This document shows positions 1-64,000 of a stretch of 64,000 bases of DNA, in pieces. Every line of letters starts with the position of its first letter. Within the stretch, counting starts at the first letter, position 1. The position numbers were made by a program, and so were the translations under genes. The notes beneath the pieces are model-generated. The model was given only the letters and a program-made list of their open reading frames with translations. It made no database searches and was not told the origin of the DNA. The stretch is from a virus (taxonomy: Duplodnaviria > Caudoviricetes), in the IMG/VR virus record IMGVR_UViG_3300024272_002379; one strand, given 5' to 3'.

Positions 1-276
1 GAACGAAAAGGCAATGAATTAAAGTCTGGTGAAAAATCTTTATCCATTAAGAGGGAATGGCTTGAAAAGGCTGCTGACGAATGTAAATTTGAAGATAAAA
101 CAATGTGTTTACCATTCAGATTTAAAGGTGATGAGAATATTTATTGCATATTCAGAAATGACGATATAGCAGAACTCATTACCATGATGAAAGCATACAT
201 GTTAGACAATGAGCTTAAAGATAAAGAAATCGAAAGATTGAAACAACAAATTGAAATTCTTAAGAAAAATCAATAA
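1..276 (+). CDS. 5'-truncated ORF, possibly a phage Holliday-junction resolvase / PD-(D/E)xK-type nuclease (C-terminal part)
   Basis: Frame 1 is open from base 1 to TAA at 274-276 (ERKGNELKSGEKSLSIKREWLEKAADEC...LKKNQ). KSxSIKxEWLxK resembles Hjc-like phage resolvases. Not in the ORF track. Confidence 0.45.
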   Translation, partial: ERKGNELKSGEKSLSIKREWLEKAADECKFEDKTMCLPFRFKGDENIYCIFRNDDIAELITMMKAYMLDNELKDKEIERLKQQIEILKKNQ

Positions 277-285
277 GGAGAAAAT

Positions 286-1485
286 ATGAGTTACGTTGCA
301 CTATATCGTAAGTATAGACCTAAAACATTTGATGAAGTACGTGGACAGTCAGCTATAGTGCAGACACTCAGAAATCAAATTATATCAAATCGTATTGGTC
401 ATGCTTATTTGTTTTGTGGACCAAGAGGTACAGGTAAAACTAGTATCGCTAAGATACTCAGTAAAGCTATTAACTGCATTAATCCAGTTAATGGCAATCC
501 ATGTGGTACATGTGAATGCTGTAAGAAAACAGTCAACGGTTTAAATACTGACATTATTGAAATTGATGCTGCTTCTAACAACGGTGTTGATAATATTCGT
601 GAGCTTATCGAAGAATCTAAGTATCTACCTCAACATGGGAAATACAAGGTATATATCATAGATGAAGTTCATATGTTATCAAATAGTGCTTTTAATGCAT
701 TGCTTAAAACATTAGAGGAGCCAGTAAGTAATACAATATTTATACTGGCAACCACTGAAGAAAATAAGATTCCTGCAACAATTTATTCAAGGTGTCAGAA
801 ATTCCAGTTTAAGTTGATAAAAGAAGAAGAAATAGTTAATGCATTACAGGACATTCTTTCGAAAGAAAATGTTCAATGGGAAAACGATAGTGTTCTTATG
901 CATATAGCAAGAATGGCAAATGGCGGACTAAGAGATGCTTTTAGCCTTATTGACCAGTGTGCAACTTATATCACTAATGATTGTATTACAATGGAAAACG
1001 TACAAGATGTTTTTGGAGAAATTAAAGATACAGTTATTAGTACAATTGCTCAGTGTATTGAAGATAAAAACATAACAAAGATATTTGATATTGTTTCTGA
1101 GCAACAACAAAATGGCAAAACCTTATCTGGGATATGCTTAGATATGTATGAGTATTACAAGCAAACATATTTTGACAGACCCGAAAATGATTTGATAAAA
1201 ATTCAAAGATACATGTCGATTTTAGCTGAATTATCAGAGAAAATGAAGTATAATAATAATCGTACTGTATTTGAGATAGAAATAATAAAAATGTGTACGC
1301 CTCAAATGGAAACAGACTATGCATCTTTATATCAACGAGTTCAAGAGTTAGAAGATATTGTTGCTAAATTACTAAATGGACATCAAACAGTAGTTAGTAA
1401 TCCAGCTCCTATTGACGAAAATGAGTTTGTAACGATATACGCAAGTCTACATCCACAAACTTGCGTTGAGACGTATTATATTTGA
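286..1485 (+). CDS. dnaX: DNA polymerase III clamp-loader subunit gamma/tau
   Basis: ALYRKYRP N-terminus, Walker A GPRGTGKT, Zn-module cysteines, EIDAASNNGVD, Walker B DEVH, SRC motif; RBS AAGGAG. Confidence 0.97.
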   Translation: MSYVALYRKYRPKTFDEVRGQSAIVQTLRNQIISNRIGHAYLFCGPRGTGKTSIAKILSKAINCINPVNGNPCGTCECCKKTVNGLNTDIIEIDAASNNGVDNIRELIEESKYLPQHGKYKVYIIDEVHMLSNSAFNALLKTLEEPVSNTIFILATTEENKIPATIYSRCQKFQFKLIKEEEIVNALQDILSKENVQWENDSVLMHIARMANGGLRDAFSLIDQCATYITNDCITMENVQDVFGEIKDTVISTIAQCIEDKNITKIFDIVSEQQQNGKTLSGICLDMYEYYKQTYFDRPENDLIKIQRYMSILAELSEKMKYNNNRTVFEIEIIKMCTPQMETDYASLYQRVQELEDIVAKLLNGHQTVVSNPAPIDENEFVTIYASLHPQTCVETYYI

Positions 1486-1496
1486 AGGAGGAAAAG

Positions 1497-1970
1497 ATGA
1501 GCGATAGCATTAAATTAAGCCCAAAGCATGGGGTAAATTCAACAATTCCTGTTTGTTTCTGGTGCGGGAAACCAAAAAATGAACTTGCCTTACTTGGCAA
1601 AATTGACAAAGAAGATTCTGAAGCACCACAAAAGTTAATTGTAAACTATGAACCATGCGATGCCTGCAAGGAATTGTTCTCTAAGGGCATCCATGTAATA
1701 GGTTGCTCTGACAAACCTATAGTAGAAACTATGTTCCCTATTATGCAGGACGAAAAACATTGTTTATATCCTACAGGTTCTATGTTTGTTGCAAGCGAAG
1801 AATGGATTAAGGATTTCCTGAAAGCAAACGAGAGTGAAGACATGATTGAAAATGTGTTAGAAAGAAAAACATTACTTATGCCAGATAGCATTGTTAGTCA
1901 GATTATTAAAGACTCCAATGCGGAAGAAATGGAAGTAAGCTTGGAGGAAGAAGCAGATGAAAATAATTAA
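1497..1970 (+). CDS. hypothetical Zn-ribbon protein
   Basis: CFWC and CDAC pairs. AAGGAGG RBS favours ATG 1497 over 1482. Confidence 0.75.
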   Translation: MSDSIKLSPKHGVNSTIPVCFWCGKPKNELALLGKIDKEDSEAPQKLIVNYEPCDACKELFSKGIHVIGCSDKPIVETMFPIMQDEKHCLYPTGSMFVASEEWIKDFLKANESEDMIENVLERKTLLMPDSIVSQIIKDSNAEEMEVSLEEEADENN

Positions 1971-3015
1971 ACCAAGTTATGAACGTATTGTTGAGCCAAA
2001 CATTACAAAGAAAATCGAGCGTATTGCTCGTATCTGTTACAAATCAGAAGACAGAATTGGTGAAGGAACCGATGTTAAAATGATTCAGGATTTACTGAAA
2101 CGTCAACATACAGCAATGTTAGAACATGGTTCCATTGCTGTATGTGTAGATGGAGATTTGTTTACAGTATTCAAAGAAGTTGTATCAAATATCACTACAA
2201 TAATTATGCAGGAAGATAAGCAGGATTTAAAGCGTAATCATTTGCGTTATACAGCTTTTCTCAAGATTAACGAGCAGGAAGATGATTACGAACCTATTCG
2301 CTATATCGTTTCGGGTAATATCAGAGCGTGGATTCAGGCAATGGATTTGTTAACAAATCGTATTAATTTTGTCTTCCCTGAAACAATGAAGTATGTATTA
2401 ACACAGATTTCTCCAGAAATTTTTGGCGGATATAATTACTCTGATGAAGAATATCATCAGTTTGATTTGATTACAGATTTTTCTGAACTGCTCCCAGAAG
2501 AAAGAATGATTCATGAAGATATTACTGTTAAATTTACAGTAGACCGTGGTGTGACTCATGAATTAGTTCGACACAGAGATTGCAGTTTTGCTCAGGAATC
2601 TACTCGTTACTGTAATTATTCATTAGGAAAATACGGTAACGAAATTACAGTTATCGAACCATGTTTCTTTGCTAGACCTGATGGTGTAGATTTACCAACA
2701 GACGAATGGGCAGAAAAATATGGAGCATGGAGAACTGCTTGCGAAGAAAGCGAAAAAGCTTACAATAGACTTTTAGCTGCTAAAGCAACACCTCAACAGG
2801 CAAGAGATGTATTACCTACATCAGTTAAGGCTGAGATTGTTATGACAGCAAATCTTCGTGAATGGAAACATATCTTTAGTTTAAGAGCTTGTGATTCTAC
2901 TGGTCCAGCTCATCCTCAAATGAAAGAAGTAATGATTCCATGCCTTAAAGAATTAAGACCACTGTATGAATTTGCATTTGGTGATTTAATAGCTGCTGAC
3001 GAAGTACATAATTAG
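1957..3015 (+). CDS. thyX: FAD-dependent thymidylate synthase (long form)
   Basis: [22 protein letters not shown][10 protein letters not shown], NLREWKH and AHPQM ThyX motifs. Confidence 0.96.
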
Positions 3016-3016
3016 C

Positions 3017-3045
3017 TTGAATTATCTGTATAATTATGGTAATGT
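3017..3045 (+). promoter_or_regulatory. putative sigmaA-type promoter for spoVG
   Basis: TTGAAT-N17-TAATGT with an extended -10 TG. Confidence 0.5.
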
Positions 3046-3076
3046 TAAAGTATCACAGCAGAAGGAGGAAGCAGCT

Positions 3077-3340
3077 ATGAACATCACAGATGTACGGGTT
3101 AGACCTGTAGAAAAAGAAGACAGTAAAATGAAAGCTGTAGCATCAATTACTATTGATGGCGAATTCGTAGTTCATGACATCAAAGTTATCGAAAGCGAAA
3201 AAGGCTTATTCATCGCAATGCCTTCAAAGAAGGATGGAAACGGCGATTATAAAGATATCGCTCATCCAATCAACACAGCTACAAGAAATAAAATCCAGGA
3301 TGCAGTCATTGCAAAATATGAAGAAGTCATTGGAAAATAA
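3077..3340 (+). CDS. spoVG: SpoVG family nucleic-acid-binding regulator
   Basis: MNITDVRVR...[10 protein letters not shown]...[19 protein letters not shown]....Y.DIAHPIN is canonical SpoVG. AAGGAGG RBS precedes ATG 3077. Confidence 0.97.
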
Positions 3341-3357
3341 AGCGTAAGCTGGTACAT

Positions 3358-3394
3358 ACACACCTGTTCAGAAGAGCAGGTGTGTTTTTATTTT
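3358..3394 (+). terminator. intrinsic terminator-like hairpin after spoVG
   Basis: ACACACCTG(TTC)...(GAG)CAGGTGTGT followed by TTTTATTTT. Confidence 0.75.
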
Positions 3395-3405
3395 AGGAGG
3401 ACATA

Positions 3406-3831
3406 ATGAACCCATTTGAACGTATAGAAGAGATGAAAAGTGTTCTAAAAGCCGAATTTAAGAATAACGGCATTAACCCTGATGAAGTTATTACACAGAA
3501 AGAACACTATAAACGTATGTATGGTATGCTATCTATTCTTGCTGAAGAACTAAAGAATGCTGAATATAATTATGAAATAGAATCTCTGAATCAGGAGATA
3601 CGTACTTTTGGAGAGTTAGCGGTTACAGAACGACAGCTCAATGATGAAGTACTTATCTTTCAGCCTATTGCTACTGAAGATTTTTCAGCAAATGATATGC
3701 AAAGTTTGGCTGATGTTTTGCGGCACCTAAGAGATTCTGGTCAGATTAAAGAAAACATGATTATAATTCCACCAGATATAAATATATTCCGAGCGAAATT
3801 AGCATTGCCAAAAGAAGAAGATGAAGAATAA
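3406..3831 (+). CDS. hypothetical protein
   Basis: 141-aa ORF with AGGAGG RBS; no recognised motif. Confidence 0.75.
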   Translation: MNPFERIEEMKSVLKAEFKNNGINPDEVITQKEHYKRMYGMLSILAEELKNAEYNYEIESLNQEIRTFGELAVTERQLNDEVLIFQPIATEDFSANDMQSLADVLRHLRDSGQIKENMIIIPPDINIFRAKLALPKEEDEE

Positions 3832-3845
3832 AATGTAACATAATG

Positions 3846-3874
3846 TTGCAACTTCTAATAATATGTGGTATAAT
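3846..3874 (+). promoter_or_regulatory. sigmaA-type promoter with extended -10
   Basis: TTGCAA-N17-TATAAT, with TG immediately upstream of the -10 box. Confidence 0.8.
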
Positions 3875-3907
3875 ATAACTATCTTAAATGAAAGGTAGTG
3901 TAATATT

Positions 3908-4063
3908 ATGGAACCACAGAATTTTGTAACTAACAACAGAACATGCCCAGTGTGTGGCTCAGATATGAAGAGGGACGCATCAGATAGTCCTCACGATTTA
4001 TATACAGAACACTGCACATGTACAAATCAAGAATGCGGTATTTCAGCAACATTCCACAATTAA
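3908..4063 (+). CDS. 51-aa C4 zinc-finger protein, Ogr/Delta-like
   Basis: My translation: MEPQNFVTNNRTCPVCGSDMKRDASDSPHDLYTEHCTCTNQECGISATFHN. RBS GAAAGG, own promoter upstream and hairpin downstream. Absent from the ORF track. Confidence 0.7.
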   Translation: MEPQNFVTNNRTCPVCGSDMKRDASDSPHDLYTEHCTCTNQECGISATFHN

Positions 4064-4068
4064 CAAAA

Positions 4069-4098
4069 GCCCAGGTGAAAACCTGGGTGTTTTATTTT
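4069..4098 (+). terminator. terminator-like hairpin
   Basis: GCCCAGGT-GAAA-ACCTGGGT followed by GTTTTATTTT. Confidence 0.7.
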
Positions 4099-4109
4099 AA
4101 GGAGGATAT

Positions 4110-4277
4110 ATGAAACAACCTAAAAAACTTACACGTTCTCAGAAAGAAGTCCTTAGAAGAAAAGGATTAAATTGGAATGACTATATGCTATTAACAGAAG
4201 ATAAAGATACATTTACAGTGATAGCGAAAAAAGAAGACGAGCACGGTTATAGAGAACAACTTACATACGGTAAATAA
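4110..4277 (+). CDS. 55-aa small phage protein (DUF6906-like)
   Basis: My translation: MKQPKKLTRSQKEVLRRKGLNWNDYMLLTEDKDTFTVIAKKEDEHGYREQLTYGK. AAGGAGG RBS. Absent from the ORF track. Confidence 0.75.
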   Translation: MKQPKKLTRSQKEVLRRKGLNWNDYMLLTEDKDTFTVIAKKEDEHGYREQLTYGK

Positions 4278-4285
4278 ACGAAAGT

Positions 4286-4322
4286 AAAACTCCCCCACAC
4301 GACAATCGTGTGGGGGAGTTAA
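4286..4322. terminator. bidirectional terminator between convergent gene blocks
   Basis: Perfect 15-bp inverted repeat AACTCCCCCACACGA-caa-TCGTGTGGGGGAGTT (4288-4320) at the strand switch. Confidence 0.85.
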
Positions 4323-4327
4323 TAGCT

Positions 4328-4678
4328 TTATTCGTTTTTTACTTCTTCATTGTTGGCTTCTTCTTTCTTTGATTTAGATGCAAGTATCTTTTTCAACTCA
4401 TCTAATGCTTTTTCGATAATGTCACTTAACTGCTTCTCTGTAAAGAAGATAGTAACAATAGGGTATTCTTTCTTGAGATAGGTATAAACTTCAGCAAATT
4501 TAATTCTACCCATGTTAGAACCCCAAGCATCTTCTGCTGCTGCTACTGCATGTAATGCAGCTTTGCACAATAAATCTCTCTTATTTATGTACAAATAAAC
4601 AAGTAATGCAATTGTGATAACTATTGCCGTATAAGTGAATATCTGATTGTTAGACATCCAAACAAGTACATCTTTCAT
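4328..4678 (-). CDS. holin (single N-terminal TM, LL-H-like)
   Basis: Hydrophobic N-terminal helix, AV.AAE...G..G..KF..VY pattern, charged tail; directly downstream of the endolysin. Confidence 0.75.
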   Translation of the reverse strand: MKDVLVWMSNNQIFTYTAIVITIALLVYLYINKRDLLCKAALHAVAAAEDAWGSNMGRIKFAEVYTYLKKEYPIVTIFFTEKQLSDIIEKALDELKKILASKSKKEEANNEEVKNE

Positions 4679-4692
4679 ATCTCTTTTCTCCT

Positions 4693-5613
4693 TTATTCAT
4701 TAAACATATTATAGAATGTAGCAGGTCCACACTTACCATCATGTCTAAGACCTCTTGAGTTCTGCTGGTATTCAAGCACTGTTTGCTTTGTTTTACTACC
4801 ATAACTCTTATCTAGGTCTTTGTTCTTGATGCTATGTGACATGTCATATCCCTTACAATAAAGCATTGCCTGACAAATATATGCAAGTTCTTTACATGAT
4901 GATGCTGCTTTACATGCTTTCTTTGTCTTATCTCCAAATTCTCCGTCTTCTTTTAGACCAGCTTTGTATTTTACATTTAAGCAATGCTGTAATGCTTTAC
5001 ATAATGCTTTCTGTGTTTCTGGACCGAATTCTCCATCAACATCAATATTTAAACCACAGTAATCATTACACCATCTTTGAATGTTCTTGATTACTTCTGG
5101 GTCTATTTTGAGAGTAACTGGAGCTTGAGGTTTCACACTCTCGATATTGGAATCAGTTTCAAGCCAGTCAGGGATTCCGTAATAAGCCCATCTTGCTTTC
5201 TGAAGATTCTGCTTTACACAGTTCTTTGTACTGCTCATCATTTCAATAGTAGTTCCGTCTCCCATGTAAGCACCTACATGAGTAAACTCTTTATTGAATA
5301 CTAAGCAAGCAGTATTCGCTGGCAGATTTGAGATAGAGCCTTTCTTTTTACACAGGTTGTAATATCCTTTTGCTGTATTATCTCTTTTCGATAACGGATA
5401 TATACTGCCTGAACAGTCAGCACCGATTCTTCCCTTGCCTTCTTTAGCTTTGTTGTTATAGTATGTCTTAGTATAAGTTTTTGACCCATAGCTTTTAAAA
5501 AGTCTATCAGTCAGTTCCTGAGTAATTACTTCACCATTAGCACCCCATACATATACTGCTTTTTTGTTATAAAGGTCTAAATAGTGAGCTTTGAATTGCT
5601 GTTGCGTTACCAT
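4693..5613 (-). CDS. endolysin: NlpC/P60-like catalytic domain plus peptidoglycan-binding repeats
   Basis: YVWGANG, ADCSG and HVGAYMGDG catalytic motifs; repeated DG.FG..T PG-binding motifs. RBS favours ATG 5613. Confidence 0.88.
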   Translation of the reverse strand: MVTQQQFKAHYLDLYNKKAVYVWGANGEVITQELTDRLFKSYGSKTYTKTYYNNKAKEGKGRIGADCSGSIYPLSKRDNTAKGYYNLCKKKGSISNLPANTACLVFNKEFTHVGAYMGDGTTIEMMSSTKNCVKQNLQKARWAYYGIPDWLETDSNIESVKPQAPVTLKIDPEVIKNIQRWCNDYCGLNIDVDGEFGPETQKALCKALQHCLNVKYKAGLKEDGEFGDKTKKACKAASSCKELAYICQAMLYCKGYDMSHSIKNKDLDKSYGSKTKQTVLEYQQNSRGLRHDGKCGPATFYNMFNE

Positions 5614-5618
5614 GCTTA

Positions 5619-6626
5619 TCACTCCTTTAAATTTATAACATTTAACTCAAGAGCCTTTGCTTTAATTTTATTAACGGCTCTCTTTTTGTGTTCGTTGATT
5701 GTAGCTCTATGGCATCCATAAATTGAGCCTATTTCTATATCGGTCTTATTTTTAATAAAACTTAATATGATAATCTCTCTTTCATATGGCGTTAAGTCTT
5801 TAAACAATTCGCTACAAGTCACTCCATTAGTCCAGTTAAAATTTAATGAGTCCAAATCATATGCACTAATTGGTTCTTGTTCTTTTAAGGTTAATGTGTC
5901 TGCATTTTTAATATCTGTTTCTCTACTAGCTGTGTCCAGCATTTCTTCCATGGCAAACGTTGCATACTCATCTTCCACAAACACTTCTTTTGTATCTTCT
6001 GTATCCATGTCATCAAATTGGTCACACAATCTGATAATCTCAAAATGGGAAAGTGGGTCATTGATAAGTTTTATTAAGTACCTGTATGCTTCCCAATGAA
6101 AGCACTTAGATACATACATATGAAAGGTTCCATTCTTTTTATGATATTGGTCCCCTTCTTTTGTAATCTTATATTTATTTGCCATATTAAGCAATGCTAA
6201 AACGAGTTCGTTATAGATATCCCCATATTCATATTTAGAGAATAAGGAATTGATTCTTAAACATGTTGATGAGAATAATTTCTTTTTGTCCGTATCCTTA
6301 TCTGTTTTTTCAATAAACAAAGATACAAATTTGGACACCGTAGGGCTTACCTTACATCTTTCCATTCCTTTTGTATCAGTATACCTTGAGTGAGGTAAAT
6401 CACCATTTACAATGAATCTAGTATACTTTGTAATGAATGGATGAAACATTCGGACAATGTAAGTGATAGCTTCTTGATTGCCTTCTTTATACAGAATCAG
6501 ATTACGCTGTAATTCTTGATAATCTGATTCTGTAAAGTAACCTTCATCTGTTGGTTCATGATTAGGCTGAAATTCCTTATCCAGTTGTTGAATAAAATAT
6601 TGTTCGTCTAAGATATTTTCATCCAT
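5619..6626 (-). CDS. phage sigma70-family RNA polymerase sigma factor
   Basis: GNQEA..IV..F.P.I (region 2.1), DIYNE...ALL..A.KY, GTF..Y (regions 2.3/2.4), region 4 HTH LTPYEREII.L.F....T..EIG...G.....I...K.RA..KIK. Confidence 0.85.
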   Translation of the reverse strand: MDENILDEQYFIQQLDKEFQPNHEPTDEGYFTESDYQELQRNLILYKEGNQEAITYIVRMFHPFITKYTRFIVNGDLPHSRYTDTKGMERCKVSPTVSKFVSLFIEKTDKDTDKKKLFSSTCLRINSLFSKYEYGDIYNELVLALLNMANKYKITKEGDQYHKKNGTFHMYVSKCFHWEAYRYLIKLINDPLSHFEIIRLCDQFDDMDTEDTKEVFVEDEYATFAMEEMLDTASRETDIKNADTLTLKEQEPISAYDLDSLNFNWTNGVTCSELFKDLTPYEREIIILSFIKNKTDIEIGSIYGCHRATINEHKKRAVNKIKAKALELNVINLKE

Positions 6627-7164
6627 TTTCTTCTCCATCTTTAAAAGACTTAATAAAGGCAACGCCTATTGATATAGCGTCATAAATATCACTTGTTTTG
6701 TCTTTGTTCTGCTTGTCGCTGTATGGTCCGATAATTTCAAGTTTTTTATTATCAGGATACATTTCAGTGACCTTTGCAGCGACTTCTTCCTTCTTGGCAT
6801 TTCCCCCACATCCAAGTAGTTTTCTTATTTGGGAAGGTAGCATATGGTAAACTATGTACTTATTAAAACTGAATACTCCTATAATAGCACCTCTTAAGGT
6901 TGCTAATTGAAGAGCTGTTCCTGGATTTCTCCCCAAGAAACCATCTTCCAGAACAACGTATTTTATAGAGTATTGACTCGCTATACAAAATAACTTCGCC
7001 ACAATCTCGTTGATTCTAAAATCATCTGAGTGTTTAGGCGAAGTCGTAAATTTGTTTATATATGCCAGTTCTAACGTGCTCATGTTTATTACAGCATAGC
7101 CTGTCGTAGATAATGCAGGGTCAATGGCAAGAACATATTCTGTGTTTCTCTGTTCTAATTCCAT
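6619..7164 (-). CDS. ruvC: RuvC-family Holliday junction resolvase
   Basis: VLAIDP..STTGYAVI, VVLED, PSQIRK..G.G.AKKEEV and D..DAISIG motifs. Confidence 0.9.
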   Translation of the reverse strand: MELEQRNTEYVLAIDPALSTTGYAVINMSTLELAYINKFTTSPKHSDDFRINEIVAKLFCIASQYSIKYVVLEDGFLGRNPGTALQLATLRGAIIGVFSFNKYIVYHMLPSQIRKLLGCGGNAKKEEVAAKVTEMYPDNKKLEIIGPYSDKQNKDKTSDIYDAISIGVAFIKSFKDGEENG

Positions 7165-7185
7165 TTCTCATTCACCTCTATGGCA

Positions 7186-7214
7186 ATTATATCATTAAAT
7201 AAAAAATATCGCAA
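7186..7214 (-). promoter_or_regulatory. sigmaA-type promoter for ruvC-sigma-endolysin-holin
   Basis: Minus strand TTGCGA-N17-TATAAT with extended TG. Confidence 0.75.
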
Positions 7215-7373
7215 TTAGTCTTTTACAACCAGTTCAGGTTGTTTAGAGTCTTTTTTATTGTCTGGCTGTTCGTAATTGTCTTTAATTTCTTTTGCAATAT
7301 CTGATGAGACAATTGTTTGATTGTCATCTGTAATTTCCATATGACCACCAGTAATTCCTAATTTCATACTCAT
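7215..7373 (-). CDS. 52-aa hypothetical protein
   Basis: My translation: MSMKLGITGGHMEITDDNQTIVSSDIAKEIKDNYEQPDNKKDSKQPELVVKD. GGAGG RBS; fills the gap. Absent from the ORF track. Confidence 0.7.
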   Translation of the reverse strand: MSMKLGITGGHMEITDDNQTIVSSDIAKEIKDNYEQPDNKKDSKQPELVVKD

Positions 7374-7385
7374 TTTAACTGCCTC

Positions 7386-8183
7386 CTATAATTCTGATGT
7401 ACACATATCTCTGTATTCACAATGATAACATTTCTTATCTGGTGAAATACATTTGATATTATTTCTAATGCACTGTGCTACACTAATAACGGTTTCTTTT
7501 AGCAGTTTGTAATCTTTGGGTCCTCTATATGATGATATTAGTTTCTTTTTATAGATATCAACATATACAAGTTGAAACTCACCAACATTAAACATTTCTT
7601 GGAATGCAAGTGCTGCTGCCGTTAATTCCAAATCATGGTTCATTTGACTTGCTATTTGAAACCGATTGTTTTCTGTTCTAAACTTCATTAACTGAAGAAC
7701 TTTTTTACCGTCAATTTCTATCTCTCTAGCATATTCCCATACTCCATTCAGTGTTATATCTTTTGTTATCTGAATTGAATATGGTTTGTTAATGATAACA
7801 GGAAACTGAGGTATATTCATTATTTTATCAAAAGTAATGATTGCATCTATTCCAGCTCTTCGTTTTGCGTCATATGTATCTCTTTTTAATGCAGATGGAG
7901 TACAAATGATTTGTGAATTGGTCTTTTGTTTAATCCATTCCTTTCCCCATCTATACTTTAAAAATTCCAAACTATTTTTTAAGGTATCTTGCTGTAAAGC
8001 AAGTAGATACGAATAAAAACATTTATGAAGAGCGGTATCGTATGCTTCTTTTAAGTTGTATTCATCAGGGCTTTTATTTTTTAACTCGTAATACTTTGGA
8101 CACCAGCAAAAATCCAAAACATCTTTAATGTCCAGATTTAGGACCGCCGAGGTGCATTGGTCTACCAACTTGAGATACTCCAT
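7386..8183 (-). CDS. PD-(D/E)xK / Cas4-AddB-like nuclease-fold protein, possibly inactive
   Basis: N-terminal F..CP..Y and C-terminal P...C..CEY...C Fe-S staple. Catalytic motifs look degenerate; start codon uncertain. Confidence 0.65.
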   Translation of the reverse strand: MEYLKLVDQCTSAVLNLDIKDVLDFCWCPKYYELKNKSPDEYNLKEAYDTALHKCFYSYLLALQQDTLKNSLEFLKYRWGKEWIKQKTNSQIICTPSALKRDTYDAKRRAGIDAIITFDKIMNIPQFPVIINKPYSIQITKDITLNGVWEYAREIEIDGKKVLQLMKFRTENNRFQIASQMNHDLELTAAALAFQEMFNVGEFQLVYVDIYKKKLISSYRGPKDYKLLKETVISVAQCIRNNIKCISPDKKCYHCEYRDMCTSEL

Positions 8184-8466
8184 TCTTTCGTTCTGCCATT
8201 AACCCTGGCGTTTGTCTGTCTACTAACTCCCATATTTGCTGTTCACAAGCATGATGAATATGCCACTTAAATTCATGTTTTCTAATCTTTGGGTCTTTAC
8301 TAAAATCCTCTGGATACATTGGTTTGCCGCACTGTTGACAAATAATTATCTCACCTGGTTTTGGTGGAGGCGGGACAAGATAACCTTGTCCCTTTTGTTT
8401 TTCTTGTTCCACCAAACTTGGTGTATTTGCTGCGACAAATCTAGCTAAATCTTCTGAATTAGGCAT
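8125..8466 (-). CDS. hypothetical Zn-binding protein
   Basis: CQQC...HHAC ligands and a poly-Pro linker; RBS AAGGGAG. Confidence 0.7.
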   Translation of the reverse strand: MPNSEDLARFVAANTPSLVEQEKQKGQGYLVPPPPKPGEIIICQQCGKPMYPEDFSKDPKIRKHEFKWHIHHACEQQIWELVDRQTPGLMAERKNGVSQVGRPMHLGGPKSGH

Positions 8467-8596
8467 GTTCTTTGTCTCCCTTGTGCGATTGTTTGTCTTT
8501 TTCGTGTTGTCTCCAAATTTTGAAATTAATTATAGTTACAATTGCTGCGGTAATACCTAACGCTACCGCAATTAACCCTATTATTCCATACAGCAT
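8459..8596 (-). CDS. 45-aa single-TM membrane protein
   Basis: My translation: MLYGIIGLIAVALGITAAIVTIINFKIWRQHEKDKQSHKGDKEHA. RBS AAAGGAG. Absent from the ORF track. Confidence 0.7.
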   Translation of the reverse strand: MLYGIIGLIAVALGITAAIVTIINFKIWRQHEKDKQSHKGDKEHA

Positions 8597-8617
8597 ATAC
8601 AAGGTCTCCTTTCTAAT

Positions 8618-9010
8618 TTATTTTTGTAATGAATTGTCAATGTCTTTAATTGCGTTCATCACTTCTTCACTGACAATCATTTCAAAGTTCTTACGTTTAA
8701 TCATTTTATCTCTATCTGCATATGTATGACTGCAAATTGGAATGTTGCATGTCTGACAAGCTACATACAAATGACTAGCTTTTGCTCTGCACTTATCACA
8801 GATAGGACATGGGTCATAACGTGGACATGATTTGAATTTAGGTTCTCCTGCTTCAAACATATCTCTATTGCGTCTTCCTAATTTATTGTTTTTATCAAGA
8901 GCTCTTCTAAGTTTCTGTTCATCCATTTTTGGAAGACCTGTTAATGGGTCAACCTGATTATCCGACTTAGCCATCTCGTAAAGACCCTGTATAAAGTTGT
9001 TATTTGCCAT
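8618..9010 (-). CDS. Cys-rich hypothetical (zinc-finger-like) protein
   Basis: CPRYDPCPICDKC...H...CQTC...CSH. Confidence 0.7.
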   Translation of the reverse strand: MANNNFIQGLYEMAKSDNQVDPLTGLPKMDEQKLRRALDKNNKLGRRNRDMFEAGEPKFKSCPRYDPCPICDKCRAKASHLYVACQTCNIPICSHTYADRDKMIKRKNFEMIVSEEVMNAIKDIDNSLQK

Positions 9011-9524
9011 GAGTTTTCTCCTTTGCTGCTATGTAGTCTTCTCTAAATAACTCGTATATCTTTTTGTCGTAATAATTTCCGTCCATTAATTTATAATGCT
9101 TTGTCTTTATACCAATAATTTTACCACCATACAGGGTAATTAGTCTATCATAATTTTTTTCAATTGGATTTCCAACTATTACAAAAAACTCCATTTTTCG
9201 TATATTGAACTTGCAAAAGATATCGTCAATGACTTTAGCTAAGTCTTTAGCAAATACAATTTTATTATTAGAGAAGTTAATGGCTCCAAAATTATTCACC
9301 AAATCATCTTCACGATTTATACTGTATGTAATTAAACCTAATAAATTACCATCACGGTCTAATGATACGAACTGTCTACAATTCCAATCTCCATCATTAG
9401 GAGATGGTGTTTGATATAATTCGTGATAAGGTGATGCATGATAATACATGTATTTTTCATCATACCATGTATCAAGCATGTTTAATCTAATTTGTTCTTC
9501 GTGTTTATAAGCTAAATCTAACAT
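9000..9524 (-). CDS. GNAT (RimJ/RimL-like) acetyltransferase
   Basis: F.KFN.RKMEF.V..GN......Y..L....GG..IG....H....DG.YYD...YE pattern typical of Acetyltransf_3 proteins. Confidence 0.7.
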   Translation of the reverse strand: MLDLAYKHEEQIRLNMLDTWYDEKYMYYHASPYHELYQTPSPNDGDWNCRQFVSLDRDGNLLGLITYSINREDDLVNNFGAINFSNNKIVFAKDLAKVIDDIFCKFNIRKMEFFVIVGNPIEKNYDRLITLYGGKIIGIKTKHYKLMDGNYYDKKIYELFREDYIAAKEKTHGK

Positions 9525-9533
9525 GTGTACCTC

Positions 9534-10028
9534 CTAAAACATCTCAGAAAGCGTTAATTGCCCGTTTTCCAATGTCTTTTTGATATCAATGATTCGTTGG
9601 TTACTTGAACCTCTAAATCGCTTATTCGGGCTTTTATGAGCTTCTACAAACTCACCATCTACAAGTATGTCAATATACTTTACGATTTCAAGTTGTGCTT
9701 CGTCGAGGTCTTCATATTTATATCCAGTCCACATCCATATGGTTTTATCTGGATACATTTCTTTTATTGACTTTACAAGGTCTAACATATCTTTACCTTG
9801 TTGTAGAGGTTCTCCACCTAATATGGAGAACCCTACAATCTTTTTCGGCTTACCTAGCTCTAAAAATTGTTCTTTAATTCTTTGATTGAATATCTGACCA
9901 CCATTAAAATCCCATGTTTCAGGATTGAAACAATTTGGACAATGCCGTGAGCAACCTTGTACCCAAATACTAACTCTAACTCCAGGACCATTTGAAATAT
10001 CTTCCTGTCTTACCTTAGCAAATCTCAT
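9534..10028 (-). CDS. nrdG: anaerobic RNR activating protein (radical SAM)
   Basis: NGPGVRVSIWVQGCSRHCPNCFN (CxxxCxxC), LGGEP, DILVDG, RGSSNQ. Confidence 0.96.
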   Translation of the reverse strand: MRFAKVRQEDISNGPGVRVSIWVQGCSRHCPNCFNPETWDFNGGQIFNQRIKEQFLELGKPKKIVGFSILGGEPLQQGKDMLDLVKSIKEMYPDKTIWMWTGYKYEDLDEAQLEIVKYIDILVDGEFVEAHKSPNKRFRGSSNQRIIDIKKTLENGQLTLSEMF

Positions 10029-10048
10029 TTTGTTTTCTCTCTTTCTGC

Positions 10049-12190
10049 TTACTCTAAAATACAATCTTTATTATCAATGTGAACGTATCTATCATTTATT
10101 TCGCTTGTACGTCCAAAGTTCCAAAAATTATCTCCAATATATCCGCAAGTTCTTCTGGCTACATTCATCTTCTCATGATTACGGTTACCGCAATTTGGAC
10201 AGTACCATTCATTATTTTCATCAAGAAGAATTTCACCTTCGAATCCGCATTCATGGCAGTAATCAAATTTACCATTCAATTCTGCATACTTGATATGGTC
10301 ATACATAAACTGCATCATCTGAATAACAACATCAATATTTTGAGATAAATTACATGTCTCTACATAAGAAACACAACCACCAGATGAGATGCTTTGGAAC
10401 TCAGATTCGAATAACATTTTGTCTTCTGCACTAATCTCTTCTTTTACATTGACATGATATGAATTAGTTACATAATCATGGTCTGTAATACCAGGGATGA
10501 TGCCAAAACGTTTCTTAAGAGATTTAGCTAATTTATATGTAGTAGATTCAAGCGGTGTTCCGTATAAACTAAATCCGATATTTGTTTCTTTTTTCCATTG
10601 GTCACATTTATCTTTCATATGATTCATGATTTGTAATGCCAATACTTTACCGTCTGGAGTTGTATGGCTTTCTCCAATAAGTGACATAACACATTCATAC
10701 AAACCAGCATAGCCAAGTGAGATACTTGAGTAACCATTGAATAACAATTCATTGAAATTGTCACCGTTTAATCTTGATAAACCGCCATGTTTCCAATGTA
10801 TAGGAGATGTGCTAAGTGGAGTATTTTTCAGTCTTTCATGACGAATCATTAATGCCTGATAACATAATGCTAATCTTTCATCTAAGATAGTCCAGAATAA
10901 GTCTAAATCTTTATCTGCTGACAATCCGACATCAACAAGGTTAATGGTTACAACGCCCTGATTAAAACGTCCATACCATTTGTATTTGCCAGTAGCAGGG
11001 TCTCTGTAAGGAGCTAAGAATGAACGACATCCCATACATGGGAATACTTCGCCATCATATTCTTTTCGCATTCTCTTAGCAGAGATAAGGTCTGGCATCA
11101 TTCTTTTAGAAATACATTCAGCAGCTAACTGTGTAATGTAATAATAATCGGAATCTGGTGTGATATTATTTTCATCTGTCACATATAACAATTTAGGAAA
11201 TGCTGGAGTGATGTAAACACCAGCTTCATTCTTCATACCAAGAATACGCTGTTTTAATACTTCTTCGATAAGCATTGCTGTTTCCTGTTCATACTCAGGA
11301 TTTTCGCTAATGTACATGAAGATACTTAAGAATGGAGCCTGTCCATTACTTGTTGAGAATGTATTAATTTGATATTGAATTGTCTGCATACCATCTTTAA
11401 TTTCTTCTCTTAAGTCTTCCATTGCATATCTATCAGCATCCTCTGGGCTAAAGCCTCTGCTTTCATACTTTTTAAGATGCTTAAAGAAACTTATTCTAAC
11501 AAACGGAGCAAGGTGAGATAAGCTGATTGTTTGTCCACCATACTGTCCGTTTGCTATCTGTTGTACAACCTGAGTAGCAATAGTACATGCAGTTCTTAAT
11601 GAATGAGGAGTCTCGATAAGTTTGCGATTGATTACAGTATTATTCTGTAACATATCTTCGAGATTTACCAAACAACAGTTATGTATATGTTCTAAGAAGT
11701 AGTCAAGGTCATGCATATGAATCATTCCTTCGTCATGTGCATGAAGAATATTTTCTGGTAAGAGATGTCTTCTTGAATAATCTTTTGAGTATTCACCAGC
11801 AATCAAATCTCTTTGGGTAGAAGCTATGTAGGCATTTTTGTTACTGTTTTCTTCGAGAGCATCTTTATTAGTACCATCGACGATACCTTCGATTTTCTTA
11901 TCTAATTCAGTATAACTTCTTTTGAATTCCTGAACTGCTCTATAAGACTCGTATGCTTTAGCTGTAAGTTTCTGTTTTTTGGAAATGAGCTTTTCAAATA
12001 CAGCAGTTTCAATTTCAAAAATCTGTATTTCATTTCTAAGACTGAACTCCTGCTCTATTTCATCAGCAATATTTTTGGCTATAACGGGTTTTACAATACC
12101 CGAACCATACTTCATAGCTTTCATAATTGCATTATAAATTTTCTCTTTATTGAATACATCATAAGCTCCATTGCGTTTTTTTACGTTCAT
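10049..12190 (-). CDS. nrdD: class III anaerobic ribonucleoside-triphosphate reductase
   Basis: N-terminal ATP cone, HNCCL, MGCRS, C-terminal CxxC/CxxC and RRTCGY glycyl-radical loop. Confidence 0.97.
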   Translation of the reverse strand: MNVKKRNGAYDVFNKEKIYNAIMKAMKYGSGIVKPVIAKNIADEIEQEFSLRNEIQIFEIETAVFEKLISKKQKLTAKAYESYRAVQEFKRSYTELDKKIEGIVDGTNKDALEENSNKNAYIASTQRDLIAGEYSKDYSRRHLLPENILHAHDEGMIHMHDLDYFLEHIHNCCLVNLEDMLQNNTVINRKLIETPHSLRTACTIATQVVQQIANGQYGGQTISLSHLAPFVRISFFKHLKKYESRGFSPEDADRYAMEDLREEIKDGMQTIQYQINTFSTSNGQAPFLSIFMYISENPEYEQETAMLIEEVLKQRILGMKNEAGVYITPAFPKLLYVTDENNITPDSDYYYITQLAAECISKRMMPDLISAKRMRKEYDGEVFPCMGCRSFLAPYRDPATGKYKWYGRFNQGVVTINLVDVGLSADKDLDLFWTILDERLALCYQALMIRHERLKNTPLSTSPIHWKHGGLSRLNGDNFNELLFNGYSSISLGYAGLYECVMSLIGESHTTPDGKVLALQIMNHMKDKCDQWKKETNIGFSLYGTPLESTTYKLAKSLKKRFGIIPGITDHDYVTNSYHVNVKEEISAEDKMLFESEFQSISSGGCVSYVETCNLSQNIDVVIQMMQFMYDHIKYAELNGKFDYCHECGFEGEILLDENNEWYCPNCGNRNHEKMNVARRTCGYIGDNFWNFGRTSEINDRYVHIDNKDCILE

Positions 12191-12205
12191 AACGATACCT
12201 ACCTT

Positions 12206-12544
12206 CTACTTTTCATTTTCATCAGAACTATAATCATAGCTCTGGTTTTCTCTTTCAATTTCCATAGCAGTCATGATACAGTAGTTTGCCATATCTAATA
12301 AAGTATCCATGATAGATTCATCACCAGCAATCATATCGGCATTCTTTTCTTTGACAAGGTTTTTCAGTCTATTGTATTTATGAGTAATCTGTGTTACTGC
12401 TGAAATAATACCAAGGTCTGCATATAATTCATGAAATGAATCTCCATATGCTGCATTTTTCTGCACCCATGTTTCATGGATTTCATCACAGATTTCCTGA
12501 TGTCTTCTGGTAATTATTTCTTGCGTAGTTGTTTTGTGGTTCAT
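12206..12544 (-). CDS. DUF1599 / nucleotide-modification-associated all-alpha NTP-pyrophosphatase-like protein
   Basis: KNAAYGDSF...K..RL...ESI.DTLLD.ANY motif. Confidence 0.85.
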   Translation of the reverse strand: MNHKTTTQEIITRRHQEICDEIHETWVQKNAAYGDSFHELYADLGIISAVTQITHKYNRLKNLVKEKNADMIAGDESIMDTLLDMANYCIMTAMEIERENQSYDYSSDENEK

Positions 12545-13248
12545 TATGCTACCTCCTCAATTACGATATCTTTCTGTATGTTGTTATTTATGTAATGGTA
12601 TACTGCATTTAGTAATTTATCTGAAAATACATATGTATCTCCGATTCTATATTCGTCACTGAATGCCGTCTTAATGGCAATTCCCGTGCTGTTTTCAGGT
12701 AATTTATTGCGAGTATTTTTCTTAATCAATGCAAACTTATTAGCATTGTATGTATTGGCATATATCTTAATGCCGAATGTATTACCAAATTGGTTACGAA
12801 CAGTTATATCGAAACCAGCCATGTCATTATCGAAAGAGTAGTAAGAAGAAGTAAGTCCTTTATCATAAAGCCAATATAGTACGTAGACCTCTTTAAGAAA
12901 TGACATGTAAGCTCTAATAAGTTTTTTATCTAATGCTTTTTCTTGAAATATGTATTGGTATCTTGGGTTATTTAATGTAAACGTCATTCCATTTGGAACG
13001 CTTTTGCACCATTGTCTTTTATATGCTTCCAAGAATTCTTGCCAACTAGGAATCCTTTTTAACTTTAAAAATAAAAGATAAAATGATTTACTCATTATCG
13101 GAACTCCGTGGTTTTTATCATCCTCTATATTCTTATCGTATATAGAGGTAAGTGAATTATAGTATTCATTATATCTTTGTTGACTAATCATCTGTATGAC
13201 ATGATGCAATTGTATATTAATCGTTCCATGTTCAATTAGTATATCCAA
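12544..13248 (-). CDS. hypothetical protein, possible PD-(D/E)xK endonuclease (TaqI-like)
   Basis: RAY.SF..E and D..GFD..V.....FGIKIY pattern; weak. Confidence 0.4.
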   Translation of the reverse strand: MDILIEHGTINIQLHHVIQMISQQRYNEYYNSLTSIYDKNIEDDKNHGVPIMSKSFYLLFLKLKRIPSWQEFLEAYKRQWCKSVPNGMTFTLNNPRYQYIFQEKALDKKLIRAYMSFLKEVYVLYWLYDKGLTSSYYSFDNDMAGFDITVRNQFGNTFGIKIYANTYNANKFALIKKNTRNKLPENSTGIAIKTAFSDEYRIGDTYVFSDKLLNAVYHYINNNIQKDIVIEEVA

Positions 13249-13625
13249 TTTATTCTTTCTCCTGTACTAATTCCACTTTCACCAAATTTTACAATCATTT
13301 GGCGAACCTTAAGATTGATATCATATTCAATTGTTCTGTCTTCGCATTTCTTAAGAAAATCTACCAGAGGCCAACTGACTCCCACAGTTGCTTGTCGTTC
13401 TGAATTGTACAAATACAGAGTATAGCATTGTGCCATAAGTTCTGTTTTTATATAATATACAGATGGGTCAGCTTGACTACATACGATATCTTCAACGAAC
13501 TTTTTTATATAATTATCAATCTGAGCTAAACCAGCAAACATCTTTGCATATCTTGGATTGTTTTTAGCCAATTGAGATAGCTGATTAAGATTCAATGTAT
13601 CTGGTTTTTTACTGATTCTACTCAT
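13236..13625 (-). CDS. hypothetical protein
   Basis: ORF with GGAAAGG RBS before ATG 13625. Confidence 0.7.
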   Translation of the reverse strand: MSRISKKPDTLNLNQLSQLAKNNPRYAKMFAGLAQIDNYIKKFVEDIVCSQADPSVYYIKTELMAQCYTLYLYNSERQATVGVSWPLVDFLKKCEDRTIEYDINLKVRQMIVKFGESGISTGERINWIY

Positions 13626-14013
13626 CGCAATCTTTCCTTTCCAATATTTTATCAACTGGCAATCCCTTATTCATTCGATAAGTAATTGTACTTCTGGGAA
13701 TCTCAGTTTCTTTTGACCATTCGCTAATGTTCATTGTTTTACCGTCATGCGTAAGATAAATGGCCGTTGGAGTTGGATTATTCTTTTTATTTTCTTCAAG
13801 AGTTACAGCCGCCTTTTCTCGTCTAAGATGTCCGCAACTTTTGATAAGACCATGCGTTACACCATATAGGGGAACCTGTATTCTTTCACCACAGCTACAT
13901 TCGCACTCTACCCATACATTTGTATTCCATGATTTATATTTATCTGTTTCTGGCTTATTAACGAACTTCTTTACTGTAAGCTCGTTAAATTGTACATCTA
14001 TTACTTGTCCCAT
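13618..14013 (-). CDS. HNH/AP2 homing-endonuclease-derived protein lacking the nuclease core
   Basis: N-terminal F..LTV...W..C.CSCG...SCG Zn module joined directly to a C-terminal DGKT..ISEW....I...TI..R...G DNA-binding module. Confidence 0.65.
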   Translation of the reverse strand: MGQVIDVQFNELTVKKFVNKPETDKYKSWNTNVWVECECSCGERIQVPLYGVTHGLIKSCGHLRREKAAVTLEENKKNNPTPTAIYLTHDGKTMNISEWSKETEIPRSTITYRMNKGLPVDKILERKDCDE

Positions 14014-14025
14014 GTTTTATAACTC

Positions 14026-15162
14026 CTAACCAAATATGATTTGTGAATATGTTTTTTGTGCTGTTGGGTCACATTCTTTCATATAAGCCATTTCGGGATA
14101 GAACTCAAAGAACGCTCTTCCTTTGTATGTACCAAATTTATTCTTTGCAAAATGCACTTCAAATATAGGTTGCTTAAATGGATTTCCTTGTTTCATGTAA
14201 AATATATCAGCTCCATCCCCTTTATAATGAACTTCATTATAAACAAGTAATACAGCTTTAGCCTCATATTTAATTTTAACAGCTTCTCTAATGTCATCAA
14301 GAATAGGTCTTCTGTTTCCGTTTAACTTTTTCAATTCTGCTGAACATATAACAACTATATTATGTTTGATAGCTAAATCTGAACACCATTGAGCCATAAA
14401 ATCATATTTTTCTTTGTCAGACATACTTGGTTTAGATGTAGTATTTAAATCATGGAAGTTATCAATACATACTACTAATTTTTTATTAATGCCATTGGCA
14501 TCAAAATAAATAAGCTTTTCTTCAATTTCTTTTTCGATGTCTTCAACGAATGTACTGAATGTAGCATCATAAGCTCTGTACTTATCTACATTTGCTCTTA
14601 AATTTAAGATGGCATTCTTTCTTCGAATAAGCATCAATGGGTAATTCATATAATTCAATGGAGTTTTAACTGCATTAATGATTAACTTACCAGAACATGC
14701 TGCTACTCTTGCTAATTTGTCTGGCATCGCATCATCTAATGAAAAGTCCATTACGTATACGTCCGAATTATTTTCTACAATTCCCCATGCTAATTGAGTA
14801 ATAAAAGCTGATTTACCAAGGTTACTGTCACCGCCTATAATTATAAACCCTGGGAACAAACCTCCCTCAAATGCTTTGTCTATACAATCAAATCCTGTTT
14901 TGATACCAACGTTCTTTGCTTGCCATGCGTTAGTCTCGAATGTATCGAGTGTATTCCACATGGCAAGCTCATAATCTTCTGTTGGTTTCTGAGGATAATT
15001 AAAGGTAATGTTGTTTGGACTTGTATTACCTATTTGTACAACACAACTGGAATCAGTATAAGCATTGTCTTGAGCAGGAATCGCTGGTCCATAAAAGTTA
15101 GGGTCATTAATCAAAATGACCTGATTAGTTTCCTGGTCATTTACTTGTATCTGATTGCTCAT
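14026..15162 (-). CDS. dnaB: DnaB-like SF4 replicative helicase
   Basis: GIKTGF..ID, Walker A GGDSNLGKS, FSLD, VVCIDNFH, RP.LDDIRE, AKNKFG. Confidence 0.88.
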   Translation of the reverse strand: MSNQIQVNDQETNQVILINDPNFYGPAIPAQDNAYTDSSCVVQIGNTSPNNITFNYPQKPTEDYELAMWNTLDTFETNAWQAKNVGIKTGFDCIDKAFEGGLFPGFIIIGGDSNLGKSAFITQLAWGIVENNSDVYVMDFSLDDAMPDKLARVAACSGKLIINAVKTPLNYMNYPLMLIRRKNAILNLRANVDKYRAYDATFSTFVEDIEKEIEEKLIYFDANGINKKLVVCIDNFHDLNTTSKPSMSDKEKYDFMAQWCSDLAIKHNIVVICSAELKKLNGNRRPILDDIREAVKIKYEAKAVLLVYNEVHYKGDGADIFYMKQGNPFKQPIFEVHFAKNKFGTYKGRAFFEFYPEMAYMKECDPTAQKTYSQIIFG

Positions 15163-15181
15163 TGTATCTTACTCCTTAATG

Positions 15182-15637
15182 TTATTTTGTACCTGTACTA
15201 CCGAAGCCACCTTCGCCTCTTTCTGTTTCTGAAAGTTCTTCCACTTCTACAAATTCAGGATGTTCAACTTCCTGGAATAATACTTGAGCAATACGCTCAC
15301 CGTCTTCAATTACTTGTGGAAGATTTGAATGATTATGTAATGCTACAAACCATTCACCACGATAGTCTGCATCAATGACACCAACTTTATTTGCAGGTGC
15401 TAAACCTTTCTTTGTAGCTAAACCACTTCTAGCATGAATTAAAGCTGCAAAGCCTGGTGTGAATTCTGTCTTAATACCTACTGATACCATTACTGTTTGA
15501 CCTGGGTTAATGGTTATCATTGGCATCTGCTCATCAGATAAACATGCATATAAATCTGCACCTGCTGCATTCATACTTCCCCATGTAGGTAATTGACTAT
15601 TTGGTTTGGTTTTTGTTACTTTGACTTGTAATAACAT
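15182..15637 (-). CDS. dut: trimeric dUTPase
   Basis: AGADL, RSGLA, GVIDADYRGE, ERIAQ and RGEGGFGSTG: all five motifs present. Confidence 0.97.
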   Translation of the reverse strand: MLLQVKVTKTKPNSQLPTWGSMNAAGADLYACLSDEQMPMITINPGQTVMVSVGIKTEFTPGFAALIHARSGLATKKGLAPANKVGVIDADYRGEWFVALHNHSNLPQVIEDGERIAQVLFQEVEHPEFVEVEELSETERGEGGFGSTGTK

Positions 15638-16664
15638 TGTTTATTCCTTCTTTCTTTTTTGATAATTTACATCTACTTTCATCACATACTGATAGTAGTT
15701 TTAAGGTACTGCATCCATATATTTTTTCGCCCATAAAAATACTTTTAATGGTCTTTTTCATTTCCTGCTGTCCTGTAGGTTTTATATTATTGTCATTCCA
15801 TTCTGAAATAAATTCTATTGTTTCATTTAAAGACTTACCAGAGTTCTTGCAGAATCCAGTTAGACATGCAATAGTTATATTTCTCTGTCCCTCGACAGCT
15901 CCGTTTTCTAATATGTACTGAATGCATGGTGGAGTAAAATCATATTTAGATTTAAATCGCTTGTCTTTTTTAGACTCCTTATCTAACATATGATACTCCT
16001 CGATAGCTCTTTGAAATTGTTTTTGAGCTATATTATTTGTTTCGTAATAAGTATTTAGTTGTAATGCTCTTGGTTGCTGAGCCAATATTTTTATCTGGTC
16101 TTCGGTTAAGTTTCTTAATTCATCTGGAGTAATCGGTATCTTATACAATTTACTTTTCTCATGCATTGTATTTGGTATTCTAAACATTCTCTTATTGTCG
16201 TATATCTGAGTGTCTACTGTTTTATTTGGTGTAAACGACTTAATAGATAATGCAATCGTCTTAAATACTCCATTCAATAAAGGCATCGGCTCAATCCCAA
16301 GTATTATAGCTGGAACAATAATATGAACTCCTTTGTTCCCGCTATAATATATTTGTACTTGTTTTTCATCTATATGATAGACGACCTTGAGATAACTTAA
16401 TGCTGTCAATGCATCTGCTCTTACACGAGCAAAATCATTTATATCATCAAAGTCTAAATACAAGTCACCATATAAATCTGATTTAACGATGTCTGTATTG
16501 CTATAACGGTATGCACTACTAAAGACACTGTATCTATTATGCTTTTCAATAAAACCACCAATTGCCCGATATGGTATATAACTGCCACGACTAAAACCTC
16601 TCTCTCCGTTTGTTTCAAATCCGAAGCCAATTTCAATTAAATAACACTCTTTTTCTGAACACAT
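15597..16664 (-). CDS. archaeo-eukaryotic-type primase with C-terminal PriCT/Fe-S-like domain
   Basis: LYLDFD, YSGNKGVH, D..IY...R.FR.PNT.H, PPCI, G.RN, GC..L...C....C. GGAGG RBS favours ATG 16664. Confidence 0.88.
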   Translation of the reverse strand: MCSEKECYLIEIGFGFETNGERGFSRGSYIPYRAIGGFIEKHNRYSVFSSAYRYSNTDIVKSDLYGDLYLDFDDINDFARVRADALTALSYLKVVYHIDEKQVQIYYSGNKGVHIIVPAIILGIEPMPLLNGVFKTIALSIKSFTPNKTVDTQIYDNKRMFRIPNTMHEKSKLYKIPITPDELRNLTEDQIKILAQQPRALQLNTYYETNNIAQKQFQRAIEEYHMLDKESKKDKRFKSKYDFTPPCIQYILENGAVEGQRNITIACLTGFCKNSGKSLNETIEFISEWNDNNIKPTGQQEMKKTIKSIFMGEKIYGCSTLKLLSVCDESRCKLSKKKEGINNVITSQSNKNQTK

Positions 16665-17280
16665 ATTCATCGCCTCCAGAGTACTTACAGTTGTTCTTGA
16701 TTTCTTCAAGATACTGTGAAGCTGTTGAACTATAAGAATCGAAATCAGCCAATGTAAATGCTTTATGTTCTGATTCGAACATACGAGATGCTCCCTCAAT
16801 CATGAATAGTAGTTTATCTAAGCCATATTTTTCTATCATGTGTTTAAATAATCCTGCCATTCTTTTGTAATTGAATTCCTGAGTATCTGCCATACCTTTC
16901 GAATAGAAATATTTCAATAAATCATCCATTGTATAACTGGCGACTGGCTCTAAGTAATATTCTACTTTCTCGCTAGTCATGGTCCCTTTGTCTATATCAT
17001 GATTGATTACAGGAAGTGAATTCATAAGCTTAAGTTCTTTGTGATAGTACATGATTCCTTGTTTTACAAGATTCCCTTCCTGTTTATTAGGCTTATCATA
17101 TCTATAATGAGGAAACATTTGCTTATTATGAAAAGCCTCTAAGATAGCCTTATGAAGTTGTTCATATGTATATCCATTATCAAGATATGTACTAAACTTA
17201 GATATAATGTATTTCTTACGGTTTATATCTGGTTCTGTTTTTTCAATCAATACGATATATGTAGCCGCCAAATCTAACAC
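16633..17280 (-). CDS. hypothetical replication-module protein
   Basis: 215-aa ORF with GTG start, between the SSAP-like gene and the primase. Confidence 0.7.
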   Translation of the reverse strand: MLDLAATYIVLIEKTEPDINRKKYIISKFSTYLDNGYTYEQLHKAILEAFHNKQMFPHYRYDKPNKQEGNLVKQGIMYYHKELKLMNSLPVINHDIDKGTMTSEKVEYYLEPVASYTMDDLLKYFYSKGMADTQEFNYKRMAGLFKHMIEKYGLDKLLFMIEGASRMFESEHKAFTLADFDSYSSTASQYLEEIKNNCKYSGGDEYVFRKRVLFN

Positions 17281-17294
17281 GGAACCCTTCTTGA

Positions 17295-18098
17295 CTAGCA
17301 GCCCGTTTTTCCCAGATTTTCAGCCCATGCTAAGAAAGATTCTACATTGCTAGGTACAATGTCCTTTTTGCTTGTCAAACTCTTGTCCCAAGTATTAACA
17401 TAGTTACCAAACATTTCGTCATTTAAGATGTCAAAGTCTTTCTTAAACTGGTTAAGTCTGTCAATCTGACGTTGAGTGAATCCTTTTAGACGTTCTTGCG
17501 GAGTGTCATAATCTGCCATATTCTGTTGTGGCTGTTGTGGAATTGGTTGAGGTACTGGCTGGTTTGGGTTTATCATACCCATTTCCTGCTGTAATTCCTG
17601 ATGACATCTGTCTGTCATAGCATCAAATGGAACTTCTGTTGATGGGTTACCTTGTGCATCTGTATAGTTATAGAACTGAGCTGCGGTATCCACCTGCTGT
17701 GGCTGTGGTTGAGTTTGTCCAACTGCTGCCATAATCTGGTCTGGTGTCATCTGTAAATTACTCGGATTAATAGATTGAGGGGCCTGAGAAGATTGACCCG
17801 ATACAGTGTTTGTAAAGCTCTTGCACGCATCTACAATAGCATGTAAATGATTTACATGGTAGTCTTTGATTTTATTAAATGCACGACCTGTATAAATCTT
17901 TCCTGGAGTATAAACTGTTACTGTTGTACATACTACTGTATTGTCCATAGCAAACTTTTCATCTGCTAATTCCCATGTCCATTGTCCATTAAAGTGCTGG
18001 TCCAATGCTGGAATAATGTTAGAACATGCCACTTCTGGCATCTTCTCTGTTTTTTGTTGCATTCCCAAATAATATTTTGTAAGTTCTACGTTGCTCAT
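17295..18098 (-). CDS. Rad52/Sak-like single-strand annealing protein (tentative)
   Basis: I.ALD..F...W.WE......VVC.V.V pattern, Q/P-rich linker and C-terminal helical domain; first gene of the replication operon. Confidence 0.45.
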   Translation of the reverse strand: MSNVELTKYYLGMQQKTEKMPEVACSNIIPALDQHFNGQWTWELADEKFAMDNTVVCTTVTVYTPGKIYTGRAFNKIKDYHVNHLHAIVDACKSFTNTVSGQSSQAPQSINPSNLQMTPDQIMAAVGQTQPQPQQVDTAAQFYNYTDAQGNPSTEVPFDAMTDRCHQELQQEMGMINPNQPVPQPIPQQPQQNMADYDTPQERLKGFTQRQIDRLNQFKKDFDILNDEMFGNYVNTWDKSLTSKKDIVPSNVESFLAWAENLGKTGC

Positions 18099-18128
18099 TT
18101 TGTTTCTCCTTTCATTCTGCGTATATCA

Positions 18129-18157
18129 ATAATACAACTTAAAAACCTAGATGTCAA
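18129..18157 (-). promoter_or_regulatory. sigmaA-type promoter of the replication operon
   Basis: Minus strand TTGACA-N17-TATTAT upstream of a GAAAGGAG RBS. Confidence 0.8.
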
Positions 18158-18163
18158 TACCAT

Positions 18164-18202
18164 AAATAGAAAAAGACTAGAATATTTCATCTAGTCTTTC
18201 TC
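18164..18202 (-). terminator. intrinsic terminator at the end of the structural operon
   Basis: Minus strand AAAGACTAGA-tgaaatat-TCTAGTCTTT followed by TTCTATTT. Confidence 0.75.
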
Positions 18203-18241
18203 GTATAAACAAAATGAGTTGTTTTGGGTTTGCTCATTTTG

Positions 18242-18270
18242 ATTATATATCATTACATTCAAATATTCAA
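18242..18270 (-). promoter_or_regulatory. sigmaA-type promoter directed at a short terminated transcript
   Basis: Minus strand TTGAAT-N17-TATAAT. Confidence 0.6.
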
Positions 18271-18278
18271 TATGTTAT

Positions 18279-19544
18279 TTATGCCAATTTATACTTGACT
18301 TTACACATATGGATGTTTGGAGTTGTCTGATTTCCTTCAATAGTATATCTTACCATTAACTTATGACCCTGTAAGATAAACGGACATGTAGATGGTATCT
18401 TGTGTGTGTTACCATTGGAATCGTAATAGAAATACTCTTTTGACACTCCAAAATTACTATCATCTACAATACCAGAATTATTAAAGTATACTTCTGAATC
18501 ATAGACTTTAATGTTTCTATCTGTCTCAGGGAAATCAAATACCATGTCAAATTGACTATGGTCTCTTGTATAAGTATTATAAACAATGTCAACATCTCTG
18601 AGACCAAAGTACCAGATTCGTCTATTATTTTCAGCATCATATTCATAATTACGCTGTCTGAACTTTATTTTTATCTGGTTTGTTTGTACATTCTGGAAGT
18701 TGAACTTAAGGTTCGATGCATTTTCTATTACGTTATATACCTGTGTGTTACCAAAGACATCTGTTTCTTCTCGCTCTATACATCCATAATGTTCTGTAAA
18801 ACCAGGGATAGTTTGCCATGTTCCATTGGATTTATATTTGACATCTAAAATGTCCATGTATCCAATTGGAAATGTATTTATTGTTATCTGGTTCATTAAT
18901 CGTGTAGTAATAATGTCTTCTGGCAATCCTATGACAATCTCATTATCTATAAACTCAACATCAGGACTTGTAATTACTTTTCTAAACCATACTGTACTGC
19001 TGTTGCCATCAAAAGCATTGTTAATGTCGCTATCTTCAATGGCATAAATATTGCCACCTACCTGGAATGTGTCTGGCCCAATATAAGCCTGTAAGCTTGG
19101 AGGAACCAAAGTTTCATCATAGGTACTGTCGTATAATCTTGTTTTACTGATGCTGTTTACGATATGAGCTACAATGTCATTTGTATTTTTATCAATTACA
19201 GCACCATAGCCATCGTCCATTGTCGTAGCTTCGAAAGCATATCTGGTAACGATTCTGAAATCATCTTCTGCACTGGTAAGATTATTGTACATTTCAACAA
19301 GCTTATCGAGATTTACGATAGCCTCTTCCAATCTTTTAGCGTAGCAATTTGATTCAATGTTATAAGCTAAATTCATCTCATATACTGTTTTTTGAAGCTG
19401 ATTGGCTTTATTAAACAAGTCTAAGATGTCATGGAATGCTTCTTCTTGCATTTCATTAAGTTTAGCACTGCTCATGGGAGCTCTATACTTATACTCCCTT
19501 TCTCTAATTGAAGGAAGGTTTCTAACGAATAGATTATTGTTCAT
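18279..19544 (-). CDS. virion structural (baseplate/fiber-associated) protein
   Basis: N-terminal coiled-coil module shared with neighbours, discoidin-like NAFDGN.STVW motif, C-terminal TP.I...K strand. Confidence 0.6.
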   Translation of the reverse strand: MNNNLFVRNLPSIREREYKYRAPMSSAKLNEMQEEAFHDILDLFNKANQLQKTVYEMNLAYNIESNCYAKRLEEAIVNLDKLVEMYNNLTSAEDDFRIVTRYAFEATTMDDGYGAVIDKNTNDIVAHIVNSISKTRLYDSTYDETLVPPSLQAYIGPDTFQVGGNIYAIEDSDINNAFDGNSSTVWFRKVITSPDVEFIDNEIVIGLPEDIITTRLMNQITINTFPIGYMDILDVKYKSNGTWQTIPGFTEHYGCIEREETDVFGNTQVYNVIENASNLKFNFQNVQTNQIKIKFRQRNYEYDAENNRRIWYFGLRDVDIVYNTYTRDHSQFDMVFDFPETDRNIKVYDSEVYFNNSGIVDDSNFGVSKEYFYYDSNGNTHKIPSTCPFILQGHKLMVRYTIEGNQTTPNIHMCKVKYKLA

Positions 19545-21264
19545 CGGTTTCCTCCGTTTCTAACTGATATTTACCAGTTGTAAATCTTTTATCTTGTAAC
19601 CATAAAGTTGTATGGTCTTCTATATAGGAGACGCTATTTAATGTCTGGACTCTAATAGAATTGCCATTACCAACAGACTCTGCTAATTTATGAAAGTCTT
19701 GCTCTATATTGGCAAATAATTCATATAATGTTTTGACATTTTCAAATATCATCATGTCTACATTATCGTGTTTATAAGCTTCTGCTGGTCCCCTATATCT
19801 ATTATTTTGACGAGTAGCCTCTGGATAGTTATTTTGCAAGTATATAGGATTATAGTTATTCTCTGTTGTTGAATCTTTTTCTAATCCAATAACACCTATC
19901 GTAGCTGTAAAAATTACTCCATCTTCTTTATAAGATACTTCGTATTCGTTTAAGCCAACAAATTCTATAACGTTGCTATTGATACTAAAGTTTCTTACGA
20001 CTACCACCGAACCGTCAGAGTAATGTGCTTTACAGATTACTCGTTCTGGACTAAATGATTTTCCCTGTACAACTTCTGGACCAGTATATTCTGCCTCGAT
20101 AAAATTAAGAGTTACTATTGGTTTAATACCAATTACAATCATTTTTGTGTTAACTGGACCAAGTTTACCTGTATACTGTACCTCTATGTAATTTACGCCT
20201 TCATGTTCTATTGTCATTGGAGCAAATATACATAAAGTAGGGTCTACATCTTCATAATAGGTATTCACTTCATCATTAGATTTGTAATAGATTTTAATAT
20301 TACAATATCCGATATTAAAGTCATGGTCAATTTCTACATTAGGCCCATTATAATAAGCGATAAGTCTGGAAGATGATACGTCATAAGTTGGAACAACTAC
20401 GGTTGCATAAAATCCCTTATAATATACGACGATAGCCCCAGAATTAGTTTCGCTCACAATGTTCCCGTCAGGGAACGTAAAGTCAGTTACTGTGCCGCTG
20501 GAACCATCGGAATAATGAGCGATTACGACAAAATATTTGCGAAGAGCTTCATTGCCAAAAGCAACACTCGGTCCATCATATAAAACCTGTATTGATTGTA
20601 GGTTCTTTACACCTTGCACAATAACACTTGTAATAAAAGTCGTACCAGTAGGAGACTCATAAATAACTTTAACGACATTACTATTTAACTGTGTAATAAT
20701 TCTATCTGCTGGGTCAGTTGTATATCCATCTACAATAATGGCACGGTTACCGTCAGAATAAATAGCATACAGCTTAAGGTCATCCAAACTAAAGGTTTCA
20801 CCCACAGGAATAGGCGGACCAACATAAGACGCTGCAACTGTCACTATTTCTGGAGTAGCATAAGTATCTATATAGATAATTGCATAATGGTCAAATGATT
20901 CTTTTGTTGAATCAGCATGGAAGATAACACAGCTTTCTTCTACTGTAAATGGTTCATAATAGTACTGAGCACTATTAGTGGCATCCATAAGGTCTACTGT
21001 TTTATCGTATCTATCAATTTTATCAAGTAAGATGCCGTAATTTTCATCAATATTCGTAATAGATGTATATCCAAATTCCGATACAGGAACTACTTTGTAT
21101 ACACATCCATTAATTATACTGGTTGGATTGTTTAACTGAATTTCTGGAGAACCATAAAGTACTTTTGTCGTAGCAGGTAGGTGAGCAAATGTACCATATT
21201 GTTTTCCTAAGTCTGGTATGACAGAACCTTCTATACGACACCATTCAATTGTAAATACAGCCAT
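19534..21264 (-). CDS. virion protein with bacterial Ig-like repeats
   Basis: Four repeats of A.Y.GP.V..G..F.......A.YSDG. Confidence 0.7.
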   Translation of the reverse strand: MAVFTIEWCRIEGSVIPDLGKQYGTFAHLPATTKVLYGSPEIQLNNPTSIINGCVYKVVPVSEFGYTSITNIDENYGILLDKIDRYDKTVDLMDATNSAQYYYEPFTVEESCVIFHADSTKESFDHYAIIYIDTYATPEIVTVAASYVGPPIPVGETFSLDDLKLYAIYSDGNRAIIVDGYTTDPADRIITQLNSNVVKVIYESPTGTTFITSVIVQGVKNLQSIQVLYDGPSVAFGNEALRKYFVVIAHYSDGSSGTVTDFTFPDGNIVSETNSGAIVVYYKGFYATVVVPTYDVSSSRLIAYYNGPNVEIDHDFNIGYCNIKIYYKSNDEVNTYYEDVDPTLCIFAPMTIEHEGVNYIEVQYTGKLGPVNTKMIVIGIKPIVTLNFIEAEYTGPEVVQGKSFSPERVICKAHYSDGSVVVVRNFSINSNVIEFVGLNEYEVSYKEDGVIFTATIGVIGLEKDSTTENNYNPIYLQNNYPEATRQNNRYRGPAEAYKHDNVDMMIFENVKTLYELFANIEQDFHKLAESVGNGNSIRVQTLNSVSYIEDHTTLWLQDKRFTTGKYQLETEETDEQ

Positions 21265-21272
21265 TTCATCAC

Positions 21273-23318
21273 CTACTTTCCTGTAATTCTAAAGTTAACA
21301 AGTTCAGGAGATACGTTTCTATCGTTACTTGTTAGAACTGCCATAATTCTAAACTTAACATGGTTATCTTTAAAATAATCAACCATGTCTTCTCGTAATG
21401 CATAATAACTCAAAAAATATCCCATGTCTTCTAAACTGGATTTAATCATATCATCTGGATTACATTTTACGTAAATATAATCGTCTTTGATTGTGTAATA
21501 CTGATATGTCTCTCCAATCATTTTATCTAATATCATATTGCTGGTATATTTCATCGGCGTAAATGCAAATACATCGTTGGTTAACTCTTTAAAGTTTAGA
21601 TTGTGATATAAGCGTTTTACAGTAGCTGTATTACTATCACAATAAATTGCTATCTGTATTTTGTTAACGCCTTTCTTAAGGGCAAATGAATATTGACTAT
21701 TATCCATCGCCGTCACTTCATAACCATTTAAGAAAATTCTAATCTGAGTTCCTTCGATATCTATCGTATGTCCTGTGTCTGTAACTCTAATAAACTTATT
21801 GAATATATTTGCAGATTGCTCTAATGATATATATTGTGTCATAACGTATAAAACATTTGACTGAATTTCAAACCCATCATAATTTTCACAGTCCATAAAC
21901 ATCTGTGTTGTATTGCATTTCTCTACATGGTCTGTAAAATCTCCAGTAATTAATGAGAATCCATCGCTATTAGAATCTCCTGCTTTTCGATTATATCGCT
22001 TAACAGACCACATATTGTACCCTGCTGTAAGTTTTATACTGTTTCTGTTTACATTTCTCGGTAACTTAAACAGTCGATACAGGTTTAACATAACTCCCTG
22101 ATGACCAAAATCGCTAATATGCTCATTAAGTATTCTGTGTCTTTTCTCGAACATAAATAATTTATGGTCTTCATGATTCTTAATTGCATCCCAGCCTATT
22201 TTATCTTCTCCATTATCAAATCCAATGAAATAGTCTATGCGGGTTCCATTAAAAATCATGTCTGTTGCATCTAATTTTATTGTACTGGTTAAATCATCAA
22301 AGTCTATAATCTTAGATACAAAAACAGATTTGGATTCAAATTCCTCTTTAGCGATAGAAATATTTTTCAACAAGAAATAATATTCGTACATAGAAGTATC
22401 TATTGCCACTCCGTCTGGTTCTGACTTATGACAAATAATTCTAATGTATCTTGCTTTTTTGGAATTAAAGTTCCATTCTACATAGTCTCTGTTCGACATA
22501 TCATAAACAGGAATATAGTTTTCTCCGTCTTCCGACAATAAAAGCTCGCAAGGCATTTCTCTTGTAGAAGTATAAGAGAACGAAACCATATTAAATTCTA
22601 TAAGAGAACCAAGGTCTACATTGATGCTGATTTGTTTAGGCTGTCCGTCGGAGCTCTTAGCTGATATAACGTACAAATCGCTAATAGTATCTGTTAGAAT
22701 TTTTGACAATTCTCCTTGTGTTTCATACCCATCAAAAGCAATCAATCCATCAATACTAATGATAGCATTAGACATTGAGATTTTATTTACTTTATTGCTA
22801 GTTCTATCTGTGTAAATTTTCTTTTGGAGTAAGTCTACAAAGGATGTTGTATAAGGAATGTTTCGTTTGGTATCACCATAAAATTCTATTCCATACATGT
22901 CATCAAAAACTTGTACATACTGCTTTACATAATTCGTAGTTCTTAAAGCTTCACTTATGTTTTTCACCCTAAGTGCTAACTTTGTAATTGCATTACGTAC
23001 TTTATTCTTTTCAAGGTCGTAGTATTCCTGCATTGCAACTGCCTTATTGTTTGCTTCAATATTGGCTTGATATACTGTTTCGATATCTTCTTGAAAAGTT
23101 TTAAAGTTATGATTATAATCTTCCTTGCTGGATTCTTCATATGGCTTTTGTTTAATTGGAGAATAATACGGCATACCAAGAGTATGATTATCAAAATGTT
23201 CGGCAAGCATTCTATTGAGCTCGAAGTTGTTAGGCTCAATACCTTTCTGAAGAAGTTTCTGTATAAACTCTTCGGTTTTTCTTTTTTTCTGTATAGAACT
23301 AATACTCAATAGTCTCAC
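21273..23318 (-). CDS. virion structural protein
   Basis: N-terminal coiled coil, discoidin-like S.DGENY...ARYIRI motif; paralogous features with neighbours. Confidence 0.6.
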   Translation of the reverse strand: MRLLSISSIQKKRKTEEFIQKLLQKGIEPNNFELNRMLAEHFDNHTLGMPYYSPIKQKPYEESSKEDYNHNFKTFQEDIETVYQANIEANNKAVAMQEYYDLEKNKVRNAITKLALRVKNISEALRTTNYVKQYVQVFDDMYGIEFYGDTKRNIPYTTSFVDLLQKKIYTDRTSNKVNKISMSNAIISIDGLIAFDGYETQGELSKILTDTISDLYVISAKSSDGQPKQISINVDLGSLIEFNMVSFSYTSTREMPCELLLSEDGENYIPVYDMSNRDYVEWNFNSKKARYIRIICHKSEPDGVAIDTSMYEYYFLLKNISIAKEEFESKSVFVSKIIDFDDLTSTIKLDATDMIFNGTRIDYFIGFDNGEDKIGWDAIKNHEDHKLFMFEKRHRILNEHISDFGHQGVMLNLYRLFKLPRNVNRNSIKLTAGYNMWSVKRYNRKAGDSNSDGFSLITGDFTDHVEKCNTTQMFMDCENYDGFEIQSNVLYVMTQYISLEQSANIFNKFIRVTDTGHTIDIEGTQIRIFLNGYEVTAMDNSQYSFALKKGVNKIQIAIYCDSNTATVKRLYHNLNFKELTNDVFAFTPMKYTSNMILDKMIGETYQYYTIKDDYIYVKCNPDDMIKSSLEDMGYFLSYYALREDMVDYFKDNHVKFRIMAVLTSNDRNVSPELVNFRITGK

Positions 23319-25074
23319 CTCCAGTTGTTAATTTTAATTTGTACTGATATACAATCGGAGTTGAATACTCCGCAGCTTCTATATCCGTTGGTCTATCCAT
23401 TTCAATTTTTAATTGAACTGATTTTACTTCGCCAGCGATACTTAAGTTCTTGCTTTTCTTTTCAGTGGTTTTATTACTTATCAGATTCTCAATTGAATCA
23501 TTATTTACATAGTACTTGTATATACCCTGATATGCTCTGTGCATTGGATATATCTGATGCCATGTTATACCGTTATTTAAGCTGATGTAATATCTTAATA
23601 TATCTGGATTACCTCCAGGAATATATTCATCTGCTTCCAAAGTAATACTTGTAATGACTTCATCTGTAACAAATCTTTTACTTACATATTCGCCATACTT
23701 TTCAAATGTACAAGAAGACACTCTTATATCTCTTATACCTATCATGTATCTGTAAGCGTCTATGATTTCCTGTCCCGCTTTTTGAGCAATTGTACTTTCT
23801 GGTAAAGTAAATAATTTGTCTTTAACGTACTCTGCATCTGGAAGTTCTGTTGTTGAATCTGAATAAGTTATCCACTGTGTTGTCGGGTCATATTTCACGC
23901 CTAATAGCCCGATAGAAGGTTTTTTACCATCTACCCTAGCAAACATATCAGAGTAATCATAATCTTGGAATATGGACATATTAGAGGTGTCTGCTGATGT
24001 ATAATAAAAATGTCCTATCTTAGTCAAGTATTTTGATGGCTGTACAAAAGTAAACTCTATACGTACAATTTCCTGAGGAGGAAATGGGAATACTAATGTA
24101 TCATTAAATACTTGATTTGTAGCTACTTCATACACATTATTTGAACTAGTAATAACTTCACACTTCTCAAGATAACAGCTTTTTACCCCTTTGATTTCTG
24201 ATAAATATGGAGTAATAGTTACCCATGAACATACATCTTCTACAGATAAATGTACGACGAGTTTTAACCTTAAGACGTCTTCGTTATTTACCCAACTAAT
24301 TCCTTCATCATATTCAAATCCATACGAATTACATTGTTTACGAACGTCATCAGTAATAGAAAACATTTCGAATTCAAACCAGGTATCCTTTGTGCCGTCA
24401 ATGATTGCATTAGGATTAAGCTTTAATCCGTCTTGACCTATAAAGTGCATCTCACTATTTAGTGTGTCTACGCAGTGAGTATTGCCTGGAAATCCATTGC
24501 TTACTTCGCTATCTATTTCTATTTTAGACACCAAAGACCTTGAAGCTGAACCTCTTTTTAATGTAAGAATTCCATCAGTGGTATTAATATAACCACATTT
24601 GCTAGAATCTGCATTTCCTGTCATTTCTAAATCACTAAATAGCTCTGTGAAAACAACAGTGCCTTTTGGCTGATTCTTAGCAATGCTTTCTCCAATAGCT
24701 AAAATCTTTTTTGAAATATAAGCCAATTCATTAACCATCATTGTACGTCCAAGCTCTGCATCAATAAAGGACTGTGAAACAAGCTCACTTAAAGCTTCAC
24801 AGTCCTTTATAATATACTCCATGTCGCTATATGATTCTGCAATCATTGCGTTATATTCATCAGACATTGGAGTACTAACTGCTGGCCTGTATTGGAACGT
24901 TGGCTTTGTTAGTGAATTATAGAATTCGGTAAGCATGTTTTTAATTCGATAATAGTACTCTGTTTCCGTTCTGATATTGCCATTGCTGTAATCGTAATTG
25001 ATTTGACTTATTAAGGAATTTAGCTTGTTATCTATTGTTTTACTTTTATCGGTATATTGTAACAAGTTTCCCAT
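23299..25074 (-). CDS. virion structural protein
   Basis: SNGFPGNTH, IIDG..DTWFE and G.YVS motifs; paralogous with flanking genes. Confidence 0.6.
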   Translation of the reverse strand: MGNLLQYTDKSKTIDNKLNSLISQINYDYSNGNIRTETEYYYRIKNMLTEFYNSLTKPTFQYRPAVSTPMSDEYNAMIAESYSDMEYIIKDCEALSELVSQSFIDAELGRTMMVNELAYISKKILAIGESIAKNQPKGTVVFTELFSDLEMTGNADSSKCGYINTTDGILTLKRGSASRSLVSKIEIDSEVSNGFPGNTHCVDTLNSEMHFIGQDGLKLNPNAIIDGTKDTWFEFEMFSITDDVRKQCNSYGFEYDEGISWVNNEDVLRLKLVVHLSVEDVCSWVTITPYLSEIKGVKSCYLEKCEVITSSNNVYEVATNQVFNDTLVFPFPPQEIVRIEFTFVQPSKYLTKIGHFYYTSADTSNMSIFQDYDYSDMFARVDGKKPSIGLLGVKYDPTTQWITYSDSTTELPDAEYVKDKLFTLPESTIAQKAGQEIIDAYRYMIGIRDIRVSSCTFEKYGEYVSKRFVTDEVITSITLEADEYIPGGNPDILRYYISLNNGITWHQIYPMHRAYQGIYKYYVNNDSIENLISNKTTEKKSKNLSIAGEVKSVQLKIEMDRPTDIEAAEYSTPIVYQYKLKLTTGGETIEY

Positions 25075-25084
25075 AATAACACTC

Positions 25085-25363
25085 CTATTTTAAAGTTGAG
25101 ATGATTTCATTTCTGAGCATAAACAAGATAGCTTTTGGACAAATCTGTTGGCTCATCATAGCCATAACCTGGTTTCCGCAATACTTTTCAGTAATACAAT
25201 CGAAAACAGCATCTGCAACATCAATCGCAGATGCTCCTTCGTCCATTTTGGCTATTGCTACGTCTTTAACGTCTGCACGAATGTAATTGTCCAAAGATTT
25301 TCCAGTATACTCATCAATGAGTTCTTTTACAGTTTCTTTCTTTCGTTCTGTATAAGAAGCCAT
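25085..25363 (-). CDS. small helical hypothetical protein (paralog 3)
   Basis: 92 aa, AGGAGGT RBS; similar to 25382-25678. Confidence 0.75.
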   Translation of the reverse strand: MASYTERKKETVKELIDEYTGKSLDNYIRADVKDVAIAKMDEGASAIDVADAVFDCITEKYCGNQVMAMMSQQICPKAILFMLRNEIISTLK

Positions 25364-25381
25364 GATAATTACCTCCTAATC

Positions 25382-25678
25382 TTATGGTGTAGCATTTAAT
25401 GCTTCGATACGTTTTTGTACTTCACCCTGTAAATATAATGCAACGTTGTGCATTGAATCGCCCATTCCAACGAGGCCAAAACCAGTTTGATGCAAATCTA
25501 ATTTAGCTACTGCATTGTAAGCATTGATTGCAATTTCTTTAGCAGGTAAACCTGCTTCCATTCCCTTACGAATTTCTGTAGAAGGGAACATACAGTTCTG
25601 AACATTTGTAAAATGTCCCATGATTTCATAACCAGCGTCACATACGCTTTGAATCTGTTCTTCTGTATACTTAGCCAT
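25382..25678 (-). CDS. small helical hypothetical protein (paralog 2)
   Basis: 98 aa, AGGAGGT RBS, TAATG coupling to the upstream gene. Confidence 0.75.
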   Translation of the reverse strand: MAKYTEEQIQSVCDAGYEIMGHFTNVQNCMFPSTEIRKGMEAGLPAKEIAINAYNAVAKLDLHQTGFGLVGMGDSMHNVALYLQGEVQKRIEALNATP

Positions 25679-25968
25679 TATGGTGTACCTCCTGCGATAA
25701 TCTTTCTAATTTCTGACATTGCGTATCTTACATTGTTCGCTGTAAGTCCTTGATTTAAACAAGTTGGCATCATGTAAGATTGTCCTGCACCACAGCCATG
25801 TCTAACTGTGTCAAATGAATCTAAGTATGTAGTCATTTCTAAGATTGTATCTTCGGTAGGGTTTTTAATGATTTCGTTAGCTGCATGAGTGATTTCTTGT
25901 GTTTGTAAGAATTCATGACAGTACTTATACAAAGTCTCATGAATCTGGTCTTTTTGCTGTTGTGTCAT
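25678..25968 (-). CDS. small helical hypothetical protein (paralog 1, more divergent)
   Basis: 96 aa, AAGGAGG RBS. Confidence 0.75.
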   Translation of the reverse strand: MTQQQKDQIHETLYKYCHEFLQTQEITHAANEIIKNPTEDTILEMTTYLDSFDTVRHGCGAGQSYMMPTCLNQGLTANNVRYAMSEIRKIIAGGTP

Positions 25969-25983
25969 TACTAATTCCTCCTT

Positions 25984-28251
25984 TTAAATTGTTGTAAATT
26001 CTAATTTATAACTGTTAAGCACTGGTGTTATCCAGCTATCTCGTTTAGTATTACGTCTCAGTATAGCTTTTAATCTAACCTTACAGTCAAAACTTGGATA
26101 GTTAATTTCAATCTTACGAAGTTTCGAAATTGGCTGATTAAAATAAATATACCTTCCATTAGTATAATACTGTATTTTGTTAGTATTTGCAACGAAGTTT
26201 TTATAGCTTTCGCTAGGGTTTTCTTTATTGGTCACACACTGTATCGGACTATTTTCCTGGTTTGTTTGATTAAGGACTTTATTGGTCTCAATATCAATGA
26301 TTTTAATGTATGTTGCTGTACTGTCTGGATTTGCTTTACTATAGAACGGATAACTTGCTAATTCATAACATGCAGTACCATTGCCCATTATTTCTTCATA
26401 TGAATTAGAAGGTGTAGGCTCATCATTTCCTATAAGGCTTAATTCTTTAGAAGAATCTGTTGGCTGATATGATACAGTATATACTGCAAAGTGGTCTATA
26501 TTAGCAATCTCTACAGCTATTACGTTATTGTCTGCATCGTATCTTAGGATGTAATCCGCATCCTCTGTCATTACGATGTCGTTCATATAAACGATAGGAC
26601 GAACCATTTGTACTTTTTGATTGCCGTCTTTATCGTAAGTAATGACATTACCACAAACTGCTGTGTGCCTTAAGTAGCAATAATCGTAATCCAATTGTAA
26701 GAGTTCTCTGTAAACATATTTCTTATTCAATGGACATATTGGTAACCAATCTTTGTAAGATGGATTCTTCTTTGTGGTTACGTAAAATTCAATATCTGTA
26801 ACAATTTGCTCGTCTGTTGCTTTAAAGTGTTCTTCATCTGATGTTAAACGAATGGTGTCTATTGGGCCACCTACTTCTATCTCTTGCGATACATAAACAC
26901 CAGCCTTTTGGAACTCTACATAGTTTGGAGCTATATTGTAAAAACCATATGTATACTGATATTTTGTTACTGGTAAGAATTTATTTTTATTGCTTACTAA
27001 TAAATCATTTATGTCCAAGTTTTTATTGGTTACGATTTTATTATTAACGTAACGCCATACTGGGTCTTCTGCTGCACGGTCTAAATACAATGGAGCAAAT
27101 ACAGTTGTATTTTCCATGATAGCATCCTTTGTTTCATTGTATGTAGCATTGAACCACAATTCATTTTTAAACATCTGGTTACTTGAAATCATGTACGTAT
27201 CTTTGATGCAGTGCAACTGATTAATTAGAATGTATAATTTTTTGCAAGTAATCTCTGGGAAATGGAAAGCATGTTCCTGAAGGATACTTGTACTATTTAA
27301 CCATTCGTGTTTAATATTATCTGGACATACAATATCATACGTGTCATCATCTTCATCATCCGTTAACGAATATCTGATTGCAATAACATCTATTGGGAAG
27401 TTACCAAATGGCTTTAATACAATTTCATTTATCTTGGCAAGAGATTCGAATGTGAGACATAGCTCACACATAGCACCTCTAGGTAAATCGTAAAATGAAC
27501 GAGTGATTTGGCTTAATCCGTCAGGATTAGAAAAACCTTCACCAACGACTTTCATTTCAGCATCAGCTAATATTGTTTCCGCCCAGTAAGTACTCATTGA
27601 TGTATCAATAGCATTTTCAAGTTTAGCTTCTGAATTACGAGCTTTAATAAATCCTGAACCGTATTGTTTTGTAATGCTAATTTCGCCTAATTGTACTCCA
27701 GATTTATAAATCATTACGTTTTGCTGTCTAGTGTAATTCAAAGTGACATTCTCCTGCTCTGGATTAAACTTTACATAAGTAGATAACGGCATGATTTCTC
27801 CATATCTTTCTGTATAATAAGCCGCATCCATTTCTTGATTATTTTGAGTTCTGAATCCTTCAATGTGACAAGCTGGTGACCCTGCTGTTCCGATAACAGC
27901 TTCATATTCATCCAACTTATCATTCAATGCTGCAATATTTGAATACAAAGTGTTTACAATACTTTCATTTAACATTTGATGACTATTGATAGTATCGTAA
28001 AGTTGATTAATATATCCAAATGTTGTTAACATATCCAGATATAATTCGTAAGCGACTTGATTGTAATCATCAGCATTAGTTAATCCATTTTGAGGTCTAA
28101 TTGTAGTTGCAAGTAATTTTGACTGTACTTTAGAAATAAGATTTGACTTATACAAGTCTTTTTCTGTACTGGTCATATATCTAATGTCTGATAATTGATT
28201 AATTACTTTTTCAACCATTTCTTCTTTGATTTTGTCTAATGATGTTACCAA
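25984..28251 (-). CDS. large virion structural protein
   Basis: TTG start with GGAGGTG RBS; shares the N-terminal helix, NAID...TYW, G.YVS and TPVL..YKL motifs with neighbours. Confidence 0.6.
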   Translation of the reverse strand: MVTSLDKIKEEMVEKVINQLSDIRYMTSTEKDLYKSNLISKVQSKLLATTIRPQNGLTNADDYNQVAYELYLDMLTTFGYINQLYDTINSHQMLNESIVNTLYSNIAALNDKLDEYEAVIGTAGSPACHIEGFRTQNNQEMDAAYYTERYGEIMPLSTYVKFNPEQENVTLNYTRQQNVMIYKSGVQLGEISITKQYGSGFIKARNSEAKLENAIDTSMSTYWAETILADAEMKVVGEGFSNPDGLSQITRSFYDLPRGAMCELCLTFESLAKINEIVLKPFGNFPIDVIAIRYSLTDDEDDDTYDIVCPDNIKHEWLNSTSILQEHAFHFPEITCKKLYILINQLHCIKDTYMISSNQMFKNELWFNATYNETKDAIMENTTVFAPLYLDRAAEDPVWRYVNNKIVTNKNLDINDLLVSNKNKFLPVTKYQYTYGFYNIAPNYVEFQKAGVYVSQEIEVGGPIDTIRLTSDEEHFKATDEQIVTDIEFYVTTKKNPSYKDWLPICPLNKKYVYRELLQLDYDYCYLRHTAVCGNVITYDKDGNQKVQMVRPIVYMNDIVMTEDADYILRYDADNNVIAVEIANIDHFAVYTVSYQPTDSSKELSLIGNDEPTPSNSYEEIMGNGTACYELASYPFYSKANPDSTATYIKIIDIETNKVLNQTNQENSPIQCVTNKENPSESYKNFVANTNKIQYYTNGRYIYFNQPISKLRKIEINYPSFDCKVRLKAILRRNTKRDSWITPVLNSYKLEFTTI

Positions 28252-29805
28252 TTATATCACCTCCTTGGTTCCTAGTGCTCTGTAAAAAATTCTAGGATTA
28301 GCAAAACACTCTGCTAATCTTTTAAATGTGTATTCTGCAATATATCCATAGCTTTGGTCACATTCTACGTTTTTCCATTTACCATTAAGAAATGTAATAT
28401 TCATTTTCTCTTCTGTGGAATCTGGACTACCAGTTGACCAGTTAAAATAAGATAACGGATTATGATTTGAATCATAGAATATATTATCTATAAATGACCG
28501 TGTTCCATTAATCCAATAGGTTTTACCTGATATAGTACGATTTTCCACAAATGTATTTTTTGCTGACGAGTCTATCAGACACAGTTCACAACCCATTTCT
28601 TTCATTTTATTGGTTGTATCATAAAAGTCATTTAAACTTGCATCATTGCAAAAAATAATTTTATTACCGTAGAAATCTGCATTGGTTACATATGCTGGAA
28701 CAGTGTTAATAAAATTGCTTTCAATAACTATTTCTCCATCATCTGTATAGTGTCCAGTCACACAAATTTGTTTTCCTCTTTCAACAGAATAAACGAATGG
28801 CAGAGGTACATCAACTACCTTTCCATCTAAATCATACCTAAAGTATAATTTTATATTTTTATTTCGAATACCAGTTAATGTTCCAGCAGGAATTGTATGT
28901 GTAATACTAATTCGTTCATTTACATTAGTCTGTCCAGGAATTGGAGAAGAACAAATGATATTTCCTTGTGGAATATCAAATTCACCATTTGTGATATTAT
29001 GAGGAATCATTTGCATTAGCTGCTTTAATTCTGTTGCAGTATCTATATGGACAAACTCCAGTAACTGTATTCTAATATCATCCTTAAGGTCAGGTATGCA
29101 ATTTTTAACATATTCTTGACCGTATTTTAGCCAATTGCCAGCATTTGCAGCTATCTCTCTTGCGTGTAATAATATACGATTGGTATTGAACAAGTACAAG
29201 ATTAACTCTTCCATTGTTCGTTTCTGAATATCATCTAATTCTGCTTTATGATAAATTAGATTGTTACGATAGTCACTTGTAACTTGGTCTAAATGTTCCA
29301 CCAAAGCTAAATCTATTTGTGTTTTAGTTCCAGAATACTTCAGCATATTCAAAGTTTCGATATTGTCATGAATGTGTGGATTATCCGAAAGAAGAAGTCT
29401 ATTCAACTCTTCATTTAAGATATCCATATTACTCAAATCATGAACGTGTGCTGTTGGTCTACGTCTATTTTTTAATCGAAAATCGTTTCCTTGACATATG
29501 GTGTCTGCACTATTTCCAAAGTCTTTATTGAAAGCTGATTGTTTTTCAAAAGCAGGCTCTCCACCAAAATCATGAATAGAAAGTAGTATATGTCCAGTTT
29601 TTTGATTTAGAGAAAATAAAAAACCATGCTCACCAAGAACATCTCTCTTTAATCTGGTTAATGCTTCATTTATCATTGCTTCGACAGATTCTTTGGAATA
29701 ATTATTCTCAATATCAAAATAACGCTGAACTATTCTTAAAAGATAAGATTCGACTTCATTTACTTCTTTCGTAAATTGATTGTCTTCGTGTTCTCTTAAG
29801 TTCAT
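28252..29805 (-). CDS. tail-fiber-like protein with C-type lectin domain
   Basis: C.GND.RL...R.P..H.H fiber motif; C-terminal YWING...YFNW..G.PD...W....C....GYI.EY C-type lectin pattern. Confidence 0.65.
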   Translation of the reverse strand: MNLREHEDNQFTKEVNEVESYLLRIVQRYFDIENNYSKESVEAMINEALTRLKRDVLGEHGFLFSLNQKTGHILLSIHDFGGEPAFEKQSAFNKDFGNSADTICQGNDFRLKNRRRPTAHVHDLSNMDILNEELNRLLLSDNPHIHDNIETLNMLKYSGTKTQIDLALVEHLDQVTSDYRNNLIYHKAELDDIQKRTMEELILYLFNTNRILLHAREIAANAGNWLKYGQEYVKNCIPDLKDDIRIQLLEFVHIDTATELKQLMQMIPHNITNGEFDIPQGNIICSSPIPGQTNVNERISITHTIPAGTLTGIRNKNIKLYFRYDLDGKVVDVPLPFVYSVERGKQICVTGHYTDDGEIVIESNFINTVPAYVTNADFYGNKIIFCNDASLNDFYDTTNKMKEMGCELCLIDSSAKNTFVENRTISGKTYWINGTRSFIDNIFYDSNHNPLSYFNWSTGSPDSTEEKMNITFLNGKWKNVECDQSYGYIAEYTFKRLAECFANPRIFYRALGTKEVI

Positions 29806-29819
29806 ATTTACACCTGCCT

Positions 29820-31034
29820 TTATAAAACAAAGATTCGTTTGGAATACACTGTATAGATGACTCTTGCATCTTTTACTTCTTCAGCTATATCATCTTGAGA
29901 GCTTAATACTAAAACGATTGCATTGGTGTTATAATCGGTTTCCATTTGTAATGAACCTGTAACAATATTATTTTCAAACATAATATGAGGAAGCGGGCCA
30001 CGAACTGTTCTACCAGTTGACAATTCCTTATATTCTATTTGCGTTTCTATTTGACAATCAGATAAAGCCTGCCCTCTATTAGTAAGCTCGTTTAAAATAA
30101 CTGGGTCTATGTTAACACTTACTGTTTGTTGTGTTCCAATAGCGTTAATGTTAAGCACAGAAGCGATAGAAATATTCATCGCTCCTACTAACATATAGGA
30201 ATTATTCACAATCTCCAGCATGTCTGTTAAAGCATCTCTTGTGATAAGATTTCTAATTTCTTGTTCTAATTGAACTTTTGCCTCTCCAACAATTCTATCT
30301 GAGTATTGTTTTGATAACTCATAATGGTCATTATTTGAATCCACTACATGCTGATTAAGATTAAGAACTTCAGTTTCCAATCTGACAAATTCTGTATTTA
30401 CATCTCGTATTTTATTATCTACTTCAGTTCTGTAATTGAGTACTTCTCGTCTTACTTCATCTGCAATGCTGATTACTCTATTTTCTAAAGTATCTAATAC
30501 CGTTAAATCAATAGATGAATTATTTCCTGTATAAACAAGCATGTTCAACAAAGCGTGATTTCTATGAGTATGTAAGAGTGCATTTGTACGGTTCAACTTA
30601 CCTTCGATAGTACTAAGAATGCCTTCTAGTCCAATGATTTCTGATATTTCATGTTCATGACTTAATGGAAGTCTTGCATCATACAATCTTGGGTCATTAC
30701 CTTCGCAAGCTGTATTTTGCTCAGTACCAAATGGAACATTGAATGCAGATAATTTAGGAGCTATTAAAGGTTCGCCGTTTAAGTCTTCCAGCGTAATAGT
30801 AACTGCTCCAGTTCTTTCTTCCCCATCTGGCATTATGACACTCAGAACTCCAATAGTATCAAAAGATAATTCTTCCTTCATACGAGCTACTGCTTTATTA
30901 ATAATGTATTCTTTTGATGTACTGGATGCAACATTTGAACTTGCAAAATACTCTTGTACTAAATTTAACAAATACCGTTCAACGGTATCAGGATTTTTCG
31001 TAAATCGGTTGTTAGATAGTTCTTCCATTCTCAT
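29820..31034 (-). CDS. tail-fiber-like protein, paralog of 28252-29805
   Basis: N.FTK...VE.YLL..VQ.YF, K.SAFN..FG, CEGNDPRL.DAR.P..H.H.ISEI.GL. Confidence 0.65.
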   Translation of the reverse strand: MRMEELSNNRFTKNPDTVERYLLNLVQEYFASSNVASSTSKEYIINKAVARMKEELSFDTIGVLSVIMPDGEERTGAVTITLEDLNGEPLIAPKLSAFNVPFGTEQNTACEGNDPRLYDARLPLSHEHEISEIIGLEGILSTIEGKLNRTNALLHTHRNHALLNMLVYTGNNSSIDLTVLDTLENRVISIADEVRREVLNYRTEVDNKIRDVNTEFVRLETEVLNLNQHVVDSNNDHYELSKQYSDRIVGEAKVQLEQEIRNLITRDALTDMLEIVNNSYMLVGAMNISIASVLNINAIGTQQTVSVNIDPVILNELTNRGQALSDCQIETQIEYKELSTGRTVRGPLPHIMFENNIVTGSLQMETDYNTNAIVLVLSSQDDIAEEVKDARVIYTVYSKRIFVL

Positions 31035-31399
31035 GGAGTACTTCCTCCTCTCTGTGAAGCAATTGATGTCATTTCACTTTCAAGCATATCAAAAACAGGA
31101 CATGTTGTACATGTTCTTACAATTTTTACATCTTCAAGCACGCTATCTTGTACGTCAGTAGATTGTTGAACTTTTTGTAATACATTTTCTGTTTCACCTT
31201 GGCTGTTAAGATAATCGCCATAATACAATTTATGTATTTGACTGATTTCTAAGCCGTTATAATTAGGCCAATTAGTTTTAACAAAGGCCAATCTTCCATC
31301 ATTGTTTTCAAAGTCATATGTTAAATCAACTGTATCTGATGGCTCTATTACTCTGACAAGTTTATCATCCTGGGCTCTATCTCTGATGAGGATTGTCAT
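31031..31399 (-). CDS. hypothetical protein, probably the C-terminal extension of 31425-32081 via +1 frameshift
   Basis: No strong RBS; its frame is open back to the CCC-TAG of the upstream gene. Confidence 0.6.
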   Translation of the reverse strand: MTILIRDRAQDDKLVRVIEPSDTVDLTYDFENNDGRLAFVKTNWPNYNGLEISQIHKLYYGDYLNSQGETENVLQKVQQSTDVQDSVLEDVKIVRTCTTCPVFDMLESEMTSIASQRGGSTP

Positions 31400-31424
31400 T
31401 CCATCATCAGAGCCTATTTCGACA

Positions 31425-32081
31425 CTAGGGAAATCGCTGTAGGTCTGGATTTGTCATTCCATAGTTAGCTTCTACCTGAGCATCCCAGTATAGAATAGCA
31501 TAACCATTTAATACAGGTTTTTCTCTTAAGGAATTTGCCTGCATTTCTATGACAACTTTAAATCCAAACTTAATATTTTCAGATAAGTGTAATGGCAATT
31601 TTAAAGAGTTCGGTAATATAGGCCAACGCTCTCCTGTATATGTTTCCAGATAATACTTAATCTGAGCACCTACAGGAACGTTTTGATTAGTAATTAAAAA
31701 GAAGTCATTCATCTCTATCTCTGGACCATGCACACTATATATAACTGTACTAATTGCAGTACCCTCGTTATTATTTCTATCAATGGTCAACTGAGTAGTA
31801 GGAAAATCGACTTCAACTCCGTTAGATGCATTCATGTTTATATATTCACCTGTCTTAAATGAATCTATAAACATAGCGTTTGTAAATAAATTATTATCAA
31901 AAATTGTATATACTCGTTCTTCGAATGCTGTATCTTTTACTATATTGGTATCTTGCTGCTGTGTATTTATATCGTCCTGTAATTTATTTACGGTTTGTGC
32001 ATCAACTCTTTCATGAGAATCATTAACGTGTCTCTTATATTTTGTATATTGTCTTTTGGTATCAAATTCATTTAATGCCAT
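31425..32081 (-). CDS. putative virion structural protein ending in TTT-CCC-TAG
   Basis: AAAGGAGTG RBS; KPVLNGY strand like neighbouring structural paralogs. Confidence 0.65.
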   Translation of the reverse strand: MALNEFDTKRQYTKYKRHVNDSHERVDAQTVNKLQDDINTQQQDTNIVKDTAFEERVYTIFDNNLFTNAMFIDSFKTGEYINMNASNGVEVDFPTTQLTIDRNNNEGTAISTVIYSVHGPEIEMNDFFLITNQNVPVGAQIKYYLETYTGERWPILPNSLKLPLHLSENIKFGFKVVIEMQANSLREKPVLNGYAILYWDAQVEANYGMTNPDLQRFP

Positions 32082-32095
32082 AATTACACTCCTTT

Positions 32096-32356
32096 CTAAT
32101 CTATATCTATCATGTCTACAACTAAATTAGGAATATCAAGATAATATATTTTTCCATCTGTAACAAAGAAGTGTTCTTTCGTTCTTGCATTCATCATAGA
32201 TGGTCTAAATGTCGGCTTTTCAAAATCTCCGTTAAACTCCCAGTAGCAGGTTCCTCCTGATTCCTCAGTGAAGAAACAATATGTATTCCCAGACATAGGC
32301 GATTCCATTAAGTATCCTATGATAACGCCGCCACGCTCTACTGGTTTGATTTTCAT
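32096..32356 (-). CDS. DUF6527-like small protein
   Basis: W.FNGD.EKPTF.PS.......H.FVTDG.I.YL signature. Confidence 0.7.
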   Translation of the reverse strand: MKIKPVERGGVIIGYLMESPMSGNTYCFFTEESGGTCYWEFNGDFEKPTFRPSMMNARTKEHFFVTDGKIYYLDIPNLVVDMIDID

Positions 32357-32371
32357 TTTTACTATATCTCC

Positions 32372-32866
32372 TTATACTATTATATTATGATATCCGTATG
32401 TATAACTATCTGTAAATACAGGCTTAACATAGATGTCACAATTTTCTTCTAGCATATAATCTCTTGAGATAATGTCTAAATAATATTCCATTTCCATTTT
32501 ATCGTTTACTGTATATTTTTTCATTACCGTATCTAAGGTAATTAATTTATGTATTCGGTTAAAGCTATAAGCCATTGTACTTAAGCTAAAGCCATTCATG
32601 TATAGTCTAAATTGATGGTCTCTATCTAAGTAAGCATCATGTGGAAGTTCCCATGTTGCATTGTCATTGTATGGTAATTCAATACGCTTAATAACTGGAT
32701 TAGGGATATTAGGGTTTTCAACTATCTCTAATAACTCCGTTCTGACACCAGAAGCATAGGTGTCATCTTTATACTTAGCATAGATTTCATAAGCGGTAAC
32801 ATTTTTAGCAGTCAATCTTCTGAATGTAATTGTTTTCTTAAGTAATGCGGGAATAACGTATTCCAT
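32372..32866 (-). CDS. hypothetical (probably structural) protein
   Basis: AAGGAGGT RBS, beta-rich, in the structural operon. Confidence 0.6.
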   Translation of the reverse strand: MEYVIPALLKKTITFRRLTAKNVTAYEIYAKYKDDTYASGVRTELLEIVENPNIPNPVIKRIELPYNDNATWELPHDAYLDRDHQFRLYMNGFSLSTMAYSFNRIHKLITLDTVMKKYTVNDKMEMEYYLDIISRDYMLEENCDIYVKPVFTDSYTYGYHNIIV

Positions 32867-32876
32867 AATAACCTCC

Positions 32877-34019
32877 TTATGTTGTTACCACAAAATGGGC
32901 TGGTGCTGAAACTTTACCATATACATCAAATAAATAAATCGTAAATGAGTATACGTGATTTGGTAAAGCCCTAACTTGCATTTTAATTTCATCTTGCACA
33001 GATGATTCAGAGAAAACAGCAACTGTTTCTTCTAAAGGAATATTGTATTTGTTTAATCCTAATTTTCTATGGTCTTTTGCATTGTAATAGATGCCGTCTT
33101 TACGAACAACCATGTAGCTTTCTGCATCTGTATCATTTAAACCAATAGGTGTATCGGGATTAGCCTGGTCTTCTTTTCTTAAAATAACCATTTTCTCTAT
33201 TGATACTGGTAATAAACTCTGGTAAGTTGGCTCACTAAAATCGCTGTATTGTTCATTTGATACATTTTGTAACTTATAAGATTTCAATTTTCTGTAATTA
33301 TAAGTTTTATTATTTCGCTTCCATGGATTTGGGATTTCTAATACCATAAAGTTATTGGTAACAATTGGTCTAAGAGAAGCGTTAACTTCCTCTCCTTTGA
33401 ATATAGGGACTGTTTCGACTACAGGAATTCCAAAACGTTCAAATGCAGATGTATTACTAATGTCCCCAATTTCCAAAGGTTCATCCCAGGAAACAGACGA
33501 AACATAATTCCAAATACCAGAACCATCTTCTTTATAGTCGTCGCAAGAATATAGGTGTCTTGTACCGTCAAATCTATAGTCCGAATCAATCATTACACCA
33601 TTTACTCTGGAAAGATGAGTGATAAGACCATTAGCTTCGTCTACTCCAATAACTGAGTAATATAACATTGTTCCGTTGTAGACAATAGGTAATTCATTAA
33701 AAATGAGTTTATTGACATATGTATAATTGTTAATCTTAACAATGTCTATTTCTGTTTCATACTCTGTAACTGGAATAATATTTTTTACTGGACCTTCGTA
33801 AGTTACCCCTGCTTGTGGTCTTATAGGAGTATCATATACAATATAGCATTGCTGACCATTAACCTCGTGAGTATTAGCAGTGGATTCATCTATAATAATT
33901 GTCGGGCGAATGGTTTTAACTTTTGCTATTGTATTTATATCTTCTGGCGACTTGGAACAGTAAACATATAGCTTATATATATCTGATAACTTAGGTATAA
34001 TAATTTTTGTACAATACAT
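32877..34019 (-). CDS. hypothetical (probably structural) protein with FN3-like C-terminus
   Basis: Y.FTIY.FD..G..S.P terminal pattern; GAAAGGTGG RBS. Confidence 0.6.
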   Translation of the reverse strand: MYCTKIIIPKLSDIYKLYVYCSKSPEDINTIAKVKTIRPTIIIDESTANTHEVNGQQCYIVYDTPIRPQAGVTYEGPVKNIIPVTEYETEIDIVKINNYTYVNKLIFNELPIVYNGTMLYYSVIGVDEANGLITHLSRVNGVMIDSDYRFDGTRHLYSCDDYKEDGSGIWNYVSSVSWDEPLEIGDISNTSAFERFGIPVVETVPIFKGEEVNASLRPIVTNNFMVLEIPNPWKRNNKTYNYRKLKSYKLQNVSNEQYSDFSEPTYQSLLPVSIEKMVILRKEDQANPDTPIGLNDTDAESYMVVRKDGIYYNAKDHRKLGLNKYNIPLEETVAVFSESSVQDEIKMQVRALPNHVYSFTIYLFDVYGKVSAPAHFVVTT

Positions 34020-34035
34020 AGATATCCACCTTTCT

Positions 34036-34067
34036 AAAAAAATAGGCTGGATTATCTCCAGCCTATT
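34036..34067 (-). terminator. intra-operonic terminator-like hairpin
   Basis: AATAGGCTGGA-5nt-TCCAGCCTATT 11-bp stem followed by a T-run on the minus strand. Confidence 0.75.
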
Positions 34068-34087
34068 GTAATCCTTATTAAATTATA

Positions 34088-37000
34088 TTATGAAATCTCA
34101 ACACATTCAAGCAATATTTCAGGAGTCTCACCTGTTACATTGGTGTAAGAATCTTCTACGATTAAGTTATACTGAGGCATGTCTCTCTTTGAATAACTAT
34201 CGACAAATTCTATAATAGGATATACACCAAAACCTAACCATCGCTTTACTTTAGCTTCCACATCAGCTTGTGTAAATCTTCCGCCAAATTCTTGTAGTAT
34301 ACTATTATCGAGTCTTACAATTATGACGCCGTTTTCCTGATATGGTTCACCATCGTAATAACCGATGTCCAGATAATAATCGGATTCTGGCTCAAGAGCT
34401 TTTCGTATCGAATCTCTCATTGATTCCAATACTCCACCGCCTCTTGTTCTTGAGTCTATAAGAATTGTTGAGTGTAGTGAAGTGTTCTGTCTAATATATA
34501 CTGAACCAATATAAATATCATGGTCTGATTCTGGCTGAGCATTGTCTATTTGGTGATACAGCGTATCCTTGTTTTCAAGAATAACTGTTCCAATGTCTTC
34601 ATCATTTTCCAAATCATATATTAAACTGTCGTTACTAGCATCTACTTCATATTCAACTGTTGGTCTCATAAAGAAATAGACAACCTTATTGAATAAGTTC
34701 TTAGATGGTTTAGTTTCAGAAGGAGTATAACTTAAGTCTGAATAAGTATGATACATATTAGGATTCAAATCTATTCTTGCAAAGTCGTTATTATTTCTCC
34801 AGAATCCTCTATAAATATAACTCTCTTCGACGTAAGTGTAATCGCAAACAATATTATCGTTTTCACTTATCGTTTCTTCTGTAATGATTATACCATCTGA
34901 AAATGAGATGTCTTTAATATGAATTTCAAATAACTCGTCATCTAACTTCTTAAATAGACTAATTGTTGTGACATTTTCTTTTATGAATAGCGGGAAGCAT
35001 TTCGTTTTAACCATGTGAGAATTCAATATGGTTACAGGTTCCTGTTTAATGTCTACATAAGGTTGTCCATGTACATCAGAATAATGTTGTTTGTCATATT
35101 CTGGCATAGTATAGCAAACCTTAAGATGAGTTCCATATTGGTCTAATATTTGGCTATAATGTCCAAACTGAATTCTTGGATACCATGAATCTAATAATCC
35201 ATCTTCTCTTGGTGAATCAACTTTAATGTGTCTTGTGTCAATACACTTTACTTTAAAACCAGGATAGATATATCCTTTCTCCACAAAATACGGATTGTCT
35301 AAATTCAGTTTCTTTATATAACCGCCATTATCATTGTCCCAGAATCCAGTGTCGATAGTCGTTTCTGCTGTTAAGAAGCCGCTTCCATCTGGATTACACT
35401 TAATATTTACAGCTCCTCTATGTTCAGATGAGATATTCGTAATCGTTACATAGAATACAAAATCTGTATCTTTAGATGTAATTACAGGAGCAACTCTTGA
35501 TGCTGCTTGGTCATACAATATCAAATCAAATGGAGAAAGTAATATGCCATCAGATTCTGGAGATATAATCATGCCTCTTCCATCGAACTTATTGTATTCA
35601 GCAGGTAATGCATAATCTTTATTTAAAATACTTACCGTTCTAGGAGAAGATGTTATTGTAGCAGCGGGATTCTTTCTTTCAGCCGTTACTGTGTATGTAA
35701 AAGAAACATATCGACGAGTATCCTGAATGCGACATGGCTCAGGTAATTTAATTTTGTTTACTCTGGCTCTAACATCAACTGGCTCTAAGAAGAAATCTCT
35801 ATTTTTCACCATAAATGGGTAATTGTAAATTTCTTCTGTTACACCATTATCAATAGCAATATTATCCGTATCGGAATCATTAAAGGCATTGTAAACCACC
35901 TTAAATGTATCCGCTGAGCTAGATATGAATGAAGTATAAAGCTCTGCATCATATCTCATAGGAACTTGCTTTGTTACAAGATTGAAATCATCTGATACTT
36001 CCTCTATAGTTTCGTATTCAGATACTTTCAATTTCATGTTGTGTTTATATCCGTTAGGGACGTCTTTCAGTGTAGACGTAAATATCTGTACCGCATCTCC
36101 TTCGTAAAAGCCATTACTATCTGGTCCACGATAATCGTATATCGGACGTTTTAATGGATACTTATAAAAGCAAGCAATACCGTCTTTAAATACGTCGGTC
36201 AAATAAATATAATCAGATTCTATTCTGTAGAAGTTTTTTAACTGAACTTCGCCATTTTCATCTGTTATATACATTGGTCTTCTTAAGTATCCCTGCTCGT
36301 CAGAGAACATCAATATTTCATTATTTCCTTCTGGATTAACGTTACCAACTCCGTTACCCTTGGTAACAGCACCACGATAATAAGCAATTCCGTCATAATC
36401 GTACCAGACTCTTCTTACGATACCAGTATAATTACAGGTTGCTTTATATTCAGCAGCAACTTGTTTAACAGTAGTAATTGTCTTTTTCAGAAGACCTTTA
36501 TAATTAACAACAACATTATACTGATAAGTTCCTTCGATTGCTTTTGTCGCTATACTGTATTTATACTTTGCCTTAAATCCTACCTGTGTATCTTCGGCAC
36601 TAGGATTAGTAGCAAACATTGAGATACTGTCCATAACAACAACAATATCTTTATTCTCACTCATGGCTGATTGAATTCTTGAATAAAAGCCTTCTCCAAC
36701 ATTACCACAATAACTACTTGCTATTGATAGGAAGTTATATATTTGACCATAATCATATCTGTCTGTTGAGGCATTATATACAGCTTCAAAAACCGTAGGG
36801 AAAATAGAATAACCAACATCTATTGTCATATCTTCTTTTGGACCAGTATATGAAATAAATTCGGCACTGATTGAATAATTGTTGATTTCTCCATCCTGTC
36901 CAGCAGTTTTGAAAACTTGTTCGTATTCAATAGAATCAAAATATAATACGCCCATAGCTTCGTCATACATATTGGCTTTTGAGTTAACGAAGTTTTTTAC

Positions 37001-37666
37001 ATCTCTATCACCATCAGTAGCAATTAACTGTATGGCATCTACTGTAATATCTCTAGGCCACATGCTACCAGTGTTATTTGGAGTAACCATCCACGTATTG
37101 AGAGCTTCTGGGCTAACATAAGACCCGAATATTTCATGATAATTAAGTTCATGATTAAGAACATCTCTATCACGTATTTCTACTGTTGTTACGTCTATTG
37201 TTTTTGAAACTTCGTAATCAACTGCATCTAAATACAGGTTACCAGAATATCCTACGTCATCTACGTATTCAAACATTTTTACAACTTCTGATTTCTCAGT
37301 CACGAGCATTTCTTTCGTTTGAATGACGTTCTTGGTTTCTATATGGGCTTCTGGATACCAGTTAACATACATGCGTCCTAAACGTCCCTTATAACCTTCT
37401 TCATCTTCGTATAGTACAGACTTCGGAAATAAGTCATCATCATCAATAGCTTGGTCAAAAAGGTATCTATATGCTTCCTCAACTCTATGGTCAATAGTAT
37501 TTCTTGGAGCTTCTGCCGTTAATACCTTTTCACTATCTGTTGCTACTGGATTGAAATAATAAGCTAAGTTTACTGCGTTTTCAGGAACGCAACGTCCTAT
37601 CCTAAGGGATGGTTCCTTAGGATAGTTAGTTACGGTATCATTAAAAGGTTTGGTTGCTTTAAACAT
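34088..37666 (-). CDS. large virion/baseplate structural protein
   Basis: 1192 aa; repeated Y......Y.G.(L/V) strands, W.PRI..G motif, C-terminal D.R.RGGG...D.G..DG.PY...GV.I domain. Confidence 0.6.
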   Translation of the reverse strand: MFKATKPFNDTVTNYPKEPSLRIGRCVPENAVNLAYYFNPVATDSEKVLTAEAPRNTIDHRVEEAYRYLFDQAIDDDDLFPKSVLYEDEEGYKGRLGRMYVNWYPEAHIETKNVIQTKEMLVTEKSEVVKMFEYVDDVGYSGNLYLDAVDYEVSKTIDVTTVEIRDRDVLNHELNYHEIFGSYVSPEALNTWMVTPNNTGSMWPRDITVDAIQLIATDGDRDVKNFVNSKANMYDEAMGVLYFDSIEYEQVFKTAGQDGEINNYSISAEFISYTGPKEDMTIDVGYSIFPTVFEAVYNASTDRYDYGQIYNFLSIASSYCGNVGEGFYSRIQSAMSENKDIVVVMDSISMFATNPSAEDTQVGFKAKYKYSIATKAIEGTYQYNVVVNYKGLLKKTITTVKQVAAEYKATCNYTGIVRRVWYDYDGIAYYRGAVTKGNGVGNVNPEGNNEILMFSDEQGYLRRPMYITDENGEVQLKNFYRIESDYIYLTDVFKDGIACFYKYPLKRPIYDYRGPDSNGFYEGDAVQIFTSTLKDVPNGYKHNMKLKVSEYETIEEVSDDFNLVTKQVPMRYDAELYTSFISSSADTFKVVYNAFNDSDTDNIAIDNGVTEEIYNYPFMVKNRDFFLEPVDVRARVNKIKLPEPCRIQDTRRYVSFTYTVTAERKNPAATITSSPRTVSILNKDYALPAEYNKFDGRGMIISPESDGILLSPFDLILYDQAASRVAPVITSKDTDFVFYVTITNISSEHRGAVNIKCNPDGSGFLTAETTIDTGFWDNDNGGYIKKLNLDNPYFVEKGYIYPGFKVKCIDTRHIKVDSPREDGLLDSWYPRIQFGHYSQILDQYGTHLKVCYTMPEYDKQHYSDVHGQPYVDIKQEPVTILNSHMVKTKCFPLFIKENVTTISLFKKLDDELFEIHIKDISFSDGIIITEETISENDNIVCDYTYVEESYIYRGFWRNNNDFARIDLNPNMYHTYSDLSYTPSETKPSKNLFNKVVYFFMRPTVEYEVDASNDSLIYDLENDEDIGTVILENKDTLYHQIDNAQPESDHDIYIGSVYIRQNTSLHSTILIDSRTRGGGVLESMRDSIRKALEPESDYYLDIGYYDGEPYQENGVIIVRLDNSILQEFGGRFTQADVEAKVKRWLGFGVYPIIEFVDSYSKRDMPQYNLIVEDSYTNVTGETPEILLECVEIS

Positions 37667-37677
37667 ATCTACACCAC

Positions 37678-40600
37678 CTATTCGTTAATAATAGAAATGG
37701 ACTGCTCTAATGCTGTATTATCATCTTTCAGTACTCTAGCTGTAAGTTTATCAATACATGCTAAGTAAGCTGATTCATATACCAGATGAACTACTCCATT
37801 CATGTCTGTTACATAATTTTCACAATTAAGTATACCATATTCACAGTCTACAGCAACCTCTTTTGAAATAACAGGATTACTTTGAATGTCAAGTACTTCA
37901 ATCGAAACATCTACTTTATCGTATCCGCCAGCTTTAAGTCTTAAAGGATTGCAGTGAATCTTTATACTGTAAGGTTCATTATGTTCGTCTGTAAGATAAA
38001 TAAAACCTTTGTAGTCTGTTCTATAAACTGGATTTAAACTTAAGTCTGATGCTATGAACTTGTTATTTCTGGTATCTGTTTCAAAATATACTTTAAATTT
38101 CTTTACTATTTCTCGTTTGATAAAAGCTTGGAAATCTATACCAGTATAATACGAGTTTGCCTGTGATTGATTACAATATCCGTAATATACAAATCCAGAA
38201 AAGATTTGAGTATCTACGTCAGAATTCAAATCAAAGTCTAATACAGATGCATTATTCCATACTCCTGGACGATTCCACATAGAAGCTTTACATTGGAGGA
38301 TATTATTAGTTTTTTCTATTCTTATCCTGATACCATTCGGGAATTCACTCCAGCCGTGTGTAGTGCCATCAAAGCTAGGGTCAATACTTGAAGTAAAACC
38401 ACATAGTACTTTTTGAGTTGGTCTATACCAGTCATATACTAATGCATAAGTATAACCATCAGGATTAAATCCGCCTCTTGAAACTATATAGGATAAAGTA
38501 TGCGGACTGTCATATTCATCAAATGCATATGCAACAATTACACCGTTGATATCATCATCAGAGTTTCCTGACTTAATTGTTACTTCATGTGTATACGCTT
38601 CTACTGGGTCTTCATTGCTAATGAAACCATTGAAATTCGTAGAGTTTATTGTCGTTGAGAAAGTACCTAATGATGTGTCATACGCCCATGATTCTTCTTC
38701 TGTTGGACTGTAATGCATTGAATCACTACTTACATGACATGAGAATCTTAATCCGCTCATGTACATCTGCTCTATACTCATACCACTATAAGGTTCCATA
38801 TAAGAATCATAATCTGGAAGCTGACATAAATCTTTGTCCATATACAATATTAGCTTAGTTGTATTATTCACTCTATCAATATCTGCATAAAATGAATATG
38901 GTATTCTGTAAACCATTTCAACTCTATCACCCGCCGCAAGGAAATCATTAAAGATAAGCAGATGGTTTACAATTCTATAACAATCAGGTGTTACTAAGTT
39001 ATCATTAATATATACATTTATTGATTCCAGTTCAAAGTCATTACGTTTAAGCTCAATATACTTTTCTTTAGTCTCCATGATGTAAACATCTGTAACATAC
39101 ATTTTCTGGTCAACATCATATAACTGACGATAAGTATGTCCATATTCATCTTCGACTGTAATTGGACAATACTGTTGAGGAGTTCCTCTTGTGATATTAA
39201 TTTCTTCAGTGTCTACATTATTAGGACTTACCCTAATATATGGAGTATTTTTAGTAACGATATCATAAGCAGTATTTGATTTAACTTTAATTGGAGTCGT
39301 TAAATGTCTGGTAGGATATTGCATATCCAATCCACTATCATAAAGTAATTCAGTATTTTCTGTTGTACATTGAACCTTAACATATTCGATTTCATTTTCC
39401 GTGTATCCTCTTGAAAGGACATCTGCTCCGATTACATCAATTACTCTTTTAAATACGGTATGATATTCACCATCTCGTGGAATTTCGAATGCTTCTGTAT
39501 TTATAAAGTTTGTAACTACGTCTTCTGGAGCGTATACGCCTGTCATAGACACGCCAGAAATATAAGGTAATATCTCATGTGTCTCTAAAGTTTTAATTCG
39601 TTTATGAAGCCAATACAGCTTTTCACCGAATGGAATTACTATCTTGTATCTGAAGTATCTTGCATGAGCTGGAATGTCACCTGCTAAAGTAATATTGTTC
39701 CATTTAATATTCTCAAGCAACAACGCATCTGCATTTGATGCATATGCAATATATAACTGAATATGATGAGAGTAATACGATTCAAACAAATCTAATATTA
39801 ACTCAGTTTCACAACCAAAGTCTAAGATTTTTGAAATAAATATACCATTGCCTTCATCTGGACCAGCTATCATATGGTCTGTAACTGTAACGATATTAGT
39901 TGTGTTAACGGCATCCATTTCATCTTTCCAATCAAGGTAACAGCATAAATAGTCTTCTGTTGTCAGGTCATTATTTAATACAGATGCCTGGCAATTAATT
40001 CTTACTTGATAGCCATTACTTAATGGAACTGTTGGAACTGTATTGTTCTCAAATGGTGTCCATTCTGACCATTTACCTTCTTCTGTAATATAGCTACGAA
40101 TTTCCATTGGCAAATAATTAGAACCGTCTTCAAATGAATATGTTACATTAAAAGCTCCTGCTTCTGTTAGGATATTAGGGAACAGGATGACTGGAGAATA
40201 ATAATACGAAGTAAGGTATTCTCTAAAGTAAACTCCGTCTATGCTAGGCTTAAGCGTTACACCTTGTCCGTCTATCCATTGGAATGCATCTTCATCCTGA
40301 AGCAATTCAGAACGAGTATCTTTTGTAATAGAATAACTTTCGGCAGGAGTAGCTGCATGTCTTAAATGAACATCGAGAGTTATATACCCATTAAGTGTTT
40401 TGAAGTATTTCTGCTCTAACTTTTCAAAGTCAGCTTCAACGTCAAATTCACTATAAGCAAAATACTCATGTTGATTGAGATAATAGTATCCATTGTGAAT
40501 ACGTGGAGCCCATTGTGATGTAGCATTAACGACACCTTTGAATGCGACTCCGACAGATGTTAATCCGTTCTCGTCAAATGCAATTTCAGTTGGATAACGC

Positions 40601-43600
40601 ATTGCTAATACATCTGAATTATCAGTTGTAACTGCCAGATAATAATTGTCGTATTCATAGGATGTTTCTGGTTTGGCTACTTCAAATATTTTTTCGGTTG
40701 TCTTATTATCAAAGATTTCCTGATTTTCCATATTAATAGTAGCCACAACATCATAATACTCCATATCTTTATATGTTAAACTATCAGAGTAAAAAGTAAC
40801 GTAATCACCATTTACATTAGTGATTGAGTCTTTATTGTTCCAAGGATTTTCCCACTTGTACGATACTAATGCTGATTCTGGATAGAACTCAGTAATTAAA
40901 ATGTAAATCTTAATTGTATCTTCGTGAACAGTTGTTGGAATATTAAATTGAGGAGTATCTACAACAAGGTCCTGCTTACCATGTTGATTATCTGAACGAT
41001 AACGTCCATTTACCAATCCGTAAAATACATCCATGTTGGCACCAGGAAGTTCGTCATAGTAATCTCGTGTTTTAAGCATTGGCTTAGCGGTAAACCATAA
41101 GTACTCATCAATGTATCTACCATTATCTTGTCCATCATGTTTCCAGTACATTAATGTCCACTGATATAAGTACTCCGTTAGTGGAATATGTTCAGAACTT
41201 GTCGTAGCTATTGGGTCATCACCAAATTGCTCAACGTAATTGTTTGTATTGGTAATGAAAACATTCCTTGCATAATAAACATGTAAAATAATAATATGCT
41301 TGTAATTACTATTCGGATTACATGTTGGCAAAATTTCATAGAACGGCGTCTTTGCATCTGGGTCCTCTAAGTTAAATCTGTAATTTAAAATAGGAGATTC
41401 AAAGTAGGTATCGTTATGAGCTATAAAATCTGAGTTGATGCCTACAACCATGATTTCATCTCCTGCTTTAACTAAGCCGTCATATCCTTCTAGCCATATA
41501 TCATCCCCTCTTTCAAGGACTTTAATAACAGAAGTAATATCCGCTTGTAATCCAGAATATACGTAATCTGGATTCTTTCTGTTCAGTAAAAAACCTCTGT
41601 AGTCTTCTGCTGTACTTATAAGAATCTCAGATGGGTGGTCGTATGCATTAAGCTCCGTAGTGACGAATCTTGTACCATCATAGATAATACCATCTGTATA
41701 ACCATCTATGTATACGTAATTACTTGGCGATACTAAGTAGCAATCATCTCCAAATTCAGCCGATGTACCTACTTGGTCAATATCTGTATAAACATTAACA
41801 GAACCAACTTTGCCGTCTTCCAAATTTGAATAGTCAAATGTGTTGTCGTCCATTATATCTTCATCTGCATAGTCATATGTGTCTTTTATGAATAACCCCT
41901 TGATTAAATAACGACCATCTGTTGTTCCTATGGTTTTATTATAACCCGCTGCCCATTCTGGTGTAAGTTTTGCTGCATCCAGAATTAAATCATATACACT
42001 TTTTGGTGTCATGGTTTGTGTATGCGGAGCTATAATTTGGTCTTTATCTATGATAGCTCTTTTTTCTTTTTGACTATAATATATAGGAGTAACATCTCTA
42101 TCAAAAGCAAATGGTCCAATTAGTTCCGTTTCTACCTGAACAGCTTTTACTCTATCTATATAGTAAGGTTTGTAAATAACCTCAGTAGATGGACTCATTC
42201 CACCAAATATAGGATTACTTGAATCTGAACCAGAAAACTGCTGGATATAATCAATAAATACTCTTTGCATTCCAGCCGCATCATTCCATGTAAGCTGTCC
42301 GCCAGATGTAGGTACTGTAGAATGACAAAAGCTAATGTAATCAGCTTTATAACCAACACCTGATGATGGGTCAACATAATCTCCGCCACCGTAATCAGAA
42401 ATTAAACAAGCAACTTTTTCACATACTCCCTTAAGGGCATTTGCACTAGATACTAGGTTGTTTCTTAAGTTACCTTCAACTACACCATGTCTTGCTCCAG
42501 TTACATTTGGAGAGTCATTGGTATGAATCAAACCATTTGAGTCTGTATTTGGAAATCCATCTGAAAAGAAATATGTTACAAATTTTCCATCAGCACCTAA
42601 GCTAGTAATTGCGTCTCTTGCGGCATTTAATCCAGCAGCCCAGCTTGTTGCTCCGCCATTAATTGCAATTCCATTAACTGCGACTTTTGCACTAGCCGCA
42701 TTAGTAAATCCTGTTAATCGCTTTGCTGTTTTTGCAAATTGTATAATACAATACCGTACTGTTGTACTTCCTTTGGCGGCCTCAATTGTATCAATACAAT
42801 TCATTACTGCTGCTTTCATAATAGGTCCGCCATTACCAAAAGGAAGCTGTTCCAATGAGTTTGTTTTATCAAGAACAAAAACTACATTTAATGGATTGCC
42901 ATAGAATGTTCCTGGTTGTGAGCCTGGACTCCAGTTCTCTAATAAAGTGGTAACTTCTATTGGCTCAACAGCCTCTACTGCTTTTCTCAAGAAAATAGTT
43001 GCGTATAACTTTGCATATACATTTACTGGCATTGTGCCAAACATATATTGCTGAATACTTACGTCTTCTCTAGGATAAGCATCTAAATCAAATGTTACTT
43101 CACCTTCTTGTTCTTCTACAGTCTCCTGTGCCTCTAAGCAGATTTTATAGTTGAAGCCAACTTGGTCATAATGTTTTTCTCTCTGAACTCGTTTACCTGT
43201 TAATTCAAGATAAGCTTTAAACTTCTGGTAAAAGTCCGCATCCATTTGCTTGTAAACTTTTAAATCATTGCCATCTCCAATGCCAGAATGAAATGCTTCA
43301 AGAGCTTCTTCTATAATTTCTCTTTCGGAGTCATCTGTTGTAAAGTCGTAGTTCTTTGGAACATTGTATTCTTCAAGAGATTCAGATGCATCAACTGTTT
43401 CTGTCATTACAGTAACACTTGCCGATGGTGAAGATGTCTGCTCATCTGTATAGTTAATTAATCTTCTTGTATAAGGTGTATTTGGATTTAGTCCAGTTTC
43501 TGTATATGAAGTAGCCCCAATAGGAAGCTGAGCAATAATTTTACTCTGGTCTGCTTCGCTACTGAGGTCAACAGCTTCTTCAACCAAGTAATGAGCATAT

Positions 43601-44022
43601 TGTTCATCCTCAGGCCATGACCAAATAATAGTCGTGCTGTCATATGCAACACCGACTAATTTAGGGACTTTTAATACATCATTTCTTGGATGTATGTAAC
43701 ATTTAATTGTAGGTCTAAGAGATAAAGAATTATCATTTCCATCTGATTCAAAGTATACTTCTACTCTATCAGAAAGTCCTACTATTTCAAATTCATCTAC
43801 TTCTACCGAAGTTCGTTCGATACCTAAAGCTGTACAATAAGCATCGACTTCATCCTCAAACATATCCAGAACATATACACCTTGAGACAGTATATGATAA
43901 TTATTATACAGTAGAGCATCTGTTGCTGCTGTTACTTCGGTTTCAAATATTTTATTAAATCTACTTGTACTGTTATCTATTAAATTAACAATAGTAACAA
44001 CGATGTTATACTGAATTATCAT
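37678..44022 (-). CDS. giant virion protein with FN3, vWA, lectin-like and Ig-like domains
   Basis: FN3 (TTIIWSW...YTETGL.PNT.Y), vWA (VVFVLDKTNS, GATS, FFSDG.P), DDD..G.IVAY lectin-like segment, C-terminal TD.NG...L.Y Ig-like domain. Confidence 0.75.
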   Translation of the reverse strand: MIIQYNIVVTIVNLIDNSTSRFNKIFETEVTAATDALLYNNYHILSQGVYVLDMFEDEVDAYCTALGIERTSVEVDEFEIVGLSDRVEVYFESDGNDNSLSLRPTIKCYIHPRNDVLKVPKLVGVAYDSTTIIWSWPEDEQYAHYLVEEAVDLSSEADQSKIIAQLPIGATSYTETGLNPNTPYTRRLINYTDEQTSSPSASVTVMTETVDASESLEEYNVPKNYDFTTDDSEREIIEEALEAFHSGIGDGNDLKVYKQMDADFYQKFKAYLELTGKRVQREKHYDQVGFNYKICLEAQETVEEQEGEVTFDLDAYPREDVSIQQYMFGTMPVNVYAKLYATIFLRKAVEAVEPIEVTTLLENWSPGSQPGTFYGNPLNVVFVLDKTNSLEQLPFGNGGPIMKAAVMNCIDTIEAAKGSTTVRYCIIQFAKTAKRLTGFTNAASAKVAVNGIAINGGATSWAAGLNAARDAITSLGADGKFVTYFFSDGFPNTDSNGLIHTNDSPNVTGARHGVVEGNLRNNLVSSANALKGVCEKVACLISDYGGGDYVDPSSGVGYKADYISFCHSTVPTSGGQLTWNDAAGMQRVFIDYIQQFSGSDSSNPIFGGMSPSTEVIYKPYYIDRVKAVQVETELIGPFAFDRDVTPIYYSQKEKRAIIDKDQIIAPHTQTMTPKSVYDLILDAAKLTPEWAAGYNKTIGTTDGRYLIKGLFIKDTYDYADEDIMDDNTFDYSNLEDGKVGSVNVYTDIDQVGTSAEFGDDCYLVSPSNYVYIDGYTDGIIYDGTRFVTTELNAYDHPSEILISTAEDYRGFLLNRKNPDYVYSGLQADITSVIKVLERGDDIWLEGYDGLVKAGDEIMVVGINSDFIAHNDTYFESPILNYRFNLEDPDAKTPFYEILPTCNPNSNYKHIIILHVYYARNVFITNTNNYVEQFGDDPIATTSSEHIPLTEYLYQWTLMYWKHDGQDNGRYIDEYLWFTAKPMLKTRDYYDELPGANMDVFYGLVNGRYRSDNQHGKQDLVVDTPQFNIPTTVHEDTIKIYILITEFYPESALVSYKWENPWNNKDSITNVNGDYVTFYSDSLTYKDMEYYDVVATINMENQEIFDNKTTEKIFEVAKPETSYEYDNYYLAVTTDNSDVLAMRYPTEIAFDENGLTSVGVAFKGVVNATSQWAPRIHNGYYYLNQHEYFAYSEFDVEADFEKLEQKYFKTLNGYITLDVHLRHAATPAESYSITKDTRSELLQDEDAFQWIDGQGVTLKPSIDGVYFREYLTSYYYSPVILFPNILTEAGAFNVTYSFEDGSNYLPMEIRSYITEEGKWSEWTPFENNTVPTVPLSNGYQVRINCQASVLNNDLTTEDYLCCYLDWKDEMDAVNTTNIVTVTDHMIAGPDEGNGIFISKILDFGCETELILDLFESYYSHHIQLYIAYASNADALLLENIKWNNITLAGDIPAHARYFRYKIVIPFGEKLYWLHKRIKTLETHEILPYISGVSMTGVYAPEDVVTNFINTEAFEIPRDGEYHTVFKRVIDVIGADVLSRGYTENEIEYVKVQCTTENTELLYDSGLDMQYPTRHLTTPIKVKSNTAYDIVTKNTPYIRVSPNNVDTEEINITRGTPQQYCPITVEDEYGHTYRQLYDVDQKMYVTDVYIMETKEKYIELKRNDFELESINVYINDNLVTPDCYRIVNHLLIFNDFLAAGDRVEMVYRIPYSFYADIDRVNNTTKLILYMDKDLCQLPDYDSYMEPYSGMSIEQMYMSGLRFSCHVSSDSMHYSPTEEESWAYDTSLGTFSTTINSTNFNGFISNEDPVEAYTHEVTIKSGNSDDDINGVIVAYAFDEYDSPHTLSYIVSRGGFNPDGYTYALVYDWYRPTQKVLCGFTSSIDPSFDGTTHGWSEFPNGIRIRIEKTNNILQCKASMWNRPGVWNNASVLDFDLNSDVDTQIFSGFVYYGYCNQSQANSYYTGIDFQAFIKREIVKKFKVYFETDTRNNKFIASDLSLNPVYRTDYKGFIYLTDEHNEPYSIKIHCNPLRLKAGGYDKVDVSIEVLDIQSNPVISKEVAVDCEYGILNCENYVTDMNGVVHLVYESAYLACIDKLTARVLKDDNTALEQSISIINE

Positions 44023-44037
44023 TTCCAATACCACCTT

Positions 44038-44340
44038 TTAATATATTGTATAGTTGCCGTCCTTTGTGATGTAATATCCGTTATCAAGTAAGTAAAAGCT
44101 TCCAAAAATTATACTCTTAACCTCTTTGACAATTTCATATGCAACACCAATTGGCATTTCACCAGCTACATATTTTTGTTCAATGCTTGCTTTCTTTCTG
44201 AATACAGTAAAGCTTTTAGCAATGATACTTTTTGATGTTTTCTTTTCTGGTTCGATTGTTTCAGGTTCTGCCTTAACATCTTCTGCTTCCAATGGTACTA
44301 CTTTTTCTTCTACTTCTTTTGACTTACTTTTTCTAGCCAT
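44038..44340 (-). CDS. hypothetical protein (basic/acidic N-terminus, SH3-like C-terminus)
   Basis: GAGGAGG RBS; G..YEIV.E......FY.L..G.YI pattern. Confidence 0.65.
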   Translation of the reverse strand: MARKSKSKEVEEKVVPLEAEDVKAEPETIEPEKKTSKSIIAKSFTVFRKKASIEQKYVAGEMPIGVAYEIVKEVKSIIFGSFYLLDNGYYITKDGNYTIY

Positions 44341-44342
44341 TG

Positions 44343-45704
44343 TTATTCCTCCTCATTGTAAATTGTTCTGATATTCGCTTTTAGCGTAGTTTCATTGATA
44401 CATAATACTTCCCATTCCATATCATATTTATCAGATAATCCGCTTAGTTTGGGAACTATTACTCTGTAAAGTCCGTACTTTTGAAGGTTATTTACTTTAG
44501 ATAAAAATTGACTCCATGACATAAGTAATGTATTTTCAAGTCGTAAATAATCTTCAAACTCTTTTGTCATGTCAATTTCCTCTCCAGTTTCTTTATCAAT
44601 ATAGGTTACTGTAAATGATAAATCTATATAATCTTTCAGGATAACACCTGGAACAGCAAACTCTTGTGTAGCTGTTTCTTGTCCTTCAGAATAGATTACC
44701 GTATACCAGTTCCAGCCTATCTCTGTTACGAAAATAGAAGATATTTGACATTTCTCATGACCAACTCTTATTCGTTTGCCGTCAGGATATATTACATATA
44801 TAACGACATCTTCTTCGTCATAAGATTTTCCAACTTCTATTTTAGCACCTTCATACCAAACATTCAATCTCAAAGAACTAACATTAGTATATGGAACAGT
44901 GATTTGTGTAATGAGATTTTGATATTGAATTTTAAACACACCATTGTTGGTATCTGTAATAACAGGAAAATCTAAGAATTCCCATTCTGTAGGAGAAAGT
45001 CTTATGATTTCTCTTGTATCTGTGGCAACTAAGAATACGCCAGTAACTAGTACTTCATCAGAGTATATTCTGCTCCCGATAGGGAGTATTTCTCCTGTAT
45101 ATTCAGCATCTAGTGCTAATAATTTTGGCAATCCGACAATGATAAAATCAACAGCGAAAACTGTATCTAGTAATAAATCCTCGTACAATAAAGTTTTTGT
45201 ATTATCACCTATTTTATACACCAAATAGTCATCATTTTTAATTTCACAATCATTTGGATTAATAATTTTTATAGAACCGTCATTCAATCTGGCTTTTATA
45301 AGTAAATCATTTTTACTGAAAGTATCTGATACAAATAAATCAGAACCAGTGTATCCTACAGTTATATCTATGATAATAGGCTCAAATGTAATGTGATGAT
45401 TCACTGCTATCTCTTGTGTAATTATACCTTTTGATGCGTCATTAATATCACGACTATGACTTCCATATAAAGTAATGACGCAAGGTGCTGTAATTGTCAA
45501 AGCAATTATTCCACTTGCGTCACTATATACTTCCGTCATATTTGTAATATCAGGTTCGCTGCCGTCATAGGTCATTGCATATTGAATAGATAAGTGATTA
45601 CCTATACATTGATTGCCATTATCATCATATCCTTTAAATATAATAGGAAAAGCTCCTAATTGCTTTGCCCATTCATTAACTCCTGGGGTAATTGATAATG
45701 CCAT
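44343..45704 (-). CDS. virion protein with Ig-like repeats
   Basis: Three Y.G..(L/I).VG..(F/Y)...D repeats like those in 19534-21264. Confidence 0.65.
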   Translation of the reverse strand: MALSITPGVNEWAKQLGAFPIIFKGYDDNGNQCIGNHLSIQYAMTYDGSEPDITNMTEVYSDASGIIALTITAPCVITLYGSHSRDINDASKGIITQEIAVNHHITFEPIIIDITVGYTGSDLFVSDTFSKNDLLIKARLNDGSIKIINPNDCEIKNDDYLVYKIGDNTKTLLYEDLLLDTVFAVDFIIVGLPKLLALDAEYTGEILPIGSRIYSDEVLVTGVFLVATDTREIIRLSPTEWEFLDFPVITDTNNGVFKIQYQNLITQITVPYTNVSSLRLNVWYEGAKIEVGKSYDEEDVVIYVIYPDGKRIRVGHEKCQISSIFVTEIGWNWYTVIYSEGQETATQEFAVPGVILKDYIDLSFTVTYIDKETGEEIDMTKEFEDYLRLENTLLMSWSQFLSKVNNLQKYGLYRVIVPKLSGLSDKYDMEWEVLCINETTLKANIRTIYNEEE

Positions 45705-46816
45705 TATTTCACCTTCTTATAATTTTTAAAACCTTGAATAGAGCCATCATATAAATGAGGAATAAAACCTGTTCCTGATACGCTTGATTCATTCTGGTCC
45801 CAGTAGTGCTCATTCCAATGAAAATGATTCCAGAATATAGGAGACTCTGAATTCAATATGTCTATATACTGCTTTAACTTTGTTTTAGGTTTTCCTTCAA
45901 TGGTAAACAGCTCGTTATACAATTTAATATCTTCACGATTATGTAGCTGATGCATTTCTAATCCGTAAACATAACTTACAGTACATTCTTTACGAATCTT
46001 TTTATCATTAAAGGCTTTAAGTAATACCGTGCCTGCACTAGTTAAGAACACTCTTGATGAGTCAATTGGTTCTCCATCAACTGTGATAGAATTTAAGACT
46101 ATCATAGCATCTTCTAATTCCAAATCTCTTGCTGGATTAGTCCAAATAAGATTTCTACGTATAGCCAATTCTCTACCAATACCATTGATTAATCCTGGTT
46201 TGCTGGCACCTGCCTTATTCGTGAATACATCCATAATACGCTTTTTATATTCGATATTAGGTTCTTCGAATAATCTAGGACAAGATACCAATGCTCCTAA
46301 TTCATCAAAGAAATTCCAAACTTGATGAGGCATTAATGGTCTGACATATTCACTGTCATCTTTGAAGATAAGTTTAATTTTACCATTGTCGTTAATAGCA
46401 TCTGCATTGAATTTTTGTCTTACATAAATGATATTGCGTTTCTCATCTACGAAATAGAATTCAAATGAATGCATATTTCGATTCTGAATATTCTGGTCTA
46501 TGCCAAAGAACTCTTTGATACTTTTGGTCCTGATAAGCTGGGCATTATTTGCAAATACAGACTTAAGTTCCGACACCTTAAGAGGCATCGGAACAATGGT
46601 CTTATAGCAAAAATCTACTTGAGATATGTCTGCTGTATTTATGTAACATTGATTATAAGCATAGTCGATTACATATCTTGCGTCGTCTAATTCAAGACCG
46701 CATATATTTAAGAATCTTGCACCAATACTATCTTCTGATTCTTTACGAATCTTAAACCAATGAGGTAGTGCATTTAATATCGCATTTGTGTGACGTGCAA
46801 AAGTTAAGTCTGCCAT
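45704..46816 (-). CDS. baseplate/tail protein (gpI-like)
   Basis: L..LP.W, H.VWN.FDE.G.L....R..E.N..YK.RI.DVF......S..GL..GI.REL pattern. Confidence 0.55.
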   Translation of the reverse strand: MADLTFARHTNAILNALPHWFKIRKESEDSIGARFLNICGLELDDARYVIDYAYNQCYINTADISQVDFCYKTIVPMPLKVSELKSVFANNAQLIRTKSIKEFFGIDQNIQNRNMHSFEFYFVDEKRNIIYVRQKFNADAINDNGKIKLIFKDDSEYVRPLMPHQVWNFFDELGALVSCPRLFEEPNIEYKKRIMDVFTNKAGASKPGLINGIGRELAIRRNLIWTNPARDLELEDAMIVLNSITVDGEPIDSSRVFLTSAGTVLLKAFNDKKIRKECTVSYVYGLEMHQLHNREDIKLYNELFTIEGKPKTKLKQYIDILNSESPIFWNHFHWNEHYWDQNESSVSGTGFIPHLYDGSIQGFKNYKKVK

Positions 46817-46826
46817 AATTTCACTC

Positions 46827-47225
46827 CTATCCGTTCCAACGAGACTTTGTTTCTCTTACATCAATATGAGTAAAAGTTGCATAAGCACCTATACCGCCTG
46901 TATTTACTAACAAAGTTTCTGCGAACTTTACAACTTCTTTTGGGGAAATTCCACTTACCACTATATCTGCCGCTGTACCGTATAAATGTTGTGATTGTGC
47001 AGCTCCACCTACTTTTTTGTTGTGACTAGGTGTACGATATGCTGAATTAATTATAACAGGTTTGCCAAAGTGTGAACGAATTTTTTGTAAGATTTCTACT
47101 AATTCTGGAGCGATAAAGATTACATCACTACCATCCTGACAAGCAAACTCTCTTACTTTAAAGTTTGTAGATACTTGTTTGTTTCCGTCTACTTTTTTTG
47201 AATAGGCATATATTACTGGTTTCAT
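46827..47225 (-). CDS. peptidase M15 (Zn D-Ala-D-Ala / L,D-peptidase family)
   Basis: NF...EFAC.DG, INSAYR...HN..VGG...SQH..G.AADI, FTHID.R. Confidence 0.92.
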   Translation of the reverse strand: MKPVIYAYSKKVDGNKQVSTNFKVREFACQDGSDVIFIAPELVEILQKIRSHFGKPVIINSAYRTPSHNKKVGGAAQSQHLYGTAADIVVSGISPKEVVKFAETLLVNTGGIGAYATFTHIDVRETKSRWNG

Positions 47226-47235
47226 AAAATACCTC

Positions 47236-47793
47236 CTAACTTTGTTTTTGAAGATTTCCATGCCATTTTCTTAGCAAATATATTCTTCTTAAAATAAGGT
47301 TTTTTCTTTCTTCTGAAAAGTAATTTGATGTATTGATTATTTCAGTAAAAACTGGAATATATTCGTCAACTGTTAAATTAAGGTATCTTAACAGTTGACC
47401 TATATATTCAATATTATTAACTTTAAATTTTACCAAGGCTGCGGCACATTCATGAGCAAGCAAATCTTCTGGAGCTAAAAAATAGAATTCGTCTTTTTTA
47501 ATAGCTCTATCTTTGTACCCTTGAGGGCCAAAGCACTTATCAACAATATCTATAGAACTAGTTTTTGTTATATTTTCTGCATCAATATCAGTAAAAATAT
47601 CAACATCATGAATATGTTTTAGTATGAAGTAATCCATGAAACTAGCACAACTTGAACCGCCTATAATAAAATCTTTTGTAGATAAATTATTAGCAATTTG
47701 GAATTCTTTTACTTTTCGCAATATAATTCTATTATTTCGATTATGTAGTTCACTATATTTATCGTAGTTTTGATACGAAAATGATATTGCCAT
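47236..47793 (-). CDS. putative polymerase-beta-superfamily nucleotidyltransferase
   Basis: hIGGS...DVDI...IDIV motif (GS, DxD and a third D). Confidence 0.55.
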   Translation of the reverse strand: MAISFSYQNYDKYSELHNRNNRIILRKVKEFQIANNLSTKDFIIGGSSCASFMDYFILKHIHDVDIFTDIDAENITKTSSIDIVDKCFGPQGYKDRAIKKDEFYFLAPEDLLAHECAAALVKFKVNNIEYIGQLLRYLNLTVDEYIPVFTEIINTSNYFSEERKNLILRRIYLLRKWHGNLQKQS

Positions 47794-47804
47794 TTTGTCT
47801 CCTT

Positions 47805-49754
47805 TTATACAAGGTTACTTGCGTCTATGGTACTTCTTACGTCTACTATTGAAACATCTTGCTTAGCACCATTCCATCCTATAATGGTCACAAAAACACT
47901 TATTCCAAGGGTTGAATCATTATTAATAATTGAACACGATATAGTACCGTTATTTAAACCACCTATATAAAAATTAACCCATTCTTGCGTGCTAGAAGCC
48001 ATGCATGTAATACTTTCGTAATTATTAAAAGATTCCCATGAACAAATTTGTCCTGCTACTTTTAATGGTGTTCCTGTGGATGTTATATCTTCAGATTGTA
48101 TTACCATCATCCAATAGTCACATTCTTTAGCTGCGTCAAATACATCTTGCATAGTAGTTGAACTTACATCATATGTTGTCTGTGTTGCTGCATCACAATT
48201 GAATTCAAATATACCATGCACAGATTTGCTAGAACTAGCCCCTGCATTATAACCGTAGTCATAACCTTCGTCATAACCTGCTTCGAATCCTCGGTCATAA
48301 ATTACTTCTTTACATTGTCCATTATCTATTTTAATTTGCGTATGGTAACCTGCTGGAATATCAAACAATAAAGGGTCTTGACCATATTCAAGTTGTTGGT
48401 CAACTACCACATATGGTTTAGAAGAATAATCTGCCATTGTACCAGTAATAGCAACGCCAGAATTATTTGTAAATGTTTTACCAGCTAAAACGTTTGCCGC
48501 TACAGCAGTACCTTTCTTTGTTTCTAAGATACCATCCTGTCTTCCTTTATCAAATATATCATCTAATCCTGCTGCAAAATATGCCATTTCCCAGTCTGTA
48601 GTTGCTTCTATATCGTAATTAGCATAGCCACCTATCATTATATTTTTTGCATCTAGTATACCATCTTGCTTTCCTTCGCTATAAGAATCATTGCAAGCAT
48701 CTGTACTATCAACCTGAATTTTTGTATGATAACCATCTGGAATGTCGATAATGTCATTTCCGCCTGTTGCTTTTACAGTTTGAACGCTTGATGAGTAATC
48801 TGTCATTGTACCAGTTACTTTAGCTCCGTCAACATAAGCTGTCTTGCCTTTTAAGATTTGAGCTGCTGTTGCTGTCCCATCTGTCTGAGAAGCCAATGTG
48901 TTAGCTGTTATTTTACCAGTACCATCATGAAATCCTTTCGGTATAGTAAATGACTCGCCACAATTTAGAGATGCTGTTTTAGAACCATTATTTGTCATTG
49001 TGCCAGTCAAACCTATAGAGGAACTATTAGTAAACGTTTTATCAGCTAATACGTTTTCAGCTACGGCATTTCCTTTTTTAGCAGCCGTAACACCAGCATT
49101 ATAGTTGTTTGCTGCTATTGCCTTAATGTTGCTTGTCATTGTTGCGAAAGTGGCATCTGCTGCTGTCGTCACACCGTTATCAGTGATGGCAGATGCAATA
49201 GACGATTTTCCATCACTGACAGATTTTTTTACATTAGTAAGTTCTGTCTGTAAAGTCTCAAATAAGATTTGTAACGCATCAATTAATGTTTTAAGAGCAA
49301 CACCTTGAGCTGCCGATAAAGGCTTTGATGATACATTTGTTGTAAGGTTGTCAATAATATCTGCCGTATTGACTTTGCCTGTAGTAATGGCATCAATGAG
49401 GTCTTTGTTTGATTTTACATAAGCAACAAGTTCACTCATTTGGTCTAGTGATTCATCATCACTATCTAGTAAGGTATTTACTCTATTAACCAATTCTGTA
49501 ATGAGCACTCGAATATCATTATGTGCCGATGCGGAAATATTATGAGATGTAATATTGTTAGAGGCAGCTCCACTTGGCTCAGCTCCTATATCAGAAGCAG
49601 TGAGTGTAATGTCCTCAGTTAATGGCTTGCCGTTAATAGTTCTTGTGGTTGGAACTTTGTCATTAACGTTATTTAATAATGCTGATACTTTGCTGTTAAT
49701 AAATGTTTTGATTTGGAGAATAGCATCTCCGAATTGCTCTTTACTTATTCCCAT
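47805..49754 (-). CDS. tail fiber protein with internal repeats
   Basis: VPTTRTINGK.L..DITL, HN....AH.DIR, IDNLT....PLSA.QG..LK; three G.A.A..VL.GKT.......TGTM repeats. Confidence 0.85.
   Translation of the reverse strand: MGISKEQFGDAILQIKTFINSKVSALLNNVNDKVPTTRTINGKPLTEDITLTASDIGAEPSGAASNNITSHNISASAHNDIRVLITELVNRVNTLLDSDDESLDQMSELVAYVKSNKDLIDAITTGKVNTADIIDNLTTNVSSKPLSAAQGVALKTLIDALQILFETLQTELTNVKKSVSDGKSSIASAITDNGVTTAADATFATMTSNIKAIAANNYNAGVTAAKKGNAVAENVLADKTFTNSSSIGLTGTMTNNGSKTASLNCGESFTIPKGFHDGTGKITANTLASQTDGTATAAQILKGKTAYVDGAKVTGTMTDYSSSVQTVKATGGNDIIDIPDGYHTKIQVDSTDACNDSYSEGKQDGILDAKNIMIGGYANYDIEATTDWEMAYFAAGLDDIFDKGRQDGILETKKGTAVAANVLAGKTFTNNSGVAITGTMADYSSKPYVVVDQQLEYGQDPLLFDIPAGYHTQIKIDNGQCKEVIYDRGFEAGYDEGYDYGYNAGASSSKSVHGIFEFNCDAATQTTYDVSSTTMQDVFDAAKECDYWMMVIQSEDITSTGTPLKVAGQICSWESFNNYESITCMASSTQEWVNFYIGGLNNGTISCSIINNDSTLGISVFVTIIGWNGAKQDVSIVDVRSTIDASNLV
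48240..49110 (-). repeat. internal tandem protein repeats in the tail fiber gene
   Basis: KKGNAVAENVLADKTFTN..TGTM / GTATAAQILKGKTAYV..TGTM / KKGTAVAANVLAGKTFTN..TGTM, each followed by IP.G(F/Y)H; also YxxG repeats. Confidence 0.8.
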
Positions 49755-51634
49755 TATTCTTCCCCTCCTAATATATCTGTAACCATATTTGATATTTCTT
49801 CATCGGTATATGAAGGTCCAGAATTAATTGTACCTTCTGCCGTTGTGCGGTATTTAATACCTACAATTTTGTAGATTTTAGCATAAGTATTTTTGTCAAT
49901 AACGACCTCAGTATCAGACGAAAAATGAAGATGTACCCAGTTTTGATTATAAGTAGAAGACATGGCATCATTACAGAAAGTAAATTCAATTTTTTTACCT
50001 TCTGTTATTTCTTCAGTAGGGAATTCGTGAAAATTCTTTGAATTGTTTTCATCATCATTCCAACAACTTCTAATTTGAATATAATCATAATTTTTAACAC
50101 TATCAGACAAAGTAGCACTACCAGTAGTAAAAGAACCCTCAAATAATACTGTTTCTTTTCTTAAACCAAATACATTCATAAAATATGTTGGTTCATATTT
50201 GATACAAGAATAAGAATGTGAAGAAGCGATATTGCCAAATAGTCTTACATCTCCTAATCCAAAATTATAATTACTTGCACCATAAGTTGTTTTAATAGCT
50301 ATTCTAAAGATACTATACGCTTCAGTGGATGTTATTTCATAATCATAATATTTAGTATGGTCATTAGGTAGGGTGCTCGTTAGTAATGTATCAAATTTAA
50401 CTCCATCTTTAGACGCTTGCAATTCAAAGTCTTTACATCTGTAGATAGAGTTATACATGTAATTTCTCAGGCTAATTTTATTTATGACTCTATCTTTACC
50501 ATCTGTAAATTGTACTTGTACATATCCAGGAGTTTCTCCTGATGGATACGAATTAGAAAGCCATCCTGTTGTATCATCTCTATCGAATACATAATATCCA
50601 TTGTACGAATGTTCGCTGTCTTGTGTGACCTTGCAAATATCACTAGAATAATTAATCATTTTTGGCACTAGACCATATACATCATTGTCTTCTTCTGTAC
50701 TATTTATTTTAGGTACAGCAAAAGTAGTTACGCCATCTCCACCAAAGTAATTTATAGAACCAGTAGAATCTGCAATACATTGTGCAAGATGTGGATAATC
50801 TGCAATGTTATATTCACTACCATCACATATTAAATAATGTTTAGGAGCTTTAGTTCCCATATAAGATATAATATGACCTACTGGTGTATCTTCTAAACCT
50901 TGTGTTGTGTTAATATGCTCTACTGGGTCTATAGTCGTTACACGCCCTATTTCTTCCACAATAAAATAATTACCTTCAGTAGAGTATATTCTTTGTTTGC
51001 CTTCTTGAAACGTTACTTTTATTTGTATTTCGCAATCGTTTTCTGGAATGTAAATACCATTACCGTTTGTATTTGATGCTGTAGTGTCATAACTAGCTGC
51101 CGATTTGATAAAGGTAATTATTTGTTTATTATTAGTTACGTCAAAAATACTAAAACCACAATATCCTTTAGTGGCAGTGTATATATCAGCGGAAATTTTA
51201 TATGTTTTGCCAGCTTTTAATGTAATTGAGTAATTCGTTTCATTGGTTTTCATATTGCCATTGACTTTAGTAAATGGTAAAACATAACCAACGCTTAAGT
51301 CAGCGTTTTCAGTATTTGACAACATTAAATAGCAATAATCTAATTCAGTATTTAAATATTTTTGACTTCTGGAAATTGAATTAGTAATAGTTTCTAATTG
51401 CTGTATAATTTCTGTTTTATCTTCTACATATAAAGTTCCATCTTCCTGTTGTTTAATAGCATTCCCTTCAAGGTTTGAAAGGTTAACACCGTTAAATTCT
51501 TTAAGTTCTCCATTATCAGACAACTTAATAGAGTTACAATGCTTACAAATATACAAGTAGTCGTATCCAGCATTTTCTTTTTCCCTATAGGATTGAAAAT
51601 GCTCTTCTGAATTAATCTCTATAATTTTTAACAT
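49754..51634 (-). CDS. tail fiber protein with tail-collar and discoidin (F5/8) domains
   Basis: PVG.II.Y.G..AP..YL.CDG...Y..L.....FGGDG.TTFAVP collar motif; FD....T.W...KDFELQAS.DG discoidin motif. Confidence 0.85.
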   Translation of the reverse strand: MLKIIEINSEEHFQSYREKENAGYDYLYICKHCNSIKLSDNGELKEFNGVNLSNLEGNAIKQQEDGTLYVEDKTEIIQQLETITNSISRSQKYLNTELDYCYLMLSNTENADLSVGYVLPFTKVNGNMKTNETNYSITLKAGKTYKISADIYTATKGYCGFSIFDVTNNKQIITFIKSAASYDTTASNTNGNGIYIPENDCEIQIKVTFQEGKQRIYSTEGNYFIVEEIGRVTTIDPVEHINTTQGLEDTPVGHIISYMGTKAPKHYLICDGSEYNIADYPHLAQCIADSTGSINYFGGDGVTTFAVPKINSTEEDNDVYGLVPKMINYSSDICKVTQDSEHSYNGYYVFDRDDTTGWLSNSYPSGETPGYVQVQFTDGKDRVINKISLRNYMYNSIYRCKDFELQASKDGVKFDTLLTSTLPNDHTKYYDYEITSTEAYSIFRIAIKTTYGASNYNFGLGDVRLFGNIASSHSYSCIKYEPTYFMNVFGLRKETVLFEGSFTTGSATLSDSVKNYDYIQIRSCWNDDENNSKNFHEFPTEEITEGKKIEFTFCNDAMSSTYNQNWVHLHFSSDTEVVIDKNTYAKIYKIVGIKYRTTAEGTINSGPSYTDEEISNMVTDILGGEE

Positions 51635-51645
51635 GACTGCCTCCT

Positions 51646-52209
51646 TTATTGTTCTGCATCATTAGATATCAGACAATGTTTTTGTATCAATTTATGATTT
51701 TTAATAGCATTCAATACAGTAGATTTTATTGTTTCAGATATATGAACTAATGGTCCTAATACTTGAAATTCAAAAGAAGCATTACCCGATTCTTGTGTTA
51801 GCATAATTCTTTTTATTTTAATAGGTTGTTCAGAAGACCATCCTATTTTGTTTTTCTTCCAGCTTAAGCCATTTGAATAATCTGAAATATAGTTTAAAGT
51901 TACATTAGGAAACTCATTTAGATTGGAGCTTAATTCTAATGAGTCATCTTCTGAATAATAAACAGTTGTTGTAGTATAAAGATTCCCCCAATGTTGAGTA
52001 GTATAGTCTATTATTTCGTTTATTAAATGTGGAGAGTTAAACACTATTAGAGCTCTTGTTCCACCTAACCAATTATATCCCTTACCGTCTCTAAGAGCGT
52101 TATTAATAAGTTCATTATCCACTAAACTTTCGGGTTTGCATCCATCTTTGTAACTATCTGCGGTTATACTATATAAATCTGTTAAACAAAAATTAACTTT
52201 TTCATTCAT
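51646..52209 (-). CDS. discoidin-like adhesin module with shared C-terminal helix
   Basis: Beta-rich head, then ETIKSTVLNAIKNHKLIQKH. Confidence 0.6.
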   Translation of the reverse strand: MNEKVNFCLTDLYSITADSYKDGCKPESLVDNELINNALRDGKGYNWLGGTRALIVFNSPHLINEIIDYTTQHWGNLYTTTTVYYSEDDSLELSSNLNEFPNVTLNYISDYSNGLSWKKNKIGWSSEQPIKIKRIMLTQESGNASFEFQVLGPLVHISETIKSTVLNAIKNHKLIQKHCLISNDAEQ

Positions 52210-52252
52210 TATTAGTCACCTCATAAAAATAATGATATATATTTTTATATTG

Positions 52253-53056
52253 CTACAGCTTTTGAGTTAATTTATGAGAAAGTATTACGTTTTCCAGTAA
52301 TGTTACTCTTGTGATAAGACCTACACCACCAGGAACTGGCGTAATAAAGGAGCATAAATCTTTTACATTATCGTAATCAACATCTCCGCACATTTTACCG
52401 TCTTCATCTTGATTAATGCCAACGTCTACAATAATAGCCCCTTCTTTAATCATGTCTTTTGTAATGAACTTTGGTTTTCCTACTGCTGATATAATTATAT
52501 CAGCTTTTCTCAAAATATTCTCTAAATTTTGTGTATAACTATTACAACATGTAACTGTTGCGTTTGTTTTCTCTATTATGAGATTAACCATTGGCTGCCC
52601 GACGATTTTACTTCGTCCTAGTACAACAACATTTTTACCAGTCCAATATGTAACTTCACTAAGAAGATTATAAACACCTAATGGAGTACAAGGTGTAAAT
52701 TTAGATGTAACTTTAAAACCGTCTACATCTTTGTCGTCATCAATTGCTGCTTGTACTTTTTCTACAGAAATATGCTTTGGTAATGGAAGTTGTACGATAA
52801 CCCCATCACATTTTTTGTTAGCATTTTCGATAATCTTTATTAATGTATCTTCTTCAATATCTTCTTCTACTTTAAATAAAGTTGGTTTAATTCCTACTTC
52901 TTCACAATCTTTTATTTTACCAGCGACGTATTTATTAGAAGCAAAATTATCACCAACTTGTATAATGCATAAACTAGGATTTAGCTTATGATTCTGTATA
53001 GTTTTCATAATAGCATGTTTTCTTTGTGCTACAAATTCTTTACAATAATTACTCAA
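52253..53056 (-). CDS. folD: bifunctional methylene-THF dehydrogenase/cyclohydrolase
   Basis: AS..YV..K, GVIVQLPLP, KDVDG, PCTP.G, GRS.IVG.P, DVGIN, GDVD, TPVPGGVG; TTG start with GGAGG RBS. Confidence 0.96.
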   Translation of the reverse strand: MSNYCKEFVAQRKHAIMKTIQNHKLNPSLCIIQVGDNFASNKYVAGKIKDCEEVGIKPTLFKVEEDIEEDTLIKIIENANKKCDGVIVQLPLPKHISVEKVQAAIDDDKDVDGFKVTSKFTPCTPLGVYNLLSEVTYWTGKNVVVLGRSKIVGQPMVNLIIEKTNATVTCCNSYTQNLENILRKADIIISAVGKPKFITKDMIKEGAIIVDVGINQDEDGKMCGDVDYDNVKDLCSFITPVPGGVGLITRVTLLENVILSHKLTQKL

Positions 53057-53059
53057 TTT

Positions 53060-53578
53060 CTATTCCTCCGTATGTGGTACTACGTATTTCATTAATTCAT
53101 GATTTAGTATTGCGTCTTTAACTGCATCCTTTAATGAAGTATTTCCATACATTTCTAATTCTACAACTGTCCATGGATAATCACCATTGATTCCACTAAC
53201 ATTTTCTCTTAACTGTAATCCCCAGTATTCATGTGCTCCATTATCTTCCAATTGTATTTCTGTAAAACCACATGGTAAATTAGTTACGTATTTTGCATCA
53301 ATCCAATTTATACCGTCATCTGAATAAATTACATATACATTTGTTCCGTATTCTGCTATTTCGTTACCACTGCCTTGGGTTAAATACATTTTTAAAATTC
53401 TTTCTGGTTTTGAAAAATGATAAGCAATATAAGGTTTGTTGCTACCTGCAAAACTATGAGATGCATAACCTTTTGATGTGGAACCATCAAAAGCATTGTT
53501 TGGTCCAAATTTTTCTATATTGCCAGATTCATGAAAACTGTTTGTAATTGCCTCTCCATTTATACAAAGATTTTTCAT
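53060..53578 (-). CDS. F5/8 discoidin-domain protein with shared C-terminal helix
   Basis: P.NAFDG, YSDDGINW, VVELEMYG; tail LKDAVKDAILNHELMKYV. Confidence 0.75.
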   Translation of the reverse strand: MKNLCINGEAITNSFHESGNIEKFGPNNAFDGSTSKGYASHSFAGSNKPYIAYHFSKPERILKMYLTQGSGNEIAEYGTNVYVIYSDDGINWIDAKYVTNLPCGFTEIQLEDNGAHEYWGLQLRENVSGINGDYPWTVVELEMYGNTSLKDAVKDAILNHELMKYVVPHTEE

Positions 53579-53588
53579 ATTATCCCCT

Positions 53589-54161
53589 CTATTCTAATGC
53601 TGCTGTAGCAGCTTCATATACTGTATTATATATTCTTGATTTTGTCGATGTTGATTCTTCTTCTATGGTTTCAAAAGGCATGACATGTTTTTGTATCAAT
53701 TCATGATTAAGAATAGCATCTTTAACGTTTTCCTTTATCATCTTACTTTCTGTTTGTACTTCTTCTAAATACCATTCAATATCTCCTCTGTACTTTCCTG
53801 TATGAGAAAAAGTATAAGTACCAGGTTCTAAACCTTCTAGCCATAATTCATAGTCACCACTATTGTTAGGGTTTTTTAAAGTATGTTGTGTTTTATATGT
53901 ATTTGGCGTTATATTTAACGAATTATTATGCCCGTTATTTGGTAGAGTTTTTCTCCATATATTGCATTTTTTGTTAAATGTAATAGTACAGTAATCACCA
54001 TTATAGTTCCAGTCAAAGCTATGTCTCCAGTTTGAAGGGGCTTCAATACCATCAAATAGATAAATAGGATTACAGCTATTATGACTTCTATATGTTACAA
54101 TCTCATAGTCTGTCATCTCTTTACCAAGTTTTTCTACATTAGGTTTAGATGTTCCTGCCAT
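53589..54161 (-). CDS. adhesin-like module protein, paralog of 56241-57077
   Basis: MAGTSKPN start, LFDG....NW, R.D.EW.LE; IKENVKDAILNHELIQKH motif and YEAATAALE tail. Confidence 0.65.
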   Translation of the reverse strand: MAGTSKPNVEKLGKEMTDYEIVTYRSHNSCNPIYLFDGIEAPSNWRHSFDWNYNGDYCTITFNKKCNIWRKTLPNNGHNNSLNITPNTYKTQHTLKNPNNSGDYELWLEGLEPGTYTFSHTGKYRGDIEWYLEEVQTESKMIKENVKDAILNHELIQKHVMPFETIEEESTSTKSRIYNTVYEAATAALE

Positions 54162-54922
54162 ATCTGTTCCTCCTCATATGATACTATATATTTAAACATT
54201 TCATGGTTCTTAATAGCATTTAAAATAGATGCTTTAATTGTTTCAGAAGGACCTGTTATATTTAATAACAACTTATAATAATCAGGATAATCTTTTTTTA
54301 AATTATCATAATATTGATAACCTAATCCTTCGGCATTCATATTCATTGAATTATTAGCACCATCAATAGTAATACTACCAAAATTAACATTATAAGTACA
54401 ATAATTCAAATGTTGAGTACCCAATTCTAAACCTCTTCCATTAAAAGTACAGTTAGTATAATATAATTTAGTATCTGGATAGTGATTATTAGCACCATAA
54501 ACAAAAATACTACCAGGGAAATAACCGTTTGTCTGGAATAAACAATTATAAAATCGTTTATAGTAAATTTGATTATTTGCATCTAAATATAATAATGCTC
54601 TTATGTCTCCATCAAAACTTGTATGAGGTTGTAGTATTAAATTTATAAACATTATATTATTTGTACTTGTTGAACATGCTTCGCATTTTTGAGCACTAAT
54701 AGTAACTAATGTTTGTCCAATAATAGTAACGTCATATCCTATATTCATTGGTTCTGCTAAACTATATAAAAGATATGGAGTTTCACTTTCTTTTAATATA
54801 ATAACACCAGCTTCTTTGCTTGCTTTTAAAAGATTAAGTGCTGTTGCAATATCAGCTACTGGGGTATCTTTTGTCCCAGTGCTTGAATTGTTTCCGTTTA
54901 TATTATCAACATAATAGTTCAT
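54134..54922 (-). CDS. DUF1565/pectin-lyase-like beta-helix protein with shared C-terminal helix
   Basis: YYVD...GN...GT...P...I..A N-terminal motif, NC.F rungs; tail ETIKASILNAIKNHEMFKYIV. Confidence 0.7.
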   Translation of the reverse strand: MNYYVDNINGNNSSTGTKDTPVADIATALNLLKASKEAGVIILKESETPYLLYSLAEPMNIGYDVTIIGQTLVTISAQKCEACSTSTNNIMFINLILQPHTSFDGDIRALLYLDANNQIYYKRFYNCLFQTNGYFPGSIFVYGANNHYPDTKLYYTNCTFNGRGLELGTQHLNYCTYNVNFGSITIDGANNSMNMNAEGLGYQYYDNLKKDYPDYYKLLLNITGPSETIKASILNAIKNHEMFKYIVSYEEEQIWQEHLNLM

Positions 54923-54940
54923 ATTTTGACCCCTCCTTTT

Positions 54941-56227
54941 TTATGGCTCTAAATACAAGTAATACCAGTAAGTTGTATTACCTTCAGGATTAAGTAATAT
55001 ATAATATTTGTCATTGTATTCTGAAACATCTATTTCATCTTCATAGTCGCCAGATGGAGTAAAGGATTCTAATAAAATTTCAGTACCATCTTTATCAACT
55101 AAGAATATTTTACCAGGCCATTTATTCCTTTCCGTTTGAGAAAAATGGAATTTTAAAGTATTATAAAGCGATAAATCTATCATTTCTTTTGTCTGATAAT
55201 AAGCACAACAACGTTCAAGGCTTGTATAGTAATTATAGACATAATCTTTATGAACGGATACACCTGCATTCTCTTGACTGATATCATCCATTGTTGTTTC
55301 AAACACTTTTGTTTTATCGCCTAATGGAATTATATAATATGGTTCGATTCCAAAATCTATTACCGAAACATATTTATTAAATAATTCATTTGTCTGAAAA
55401 ACATTTAGAACTCCTTTTTTAAGTTTTTCTGATGGGTCAATTCCAATAAATTTATTATCTATGTAGACCTTACCTGAAGATATTTTAGAAGTATAAGACA
55501 ATAAATTATTTTTAGAAGTATCCATGGATTCGTCAATAATACAGTCTTGTTCTACTGCATACCCACCACTTGAAAATTCATTATGAACGATTTGTTTATT
55601 ACAAACACAATTGCTTAGTGTTATTCTTCCTGAATAATTAACTCCACGCATTTCGCCATAAACATGGAAAACACAATTTTCAATAGTTGTCTCAACATAA
55701 TTATTATCATATATTAACGCATGTTTAGGTCTTGAGAAAGGATTATAAAATTCAAATATACAGTTTTTGCAAACCCAACCATATCTTGGTTCTACAAAAA
55801 ATATATCACTTAAAGTTCCGCCCCATGAAGTATCAACGACTTCTTTCATGACTATTATTTTAAAATGTACATTAATCAATTTACCATTCATATGGTAGAA
55901 GTCATATCCTCTTCCTCCGTCTCCAGTGTGTGATATGTTAATTTTAGTATTGCGAATATCACTACAAATCAATATATCTTTAGCACATGTAAAAATAGGA
56001 ATTGTATAACTAGCACTTTCTCGGTATACATGTTCATTTGTATAATTGTACTCGCCTTTCAAAAAATAAATAGCATCACCATCAGTAGCCTTATTGTATG
56101 CTGCAAGATAAGAAAAAAATGGGTTATCAATTGAGCCATCGCCAGTTGCGTCGTTTCCATCTGGCGAGCAGTAATATATGTTATTTACTGTGTAATTCGT
56201 ATTGTTGATAGTTATTGTATGTGCCAT
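54941..56227 (-). CDS. DUF1565/beta-helix protein with internal shared helix and extra C-terminal domain
   Basis: YY.SP.GND.TGDGS..NPF.S...A......GD.I....G.Y, NC.F rungs; internal EKLKKGVLNVFQTNELFNKYV. Confidence 0.7.
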   Translation of the reverse strand: MAHTITINNTNYTVNNIYYCSPDGNDATGDGSIDNPFFSYLAAYNKATDGDAIYFLKGEYNYTNEHVYRESASYTIPIFTCAKDILICSDIRNTKINISHTGDGGRGYDFYHMNGKLINVHFKIIVMKEVVDTSWGGTLSDIFFVEPRYGWVCKNCIFEFYNPFSRPKHALIYDNNYVETTIENCVFHVYGEMRGVNYSGRITLSNCVCNKQIVHNEFSSGGYAVEQDCIIDESMDTSKNNLLSYTSKISSGKVYIDNKFIGIDPSEKLKKGVLNVFQTNELFNKYVSVIDFGIEPYYIIPLGDKTKVFETTMDDISQENAGVSVHKDYVYNYYTSLERCCAYYQTKEMIDLSLYNTLKFHFSQTERNKWPGKIFLVDKDGTEILLESFTPSGDYEDEIDVSEYNDKYYILLNPEGNTTYWYYLYLEP

Positions 56228-56240
56228 ATTTTCACTCCTC

Positions 56241-57077
56241 CTATTCTAAAGCTGTTGTAGCAGCTTCGTATATTGATTTATATACCATATTACTTATTGG
56301 AGCAGGAGTATCAGCATTATCCGTTTCTTCATCTCCGCCGATTATATATTTATCTACAACTTCTTTAAGTAAATTGTAGACTTCTTGTTTGATTTTAACT
56401 GCTACAATGTTGCCATCAGTATCTGTAATGGGTTCAAAATCTACAAACATTGGGGTTAGTGTGATATTTTCTGTTACCATATCTCCATTTTTGAACAATG
56501 TTCCATCAGGTTTTTGATACCCAATACAAACTTTATTAACCTGACATGCTGGAAAATCATTAACACTTATTGGAGTATTTTCAGAGTAACCCTTAGTGTA
56601 AATTTCATTATTATTTTGGTCACAACATGTTATTCGATAAGAACCATCTGTTCTTTCTAAAAACCATTCAGTATCCAGTCTAAGAGCACTTGTTGCTTTA
56701 AATTTATATATTCCAGCTTCTTTAATGGTCATACATTTTTGCCATTCATATTTATTTGCCAAATTATATTGCTCAATTTGACTTGTAATGTCTGTTTCTG
56801 TTCCATCATTTTCTATTTTATATATTTGAAATTTACCAGTATAACCACTATAACTTTTAGAACTATGTCTCCATATTATACATGGCGTGTCAAATTTAAT
56901 AGTTACATATTTAGTTGAGTCACCCCAATAACATACATCTGACGTATTCCAGTTACTTGCATGTATAACTCCATCAAATAATCCTTTTGCAGAGCCTGTA
57001 ACAGAACTTGATATTATTTGACAAGTAGTTTCCATTCCCGTTATTAAAGAATCGTTTGGTTTAGCTGTTCCTGCCAT
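56241..57077 (-). CDS. adhesin-like module protein with InlB-B/Flg_new-like repeat, paralog of 53589-54161
   Basis: MAGTAKPN start, LFDG....NW, R.D.EW.LE, VTENITL.P.F; YEAATTALE tail. Confidence 0.65.
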   Translation of the reverse strand: MAGTAKPNDSLITGMETTCQIISSSVTGSAKGLFDGVIHASNWNTSDVCYWGDSTKYVTIKFDTPCIIWRHSSKSYSGYTGKFQIYKIENDGTETDITSQIEQYNLANKYEWQKCMTIKEAGIYKFKATSALRLDTEWFLERTDGSYRITCCDQNNNEIYTKGYSENTPISVNDFPACQVNKVCIGYQKPDGTLFKNGDMVTENITLTPMFVDFEPITDTDGNIVAVKIKQEVYNLLKEVVDKYIIGGDEETDNADTPAPISNMVYKSIYEAATTALE

Positions 57078-57087
57078 AAAATACCTC

Positions 57088-57906
57088 CTATAAAATTACC
57101 ACATTATCTATGTCTCTTGATACGATAAATCTTTCAAACCATCTGCATGATTGATTTACATACAAAGCTTTTTCTCCGTTAATCTTAAATGAGATATTTG
57201 ATTCTTGTAAGATATTTTCAGATACATTCATGATTACTTGGGTAATTTTATCTATGATAATGTCTTCGCCTATACTTAAGTTAGATAAGTAATCAGTTAG
57301 AGCAAGCTGTACATCATATCTGATTTCTTGCTTTTCGATATCTGATAATGTGTCCTTAAGGAATAATTTCTGCTTAATTGAAACATATGTAAGAGTAGGA
57401 CTAACAACATTGTATCTAATACCATATCCATGTACATTTAAAAGCTTTGCTTTTACGTTTTCCAGAATACCTTCTGAGGTTACATCTTTATCGGATAATA
57501 CGATAACAGTAAAAGAACCAGCTCCCATAGAATAAGGTTTAAGAATAACATCATTAACGCCTTCAACAGTTAACGCTGTTAATCGAATTGCTGTTTCATT
57601 TGATGTAGCAAGAGTAAGGCACTGATTTACAATTCTGTATCTAAAATTATCATCCGTTTCATTTGTTAATCTAAAGCATTGTACCAGTACACCAATAGCA
57701 TCTAATGCTCCGCCATCTGCTGTAGTTACGAATGCCCTAATGTGATTAACAGTTAATGTATTGTACAAATTAGCAATGTTCTTATTTACAATATTCATAA
57801 ACAATTTTGCTATTGCACCTGGAGATGTAGAAAAACCAACGGCTGCTAAGTCGCTGGTAGATTCTACACTTAATTCTTCAAATGTTTTTGTATTTAATAC
57901 TATCAT
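57088..57906 (-). CDS. baseplate J-like wedge protein
   Basis: TA.G.ALD.IG, ETDD.FRYRI, V.GV.DV...P...GAGS..V.V. Confidence 0.85.
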   Translation of the reverse strand: MIVLNTKTFEELSVESTSDLAAVGFSTSPGAIAKLFMNIVNKNIANLYNTLTVNHIRAFVTTADGGALDAIGVLVQCFRLTNETDDNFRYRIVNQCLTLATSNETAIRLTALTVEGVNDVILKPYSMGAGSFTVIVLSDKDVTSEGILENVKAKLLNVHGYGIRYNVVSPTLTYVSIKQKLFLKDTLSDIEKQEIRYDVQLALTDYLSNLSIGEDIIIDKITQVIMNVSENILQESNISFKINGEKALYVNQSCRWFERFIVSRDIDNVVIL

Positions 57907-58430
57907 TTTTCCTCACTCCCTGTAATGATATGTTGAACCAATTCATGGTTTAAAATAGCATCTGTAATTAATGTTTGTATGGTTTTCGATATTTGCATTG
58001 TTGATGCATCAGTATTTACGTATACCATTTTATACGTACCCTGTATAGATGCGTCAAGATTTAAAAAAGCAATTTGTTTATATGTGCCATCATATGTATG
58101 TGACATATAAACAGTGACTTGCTCTCTTCCATAAGATGTGTTTTCCCATGTTCTTATACCTATTTTTGTAAGTTTAGTAATGTCTGTAATGTCAAGTTCA
58201 GCTATAAAATAAGTTGTTTCTGGGCAGCCCGTCCACCATCTATTGGTAATGGTATTATTTGTAGAAAATATTTGACTCGTTGTTGGTGTATCTCTTACAA
58301 AACCATCATAAACGATACTAAATTTAGTATAAGGTATAATTGCTCCATCTTGGTCAAATACATTTATTCGACCAGCTCCTAAGCATCCATCTATCCTTTT
58401 GTATAAAAATTTTAAAAATACACTTTTCAT
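57903..58430 (-). CDS. discoidin-like module protein with shared C-terminal helix
   Basis: AAGGAGGT RBS before ATG 58430; tail KTIQTLITDAILNHELVQHII. Confidence 0.6.
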   Translation of the reverse strand: MKSVFLKFLYKRIDGCLGAGRINVFDQDGAIIPYTKFSIVYDGFVRDTPTTSQIFSTNNTITNRWWTGCPETTYFIAELDITDITKLTKIGIRTWENTSYGREQVTVYMSHTYDGTYKQIAFLNLDASIQGTYKMVYVNTDASTMQISKTIQTLITDAILNHELVQHIITGSEEK

Positions 58431-58434
58431 ATTC

Positions 58435-58872
58435 TTACCTCCTTGGCTCCCATCCGAACTTAATAAATACACCTTTTACCAAGTCAAGTTCTGCCGTAAT
58501 TTCGTGAGAATACGTATCTTCTGTTTCGGATTGGTATATCTTTAAAAATATACTGTAGGTAATATTAGTATTGTTTTTGATTTCTGTCTTAATAAATATA
58601 TCGTTATCTGTCCATAAATCATCTACGGTTAGTACATCAATGATTTTCAATTTGCCATATTCAGCTATCTCTTCTGTACATGGTTTGCCAATAATCTCTT
58701 CTAAGTCTGCACCAATTTCATCAACAAACCATGTTTTAGATATAGATTTTATACGGTTATACGCTAATTGAATACGCAAATCATTACCTTTATTAGTCTG
58801 TATGTCATGCGTATTGCTGTCAACTATGATTTCTCCCTCTGGAGTAAATCCAAAATCGAATCCTTCTGCCAT
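58435..58872 (-). CDS. baseplate wedge protein (gp25/gpW-like)
   Basis: D..F...G.I......D......Q....RI.....W......GADL...IG; located between the spike-like and baseplate J genes. Confidence 0.65.
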   Translation of the reverse strand: MAEGFDFGFTPEGEIIVDSNTHDIQTNKGNDLRIQLAYNRIKSISKTWFVDEIGADLEEIIGKPCTEEIAEYGKLKIIDVLTVDDLWTDNDIFIKTEIKNNTNITYSIFLKIYQSETEDTYSHEITAELDLVKGVFIKFGWEPRR

Positions 58873-58879
58873 AATTATA

Positions 58880-59590
58880 TCACTCCTTATTTGTTGTGTC
58901 ATTGATTATTTTACTTAAGTCAATTGTTTGATTATTAACTTGCAATGTTCCATATAAGCTAACTGTTTTGGTTTCAGGAGATATTCTAATACCTACACTA
59001 TTGGCTACAAAAATATCAATATCTCCATTTTCCTTAAGTTTTATTGTAGACTTAGTACTTAGATTAGTAATTCCCTGTTCTGCTTCTTTATATTTATCAA
59101 GAGTACTTAATACCTCATGTATCACTTCAGAAGAATCTATTTGACTATAGTCACCCAAATCATTGATATATTTCCCATAGTTAACATTTTCTTCTTCAAG
59201 CCAATTGCTTGTCATGGAAGTTATAGACCCTGGCTTTTCAATAGATAAAATACCAGAATCTATGATGTAAGCTCCTTGGTCTGTACATGTTTTTAATGCA
59301 TAGTTGTTTGATGTTAACCCAGTAATTATTGGATTATATATGTTATTCTTGATGAAGGTGATAGCACAGGTCTGGCCTGGATATATGCCAGCCCCTGTTA
59401 ATCCACCCAATGTATTGGCAATACTTACATTATCTCTGTACAAAAACCCTTCGCCATTTGGATTTAGATAACGTATCTTTGCAGTGTTAAGAACCATATT
59501 ATATTCAATGATAGTTGCAGTAGTATCATTGGATTGCTGTCTATTATTTTCTTCTATTTGTTGTTTTAATCTGTCTCTAACGATACCCAT
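58880..59590 (-). CDS. baseplate spike / gpV-like protein
   Basis: N-terminal OB-like region, C-terminal beta-strand repeats (STIKLKENGDIDI); follows the hub/lysin gene. Confidence 0.55.
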   Translation of the reverse strand: MGIVRDRLKQQIEENNRQQSNDTTATIIEYNMVLNTAKIRYLNPNGEGFLYRDNVSIANTLGGLTGAGIYPGQTCAITFIKNNIYNPIITGLTSNNYALKTCTDQGAYIIDSGILSIEKPGSITSMTSNWLEEENVNYGKYINDLGDYSQIDSSEVIHEVLSTLDKYKEAEQGITNLSTKSTIKLKENGDIDIFVANSVGIRISPETKTVSLYGTLQVNNQTIDLSKIINDTTNKE

Positions 59591-59607
59591 TTTATTTCTC
59601 CTATCAT

Positions 59608-62600
59608 TTAATCAAAATCTGGATTGTCTGTTGCGTTACCTTTAATGTTTTCTTCTGTGGCTGTTGCATTGTTATTCATGAGTAATATCTTTTCTCCACC
59701 TTTAACTCCAGCAACAAATGGATAGTTTTCCCACCATAACGGAAGTAGCACGCATACATTTTTATTATCTATCCATTCAAGAAAATCGGAAATTAAAATA
59801 TCAACCAAGGTCCATGCAATAAATCCGACAACCGCACCAACTCCGCCAGTTACCGCCCCTGCTATAGTTGTCGTTGCAGCTTTAATACCGTTATAGATTT
59901 GCTTTACACCTTTAGCTCCCTTAAGGGCGTCCTTGAATGTATCTGCAATTTCCCCAGCTTTGGCTAAGTTTTTTAAGTTTTTAGCTACTGTAAATGCCGT
60001 TTTGCGATAGTAAGCTAAAAATACCATATTCTCCAGTGACAACGCCCCATTAATTATTGAATGCTTAAGTACAGTAGAATTCATTTTATTGTTAATTATT
60101 TCAAAGTTACTAAATATAGTTAGATACTGTTCATAGTTGTTTCTTATTTGTCTACGAGTTTCGATATAACTTGAGAAACAATTCAACAGCATTAATAGGT
60201 TTTGACATGTAATTATCATACCAGATGTTTCTTGTGTATCAAATCCTATCATACCTGGAGTGACTGAAGTAGTGAATCCTGTATTAACATTAAAGCTGTG
60301 AACTACTTCTCGAACTAAAGCAACTCCATAAAGCTGAGCAAAGCTATCAGAAATCATAATATAATCATGGGGTTTAATTCCTGGCATACCCATCAAGATT
60401 ATTTGTCCTTGATATTGTTGTTGCCATCCATGTAGTAAGTTACTTATACCAACACGTTTTGCTGCTTCTTCACCAATATTATAACCCAAGAACTCTAATA
60501 TTTTATCAGGACCTAAAGCATCTTGACTAATTGGAGTGTCTAGGATGGTTGTTTTCTGATAAGCAAAATCAATAGTATCGTCACTATGCAATACCTTTGT
60601 TGATACTGGACTATCTCCTAAAGTATACATTACTTTGATATTTGTATTGCTAAACTTTGATGTAACTCTTATTTGATTATCAATAATATTACTCATTGAA
60701 TCTAATATGTGTGCTTGAGTTGATGCTTTACATTCTTCGTATACTTTTTTGTTAAGATAGTCATATCTGTATTTTTCCATCCAGAATGGTAATCCAAAAT
60801 ATATTCTGGAGTCAAATTGATGATATGATGGTTTTACAATATACTCAGGAACTTGCTGTGTACATACTTGGAATACATCCCATGGAGTCATATTGTATTT
60901 ATTAAATACAAAATTCTTTTCCCAATCTGCACCTAAGAAATCAGTATATATATAATGTTCTCTGCTGTAATCAGCTTTGTAAACATTTTTTAAAATATCA
61001 TACTGTTCTTGATAACCGTTCCACAAATCCGCTATTGTTATTGTATTGCCTTCAGATAAGAAATCTGTAAGTGTCAATCCAATTAAGGCACCTACGCCAA
61101 GTCCTATTAGCGTACCAGCTCCAGGAATCATACTACCAATTGCTGCTCCTATTGCTGCATACCCAATGGCACCAGTTGCGGCTCCTACTAAGATACTCAT
61201 TGCATTTTCATTAAAGTATAAACCAAAATGCTCAATACTATATTTAGAGCCTTCAAAGGTGTCTTTGTGAAGATAATTAAACCAAGATTGTCTAGCACAC
61301 ATTATATTTGAAATAATATTACTTGACTCCTGTTCTTCGAATAATCCGAAAAGACCAAGGAATCCATCGTTCGTGTCTTTTTCCGCTGCTGATGTAATAT
61401 GCTGAATTAGCTCATGCCCGTCAGAAGTAACTACGATACTTATTTGGTCGCCTAACGCCACATCACTGATATGACCATTCATTACTGGTGCTAAAGATAA
61501 TGGGTCAGAACCATAGCCCATTCTTAAATGAATTCTTGCTCCTTCTCTTAATTTAGCATGGTCATATATTACTTGATTTAATTTAATAAGTTTATCTGTC
61601 AATTTAGGACCAAAGCCTAACAACATACCAGTATGCTTATAAAATAATCTTGTAAGGTTTCCATATCCTTCATCGTTAGCAATACTGTAATTACTCAATC
61701 CACCCTGAGTTCTATCTAAGTTATGGTAGGAATTTGTAATAACAATAGTTGCAGTTTCAGTAGGCATGTCATTTGTAGCATGTACTGCAATGTCTACAAT
61801 AGAACGATGAATGTAATAATTTGTCCAAAGCTTTCTGCCATCATACCATTGAGCATTGTCATCTAGTATACAGAATAAATACGTAGGAAAAGCTCTTACT
61901 AAACGCCCTCTTCCTGAATACTGATACTCATCACAAAATGACGTATTAAATATATTTAATCCGCTATTTAAATGCTCTTTAGCATTTGTTTTAGCTGTAC
62001 CATTTTTCCAGAAGTTCCATCCTTCATCATAAACGATTGCATCGGTTTCTACTAATACTGGTTCGGCAAATCTTCCAGCGTCTTCTAATGTTACGGTATC
62101 ATAACTAACAGTATTCTCAGTTACGTTAGAGTTGCTAGATGCATCGCCTGTGCTAGATGAATCTACTATGTCATATTTAACGTTAGACCCTTGAGATGCA
62201 CTGCCCCAAAATGTATGACTACCTACTTCTCCTATTCTTGTATAGTTATCACTACGATTTTTATATGTAGCGTTTGTATCACTAGGAGTCAGGAAATACC
62301 ATGCTTGATAATTAGGCCACATCTTATCATTTTCACAAAATACAGCCTTTACATTATCTTCCACAGTAGAATTTAATTCTCCACTATAAGGAGGTTCAAA
62401 TTGACCTGACGCATTTAATATATTTGACAGACCTCCAAATTTTTTATCTTTATGTGTAAGTCTATCATATATTACTTGAGCAACTGCTTTTTCTGTGAAA
62501 GAAGGTTCTCCTTGTGTTTCTGCCATAACTACTCTACAAATTGATTCGAATTCCGCAGTTGTAAGAGTATAAGAATTATTGCTCACTCCAGAAACAAATG

Positions 62601-64000
62601 GAGCACTTGCCATTATAGAAGCTATCTTATTATCCCAGTTAGGGTCTGTAGCATACTGATGAACATTATTGTTCCATCTCATAGAGTGCAGTGTCTTCTG
62701 ATTGTATTTACCATTATAGTAATTTTTAGCAATCCATTTTGCACCTTCTATAATGCCAGCTTTAAAATTATTGAATGAATATGCTGATGCATATGGGCTT
62801 GCATCAAATGCGGCAATTCCAAAATAGTTGTTTTTCTCTCTAGCTATTTTTGATTTACCCCAGCCAGTTTCTTGTGCTGCATGAGCAAGAATATACCGTG
62901 GGTCTAACCCACTCTCATTTCCAGCTTGGATAAATATTGCCCCTTGTCCAATAAATGGAGAATCGGATGGTGCTTTTGAAGCAATCCAGTCATTCATTTC
63001 TTTTACTGAGATAGGTTTCCACTTACCAAGGTCTTGTCTTTTAATTCTTTCTATTGATGTTGAACTTCCAGAAGTAGTAGGGGAACCGATAAAAGCTTTT
63101 GGTCTTAAGCATATTCCGTTGTTAAAATATAGATTACTTATTTTTACTCCGCCCTCTGGATAAGGTGCATCGTTAGATGCATGAATAACTTGATTAGACC
63201 CTATATATATAACAGTATGGCTTTTATCGCTTTTACATAAAATATCTCCACGTTTTCGTTCTGAAAAATCAACTTTTTCAAATAAATCATCATCTACCAT
63301 TGAAGCTACGGTAAAGCGACCATGACTAGAAGGCAGTACTCCTATCTTCCTAAGCAAGTACGTGATATATCCAGAACAGTCAAAAGTTGGTTTACCTGTT
63401 GACGGGCTTATAGCACCCGATGCTCCCCATTCATATTCACATCCGATAAATGTATAGGCTAGAGAAATAAATTGCTCTATGAGGCTGGAATTGCCTCCCT
63501 CGCCTGAATAATTTGGGTACACTTCTGATATTTTCATTTTAGAAAATGCAGACCGTTGTTTTGGAGTATACTCATAATAACCCTCACCTGCTTCTTGCTG
63601 GAAAGACATATACGAACAAGGGTAAAATACATAGAAATCTGGGTCAACAAAAATGTTGTACTCTATAGAACTTCTGTCAATATCTTTCATATAAGCAACC
63701 CCATTTGATACGGTTACATCTATATTATTTTCTGGATTGGCACCATGTATCATACCAACTGGATTTGTTGGATACTCATTATAAGGAAGTGCTGTTAGTC
63801 CTTTGCGACTTCTAAAAGTTTTACATTTTTCTATAAAAGTATTTACTTCTTTATAAGTTGGAAGATGTAAATCAGGATATACTTCCATGGATGTTCTAAT
63901 TTTCCACTCAGCGTAATTATCCTGCTTGATTTTGGTAAGCAGACCTGCCATGGATTGTTCAATAGTTTCATCACTATATCCGTCTTCACCATTATGTACA
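59608..64000 (-). CDS. 5'-truncated tail hub/tail-lysin: NlpC/P60 + GH73 glucosaminidase + SleB/CwlJ-like hydrolase + hub region
   Basis: Y.WG...FDCSG...H..IY.G (NlpC/P60); LAHAAQETGWG.S...NNYFGI..YATDP.W (GH73); V.AE..GE......VA.VI.R....QF (Hydrolase_2). The frame stays open from 63951 to the window edge. Confidence 0.88.
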   Translation of the reverse strand, partial: VHNGEDGYSDETIEQSMAGLLTKIKQDNYAEWKIRTSMEVYPDLHLPTYKEVNTFIEKCKTFRSRKGLTALPYNEYPTNPVGMIHGANPENNIDVTVSNGVAYMKDIDRSSIEYNIFVDPDFYVFYPCSYMSFQQEAGEGYYEYTPKQRSAFSKMKISEVYPNYSGEGGNSSLIEQFISLAYTFIGCEYEWGASGAISPSTGKPTFDCSGYITYLLRKIGVLPSSHGRFTVASMVDDDLFEKVDFSERKRGDILCKSDKSHTVIYIGSNQVIHASNDAPYPEGGVKISNLYFNNGICLRPKAFIGSPTTSGSSTSIERIKRQDLGKWKPISVKEMNDWIASKAPSDSPFIGQGAIFIQAGNESGLDPRYILAHAAQETGWGKSKIAREKNNYFGIAAFDASPYASAYSFNNFKAGIIEGAKWIAKNYYNGKYNQKTLHSMRWNNNVHQYATDPNWDNKIASIMASAPFVSGVSNNSYTLTTAEFESICRVVMAETQGEPSFTEKAVAQVIYDRLTHKDKKFGGLSNILNASGQFEPPYSGELNSTVEDNVKAVFCENDKMWPNYQAWYFLTPSDTNATYKNRSDNYTRIGEVGSHTFWGSASQGSNVKYDIVDSSSTGDASSNSNVTENTVSYDTVTLEDAGRFAEPVLVETDAIVYDEGWNFWKNGTAKTNAKEHLNSGLNIFNTSFCDEYQYSGRGRLVRAFPTYLFCILDDNAQWYDGRKLWTNYYIHRSIVDIAVHATNDMPTETATIVITNSYHNLDRTQGGLSNYSIANDEGYGNLTRLFYKHTGMLLGFGPKLTDKLIKLNQVIYDHAKLREGARIHLRMGYGSDPLSLAPVMNGHISDVALGDQISIVVTSDGHELIQHITSAAEKDTNDGFLGLFGLFEEQESSNIISNIMCARQSWFNYLHKDTFEGSKYSIEHFGLYFNENAMSILVGAATGAIGYAAIGAAIGSMIPGAGTLIGLGVGALIGLTLTDFLSEGNTITIADLWNGYQEQYDILKNVYKADYSREHYIYTDFLGADWEKNFVFNKYNMTPWDVFQVCTQQVPEYIVKPSYHQFDSRIYFGLPFWMEKYRYDYLNKKVYEECKASTQAHILDSMSNIIDNQIRVTSKFSNTNIKVMYTLGDSPVSTKVLHSDDTIDFAYQKTTILDTPISQDALGPDKILEFLGYNIGEEAAKRVGISNLLHGWQQQYQGQIILMGMPGIKPHDYIMISDSFAQLYGVALVREVVHSFNVNTGFTTSVTPGMIGFDTQETSGMIITCQNLLMLLNCFSSYIETRRQIRNNYEQYLTIFSNFEIINNKMNSTVLKHSIINGALSLENMVFLAYYRKTAFTVAKNLKNLAKAGEIADTFKDALKGAKGVKQIYNGIKAATTTIAGAVTGGVGAVVGFIAWTLVDILISDFLEWIDNKNVCVLLPLWWENYPFVAGVKGGEKILLMNNNATATEENIKGNATDNPDFD

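Follow-up and report, generated by a model that had tools for sequence, protein, structure and literature searches.

A gene in the tail/baseplate zone of an uncultured phage of about 210 kb is very probably decoded by programmed +1 ribosomal frameshifting, which would make it a new member of the class of shifty stops in which CCC precedes a stop codon. The site lies in a window of 64,000 nucleotides, the whole stretch of DNA analysed here, and the comparison with related loci indicates that ribosomes must slip forward by one base to make the full protein. CCC stands directly before the stop codon, and the U that follows CCC permits re-pairing of tRNA-Pro on CCU. The arrangement is far beyond chance. 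The mechanism class itself is well known, and the gene is a well-supported example of it rather than a new principle.

The features of the locus are listed in Table 1. At the junction, the minus strand reads CAG CGA TTT CCC TAG TGT CGA AAT AGG CTC TGA TGA TGG AAT GAC. As the preliminary description of this DNA had stated, the upstream reading frame (ORF1) ends in CGA TTT CCC TAG, and the downstream frame (ORF2) stands exactly in the +1 frame. The zero-frame C-terminus of ORF1 is DLQRFP. When CCC-T was taken as a single step, translation of the window continued through FP-SVEIGSDDG-MTILIR without a further stop to give a product of 349 aa (about 40 kDa). This translation reproduced the predicted sizes of 218 and 349 aa together with the junction peptide, which is FPSVEIGSDDGMTILIR in the window and has the counterpart FPSIEVGDDDGLTIIVR in relatives. 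In ATGA, the stop of the +1 frame and the ATG that starts the next gene overlap. The short product would arise if the ribosome terminates at TAG, and the nine linker codons are coding only if the ribosome shifts.

Table 1. Positions of the features of the frameshift locus within the window
Feature	Position	Strand	Description
Zero-frame ORF1	31425..32081	minus	218 aa and TAG; N-terminal helix and jelly-roll (CBM-like) domain
ORF1 Shine-Dalgarno sequence AAAGGAG	32089..32095	minus	Read from the sequence and the SD survey
Candidate shift site UUU CCC UAG U	31424..31433	minus	TTT 31433-31431, CCC 31430-31428, TAG 31427-31425
Nine +1-frame linker codons, SVEIGSDDG	31400..31426	minus	Between the zero-frame stop and the ATG chosen by the ORF caller
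+1-frame part	31031..31426	minus	131 codons and TGA; beta domain and C-terminal helix
ORF2 as called from ATG	31031-31399	minus	122 aa
Local hairpin (predicted)	31381..31412	minus	9 bp + 3 bp stem, 7-nt loop; 12 nt 3' of the stop

The Shine-Dalgarno (SD) sequences of the flanking genes are of the types AGGAGG, AAGGAG or AGGTGG, that of ORF1 is AAAGGAG, and the SD survey found a core of at least 4 nt in 38 of the 59 window ORFs. The lack of a strong SD at ORF2, which had been noted as setting it apart from its neighbours, was borne out, as the 20 nt ahead of its ATG hold only GGA, abutting the ATG. The SD of ORF1 is the sole ribosome entry site for both proposed products. The ATG in the +1 frame of the window lies 25 nt, or nine codons, past the stop. 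Some independent or re-initiated 122-aa piece may be made from this ATG in the window.

The comparison set consisted of 23 distinct related DNA sequences, the window included, which came from independent source assemblies (JGI, ENA, Logan, NCBI and IMG/VR), shared 52-74% protein identity and were saturated at synonymous sites. Either TT[TC] CCC TAG[T/C] or TTT CCC TGA[G/A] was kept in 22 of these sequences, and the same +1 relation and a 22-nt spacing to the DDG motif recurred across the related loci fetched. Conservation of the CCC-stop, which had been suggested as a check, was thus found in the homologues, which keep CCC followed by TAG or TGA along with the +1 relation. The rule is not absolute in the family, since the short contig L010 has CCT TAG and L060 has CCC CAA, without a stop. 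Six different Arg codons precede TTT across the 23 sequences (dS ~1.6), and RFP is the C-terminus shared by all of about 90 protein clusters with lengths of 217-219 aa (69-90% identity). On this comparison, the site is conserved beyond what neutral drift allows.

The position of the proposed shift is narrowly bounded. In every one of the 23 sequences except one, a stop that lies 3-9 codons before the site shuts the +1 frame, which confines the shift to the Arg-Phe-Pro codons, and more stops follow in the zero frame within 2-8 codons past the site at every locus. CCC is the rarest proline codon, making up 15 of 682 proline codons in the window (2.2%) and 54 of 2094 in the complete relative G001 (2.6%). 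Among the 59 window ORFs and the 211 ORFs of a complete 208-kb relative, this gene is the only one that ends in CCC-stop.

Several observations suggest that the +1 part is translated as a continuation of ORF1. In relatives the downstream part always lies in the +1 frame, and every complete one keeps it open for 119-143 codons. The dN/dS ratio was 0.23 for the whole +1 part, 0.09 over its first 30 codons and 0.18 for the first part of the gene, and the +1 part is under purifying selection from the first codon past the stop. The linker peptide keeps the pattern S[VIL]E[IV]G.DDG while its codons show many synonymous changes, and one relative carries an in-frame 9-nt insertion in it. Additionally, the profile phrog_28136 covers both ORF1 (positions 17-197) and ORF2 (207-278), and the +1 fusion matched this profile in a single stretch (E 9.7e-29, residues 30-304 of the fused product).

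Natural fusions, also proposed as a check, do exist in the form of single-ORF homologues that align across the junction without a gap. The pattern RFP[SAEK].E.G.DDG.T occurs in 29 clusters of single-ORF homologues, 311-363 aa long, which are gapless against the +1 product, and orthologues that share the gene order and have one ORF carry RFP-[S/A]VEIGSDDG-[L/V]TIL. The DNA of the fused orthologues at the junction is CCC TCG, CCA GCT or CCT GCA, and this variation implies that where no shift is required the Pro codon is free to vary. Shifted forms encode the Ser with AGY, whereas TCG (Ser) or a codon for Ala stands there in the fused forms, and the two forms therefore differ by more than a simple indel. 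The comparison with relatives as a whole supports the +1 shift at CCC-TAG put forward in the preliminary description.

The same sequences bear on three other explanations. A truly split gene, in which an old one-base insertion left two halves that are made separately and assemble non-covalently, is improbable in our judgement. Translation of the second half would begin at a codon of its own after TAG (ATG 31399 in the window), through coupling or re-initiation, and the in-frame ATG of the window would suit this, as would the ATG or TTG found at that position in six distinct sequences out of the 23, one of which is the window. The break also falls, according to the structural model, in a flexible interdomain linker where splitting would be tolerated. 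However, the first ATG, GTG or TTG in the +1 frame comes only 81-122 codons downstream in at least 11 of the 23 sequences, and an independent start at 31399, which had been named as an outcome that would speak against the shift, is impossible in most relatives, where the codon aligned to the ORF2 ATG is TTA, CTA, CTT, CTG or ATA. The nine codons before this ATG show conservation at the protein level, their differences being synonymous changes and an indel that keeps the frame, the ATG has no SD ahead of it, and the rare CCC, for which a split gene would have no use, persists in 22 of the 23 sequences, whereas the fused orthologues vary the codon freely. The least probable of the three is an assembly or sequencing error, or a dead gene whose second frame yields no product. 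A single extra base relative to the fused orthologues is the commonest type of both error and inactivating mutation, but the identical arrangement occurs in independent assemblies, in about 90 protein clusters and in 23 DNA sequences at saturated synonymous divergence, and the AGY codon of the shifted forms against TCG or Ala in the fused ones leaves no simple indel. The purifying selection on the second frame argues against a dead gene.

It is also quite unlikely, slightly more so than a split gene, that the same 349-aa product is made by another kind of recoding, either through the loss of an mRNA base at TTTCCC by transcriptional slippage or editing, or through a special tRNA that decodes CCCU as a quadruplet. 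Neither the product nor the comparative signals would then look any different, and the relatives have tRNA genes of their own, including a tRNA-Pro(UGG) and one odd tRNA-like gene. Polymerase slippage is disfavoured by T3C3 itself, which is far too short, as the homopolymer runs known for transcriptional slippage are far longer. A quadruplet-decoding tRNA was rejected because the tRNA-Pro genes of the relatives have ordinary 7-nt anticodon loops with the anticodon UGG; the complete relative G003 has the shift site but no tRNA-Pro gene, and CCC-stop shifting needs no special tRNA in the systems that have been tested. A tRNA-like gene called by ARAGORN with a 4-base anticodon 'ttag' in a 16-nt loop was also considered, but it resembles a Leu(UAG)-type tRNA with an insert and does not fit CCCU or UAGU.

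Other ways of passing the stop codon were weighed against the proposed slip of tRNA-Pro. Read-through or reassignment of TAG was rejected on account of the zero-frame stops that follow 2-8 codons on, the use of TAG to end 22 of the 59 window ORFs and the TGA present in some relatives. A -2 shift would enter the same frame with an extra Pro and would need tRNA-Pro to pair on UUC, and +1 is preferred because the fused orthologues align gapless to the +1 product. A slip of tRNA-Phe from UUU to UUC would give the same protein; however, two loci have TTC, on which it would be unable to re-pair, and this makes tRNA-Pro on CCC the likelier common denominator.

For the +1 shift we infer a mechanism from the CCC-stop sites that have been tested. 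All ribosomes would begin at the ORF1 AUG and, on reaching UUU_CCC_UAG, would hold peptidyl-tRNA-Pro on the rare CCC in the P site with the stop codon in the A site. Termination after the Phe-Pro C-terminus would be slow, and in a fraction of the ribosomes tRNA-Pro would re-pair one base forward on CCU, after which AGU (Ser) would be read. These shifted ribosomes would go on for 131 codons to the 349-aa long form. Both products would then be made, in some ratio, with the 218-aa form comprising the helix and jelly-roll, to which the long form would add another beta domain plus a helix at the C-terminus. Sister phages make the counterpart of this long form from an uninterrupted gene.

The search for stimulators of such a shift covered RNA structure and SD-like sequences. 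RNAalifold gave 0 conserved pairs between positions -30 and +110 across 22 aligned sites. The hairpin of the window has a z-score of only -1.6, was found in the closest relatives and is absent across the wider family, and is probably incidental. No SD-like stimulator is conserved upstream of the site, where the codons vary (CAG CGA, ATG AGG, GCC CGG, CAA CGC), and a GAGG 3 nt before CCC was rejected as a candidate, being present in some relatives only and missing in the window and many others. Since no conserved stimulator was found, the shift could be as inefficient as at most CCC_UGA sites of E. coli, where it amounts to only a few per cent (PMC3082878).

Precedents for CCC-stop shifting in Firmicute phages had been named in the preliminary description, and the published work confirms them for SPP1 and for Listeria phages PSA, A118 and A500, and also provides a case in lactococcal 936-group phages. 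In the 936-group phage PhiC0139, a +1 shift at CCC.UAG fuses MTP to TpeX, and the long form was seen on a Western blot (PMC4759559). That system resembles the present one in its identical CCC_UAG, in belonging to a phage of a low-GC Gram-positive host and in extending a virion protein into the next frame. Its extension is, however, an accessory domain on the major tail protein that occurs in some phages only, whereas the +1 part described here would be a conserved half of a baseplate/fibre-zone protein that is encoded in one frame by sister phages. In SPP1, a CCC_UAA shift yields gp17.1 and gp17.1* at a ratio of 3:1, and the extension of gp17.1* is a non-essential FN3-like domain (PMC6316719), while the tsh genes of Listeria phages PSA, A118 and A500 use a +1 shift at CCC_UGA (PMC5009743). 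Common to these and to our site are the rare CCC followed by a stop and the re-pairing of tRNA-Pro on CCU, proposed here, and in these phages two virion proteins share an N-terminus and occur at a fixed ratio. Those genes encode tail-tube proteins. The extension found here showed no Ig/FN3 signature in the Pfam and fold searches, and the family seems to flip between fused and shifted states. The cps type of Listeria phage PSA additionally has a 3' pseudoknot/structure stimulator, whereas RNAalifold found no conserved base pairs 3' of the site here.

Outside phages, the arrangement resembles that of E. coli pheL, where UUC_CCC_UGA gives a 15% +1 shift that depends on the penultimate Phe via the nascent peptide and involves no 3' element (PMC3082878). 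The same order of Phe, Pro and stop is present here, and the independence of pheL from a 3' element fits the absence of conserved RNA stimulators at our site. The pheL shift was considered incidental and leads to a +1 peptide that shows no conservation. In the present gene, conservation of the +1 product is strong, which argues that the shift is used and extends the pheL observation to a case where the shifted product clearly appears to be used. The gene for release factor 2, prfB, shifts at CUU_UGA_C, depends for this on an internal SD located 3 nt upstream, and is under autoregulation by RF2. It shares with the present gene a shifty-stop +1 shift that is obligatory for the full-length protein from a two-frame gene, but its SD-like stimulator has no conserved equivalent here, where the preceding Arg varies over six codons. 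Feedback through a single release factor is unlikely here because both UAG and UGA are used.

The identity of the protein was approached through structure prediction, profile comparison and gene context. The AF2 model of a natural fused orthologue contains a helix (residues 28-63) and a beta-sandwich (69-200) with pLDDT above 90, and the ORF1 domain gave jelly-roll/CBM-like fold matches in structure searches. The shift site falls in a low-confidence interdomain linker, residues 217-237 of the AF2 model, and the +1 part is modelled as a six-stranded sheet plus a helix with a mean pLDDT of 75.5. Pfam gave no match for residues 215-349 of the +1 product, and in searches with the +1-domain fold, Foldseek returned nothing at E <= 0.001 and VIA-align Z scores were <= 4.0. 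Among the isolated phages of INPHARED, nothing matched by protein or by 3 kb of DNA, and a link to Bacillus phage 0305phi8-36 was reached only through a neighbouring gene plus profile and structure comparison.

In that comparison, hhalign matched the N-terminal 200 residues to gp167 of 0305phi8-36 (probability 96.4%, E 1.4e-9), the best viral structural match was a 591-aa protein, the same length as gp167, and the C-terminal part gave a weak tblastn match to gp167 (34% over 96 residues). The neighbouring 755-aa gene is homologous to gp171 of the same phage, and neighbouring genes match virion structural PHROGs. In 0305phi8-36, gp167 was detected in virions by mass spectrometry, and the zone was assigned to baseplate or fibres (PMC2147016). 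The gene described here is thus predicted to encode a virion protein of the baseplate/fibre zone that is a distant relative of gp167, and this homology and the neighbouring genes agree with the earlier impression that it is neither a major capsid nor a tail-tube gene. Unlike our gene, gp167 is encoded without a frameshift by one ORF of 591 aa and has FN3 domains at its C-terminus, and the identity between the two is very low. The +1 part would be an integral conserved half of the protein and not an optional decoration.

The arrangement has consequences for annotation, as ORF callers split the gene or leave a "gap" of 400 bases. The approximately 90 public protein clusters would be truncated calls of 217-219 aa that miss a true long product of 345-360 aa. 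The locus also provides a case in which large relatives of a Bacillus phage have retained a bare Phe-Pro-stop site although their sequences have diverged to saturation.

Shifted forms of the TAG and TGA types and fused forms were found to be interleaved in several deep clades of the tree. A tentative reading of this pattern, which we consider possible but rather doubtful, is that the gene family repeatedly enters and leaves the frameshift state at the same Phe-Pro linker codon. If this were true, the ratio of the jelly-roll-only to the full-length form would be a selected, tunable property of the baseplate or fibres, set by UUU_CCC_stop as a minimal signal free of stimulators. A tRNA-Pro(UGG) encoded by the phage itself, reading CCC as a near-cognate codon, would perhaps modulate this ratio. 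The fused lineages manage without a short form. Fused and shifted orthologues in otherwise syntenic 210-kb phages constitute natural matched pairs for the contribution of the short-to-long ratio to the virion.

On the minus strand, the junction between the zero-frame ORF1 and the +1-frame ORF2 reads ...CAG CGA TTT CCC TAG TGT CGA AAT AGG CTC TGA..., and taking CCC-T as one step gives ...RFP-SVEIGSDDG-MTILIR... within an uninterrupted 349-aa product (P0001, the +1 fusion). The preliminary description had proposed a +1 frameshift joining the two ORFs; its coordinates, product sizes and junction peptide were all correct on re-reading of the sequence, and its interpretation was supported by comparison with relatives. 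The only SD-like sequence at the ORF2 ATG is a GGA abutting it, and an SD survey found a core of at least 4 nt in 38 of the 59 window ORFs. CCC accounts for 15 of 682 Pro codons in the window and 54 of 2094 in the complete 208-kb relative, and this gene alone ends in CCC-stop among the 59 and 211 ORFs of the two sequences, respectively. The window's other 14 in-frame CCC codons all lack a following T, which would fit avoidance of CCC_U, with numbers too small for significance.

Reading frames in the window and structural elements of the protein; the AlphaFold model is that of a natural fused orthologue (single ORF)
Feature	Position	Strand	Description
ORF1	31425-32081	-	218 aa; good SD, AAAGGAG
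ORF2	31031-31399	-	122 aa counted from its own ATG; frame +1 relative to ORF1
Long helix	residues 28-63		AlphaFold, fused orthologue
Jelly-roll	residues 69-200		AlphaFold, confident; resembles carbohydrate-binding and PAW/P-domain folds
Disordered linker	residues 217-237		AlphaFold, fused orthologue; contains the shift site
Second beta domain and C-terminal helix	after linker		AlphaFold, fused orthologue

Protein sequence comparisons indicate that ORF1 and ORF2 are halves of a single protein family. The profile phrog_28136 (283 positions; no known function in the PHROG annotation) matched ORF1 at profile positions 17-197 and ORF2 at 207-278, and the +1 fusion matched it as one stretch (E 9.7e-29); a Pfam search of the ORF1/ORF2 product gave no match. 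A search of 5.8 billion proteins yielded 492 homologues, the best 120 of which included about 90 clusters of short proteins (217-219 aa, 69-90% identity), nearly all with the C-terminus ...RFP, and 29 clusters of single-ORF proteins (311-363 aa, 49-69% identity), most spanning 88-100% of the fusion. The latter align without gaps to the +1 product across the junction, where they read RFP[S/A/E/K].E.G.DDG[L/M/V/I]T..[I/V]RDRAQ.

Related loci (29) were fetched from metagenomes and IMG/VR on contigs that reached 218 kb and in some cases bore direct terminal repeats, and every fetched locus containing the junction was of the two-frame type. Amongst the 23 distinct two-frame sequences, window included, 22 carried TT[TC] CCC with a stop directly after it, mostly TAG and in four cases TGA; the sole exception to CCC-stop was TTT CCT TAG in a 1.4-kb contig (L010:660-670). 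The part beyond the stop was in frame +1 in all distinct sequences, and the Phe codon lay exactly 22 nt from the DDG motif in all loci but one, whose linker is lengthened by an in-frame insertion of 9 nt. The Arg codon ahead of TTT varied (CGA, CGC, CGT, CGG, AGA, AGG), adjacent synonymous positions were scrambled, and median pairwise dS was about 1.6, i.e., saturated.

Two variants deserve separate mention. At the CCT TAG of L010 re-pairing of tRNA-Pro would be poor, and slippage at Phe (UUU to UUC) would yield RFLS, with Leu also occurring at that position in some fused homologues. A single 1.3-kb Logan contig (L060:995-1030) reads TTT CCC CAA GGT CGA..., without a stop at the site, and its zero frame continues for 8 further codons to a TGA. 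Reading its CCC_C quadruplet +1 gives PKVEIGSDDG, as in fused homologues; this variant, known from that one contig, is consistent with tRNA-Pro slippage and may represent either a sequence error or a stop-less CCC_C slip site.

Three fused lineages, each from at least two samples, were fetched as DNA. Their loci have the same gene order as the two-frame loci (a giant protein of ~1260 aa, then 378, 170, the gene, 385, 519 and 755 aa), and their junctions read TTT CCC TCG GTA, TTT CCA GCT GTT and TTC CCT GCA CTT. The Pro codon thus varies in fused forms and is fixed as the rare CCC in shifted ones, indicating that it is free where a shift is not needed. An 86-aa DUF6527 gene (Pfam E 2.4e-7) lies between a 164-aa gene and ORF1 in the window (32096-32356, minus strand), a slot that holds no gene in the fused-form relatives L031, L033 and L034.

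In every complete locus the +1 frame ran on without a stop over 119-143 codons, with a dN/dS of 0.23 overall and 0.09 over the first 30 codons, which take in the nine 'intergenic' linker codons; the value for the ORF1 half was 0.18. In all sequences but one a stop, often the TGA within ATG AGN, closes the +1 frame 3-9 codons ahead of the site, and the frame change must therefore fall within the Arg-Phe-Pro codons. Read-through of the stop was ruled out, as the zero frame hits further stops within a few codons.

A split gene, with independent initiation of the second part, is contradicted by the conservation of the site, with CCC fixed in shifted relatives and the Pro codon free in fused ones, by purifying selection on the linker codons, and by the lack of a start codon at the ORF2 position in most relatives, where the window's ATG is replaced by TTA, CTA, CTT, CTG or ATA. 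At least 11 of the 23 sequences offer no ATG, GTG or TTG in the +1 frame until 81-122 codons past the site. Judged from these sequences the second part cannot rely on initiation of its own, which would be at most a minor extra route in this window. An assembly error or pseudogene was excluded by recurrence of the arrangement in independent assemblies and by purifying selection on the +1 part, which makes up a conserved half integral to the protein and not an accessory decoration. RNA-level correction or quadruplet decoding, which would give the same product, was disfavoured. The evidence supports the frameshift as real and places it in the CCC-shifty-stop class as a new and well-documented case, with no new mechanism involved. 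It is set apart by a gene in the baseplate/fibre zone, an integral +1 half, no conserved auxiliary stimulator found, and the coexistence of fused and shifted orthologues.

In such a classic shifty stop, tRNA-Pro would occupy the rare CCC in the P site with the stop codon in the A site, and would re-pair from CCC onto CCU. Precedents include gp17.1* of Bacillus phage SPP1 (CCC_UAA; two products, about 3:1; PMC6316719), tsh of Listeria phages PSA, A118 and A500 (CCC_UGA; utilised +1 shift; PMC5009743) and MTP-TpeX of lactococcal phage PhiC0139 (CCC.UAG; fusion product seen by Western blot; PMC4759559). E. coli pheL (UUC_CCC_UGA) was judged the most pertinent because its Phe-Pro-stop arrangement is identical to that of the window; it shifts at 15%, an effect that relies on Phe as the penultimate residue of the nascent chain and requires no 3' sequence (PMC3082878). 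RNAalifold detected no conserved RNA pairs from -30 to +110 in 22 aligned sites, and aligned relatives showed no conserved SD-like sequence upstream of the site, which by analogy fits pheL behaviour. A 12-bp hairpin 12 nt past the window's stop (z -1.6) is common to the closest relatives only. The tRNA-Pro(UGG) genes of relatives have ordinary 7-nt loops and one complete relative carrying the site has no tRNA-Pro gene, so no dedicated tRNA appears to be required.

The 208-kb relative also carries a 95-nt tRNA-like gene (L037:1185-1279; Rfam tRNA 45 bits) whose anticodon loop measures 16 nt and whose variable arm is long; ARAGORN assigns it the 4-base anticodon 'ttag'. Its best reading is as a tRNA of the Leu(UAG) type into which 9 nt are inserted behind position 37, and as a decoder of the site it fits neither CCCU nor UAGU quadruplets.

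Shifted and fused forms were interleaved in a maximum-likelihood tree of the N-terminal part (120 rows), parsimony requiring 8 changes, at least two of them forced by well-supported branches alone. With caution, a FastTree analysis including DNA-verified loci placed TGA-type shifted forms in another deep clade than most TAG-type forms, each group adjoining fused forms. Either the shift is old and was lost several times, or it arose repeatedly at one and the same Phe-Pro codon. That fused lineages make the long form only marks this form as indispensable.

The gene belongs to a run of late genes on the minus strand, several of which match PHROGs annotated as virion structural protein. Three positions downstream, the 755-aa gene shows 27% full-length identity to gp171 of 0305phi8-36, a 219-kb Bacillus thuringiensis myovirus. 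By hhalign, the family profile matched gp167 of that phage over its N-terminal 195 residues (probability 96.4%, E 1.4e-9). In the structure comparison the best viral match was a 591-aa protein, exactly the length of gp167, and the C-terminal part gave a weak tblastn match to gp167. Mass spectrometry identified gp167 in virions, and its zone has been attributed to additional baseplate components or fibres (PMC2147016). The gene encodes a baseplate/fibre-zone virion protein of 0305phi8-36-like jumbo phages. According to the AlphaFold model, the short product would comprise the helix and jelly-roll, and the long product would add the beta domain and terminal helix. For the +1-encoded domain, a model built on the window's own sequence gave no convincing fold match, and Pfam had no family.

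The next two genes after the frameshifted gene (window 28252-31034, minus strand) encode proteins of 404 and 517 aa that begin with a common module of ~125 residues (phrog_36886; E 1e-27 and 2e-20) and, beyond it, show short matches to tail-protein PHROGs. At its C-terminus the 517-aa protein has a C-type lectin domain (Pfam E 1.5e-5), and the two genes look like alternative receptor-binding proteins sharing a common anchor.

Follow-up and report, generated by a model that had tools for sequence, protein, structure and literature searches.

What is a short helical segment doing near the ends of otherwise dissimilar adhesin-like proteins encoded next to a phage baseplate? The stretch of DNA analyzed here, which we call the window, comprises 64,000 nucleotides of a Caudoviricetes virus (IMG/VR record IMGVR_UViG_3300024272_002379). 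A first-pass annotation, made from its letters, had proposed that seven neighboring genes with differing heads carry a related segment of about 22 residues, a C-terminal, "dockerin-like" tag that would let interchangeable glycan-binding heads assemble on one virion scaffold or on each other. A profile HMM trained solely on four copies of this tag from other phages (three from contig L006 and one from L001) detected six of the window genes at 24-43 bits (E 6.5e-13 to 6.3e-7; Table 1). These six are the sole significant matches among the window's 450 six-frame ORFs, where the runner-up reached 7.8 bits, and the top score among 20 residue-shuffled controls was 7.6 bits. The proposed similarity is therefore significant against shuffled controls for six genes; the seventh, g278, scores 2.7 bits and instead carries a different module of about 90 residues. 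The positions first given for the copies mark the stop-codon end of each gene, and those of the motifs themselves are listed in Table 1. All array genes lie on the minus strand.

Table 1. Coordinates of tags, tag-carrying genes and neighboring baseplate features in the window
Feature	Position	Strand	Basis
Conserved 370-aa baseplate protein closing the variable island	45704..46816	-	64-88% identity in relatives
Untagged remainder of island: two fibres, 185-aa protein, 144-aa protein	46827..51634	-	ORF list
626-aa fibre: Collar + F5/8 type C	within 46827..51634	-	Pfam
649-aa fibre: fibre repeats	within 46827..51634	-	Pfam
g187: unassigned, probably discoidin-like head + tag	51646..52209	-	tag HMM 43.1 bits
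Tag of g187	51667-51738	-	tag HMM
folD (methylene-THF dehydrogenase/cyclohydrolase), inside array	52253..53056	-	THF_DHG_CYH_C E 3e-58, THF_DHG_CYH E 2e-28
g172: F5/8 type C (discoidin) head + tag	53060..53578	-	tag HMM 27.7 bits
Tag of g172	53075-53143	-	tag HMM
g190: MAGTxKPN-family, putative discoidin-like head, tag, second terminal helix	53589..54161	-	tag HMM 39.1 bits
g190 second terminal helix, YEAATxALE	53592-53639	-	
Tag of g190	53676-53747	-	tag HMM
g262: putative right-handed beta-helix head + tag	54134..54922	-	tag HMM 42.7 bits
Tag of g262	54179-54247	-	tag HMM
g428: beta-helix-like head, internal tag, extra ~140-aa C-terminal domain	54941..56227	-	tag HMM 23.9 bits, E 6.3e-7
Tag of g428, internal	55364-55432	-	tag HMM
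g278: MAGTxKPN-family head, ~90-aa module, second terminal helix	56241..57077	-	
g278 second terminal helix	56244-56294	-	
g278 degenerate tag-like helix ending the ~90-aa module	56337-56402	-	tag HMM 2.7 bits, not significant
Baseplate J-like wedge protein, 272 aa	57088..57906	-	Pfam Baseplate_J E 8.9e-15
g189: beta-rich head of no recognised family + C-terminal tag	57903..58430	-	tag HMM 28.2 bits
Tag of g189	57921-57989	-	tag HMM
gp25-like small baseplate protein, 155-aa ORF	58435..58902	-	phrog_25235 E 3.8e-23

The conservation could in principle serve the DNA or mRNA, as a recombination hotspot for cassette exchange or in translational coupling, with the peptide itself having no role. Exact runs of 10-17 nt are common to five of the 15 tag pairs (control 99th percentile = 10), and where gaps are ≤3 nt the terminal Glu codons of the tag form the Shine-Dalgarno sequence of the downstream gene. 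The acidic end thus owes its residues at least in part to the ribosome-binding site of the next gene, and part of the apparent conservation may not be at the protein level. However, nucleotide identity between tag copies is only 46-58%, synonymous codons differ, and third codon positions in the helix are conserved no better than first and second positions, which argues for conservation of the protein rather than a DNA repeat. The amino-acid profile is also kept across about 36 clusters that share <50% identity overall, and the internal tag of g428, which has no acidic end, is not beside any gene start. We regard a purely nucleic acid role as very improbable.

The genes that carry the tag are varied. 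Based on Pfam, g172 has an F5/8 type C head (PF00754; 36.2 bits against a cut-off of 28.2), as previously suggested by the term discoidin-like. By sequence, the DUF1565 assignment falls short of the Pfam cut-off: g262 scores 11.2 bits (E 0.23) against a cut-off of 20.3, and g428, whose N-terminal part aligns to the g262 family, has no match to the DUF1565 or beta-helix Pfam models (PF07602, PF13229). The putative right-handed beta-helix of g262 comes only from the ESM Atlas, by features (0.92) and by structure (TM 0.60-0.68 to Beta_helix/DUF1565 clusters; Atlas model pLDDT 0.62). The g190 head was linked to CBM32/discoidin by fold only (Foldseek, TM to target 0.4-0.5). Its AF2 model (pLDDT 73.9) has a beta-sandwich at residues 15-134 and helices at 138-151, 154-159, and 173-189, so the MAGTxKPN-family head is modeled as a discoidin/CBM32-like sandwich. 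The AF2 model of g172, made from a 6-row alignment (pLDDT 61.8), is usable solely for the helix at 148-158. Thus, the heads do differ by sequence, as first described, but by predicted fold several of them belong to one superfamily (discoidin/CBM32-like). A conserved 453/178-aa baseplate protein considered as a homolog of the MAGTxKPN head was rejected (BLASTP E 0.002-0.01, hhalign probability 1.8%).

A paralog of g190 (BLASTP E 3e-14 for the head and 5e-4 for the C-terminal part), g278 has a degenerate helix that aligns in register with the g190 tag region (BLASTP E 5e-4), and its C-terminal module of about 90 residues is also found in a 329-aa beta-helix protein of contig L014 (40% identity, E 1e-20). 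The reading frame of g262 overlaps g190 by 28 nt. Between the gp25-like gene and the J gene, g189 probably encodes 175 aa from the ATG at 58430; its ortholog P0006 begins at this internal ATG. The g187 ortholog P0007 directly follows J in L006.

To see how far the tag extends beyond the window, we searched 1.84e9 protein representatives exhaustively with hmmsearch, which returned 39 matches at E<=1e-3, about 36 of them true. We examined 40 tag proteins, including the window's seven. The tag lies within three residues of the C-terminus in 33 of the 40, in agreement with the C-terminal placement first described. Heads include discoidin/CBM32, LamG, right-handed beta-helix, Ig-like, and unassigned types, and the Pfam families represented are F5_F8_type_C (11 of the 40 carriers, E<=0.01), Laminin_G_3, Big_2, and CE2_N. 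With the tag removed, the carriers fall into 18 separate BLASTP groups, so the tag is the only shared element; N-termini vary among head groups, and only the MAGTxKPN family has a common one. The claim of a related helical segment on differing heads therefore extends to at least 18 head groups, with profile matches far above chance. Nor could we assign the tag to a named family, again as first noted: none of the 40 carriers has a Pfam match over its tag, PHROGs gave no tag match, and a profile search of PDB sequences returned nothing below E 0.1. Used as a locus query, the short tag alignment produced 508 pattern matches, but tblastn, for which such a query is too short, confirmed none. A free C-terminus is not required, since the tag is internal in g428 and is followed by a further helix in g190, P0035, and P0037. 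Altogether, these sequence comparisons strongly support a "plug-in tag" architecture, in which swappable heads share a common C-terminal tag.

The genomic context points to the baseplate. The 272-aa J-like protein (PF04865, 55.1 bits against a cut-off of 21.1) is the conserved anchor gene of the cluster, 59-92% identical in relatives and 37.5% identical to gp151 of Bacillus phage 0305phi8-36. That protein is annotated as a virion protein by mass spectrometry, as are the syntenic genes at and after J (gp151-gp160). The gp25-like protein is conserved in all relatives and is 37% identical to 0305phi8-36 gp150. The 370-aa gene, which has no Pfam match, is always downstream of the island in relatives, and from this position its product may be a second wedge subunit. 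Within the island, the 144-aa protein is read as a putative M15-type peptidase via its L007 homolog, which occupies the same position and matches Peptidase_M15_2/3. The folD gene lies at the island end in L006 as well, and it alone matched when the whole region was searched against isolated phages at the DNA level. FolD was considered as a tag carrier and rejected: its tag HMM scores (3.6 bits at the N-terminus, -1.3 bits at the C-terminus) are insignificant and were treated as chance, and L006 FolD has no C-terminal resemblance to the tag.

The earlier placement of the tag genes among baseplate genes was borne out in the window and in all ten related tag-bearing contigs examined, in which they adjoin the 272-aa J gene, the gp25-like gene, or the 366-370-aa gene. 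The slots around the gp25-like, J-like, and next wedge genes are variable, and carriers turn over rapidly among close relatives: the complete genomes G004 and G001 have zero and one tag copies, L006 has three, L007 has four plus one degenerate copy, and the window has six. Contig L012, whose baseplate-cluster proteins closely resemble those of G004, has one copy within about 16 kb of its 22 kb, and L006 retains the N-terminal stump of a lost carrier gene. The tag is absent from Bacillus phage 0305phi8-36, the only cultured relative found. Together, these loci support a tag confined to the baseplate cluster of one phage clade.

Targeting signals, too, are short, highly conserved peptides at the ends of diverse cargo proteins, and the tag, which often ends in an acidic tail, could be one. 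Its partner would then be non-structural, for example a protease, an assembly chaperone, or a pathway of export or packaging. However, the carrier genes occur only in the baseplate cluster, the window translations contain no signal peptide, sortase motif, or known secretion motif, and the loci read contain no candidate gene for a partner that accompanies the tag. The embedded ribosome-binding sites account for the acidic tail. We consider such a signal quite unlikely.

The structure of the tag bears on a further alternative, that it drives homo- or heteromeric oligomerisation as a short coiled coil or helical bundle and would thereby make monomeric lectin heads multivalent, with any virion attachment occurring by other means. 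AF2 models predict a helix immediately past the last head strand, and the profile is amphipathic with Asn/His at a core-like position. Top Foldseek matches of the g190 model include muskelin, which combines a discoidin domain with a LisH dimerisation helix, and SUN domains, which sit beside trimeric coiled coils; muskelin is the best match, but with a TM of just 0.37-0.39 that is driven by the discoidin sandwich. The internal tag of g428 would also be tolerated by such a module. On the other hand, information content is <=1 bit in the linker but 2-4.6 bits over a contiguous helix run of about 18 positions, without heptad periodicity; invariant positions of the helix are occupied by Asn, Ile, and Lys. 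Polar residues are conserved on every face, even at positions variable in ordinary coiled coils, as would be expected of a segment buried in a specific site rather than of a generic coiled coil. The heads share nothing but the tag, which leaves no other common anchor, and a complete phage with just one carrier shows that carriers need not form hetero-oligomers with one another. Oligomerisation as the main role is unlikely, though more plausible than a targeting signal.

We favor the reading that the tag is a shared attachment module for swappable heads on the tail tip or baseplate, and we consider it about as probable as all else combined. The window holds the baseplate cluster of a jumbo myovirus that is uncultured, about 210 kb in size, and distantly related to 0305phi8-36. 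Small accessory genes are inserted in the slots that follow its spike and gp25-like genes and in the interval from the J-like gene to the next conserved gene, that of 370 aa. Each accessory protein consists of one lectin- or carbohydrate-active-type head and a common module of about 25-30 residues: an N-capped amphipathic helix, a short hydrophobic strand and, usually, the C-terminus. We infer that the carriers are virion components and that the tag attaches them, presumably by inserting into a single conserved acceptor site of the tail tip, of the baseplate, or of a protein bound to either. Acquiring the tag would then put a head on display on the virion, and glycan-binding or glycan-cutting heads could come, go, and be exchanged while the core baseplate stayed the same. 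Mean tag identity is 0.43 for copies from one genome and 0.41 for copies from different genomes (permutation p 0.26), which gives no signal of within-genome homogenisation by co-evolution or gene conversion and fits a partner conserved across the clade. Against the attachment reading, five to seven proteins competing for one type of site would need many sites or mixed occupancy, virion anchors of fibres and spikes are usually N-terminal, 0305phi8-36 lacks the tag, and the tag may be internal or trailed by a helix.

Only tentatively would we go further and propose a natural plug-and-display system, in which one C-terminal helix of about 25 residues suffices to load any small folded domain onto a defined acceptor site of a contractile-tail baseplate, and through which a jumbo-phage clade carries mixed sets of rapidly exchangeable lectins and glycan-active enzymes. 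The YEAATxALE helix and the module of about 90 residues may be further, orthogonal plugs. If the tag can dock by itself, this would account for the way large phages that infect Gram-positive gut bacteria vary surface recognition with the baseplate intact. The peptide would also be a natural handle of very small size by which foreign domains could be displayed on phage tails, and the system would parallel cohesin-dockerin, only with a much smaller tag. If the tag is only an oligomerisation helix, it is a modest addition to phage adhesin architecture. Either way, some 36 natural variants of the tag, spread over at least 18 head groups, and close relatives with and without carriers form a clean comparative set.

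The term dockerin-like stands as an analogy only. As in the cellulosome, one short, often C-terminal tag is found on many catalytic or binding modules. However, dockerin (PF00404) is a duplicated calcium-binding F-hand domain of about 70 residues, with two repeats of about 22 residues that each comprise a loop and a helix. The tag profile instead shows a single helix with no Asp-rich loop, Pfam has no match to the tag in all 40 carriers, and we found no repeated cohesin-like acceptor. Muskelin and T4 fibritin likewise place a short terminal element after a beta-sandwich or fibre, and their LisH and foldon elements drive self-association, but the tag has no sequence similarity to either. T4 Hoc binds capsid hexamers via a folded C-terminal domain and is encoded among head genes; the tag proteins would similarly hold outward binding domains by their C-terminal part, but their genes are in the baseplate cluster and the common part is one helix.

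Branched receptor-binding systems with conserved anchor domains include the CBA120 tailspikes, G7C gp63.1/gp66, and those of Klebsiella phage K64-1. Shared with these are several glycan-directed heads per phage, a conserved attachment part with variable distal parts, and the gain and loss of heads among relatives. In those systems the anchor is a folded domain at the N-terminus of a large trimeric spike, tens to hundreds of residues long, and the anchors bind one another in a fixed hierarchy. Here the shared part is a C-terminal helix of about 25 residues on single-domain proteins of 160-260 aa, with no visible hierarchy. The carriers share no N-terminal anchor domain of the gp10-like or XD type, the shared element being C-terminal in most of them. 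For accessory modules of the BppA or Dit/Tal type, we know of no common short tag. Tuc2009 BppA and the carbohydrate-binding modules (CBMs) of evolved Dit/Tal are accessory carbohydrate-binding baseplate proteins of Gram-positive phages; related papers are PMC4742702 and PMC7533335. Such modules are inserted in or bound through larger siphophage structural proteins, unlike the tag proteins; like the tag proteins, they are extra CBM-type baseplate modules of phages with Gram-positive hosts, dispensable and variable among relatives.

The tag, a helical segment of ~25 residues shared by accessory proteins and mostly found at their C-terminus, was searched for in 450 six-frame ORFs of the window with a profile trained on only four copies, all from other phages. 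Exactly six ORFs scored 24-43 bits, all of them genes of the adhesin array (g187, g262, g190, g189, g172, and g428), while the next-best ORF reached 7.8 bits and the top score among 20 shuffles was 7.6 bits. The first-pass annotation had counted seven motif copies; six stand far above the shuffled controls, and the seventh, in g278, is not significant (2.7 bits with the tag profile). The coordinates given there for the copies mark gene ends rather than motif positions. Codon usage differs among the tag copies and third positions are conserved no better than others, which argues that the constraint acts on the peptide. These third positions contradict a constraint at the nucleic-acid level, and we regard such an origin of the conservation as very improbable.

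The C-terminal parts of the paralogs g278 and g190 align in register. A module of ~90 residues, which includes this part of g278 and ends in a KIKQxVYxLLK helix, is found again at the end of a protein of contig L014 (40% identity, E 1e-20); the head preceding it is of the MAGTxKPN family in g278 and a beta-helix in L014. The module also occurs in a 253-aa protein of contig L007. Judged by sequence, this part of g278 is a related or alternative module rather than a plain tag copy. In g190 and g278, a further terminal helix (YEAATxALE type) comes after the tag. This helix also ends P0035, a protein with a different type of discoidin head, and a diverged form ends P0037. P0035 and P0037 represent two head types; the helix is therefore modular too, and it may serve as another type of plug.

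Beyond the window, tag matches from a word-seeded profile search covering 5.8 billion proteins were confined to this phage group. An HMM search of phage and metagenome proteins had been proposed in the first-pass annotation, and hmmsearch run exhaustively over 1.84 billion cluster representatives yielded 39 matches at E<=1e-3, of which three were false (two repeat proteins and one protein with an FMN-binding repeat). True matches are mostly proteins of ~155-330 aa. The tag lies within 3 residues of the C-terminus in 33 of 40 tag proteins examined, the window's seven included. Its consensus is SExIKxSVKNxILN[HN][EK]L[IF]Q[KE]Y[CV]IPYEEE. The linker carries at most 1 bit of information; the capping Ser reaches 3.3 bits, and an unbroken run of ~18 positions beginning with the conserved Val, one of them an invariant Asn, carries 1.8-4.6 bits. 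No tag-like sequence was found in Pfam, PHROGs, or PDB sequences.

With the tag removed, the heads of 40 carriers fell into 18 groups by BLASTP. Pfam assigned F5/8 type C to 11 carriers, Laminin_G_3 to two, and Big_2 and CE2_N to one each; the MAGTxKPN family had no Pfam match. The model of the MAGTxKPN head (pLDDT 73.9) has a beta-sandwich, with the tag helix behind it at residues 138-151, and Foldseek matches this predicted sandwich to discoidin/CBM32 modules. In both ESM Atlas features and structure, g262 is similar to proteins of the right-handed beta-helix kind (DUF1565, pectate-lyase-like); it falls below Pfam thresholds for beta-helix/DUF1565. The earlier statement that the heads differ thus holds at the level of sequence and across at least three folds, with many heads nevertheless in one galactose-binding-like superfamily. 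Judged by family membership, these would be glycan-binding or glycan-cutting types of head.

The longest contigs on which the database lists window proteins reach 213 kb. The nearest cultured phage is Bacillus phage 0305phi8-36, whose Baseplate_J-like protein (J) is 37.5% identical to the window's and whose cluster has the gpV-like, gp25-like, and J genes in the same order. For its gp151-gp160, i.e., the J gene and those after it, the annotation gives virion proteins identified by mass spectrometry. In the window, all genes of the region are on the minus strand.

Features of the baseplate cluster and related contigs, genes of the window first, in order of transcription
Feature	Position	Strand	Remarks
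Hub/lysin protein, 1447 aa	59608-63951	minus	ahead of spike-like gene
Spike-like protein, 236 aa		minus	after hub/lysin gene
gp25-like protein, 155 aa	58435-58902	minus	phrog_25235
g189		minus	between gp25-like and J genes
g189 overlap with gp25-like gene	58430-58472		38 nt, GTG-started 189-aa ORF
g189 internal ATG	58430		175 aa, no overlap
Baseplate_J protein, 272 aa	57088-57906	minus	
Island after J, ~10 kb		minus	starts g278, g428, g262, g190, g172, folD, g187
folD	52253-53056	minus	intact; L006:11883-12674
Two fibre proteins, 626 and 649 aa		minus	island, after g187; Collar, F5/8 type C, fibre repeats
185-aa protein		minus	island, after fibres, before 144-aa gene; function unknown
144-aa protein		minus	last of island; M15-type peptidase reading via L007 homolog
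185-aa and 144-aa genes	46827-47793	minus	144-aa gene in L007:15917-16312
Conserved genes, 370, 453, 100, 2118, 1192 aa		minus	beyond island
2118-aa protein	37678-44034	minus	VWA domain at residues 383-505
164-aa protein	32372-32866		~13 kb downstream of island
YEAATxALE-type helix	53592-53639; 56244-56294		g190; g278
KIKQxVYxLLK module	56337-56618		g278 residues 153-244; L014:2839-3114
Near-identical tag DNA	51688-51711; 53697-53720		g187; g190
End-codon Shine-Dalgarno sites	57903-57920, 53060-53074, 49754-49770, 44343-44360		gene gaps -4 to 3 nt
MAGTxKPN-type stump	L006:9877-10000		directly after J

The g189 ortholog P0006 starts at the internal ATG. The 144-aa gene is directly upstream of the 370-aa gene in both the window and L007; Peptidase_M15_2/3 was found on the L007 homolog, through which the 144-aa protein may be a virion-associated wall hydrolase. 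The folD gene, far from other nucleotide-metabolism genes, is kept at the island's end in L006; resemblance of the FolD N-terminal helix and C-terminal end to the tag was not significant. A conserved 164-aa protein is encoded within the island in L005, L007, L010, L012, and L014 and outside it here, showing that the cluster has been rearranged.

We read ten tag-bearing related contigs, including L001, L006, L007, L008, L009 (917 nt long and bearing the gene also seen in L008), L010, L012, L013, and L014. In every one, the carriers are in the same cluster, in three slots: between the spike and gp25-like genes, between gp25-like and J, and between J and the conserved 370-aa gene. Copy number varies from none in the complete 210-kb genome G004 to one in the complete 208-kb G001, one in the ~16 kb examined of the 22-kb contig L012 (whose baseplate-cluster proteins closely resemble those of G004), three in L006, four plus one degenerate in L007, and six in the window. 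L006 also has a MAGTxKPN-type stump, 22 codons long and equipped with a ribosome-binding site of its own, that resembles the leftover of a carrier gene lost by deletion. The far end of the tag can differ between orthologous heads (e.g., g187 and P0007), while core baseplate genes are 59-92% identical among relatives. Altogether, this indicates that carriers are gained, lost, and rearranged fast while the core stays conserved. Of 15 tag pairs, 5 share identical DNA stretches of 10-17 nt, slightly above control. The tags of g187 and g190 are identical over 17 consecutive nt (and at 23 of 24 nt), and the far end of the g187 tag is closer to that of g190 than to that of its own L006 ortholog, which hints at recombination inside the tag.

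Where the next start is at most 3 nt away or overlapping, the final Gly/Glu codons are the downstream gene's Shine-Dalgarno sequence. This applies to g189 (ahead of J) and g172 (ahead of folD), and also to tag-less genes, among them those for the 626-aa and 453-aa proteins. In g262, the same Glu codons lie 7-8 nt ahead of the g190 start, and the reading frame continues past. Translational coupling therefore accounts at least in part for the acidic residues, and the operon's frequent acidic C-termini, tag-less proteins included, arise because end codons spell the next Shine-Dalgarno sequence. On this evidence, the terminal acidic residues should not yet be counted as belonging to a binding motif.

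The tag is the only element common to the carriers, whose genes are confined to the baseplate cluster. Besides its terminal position, it shows conservation on every helix face, and this conservation is as strong between genomes as within them. The simplest reading, to which we give about an even chance, is that the tag is a common attachment peg that would be seated in one conserved acceptor on the tail tip. That it is an oligomerisation element seems unlikely, and a recognition signal for a non-structural partner less likely still. VWA domains (MIDAS sites) often bind acidic ligands. The 2118-aa protein has a weak fn3 match and a VWA domain that its homologs in L006 and L007 share; as speculation, the VWA domain is a candidate acceptor or scaffold for the peg.

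The tag lacks the defining features of a dockerin, and the earlier description as dockerin-like is at most an analogy; it likewise lacks those of an N-terminal receptor-binding protein anchor. Phage receptor-binding proteins and the cellulosome are known to combine a conserved anchor with variable heads, and the carriers share this logic. Unlike in those systems, the anchor here is a helix of only ~25 residues at the C-terminus, borne by very small single-domain proteins and spread over at least 18 head groups in one clade.
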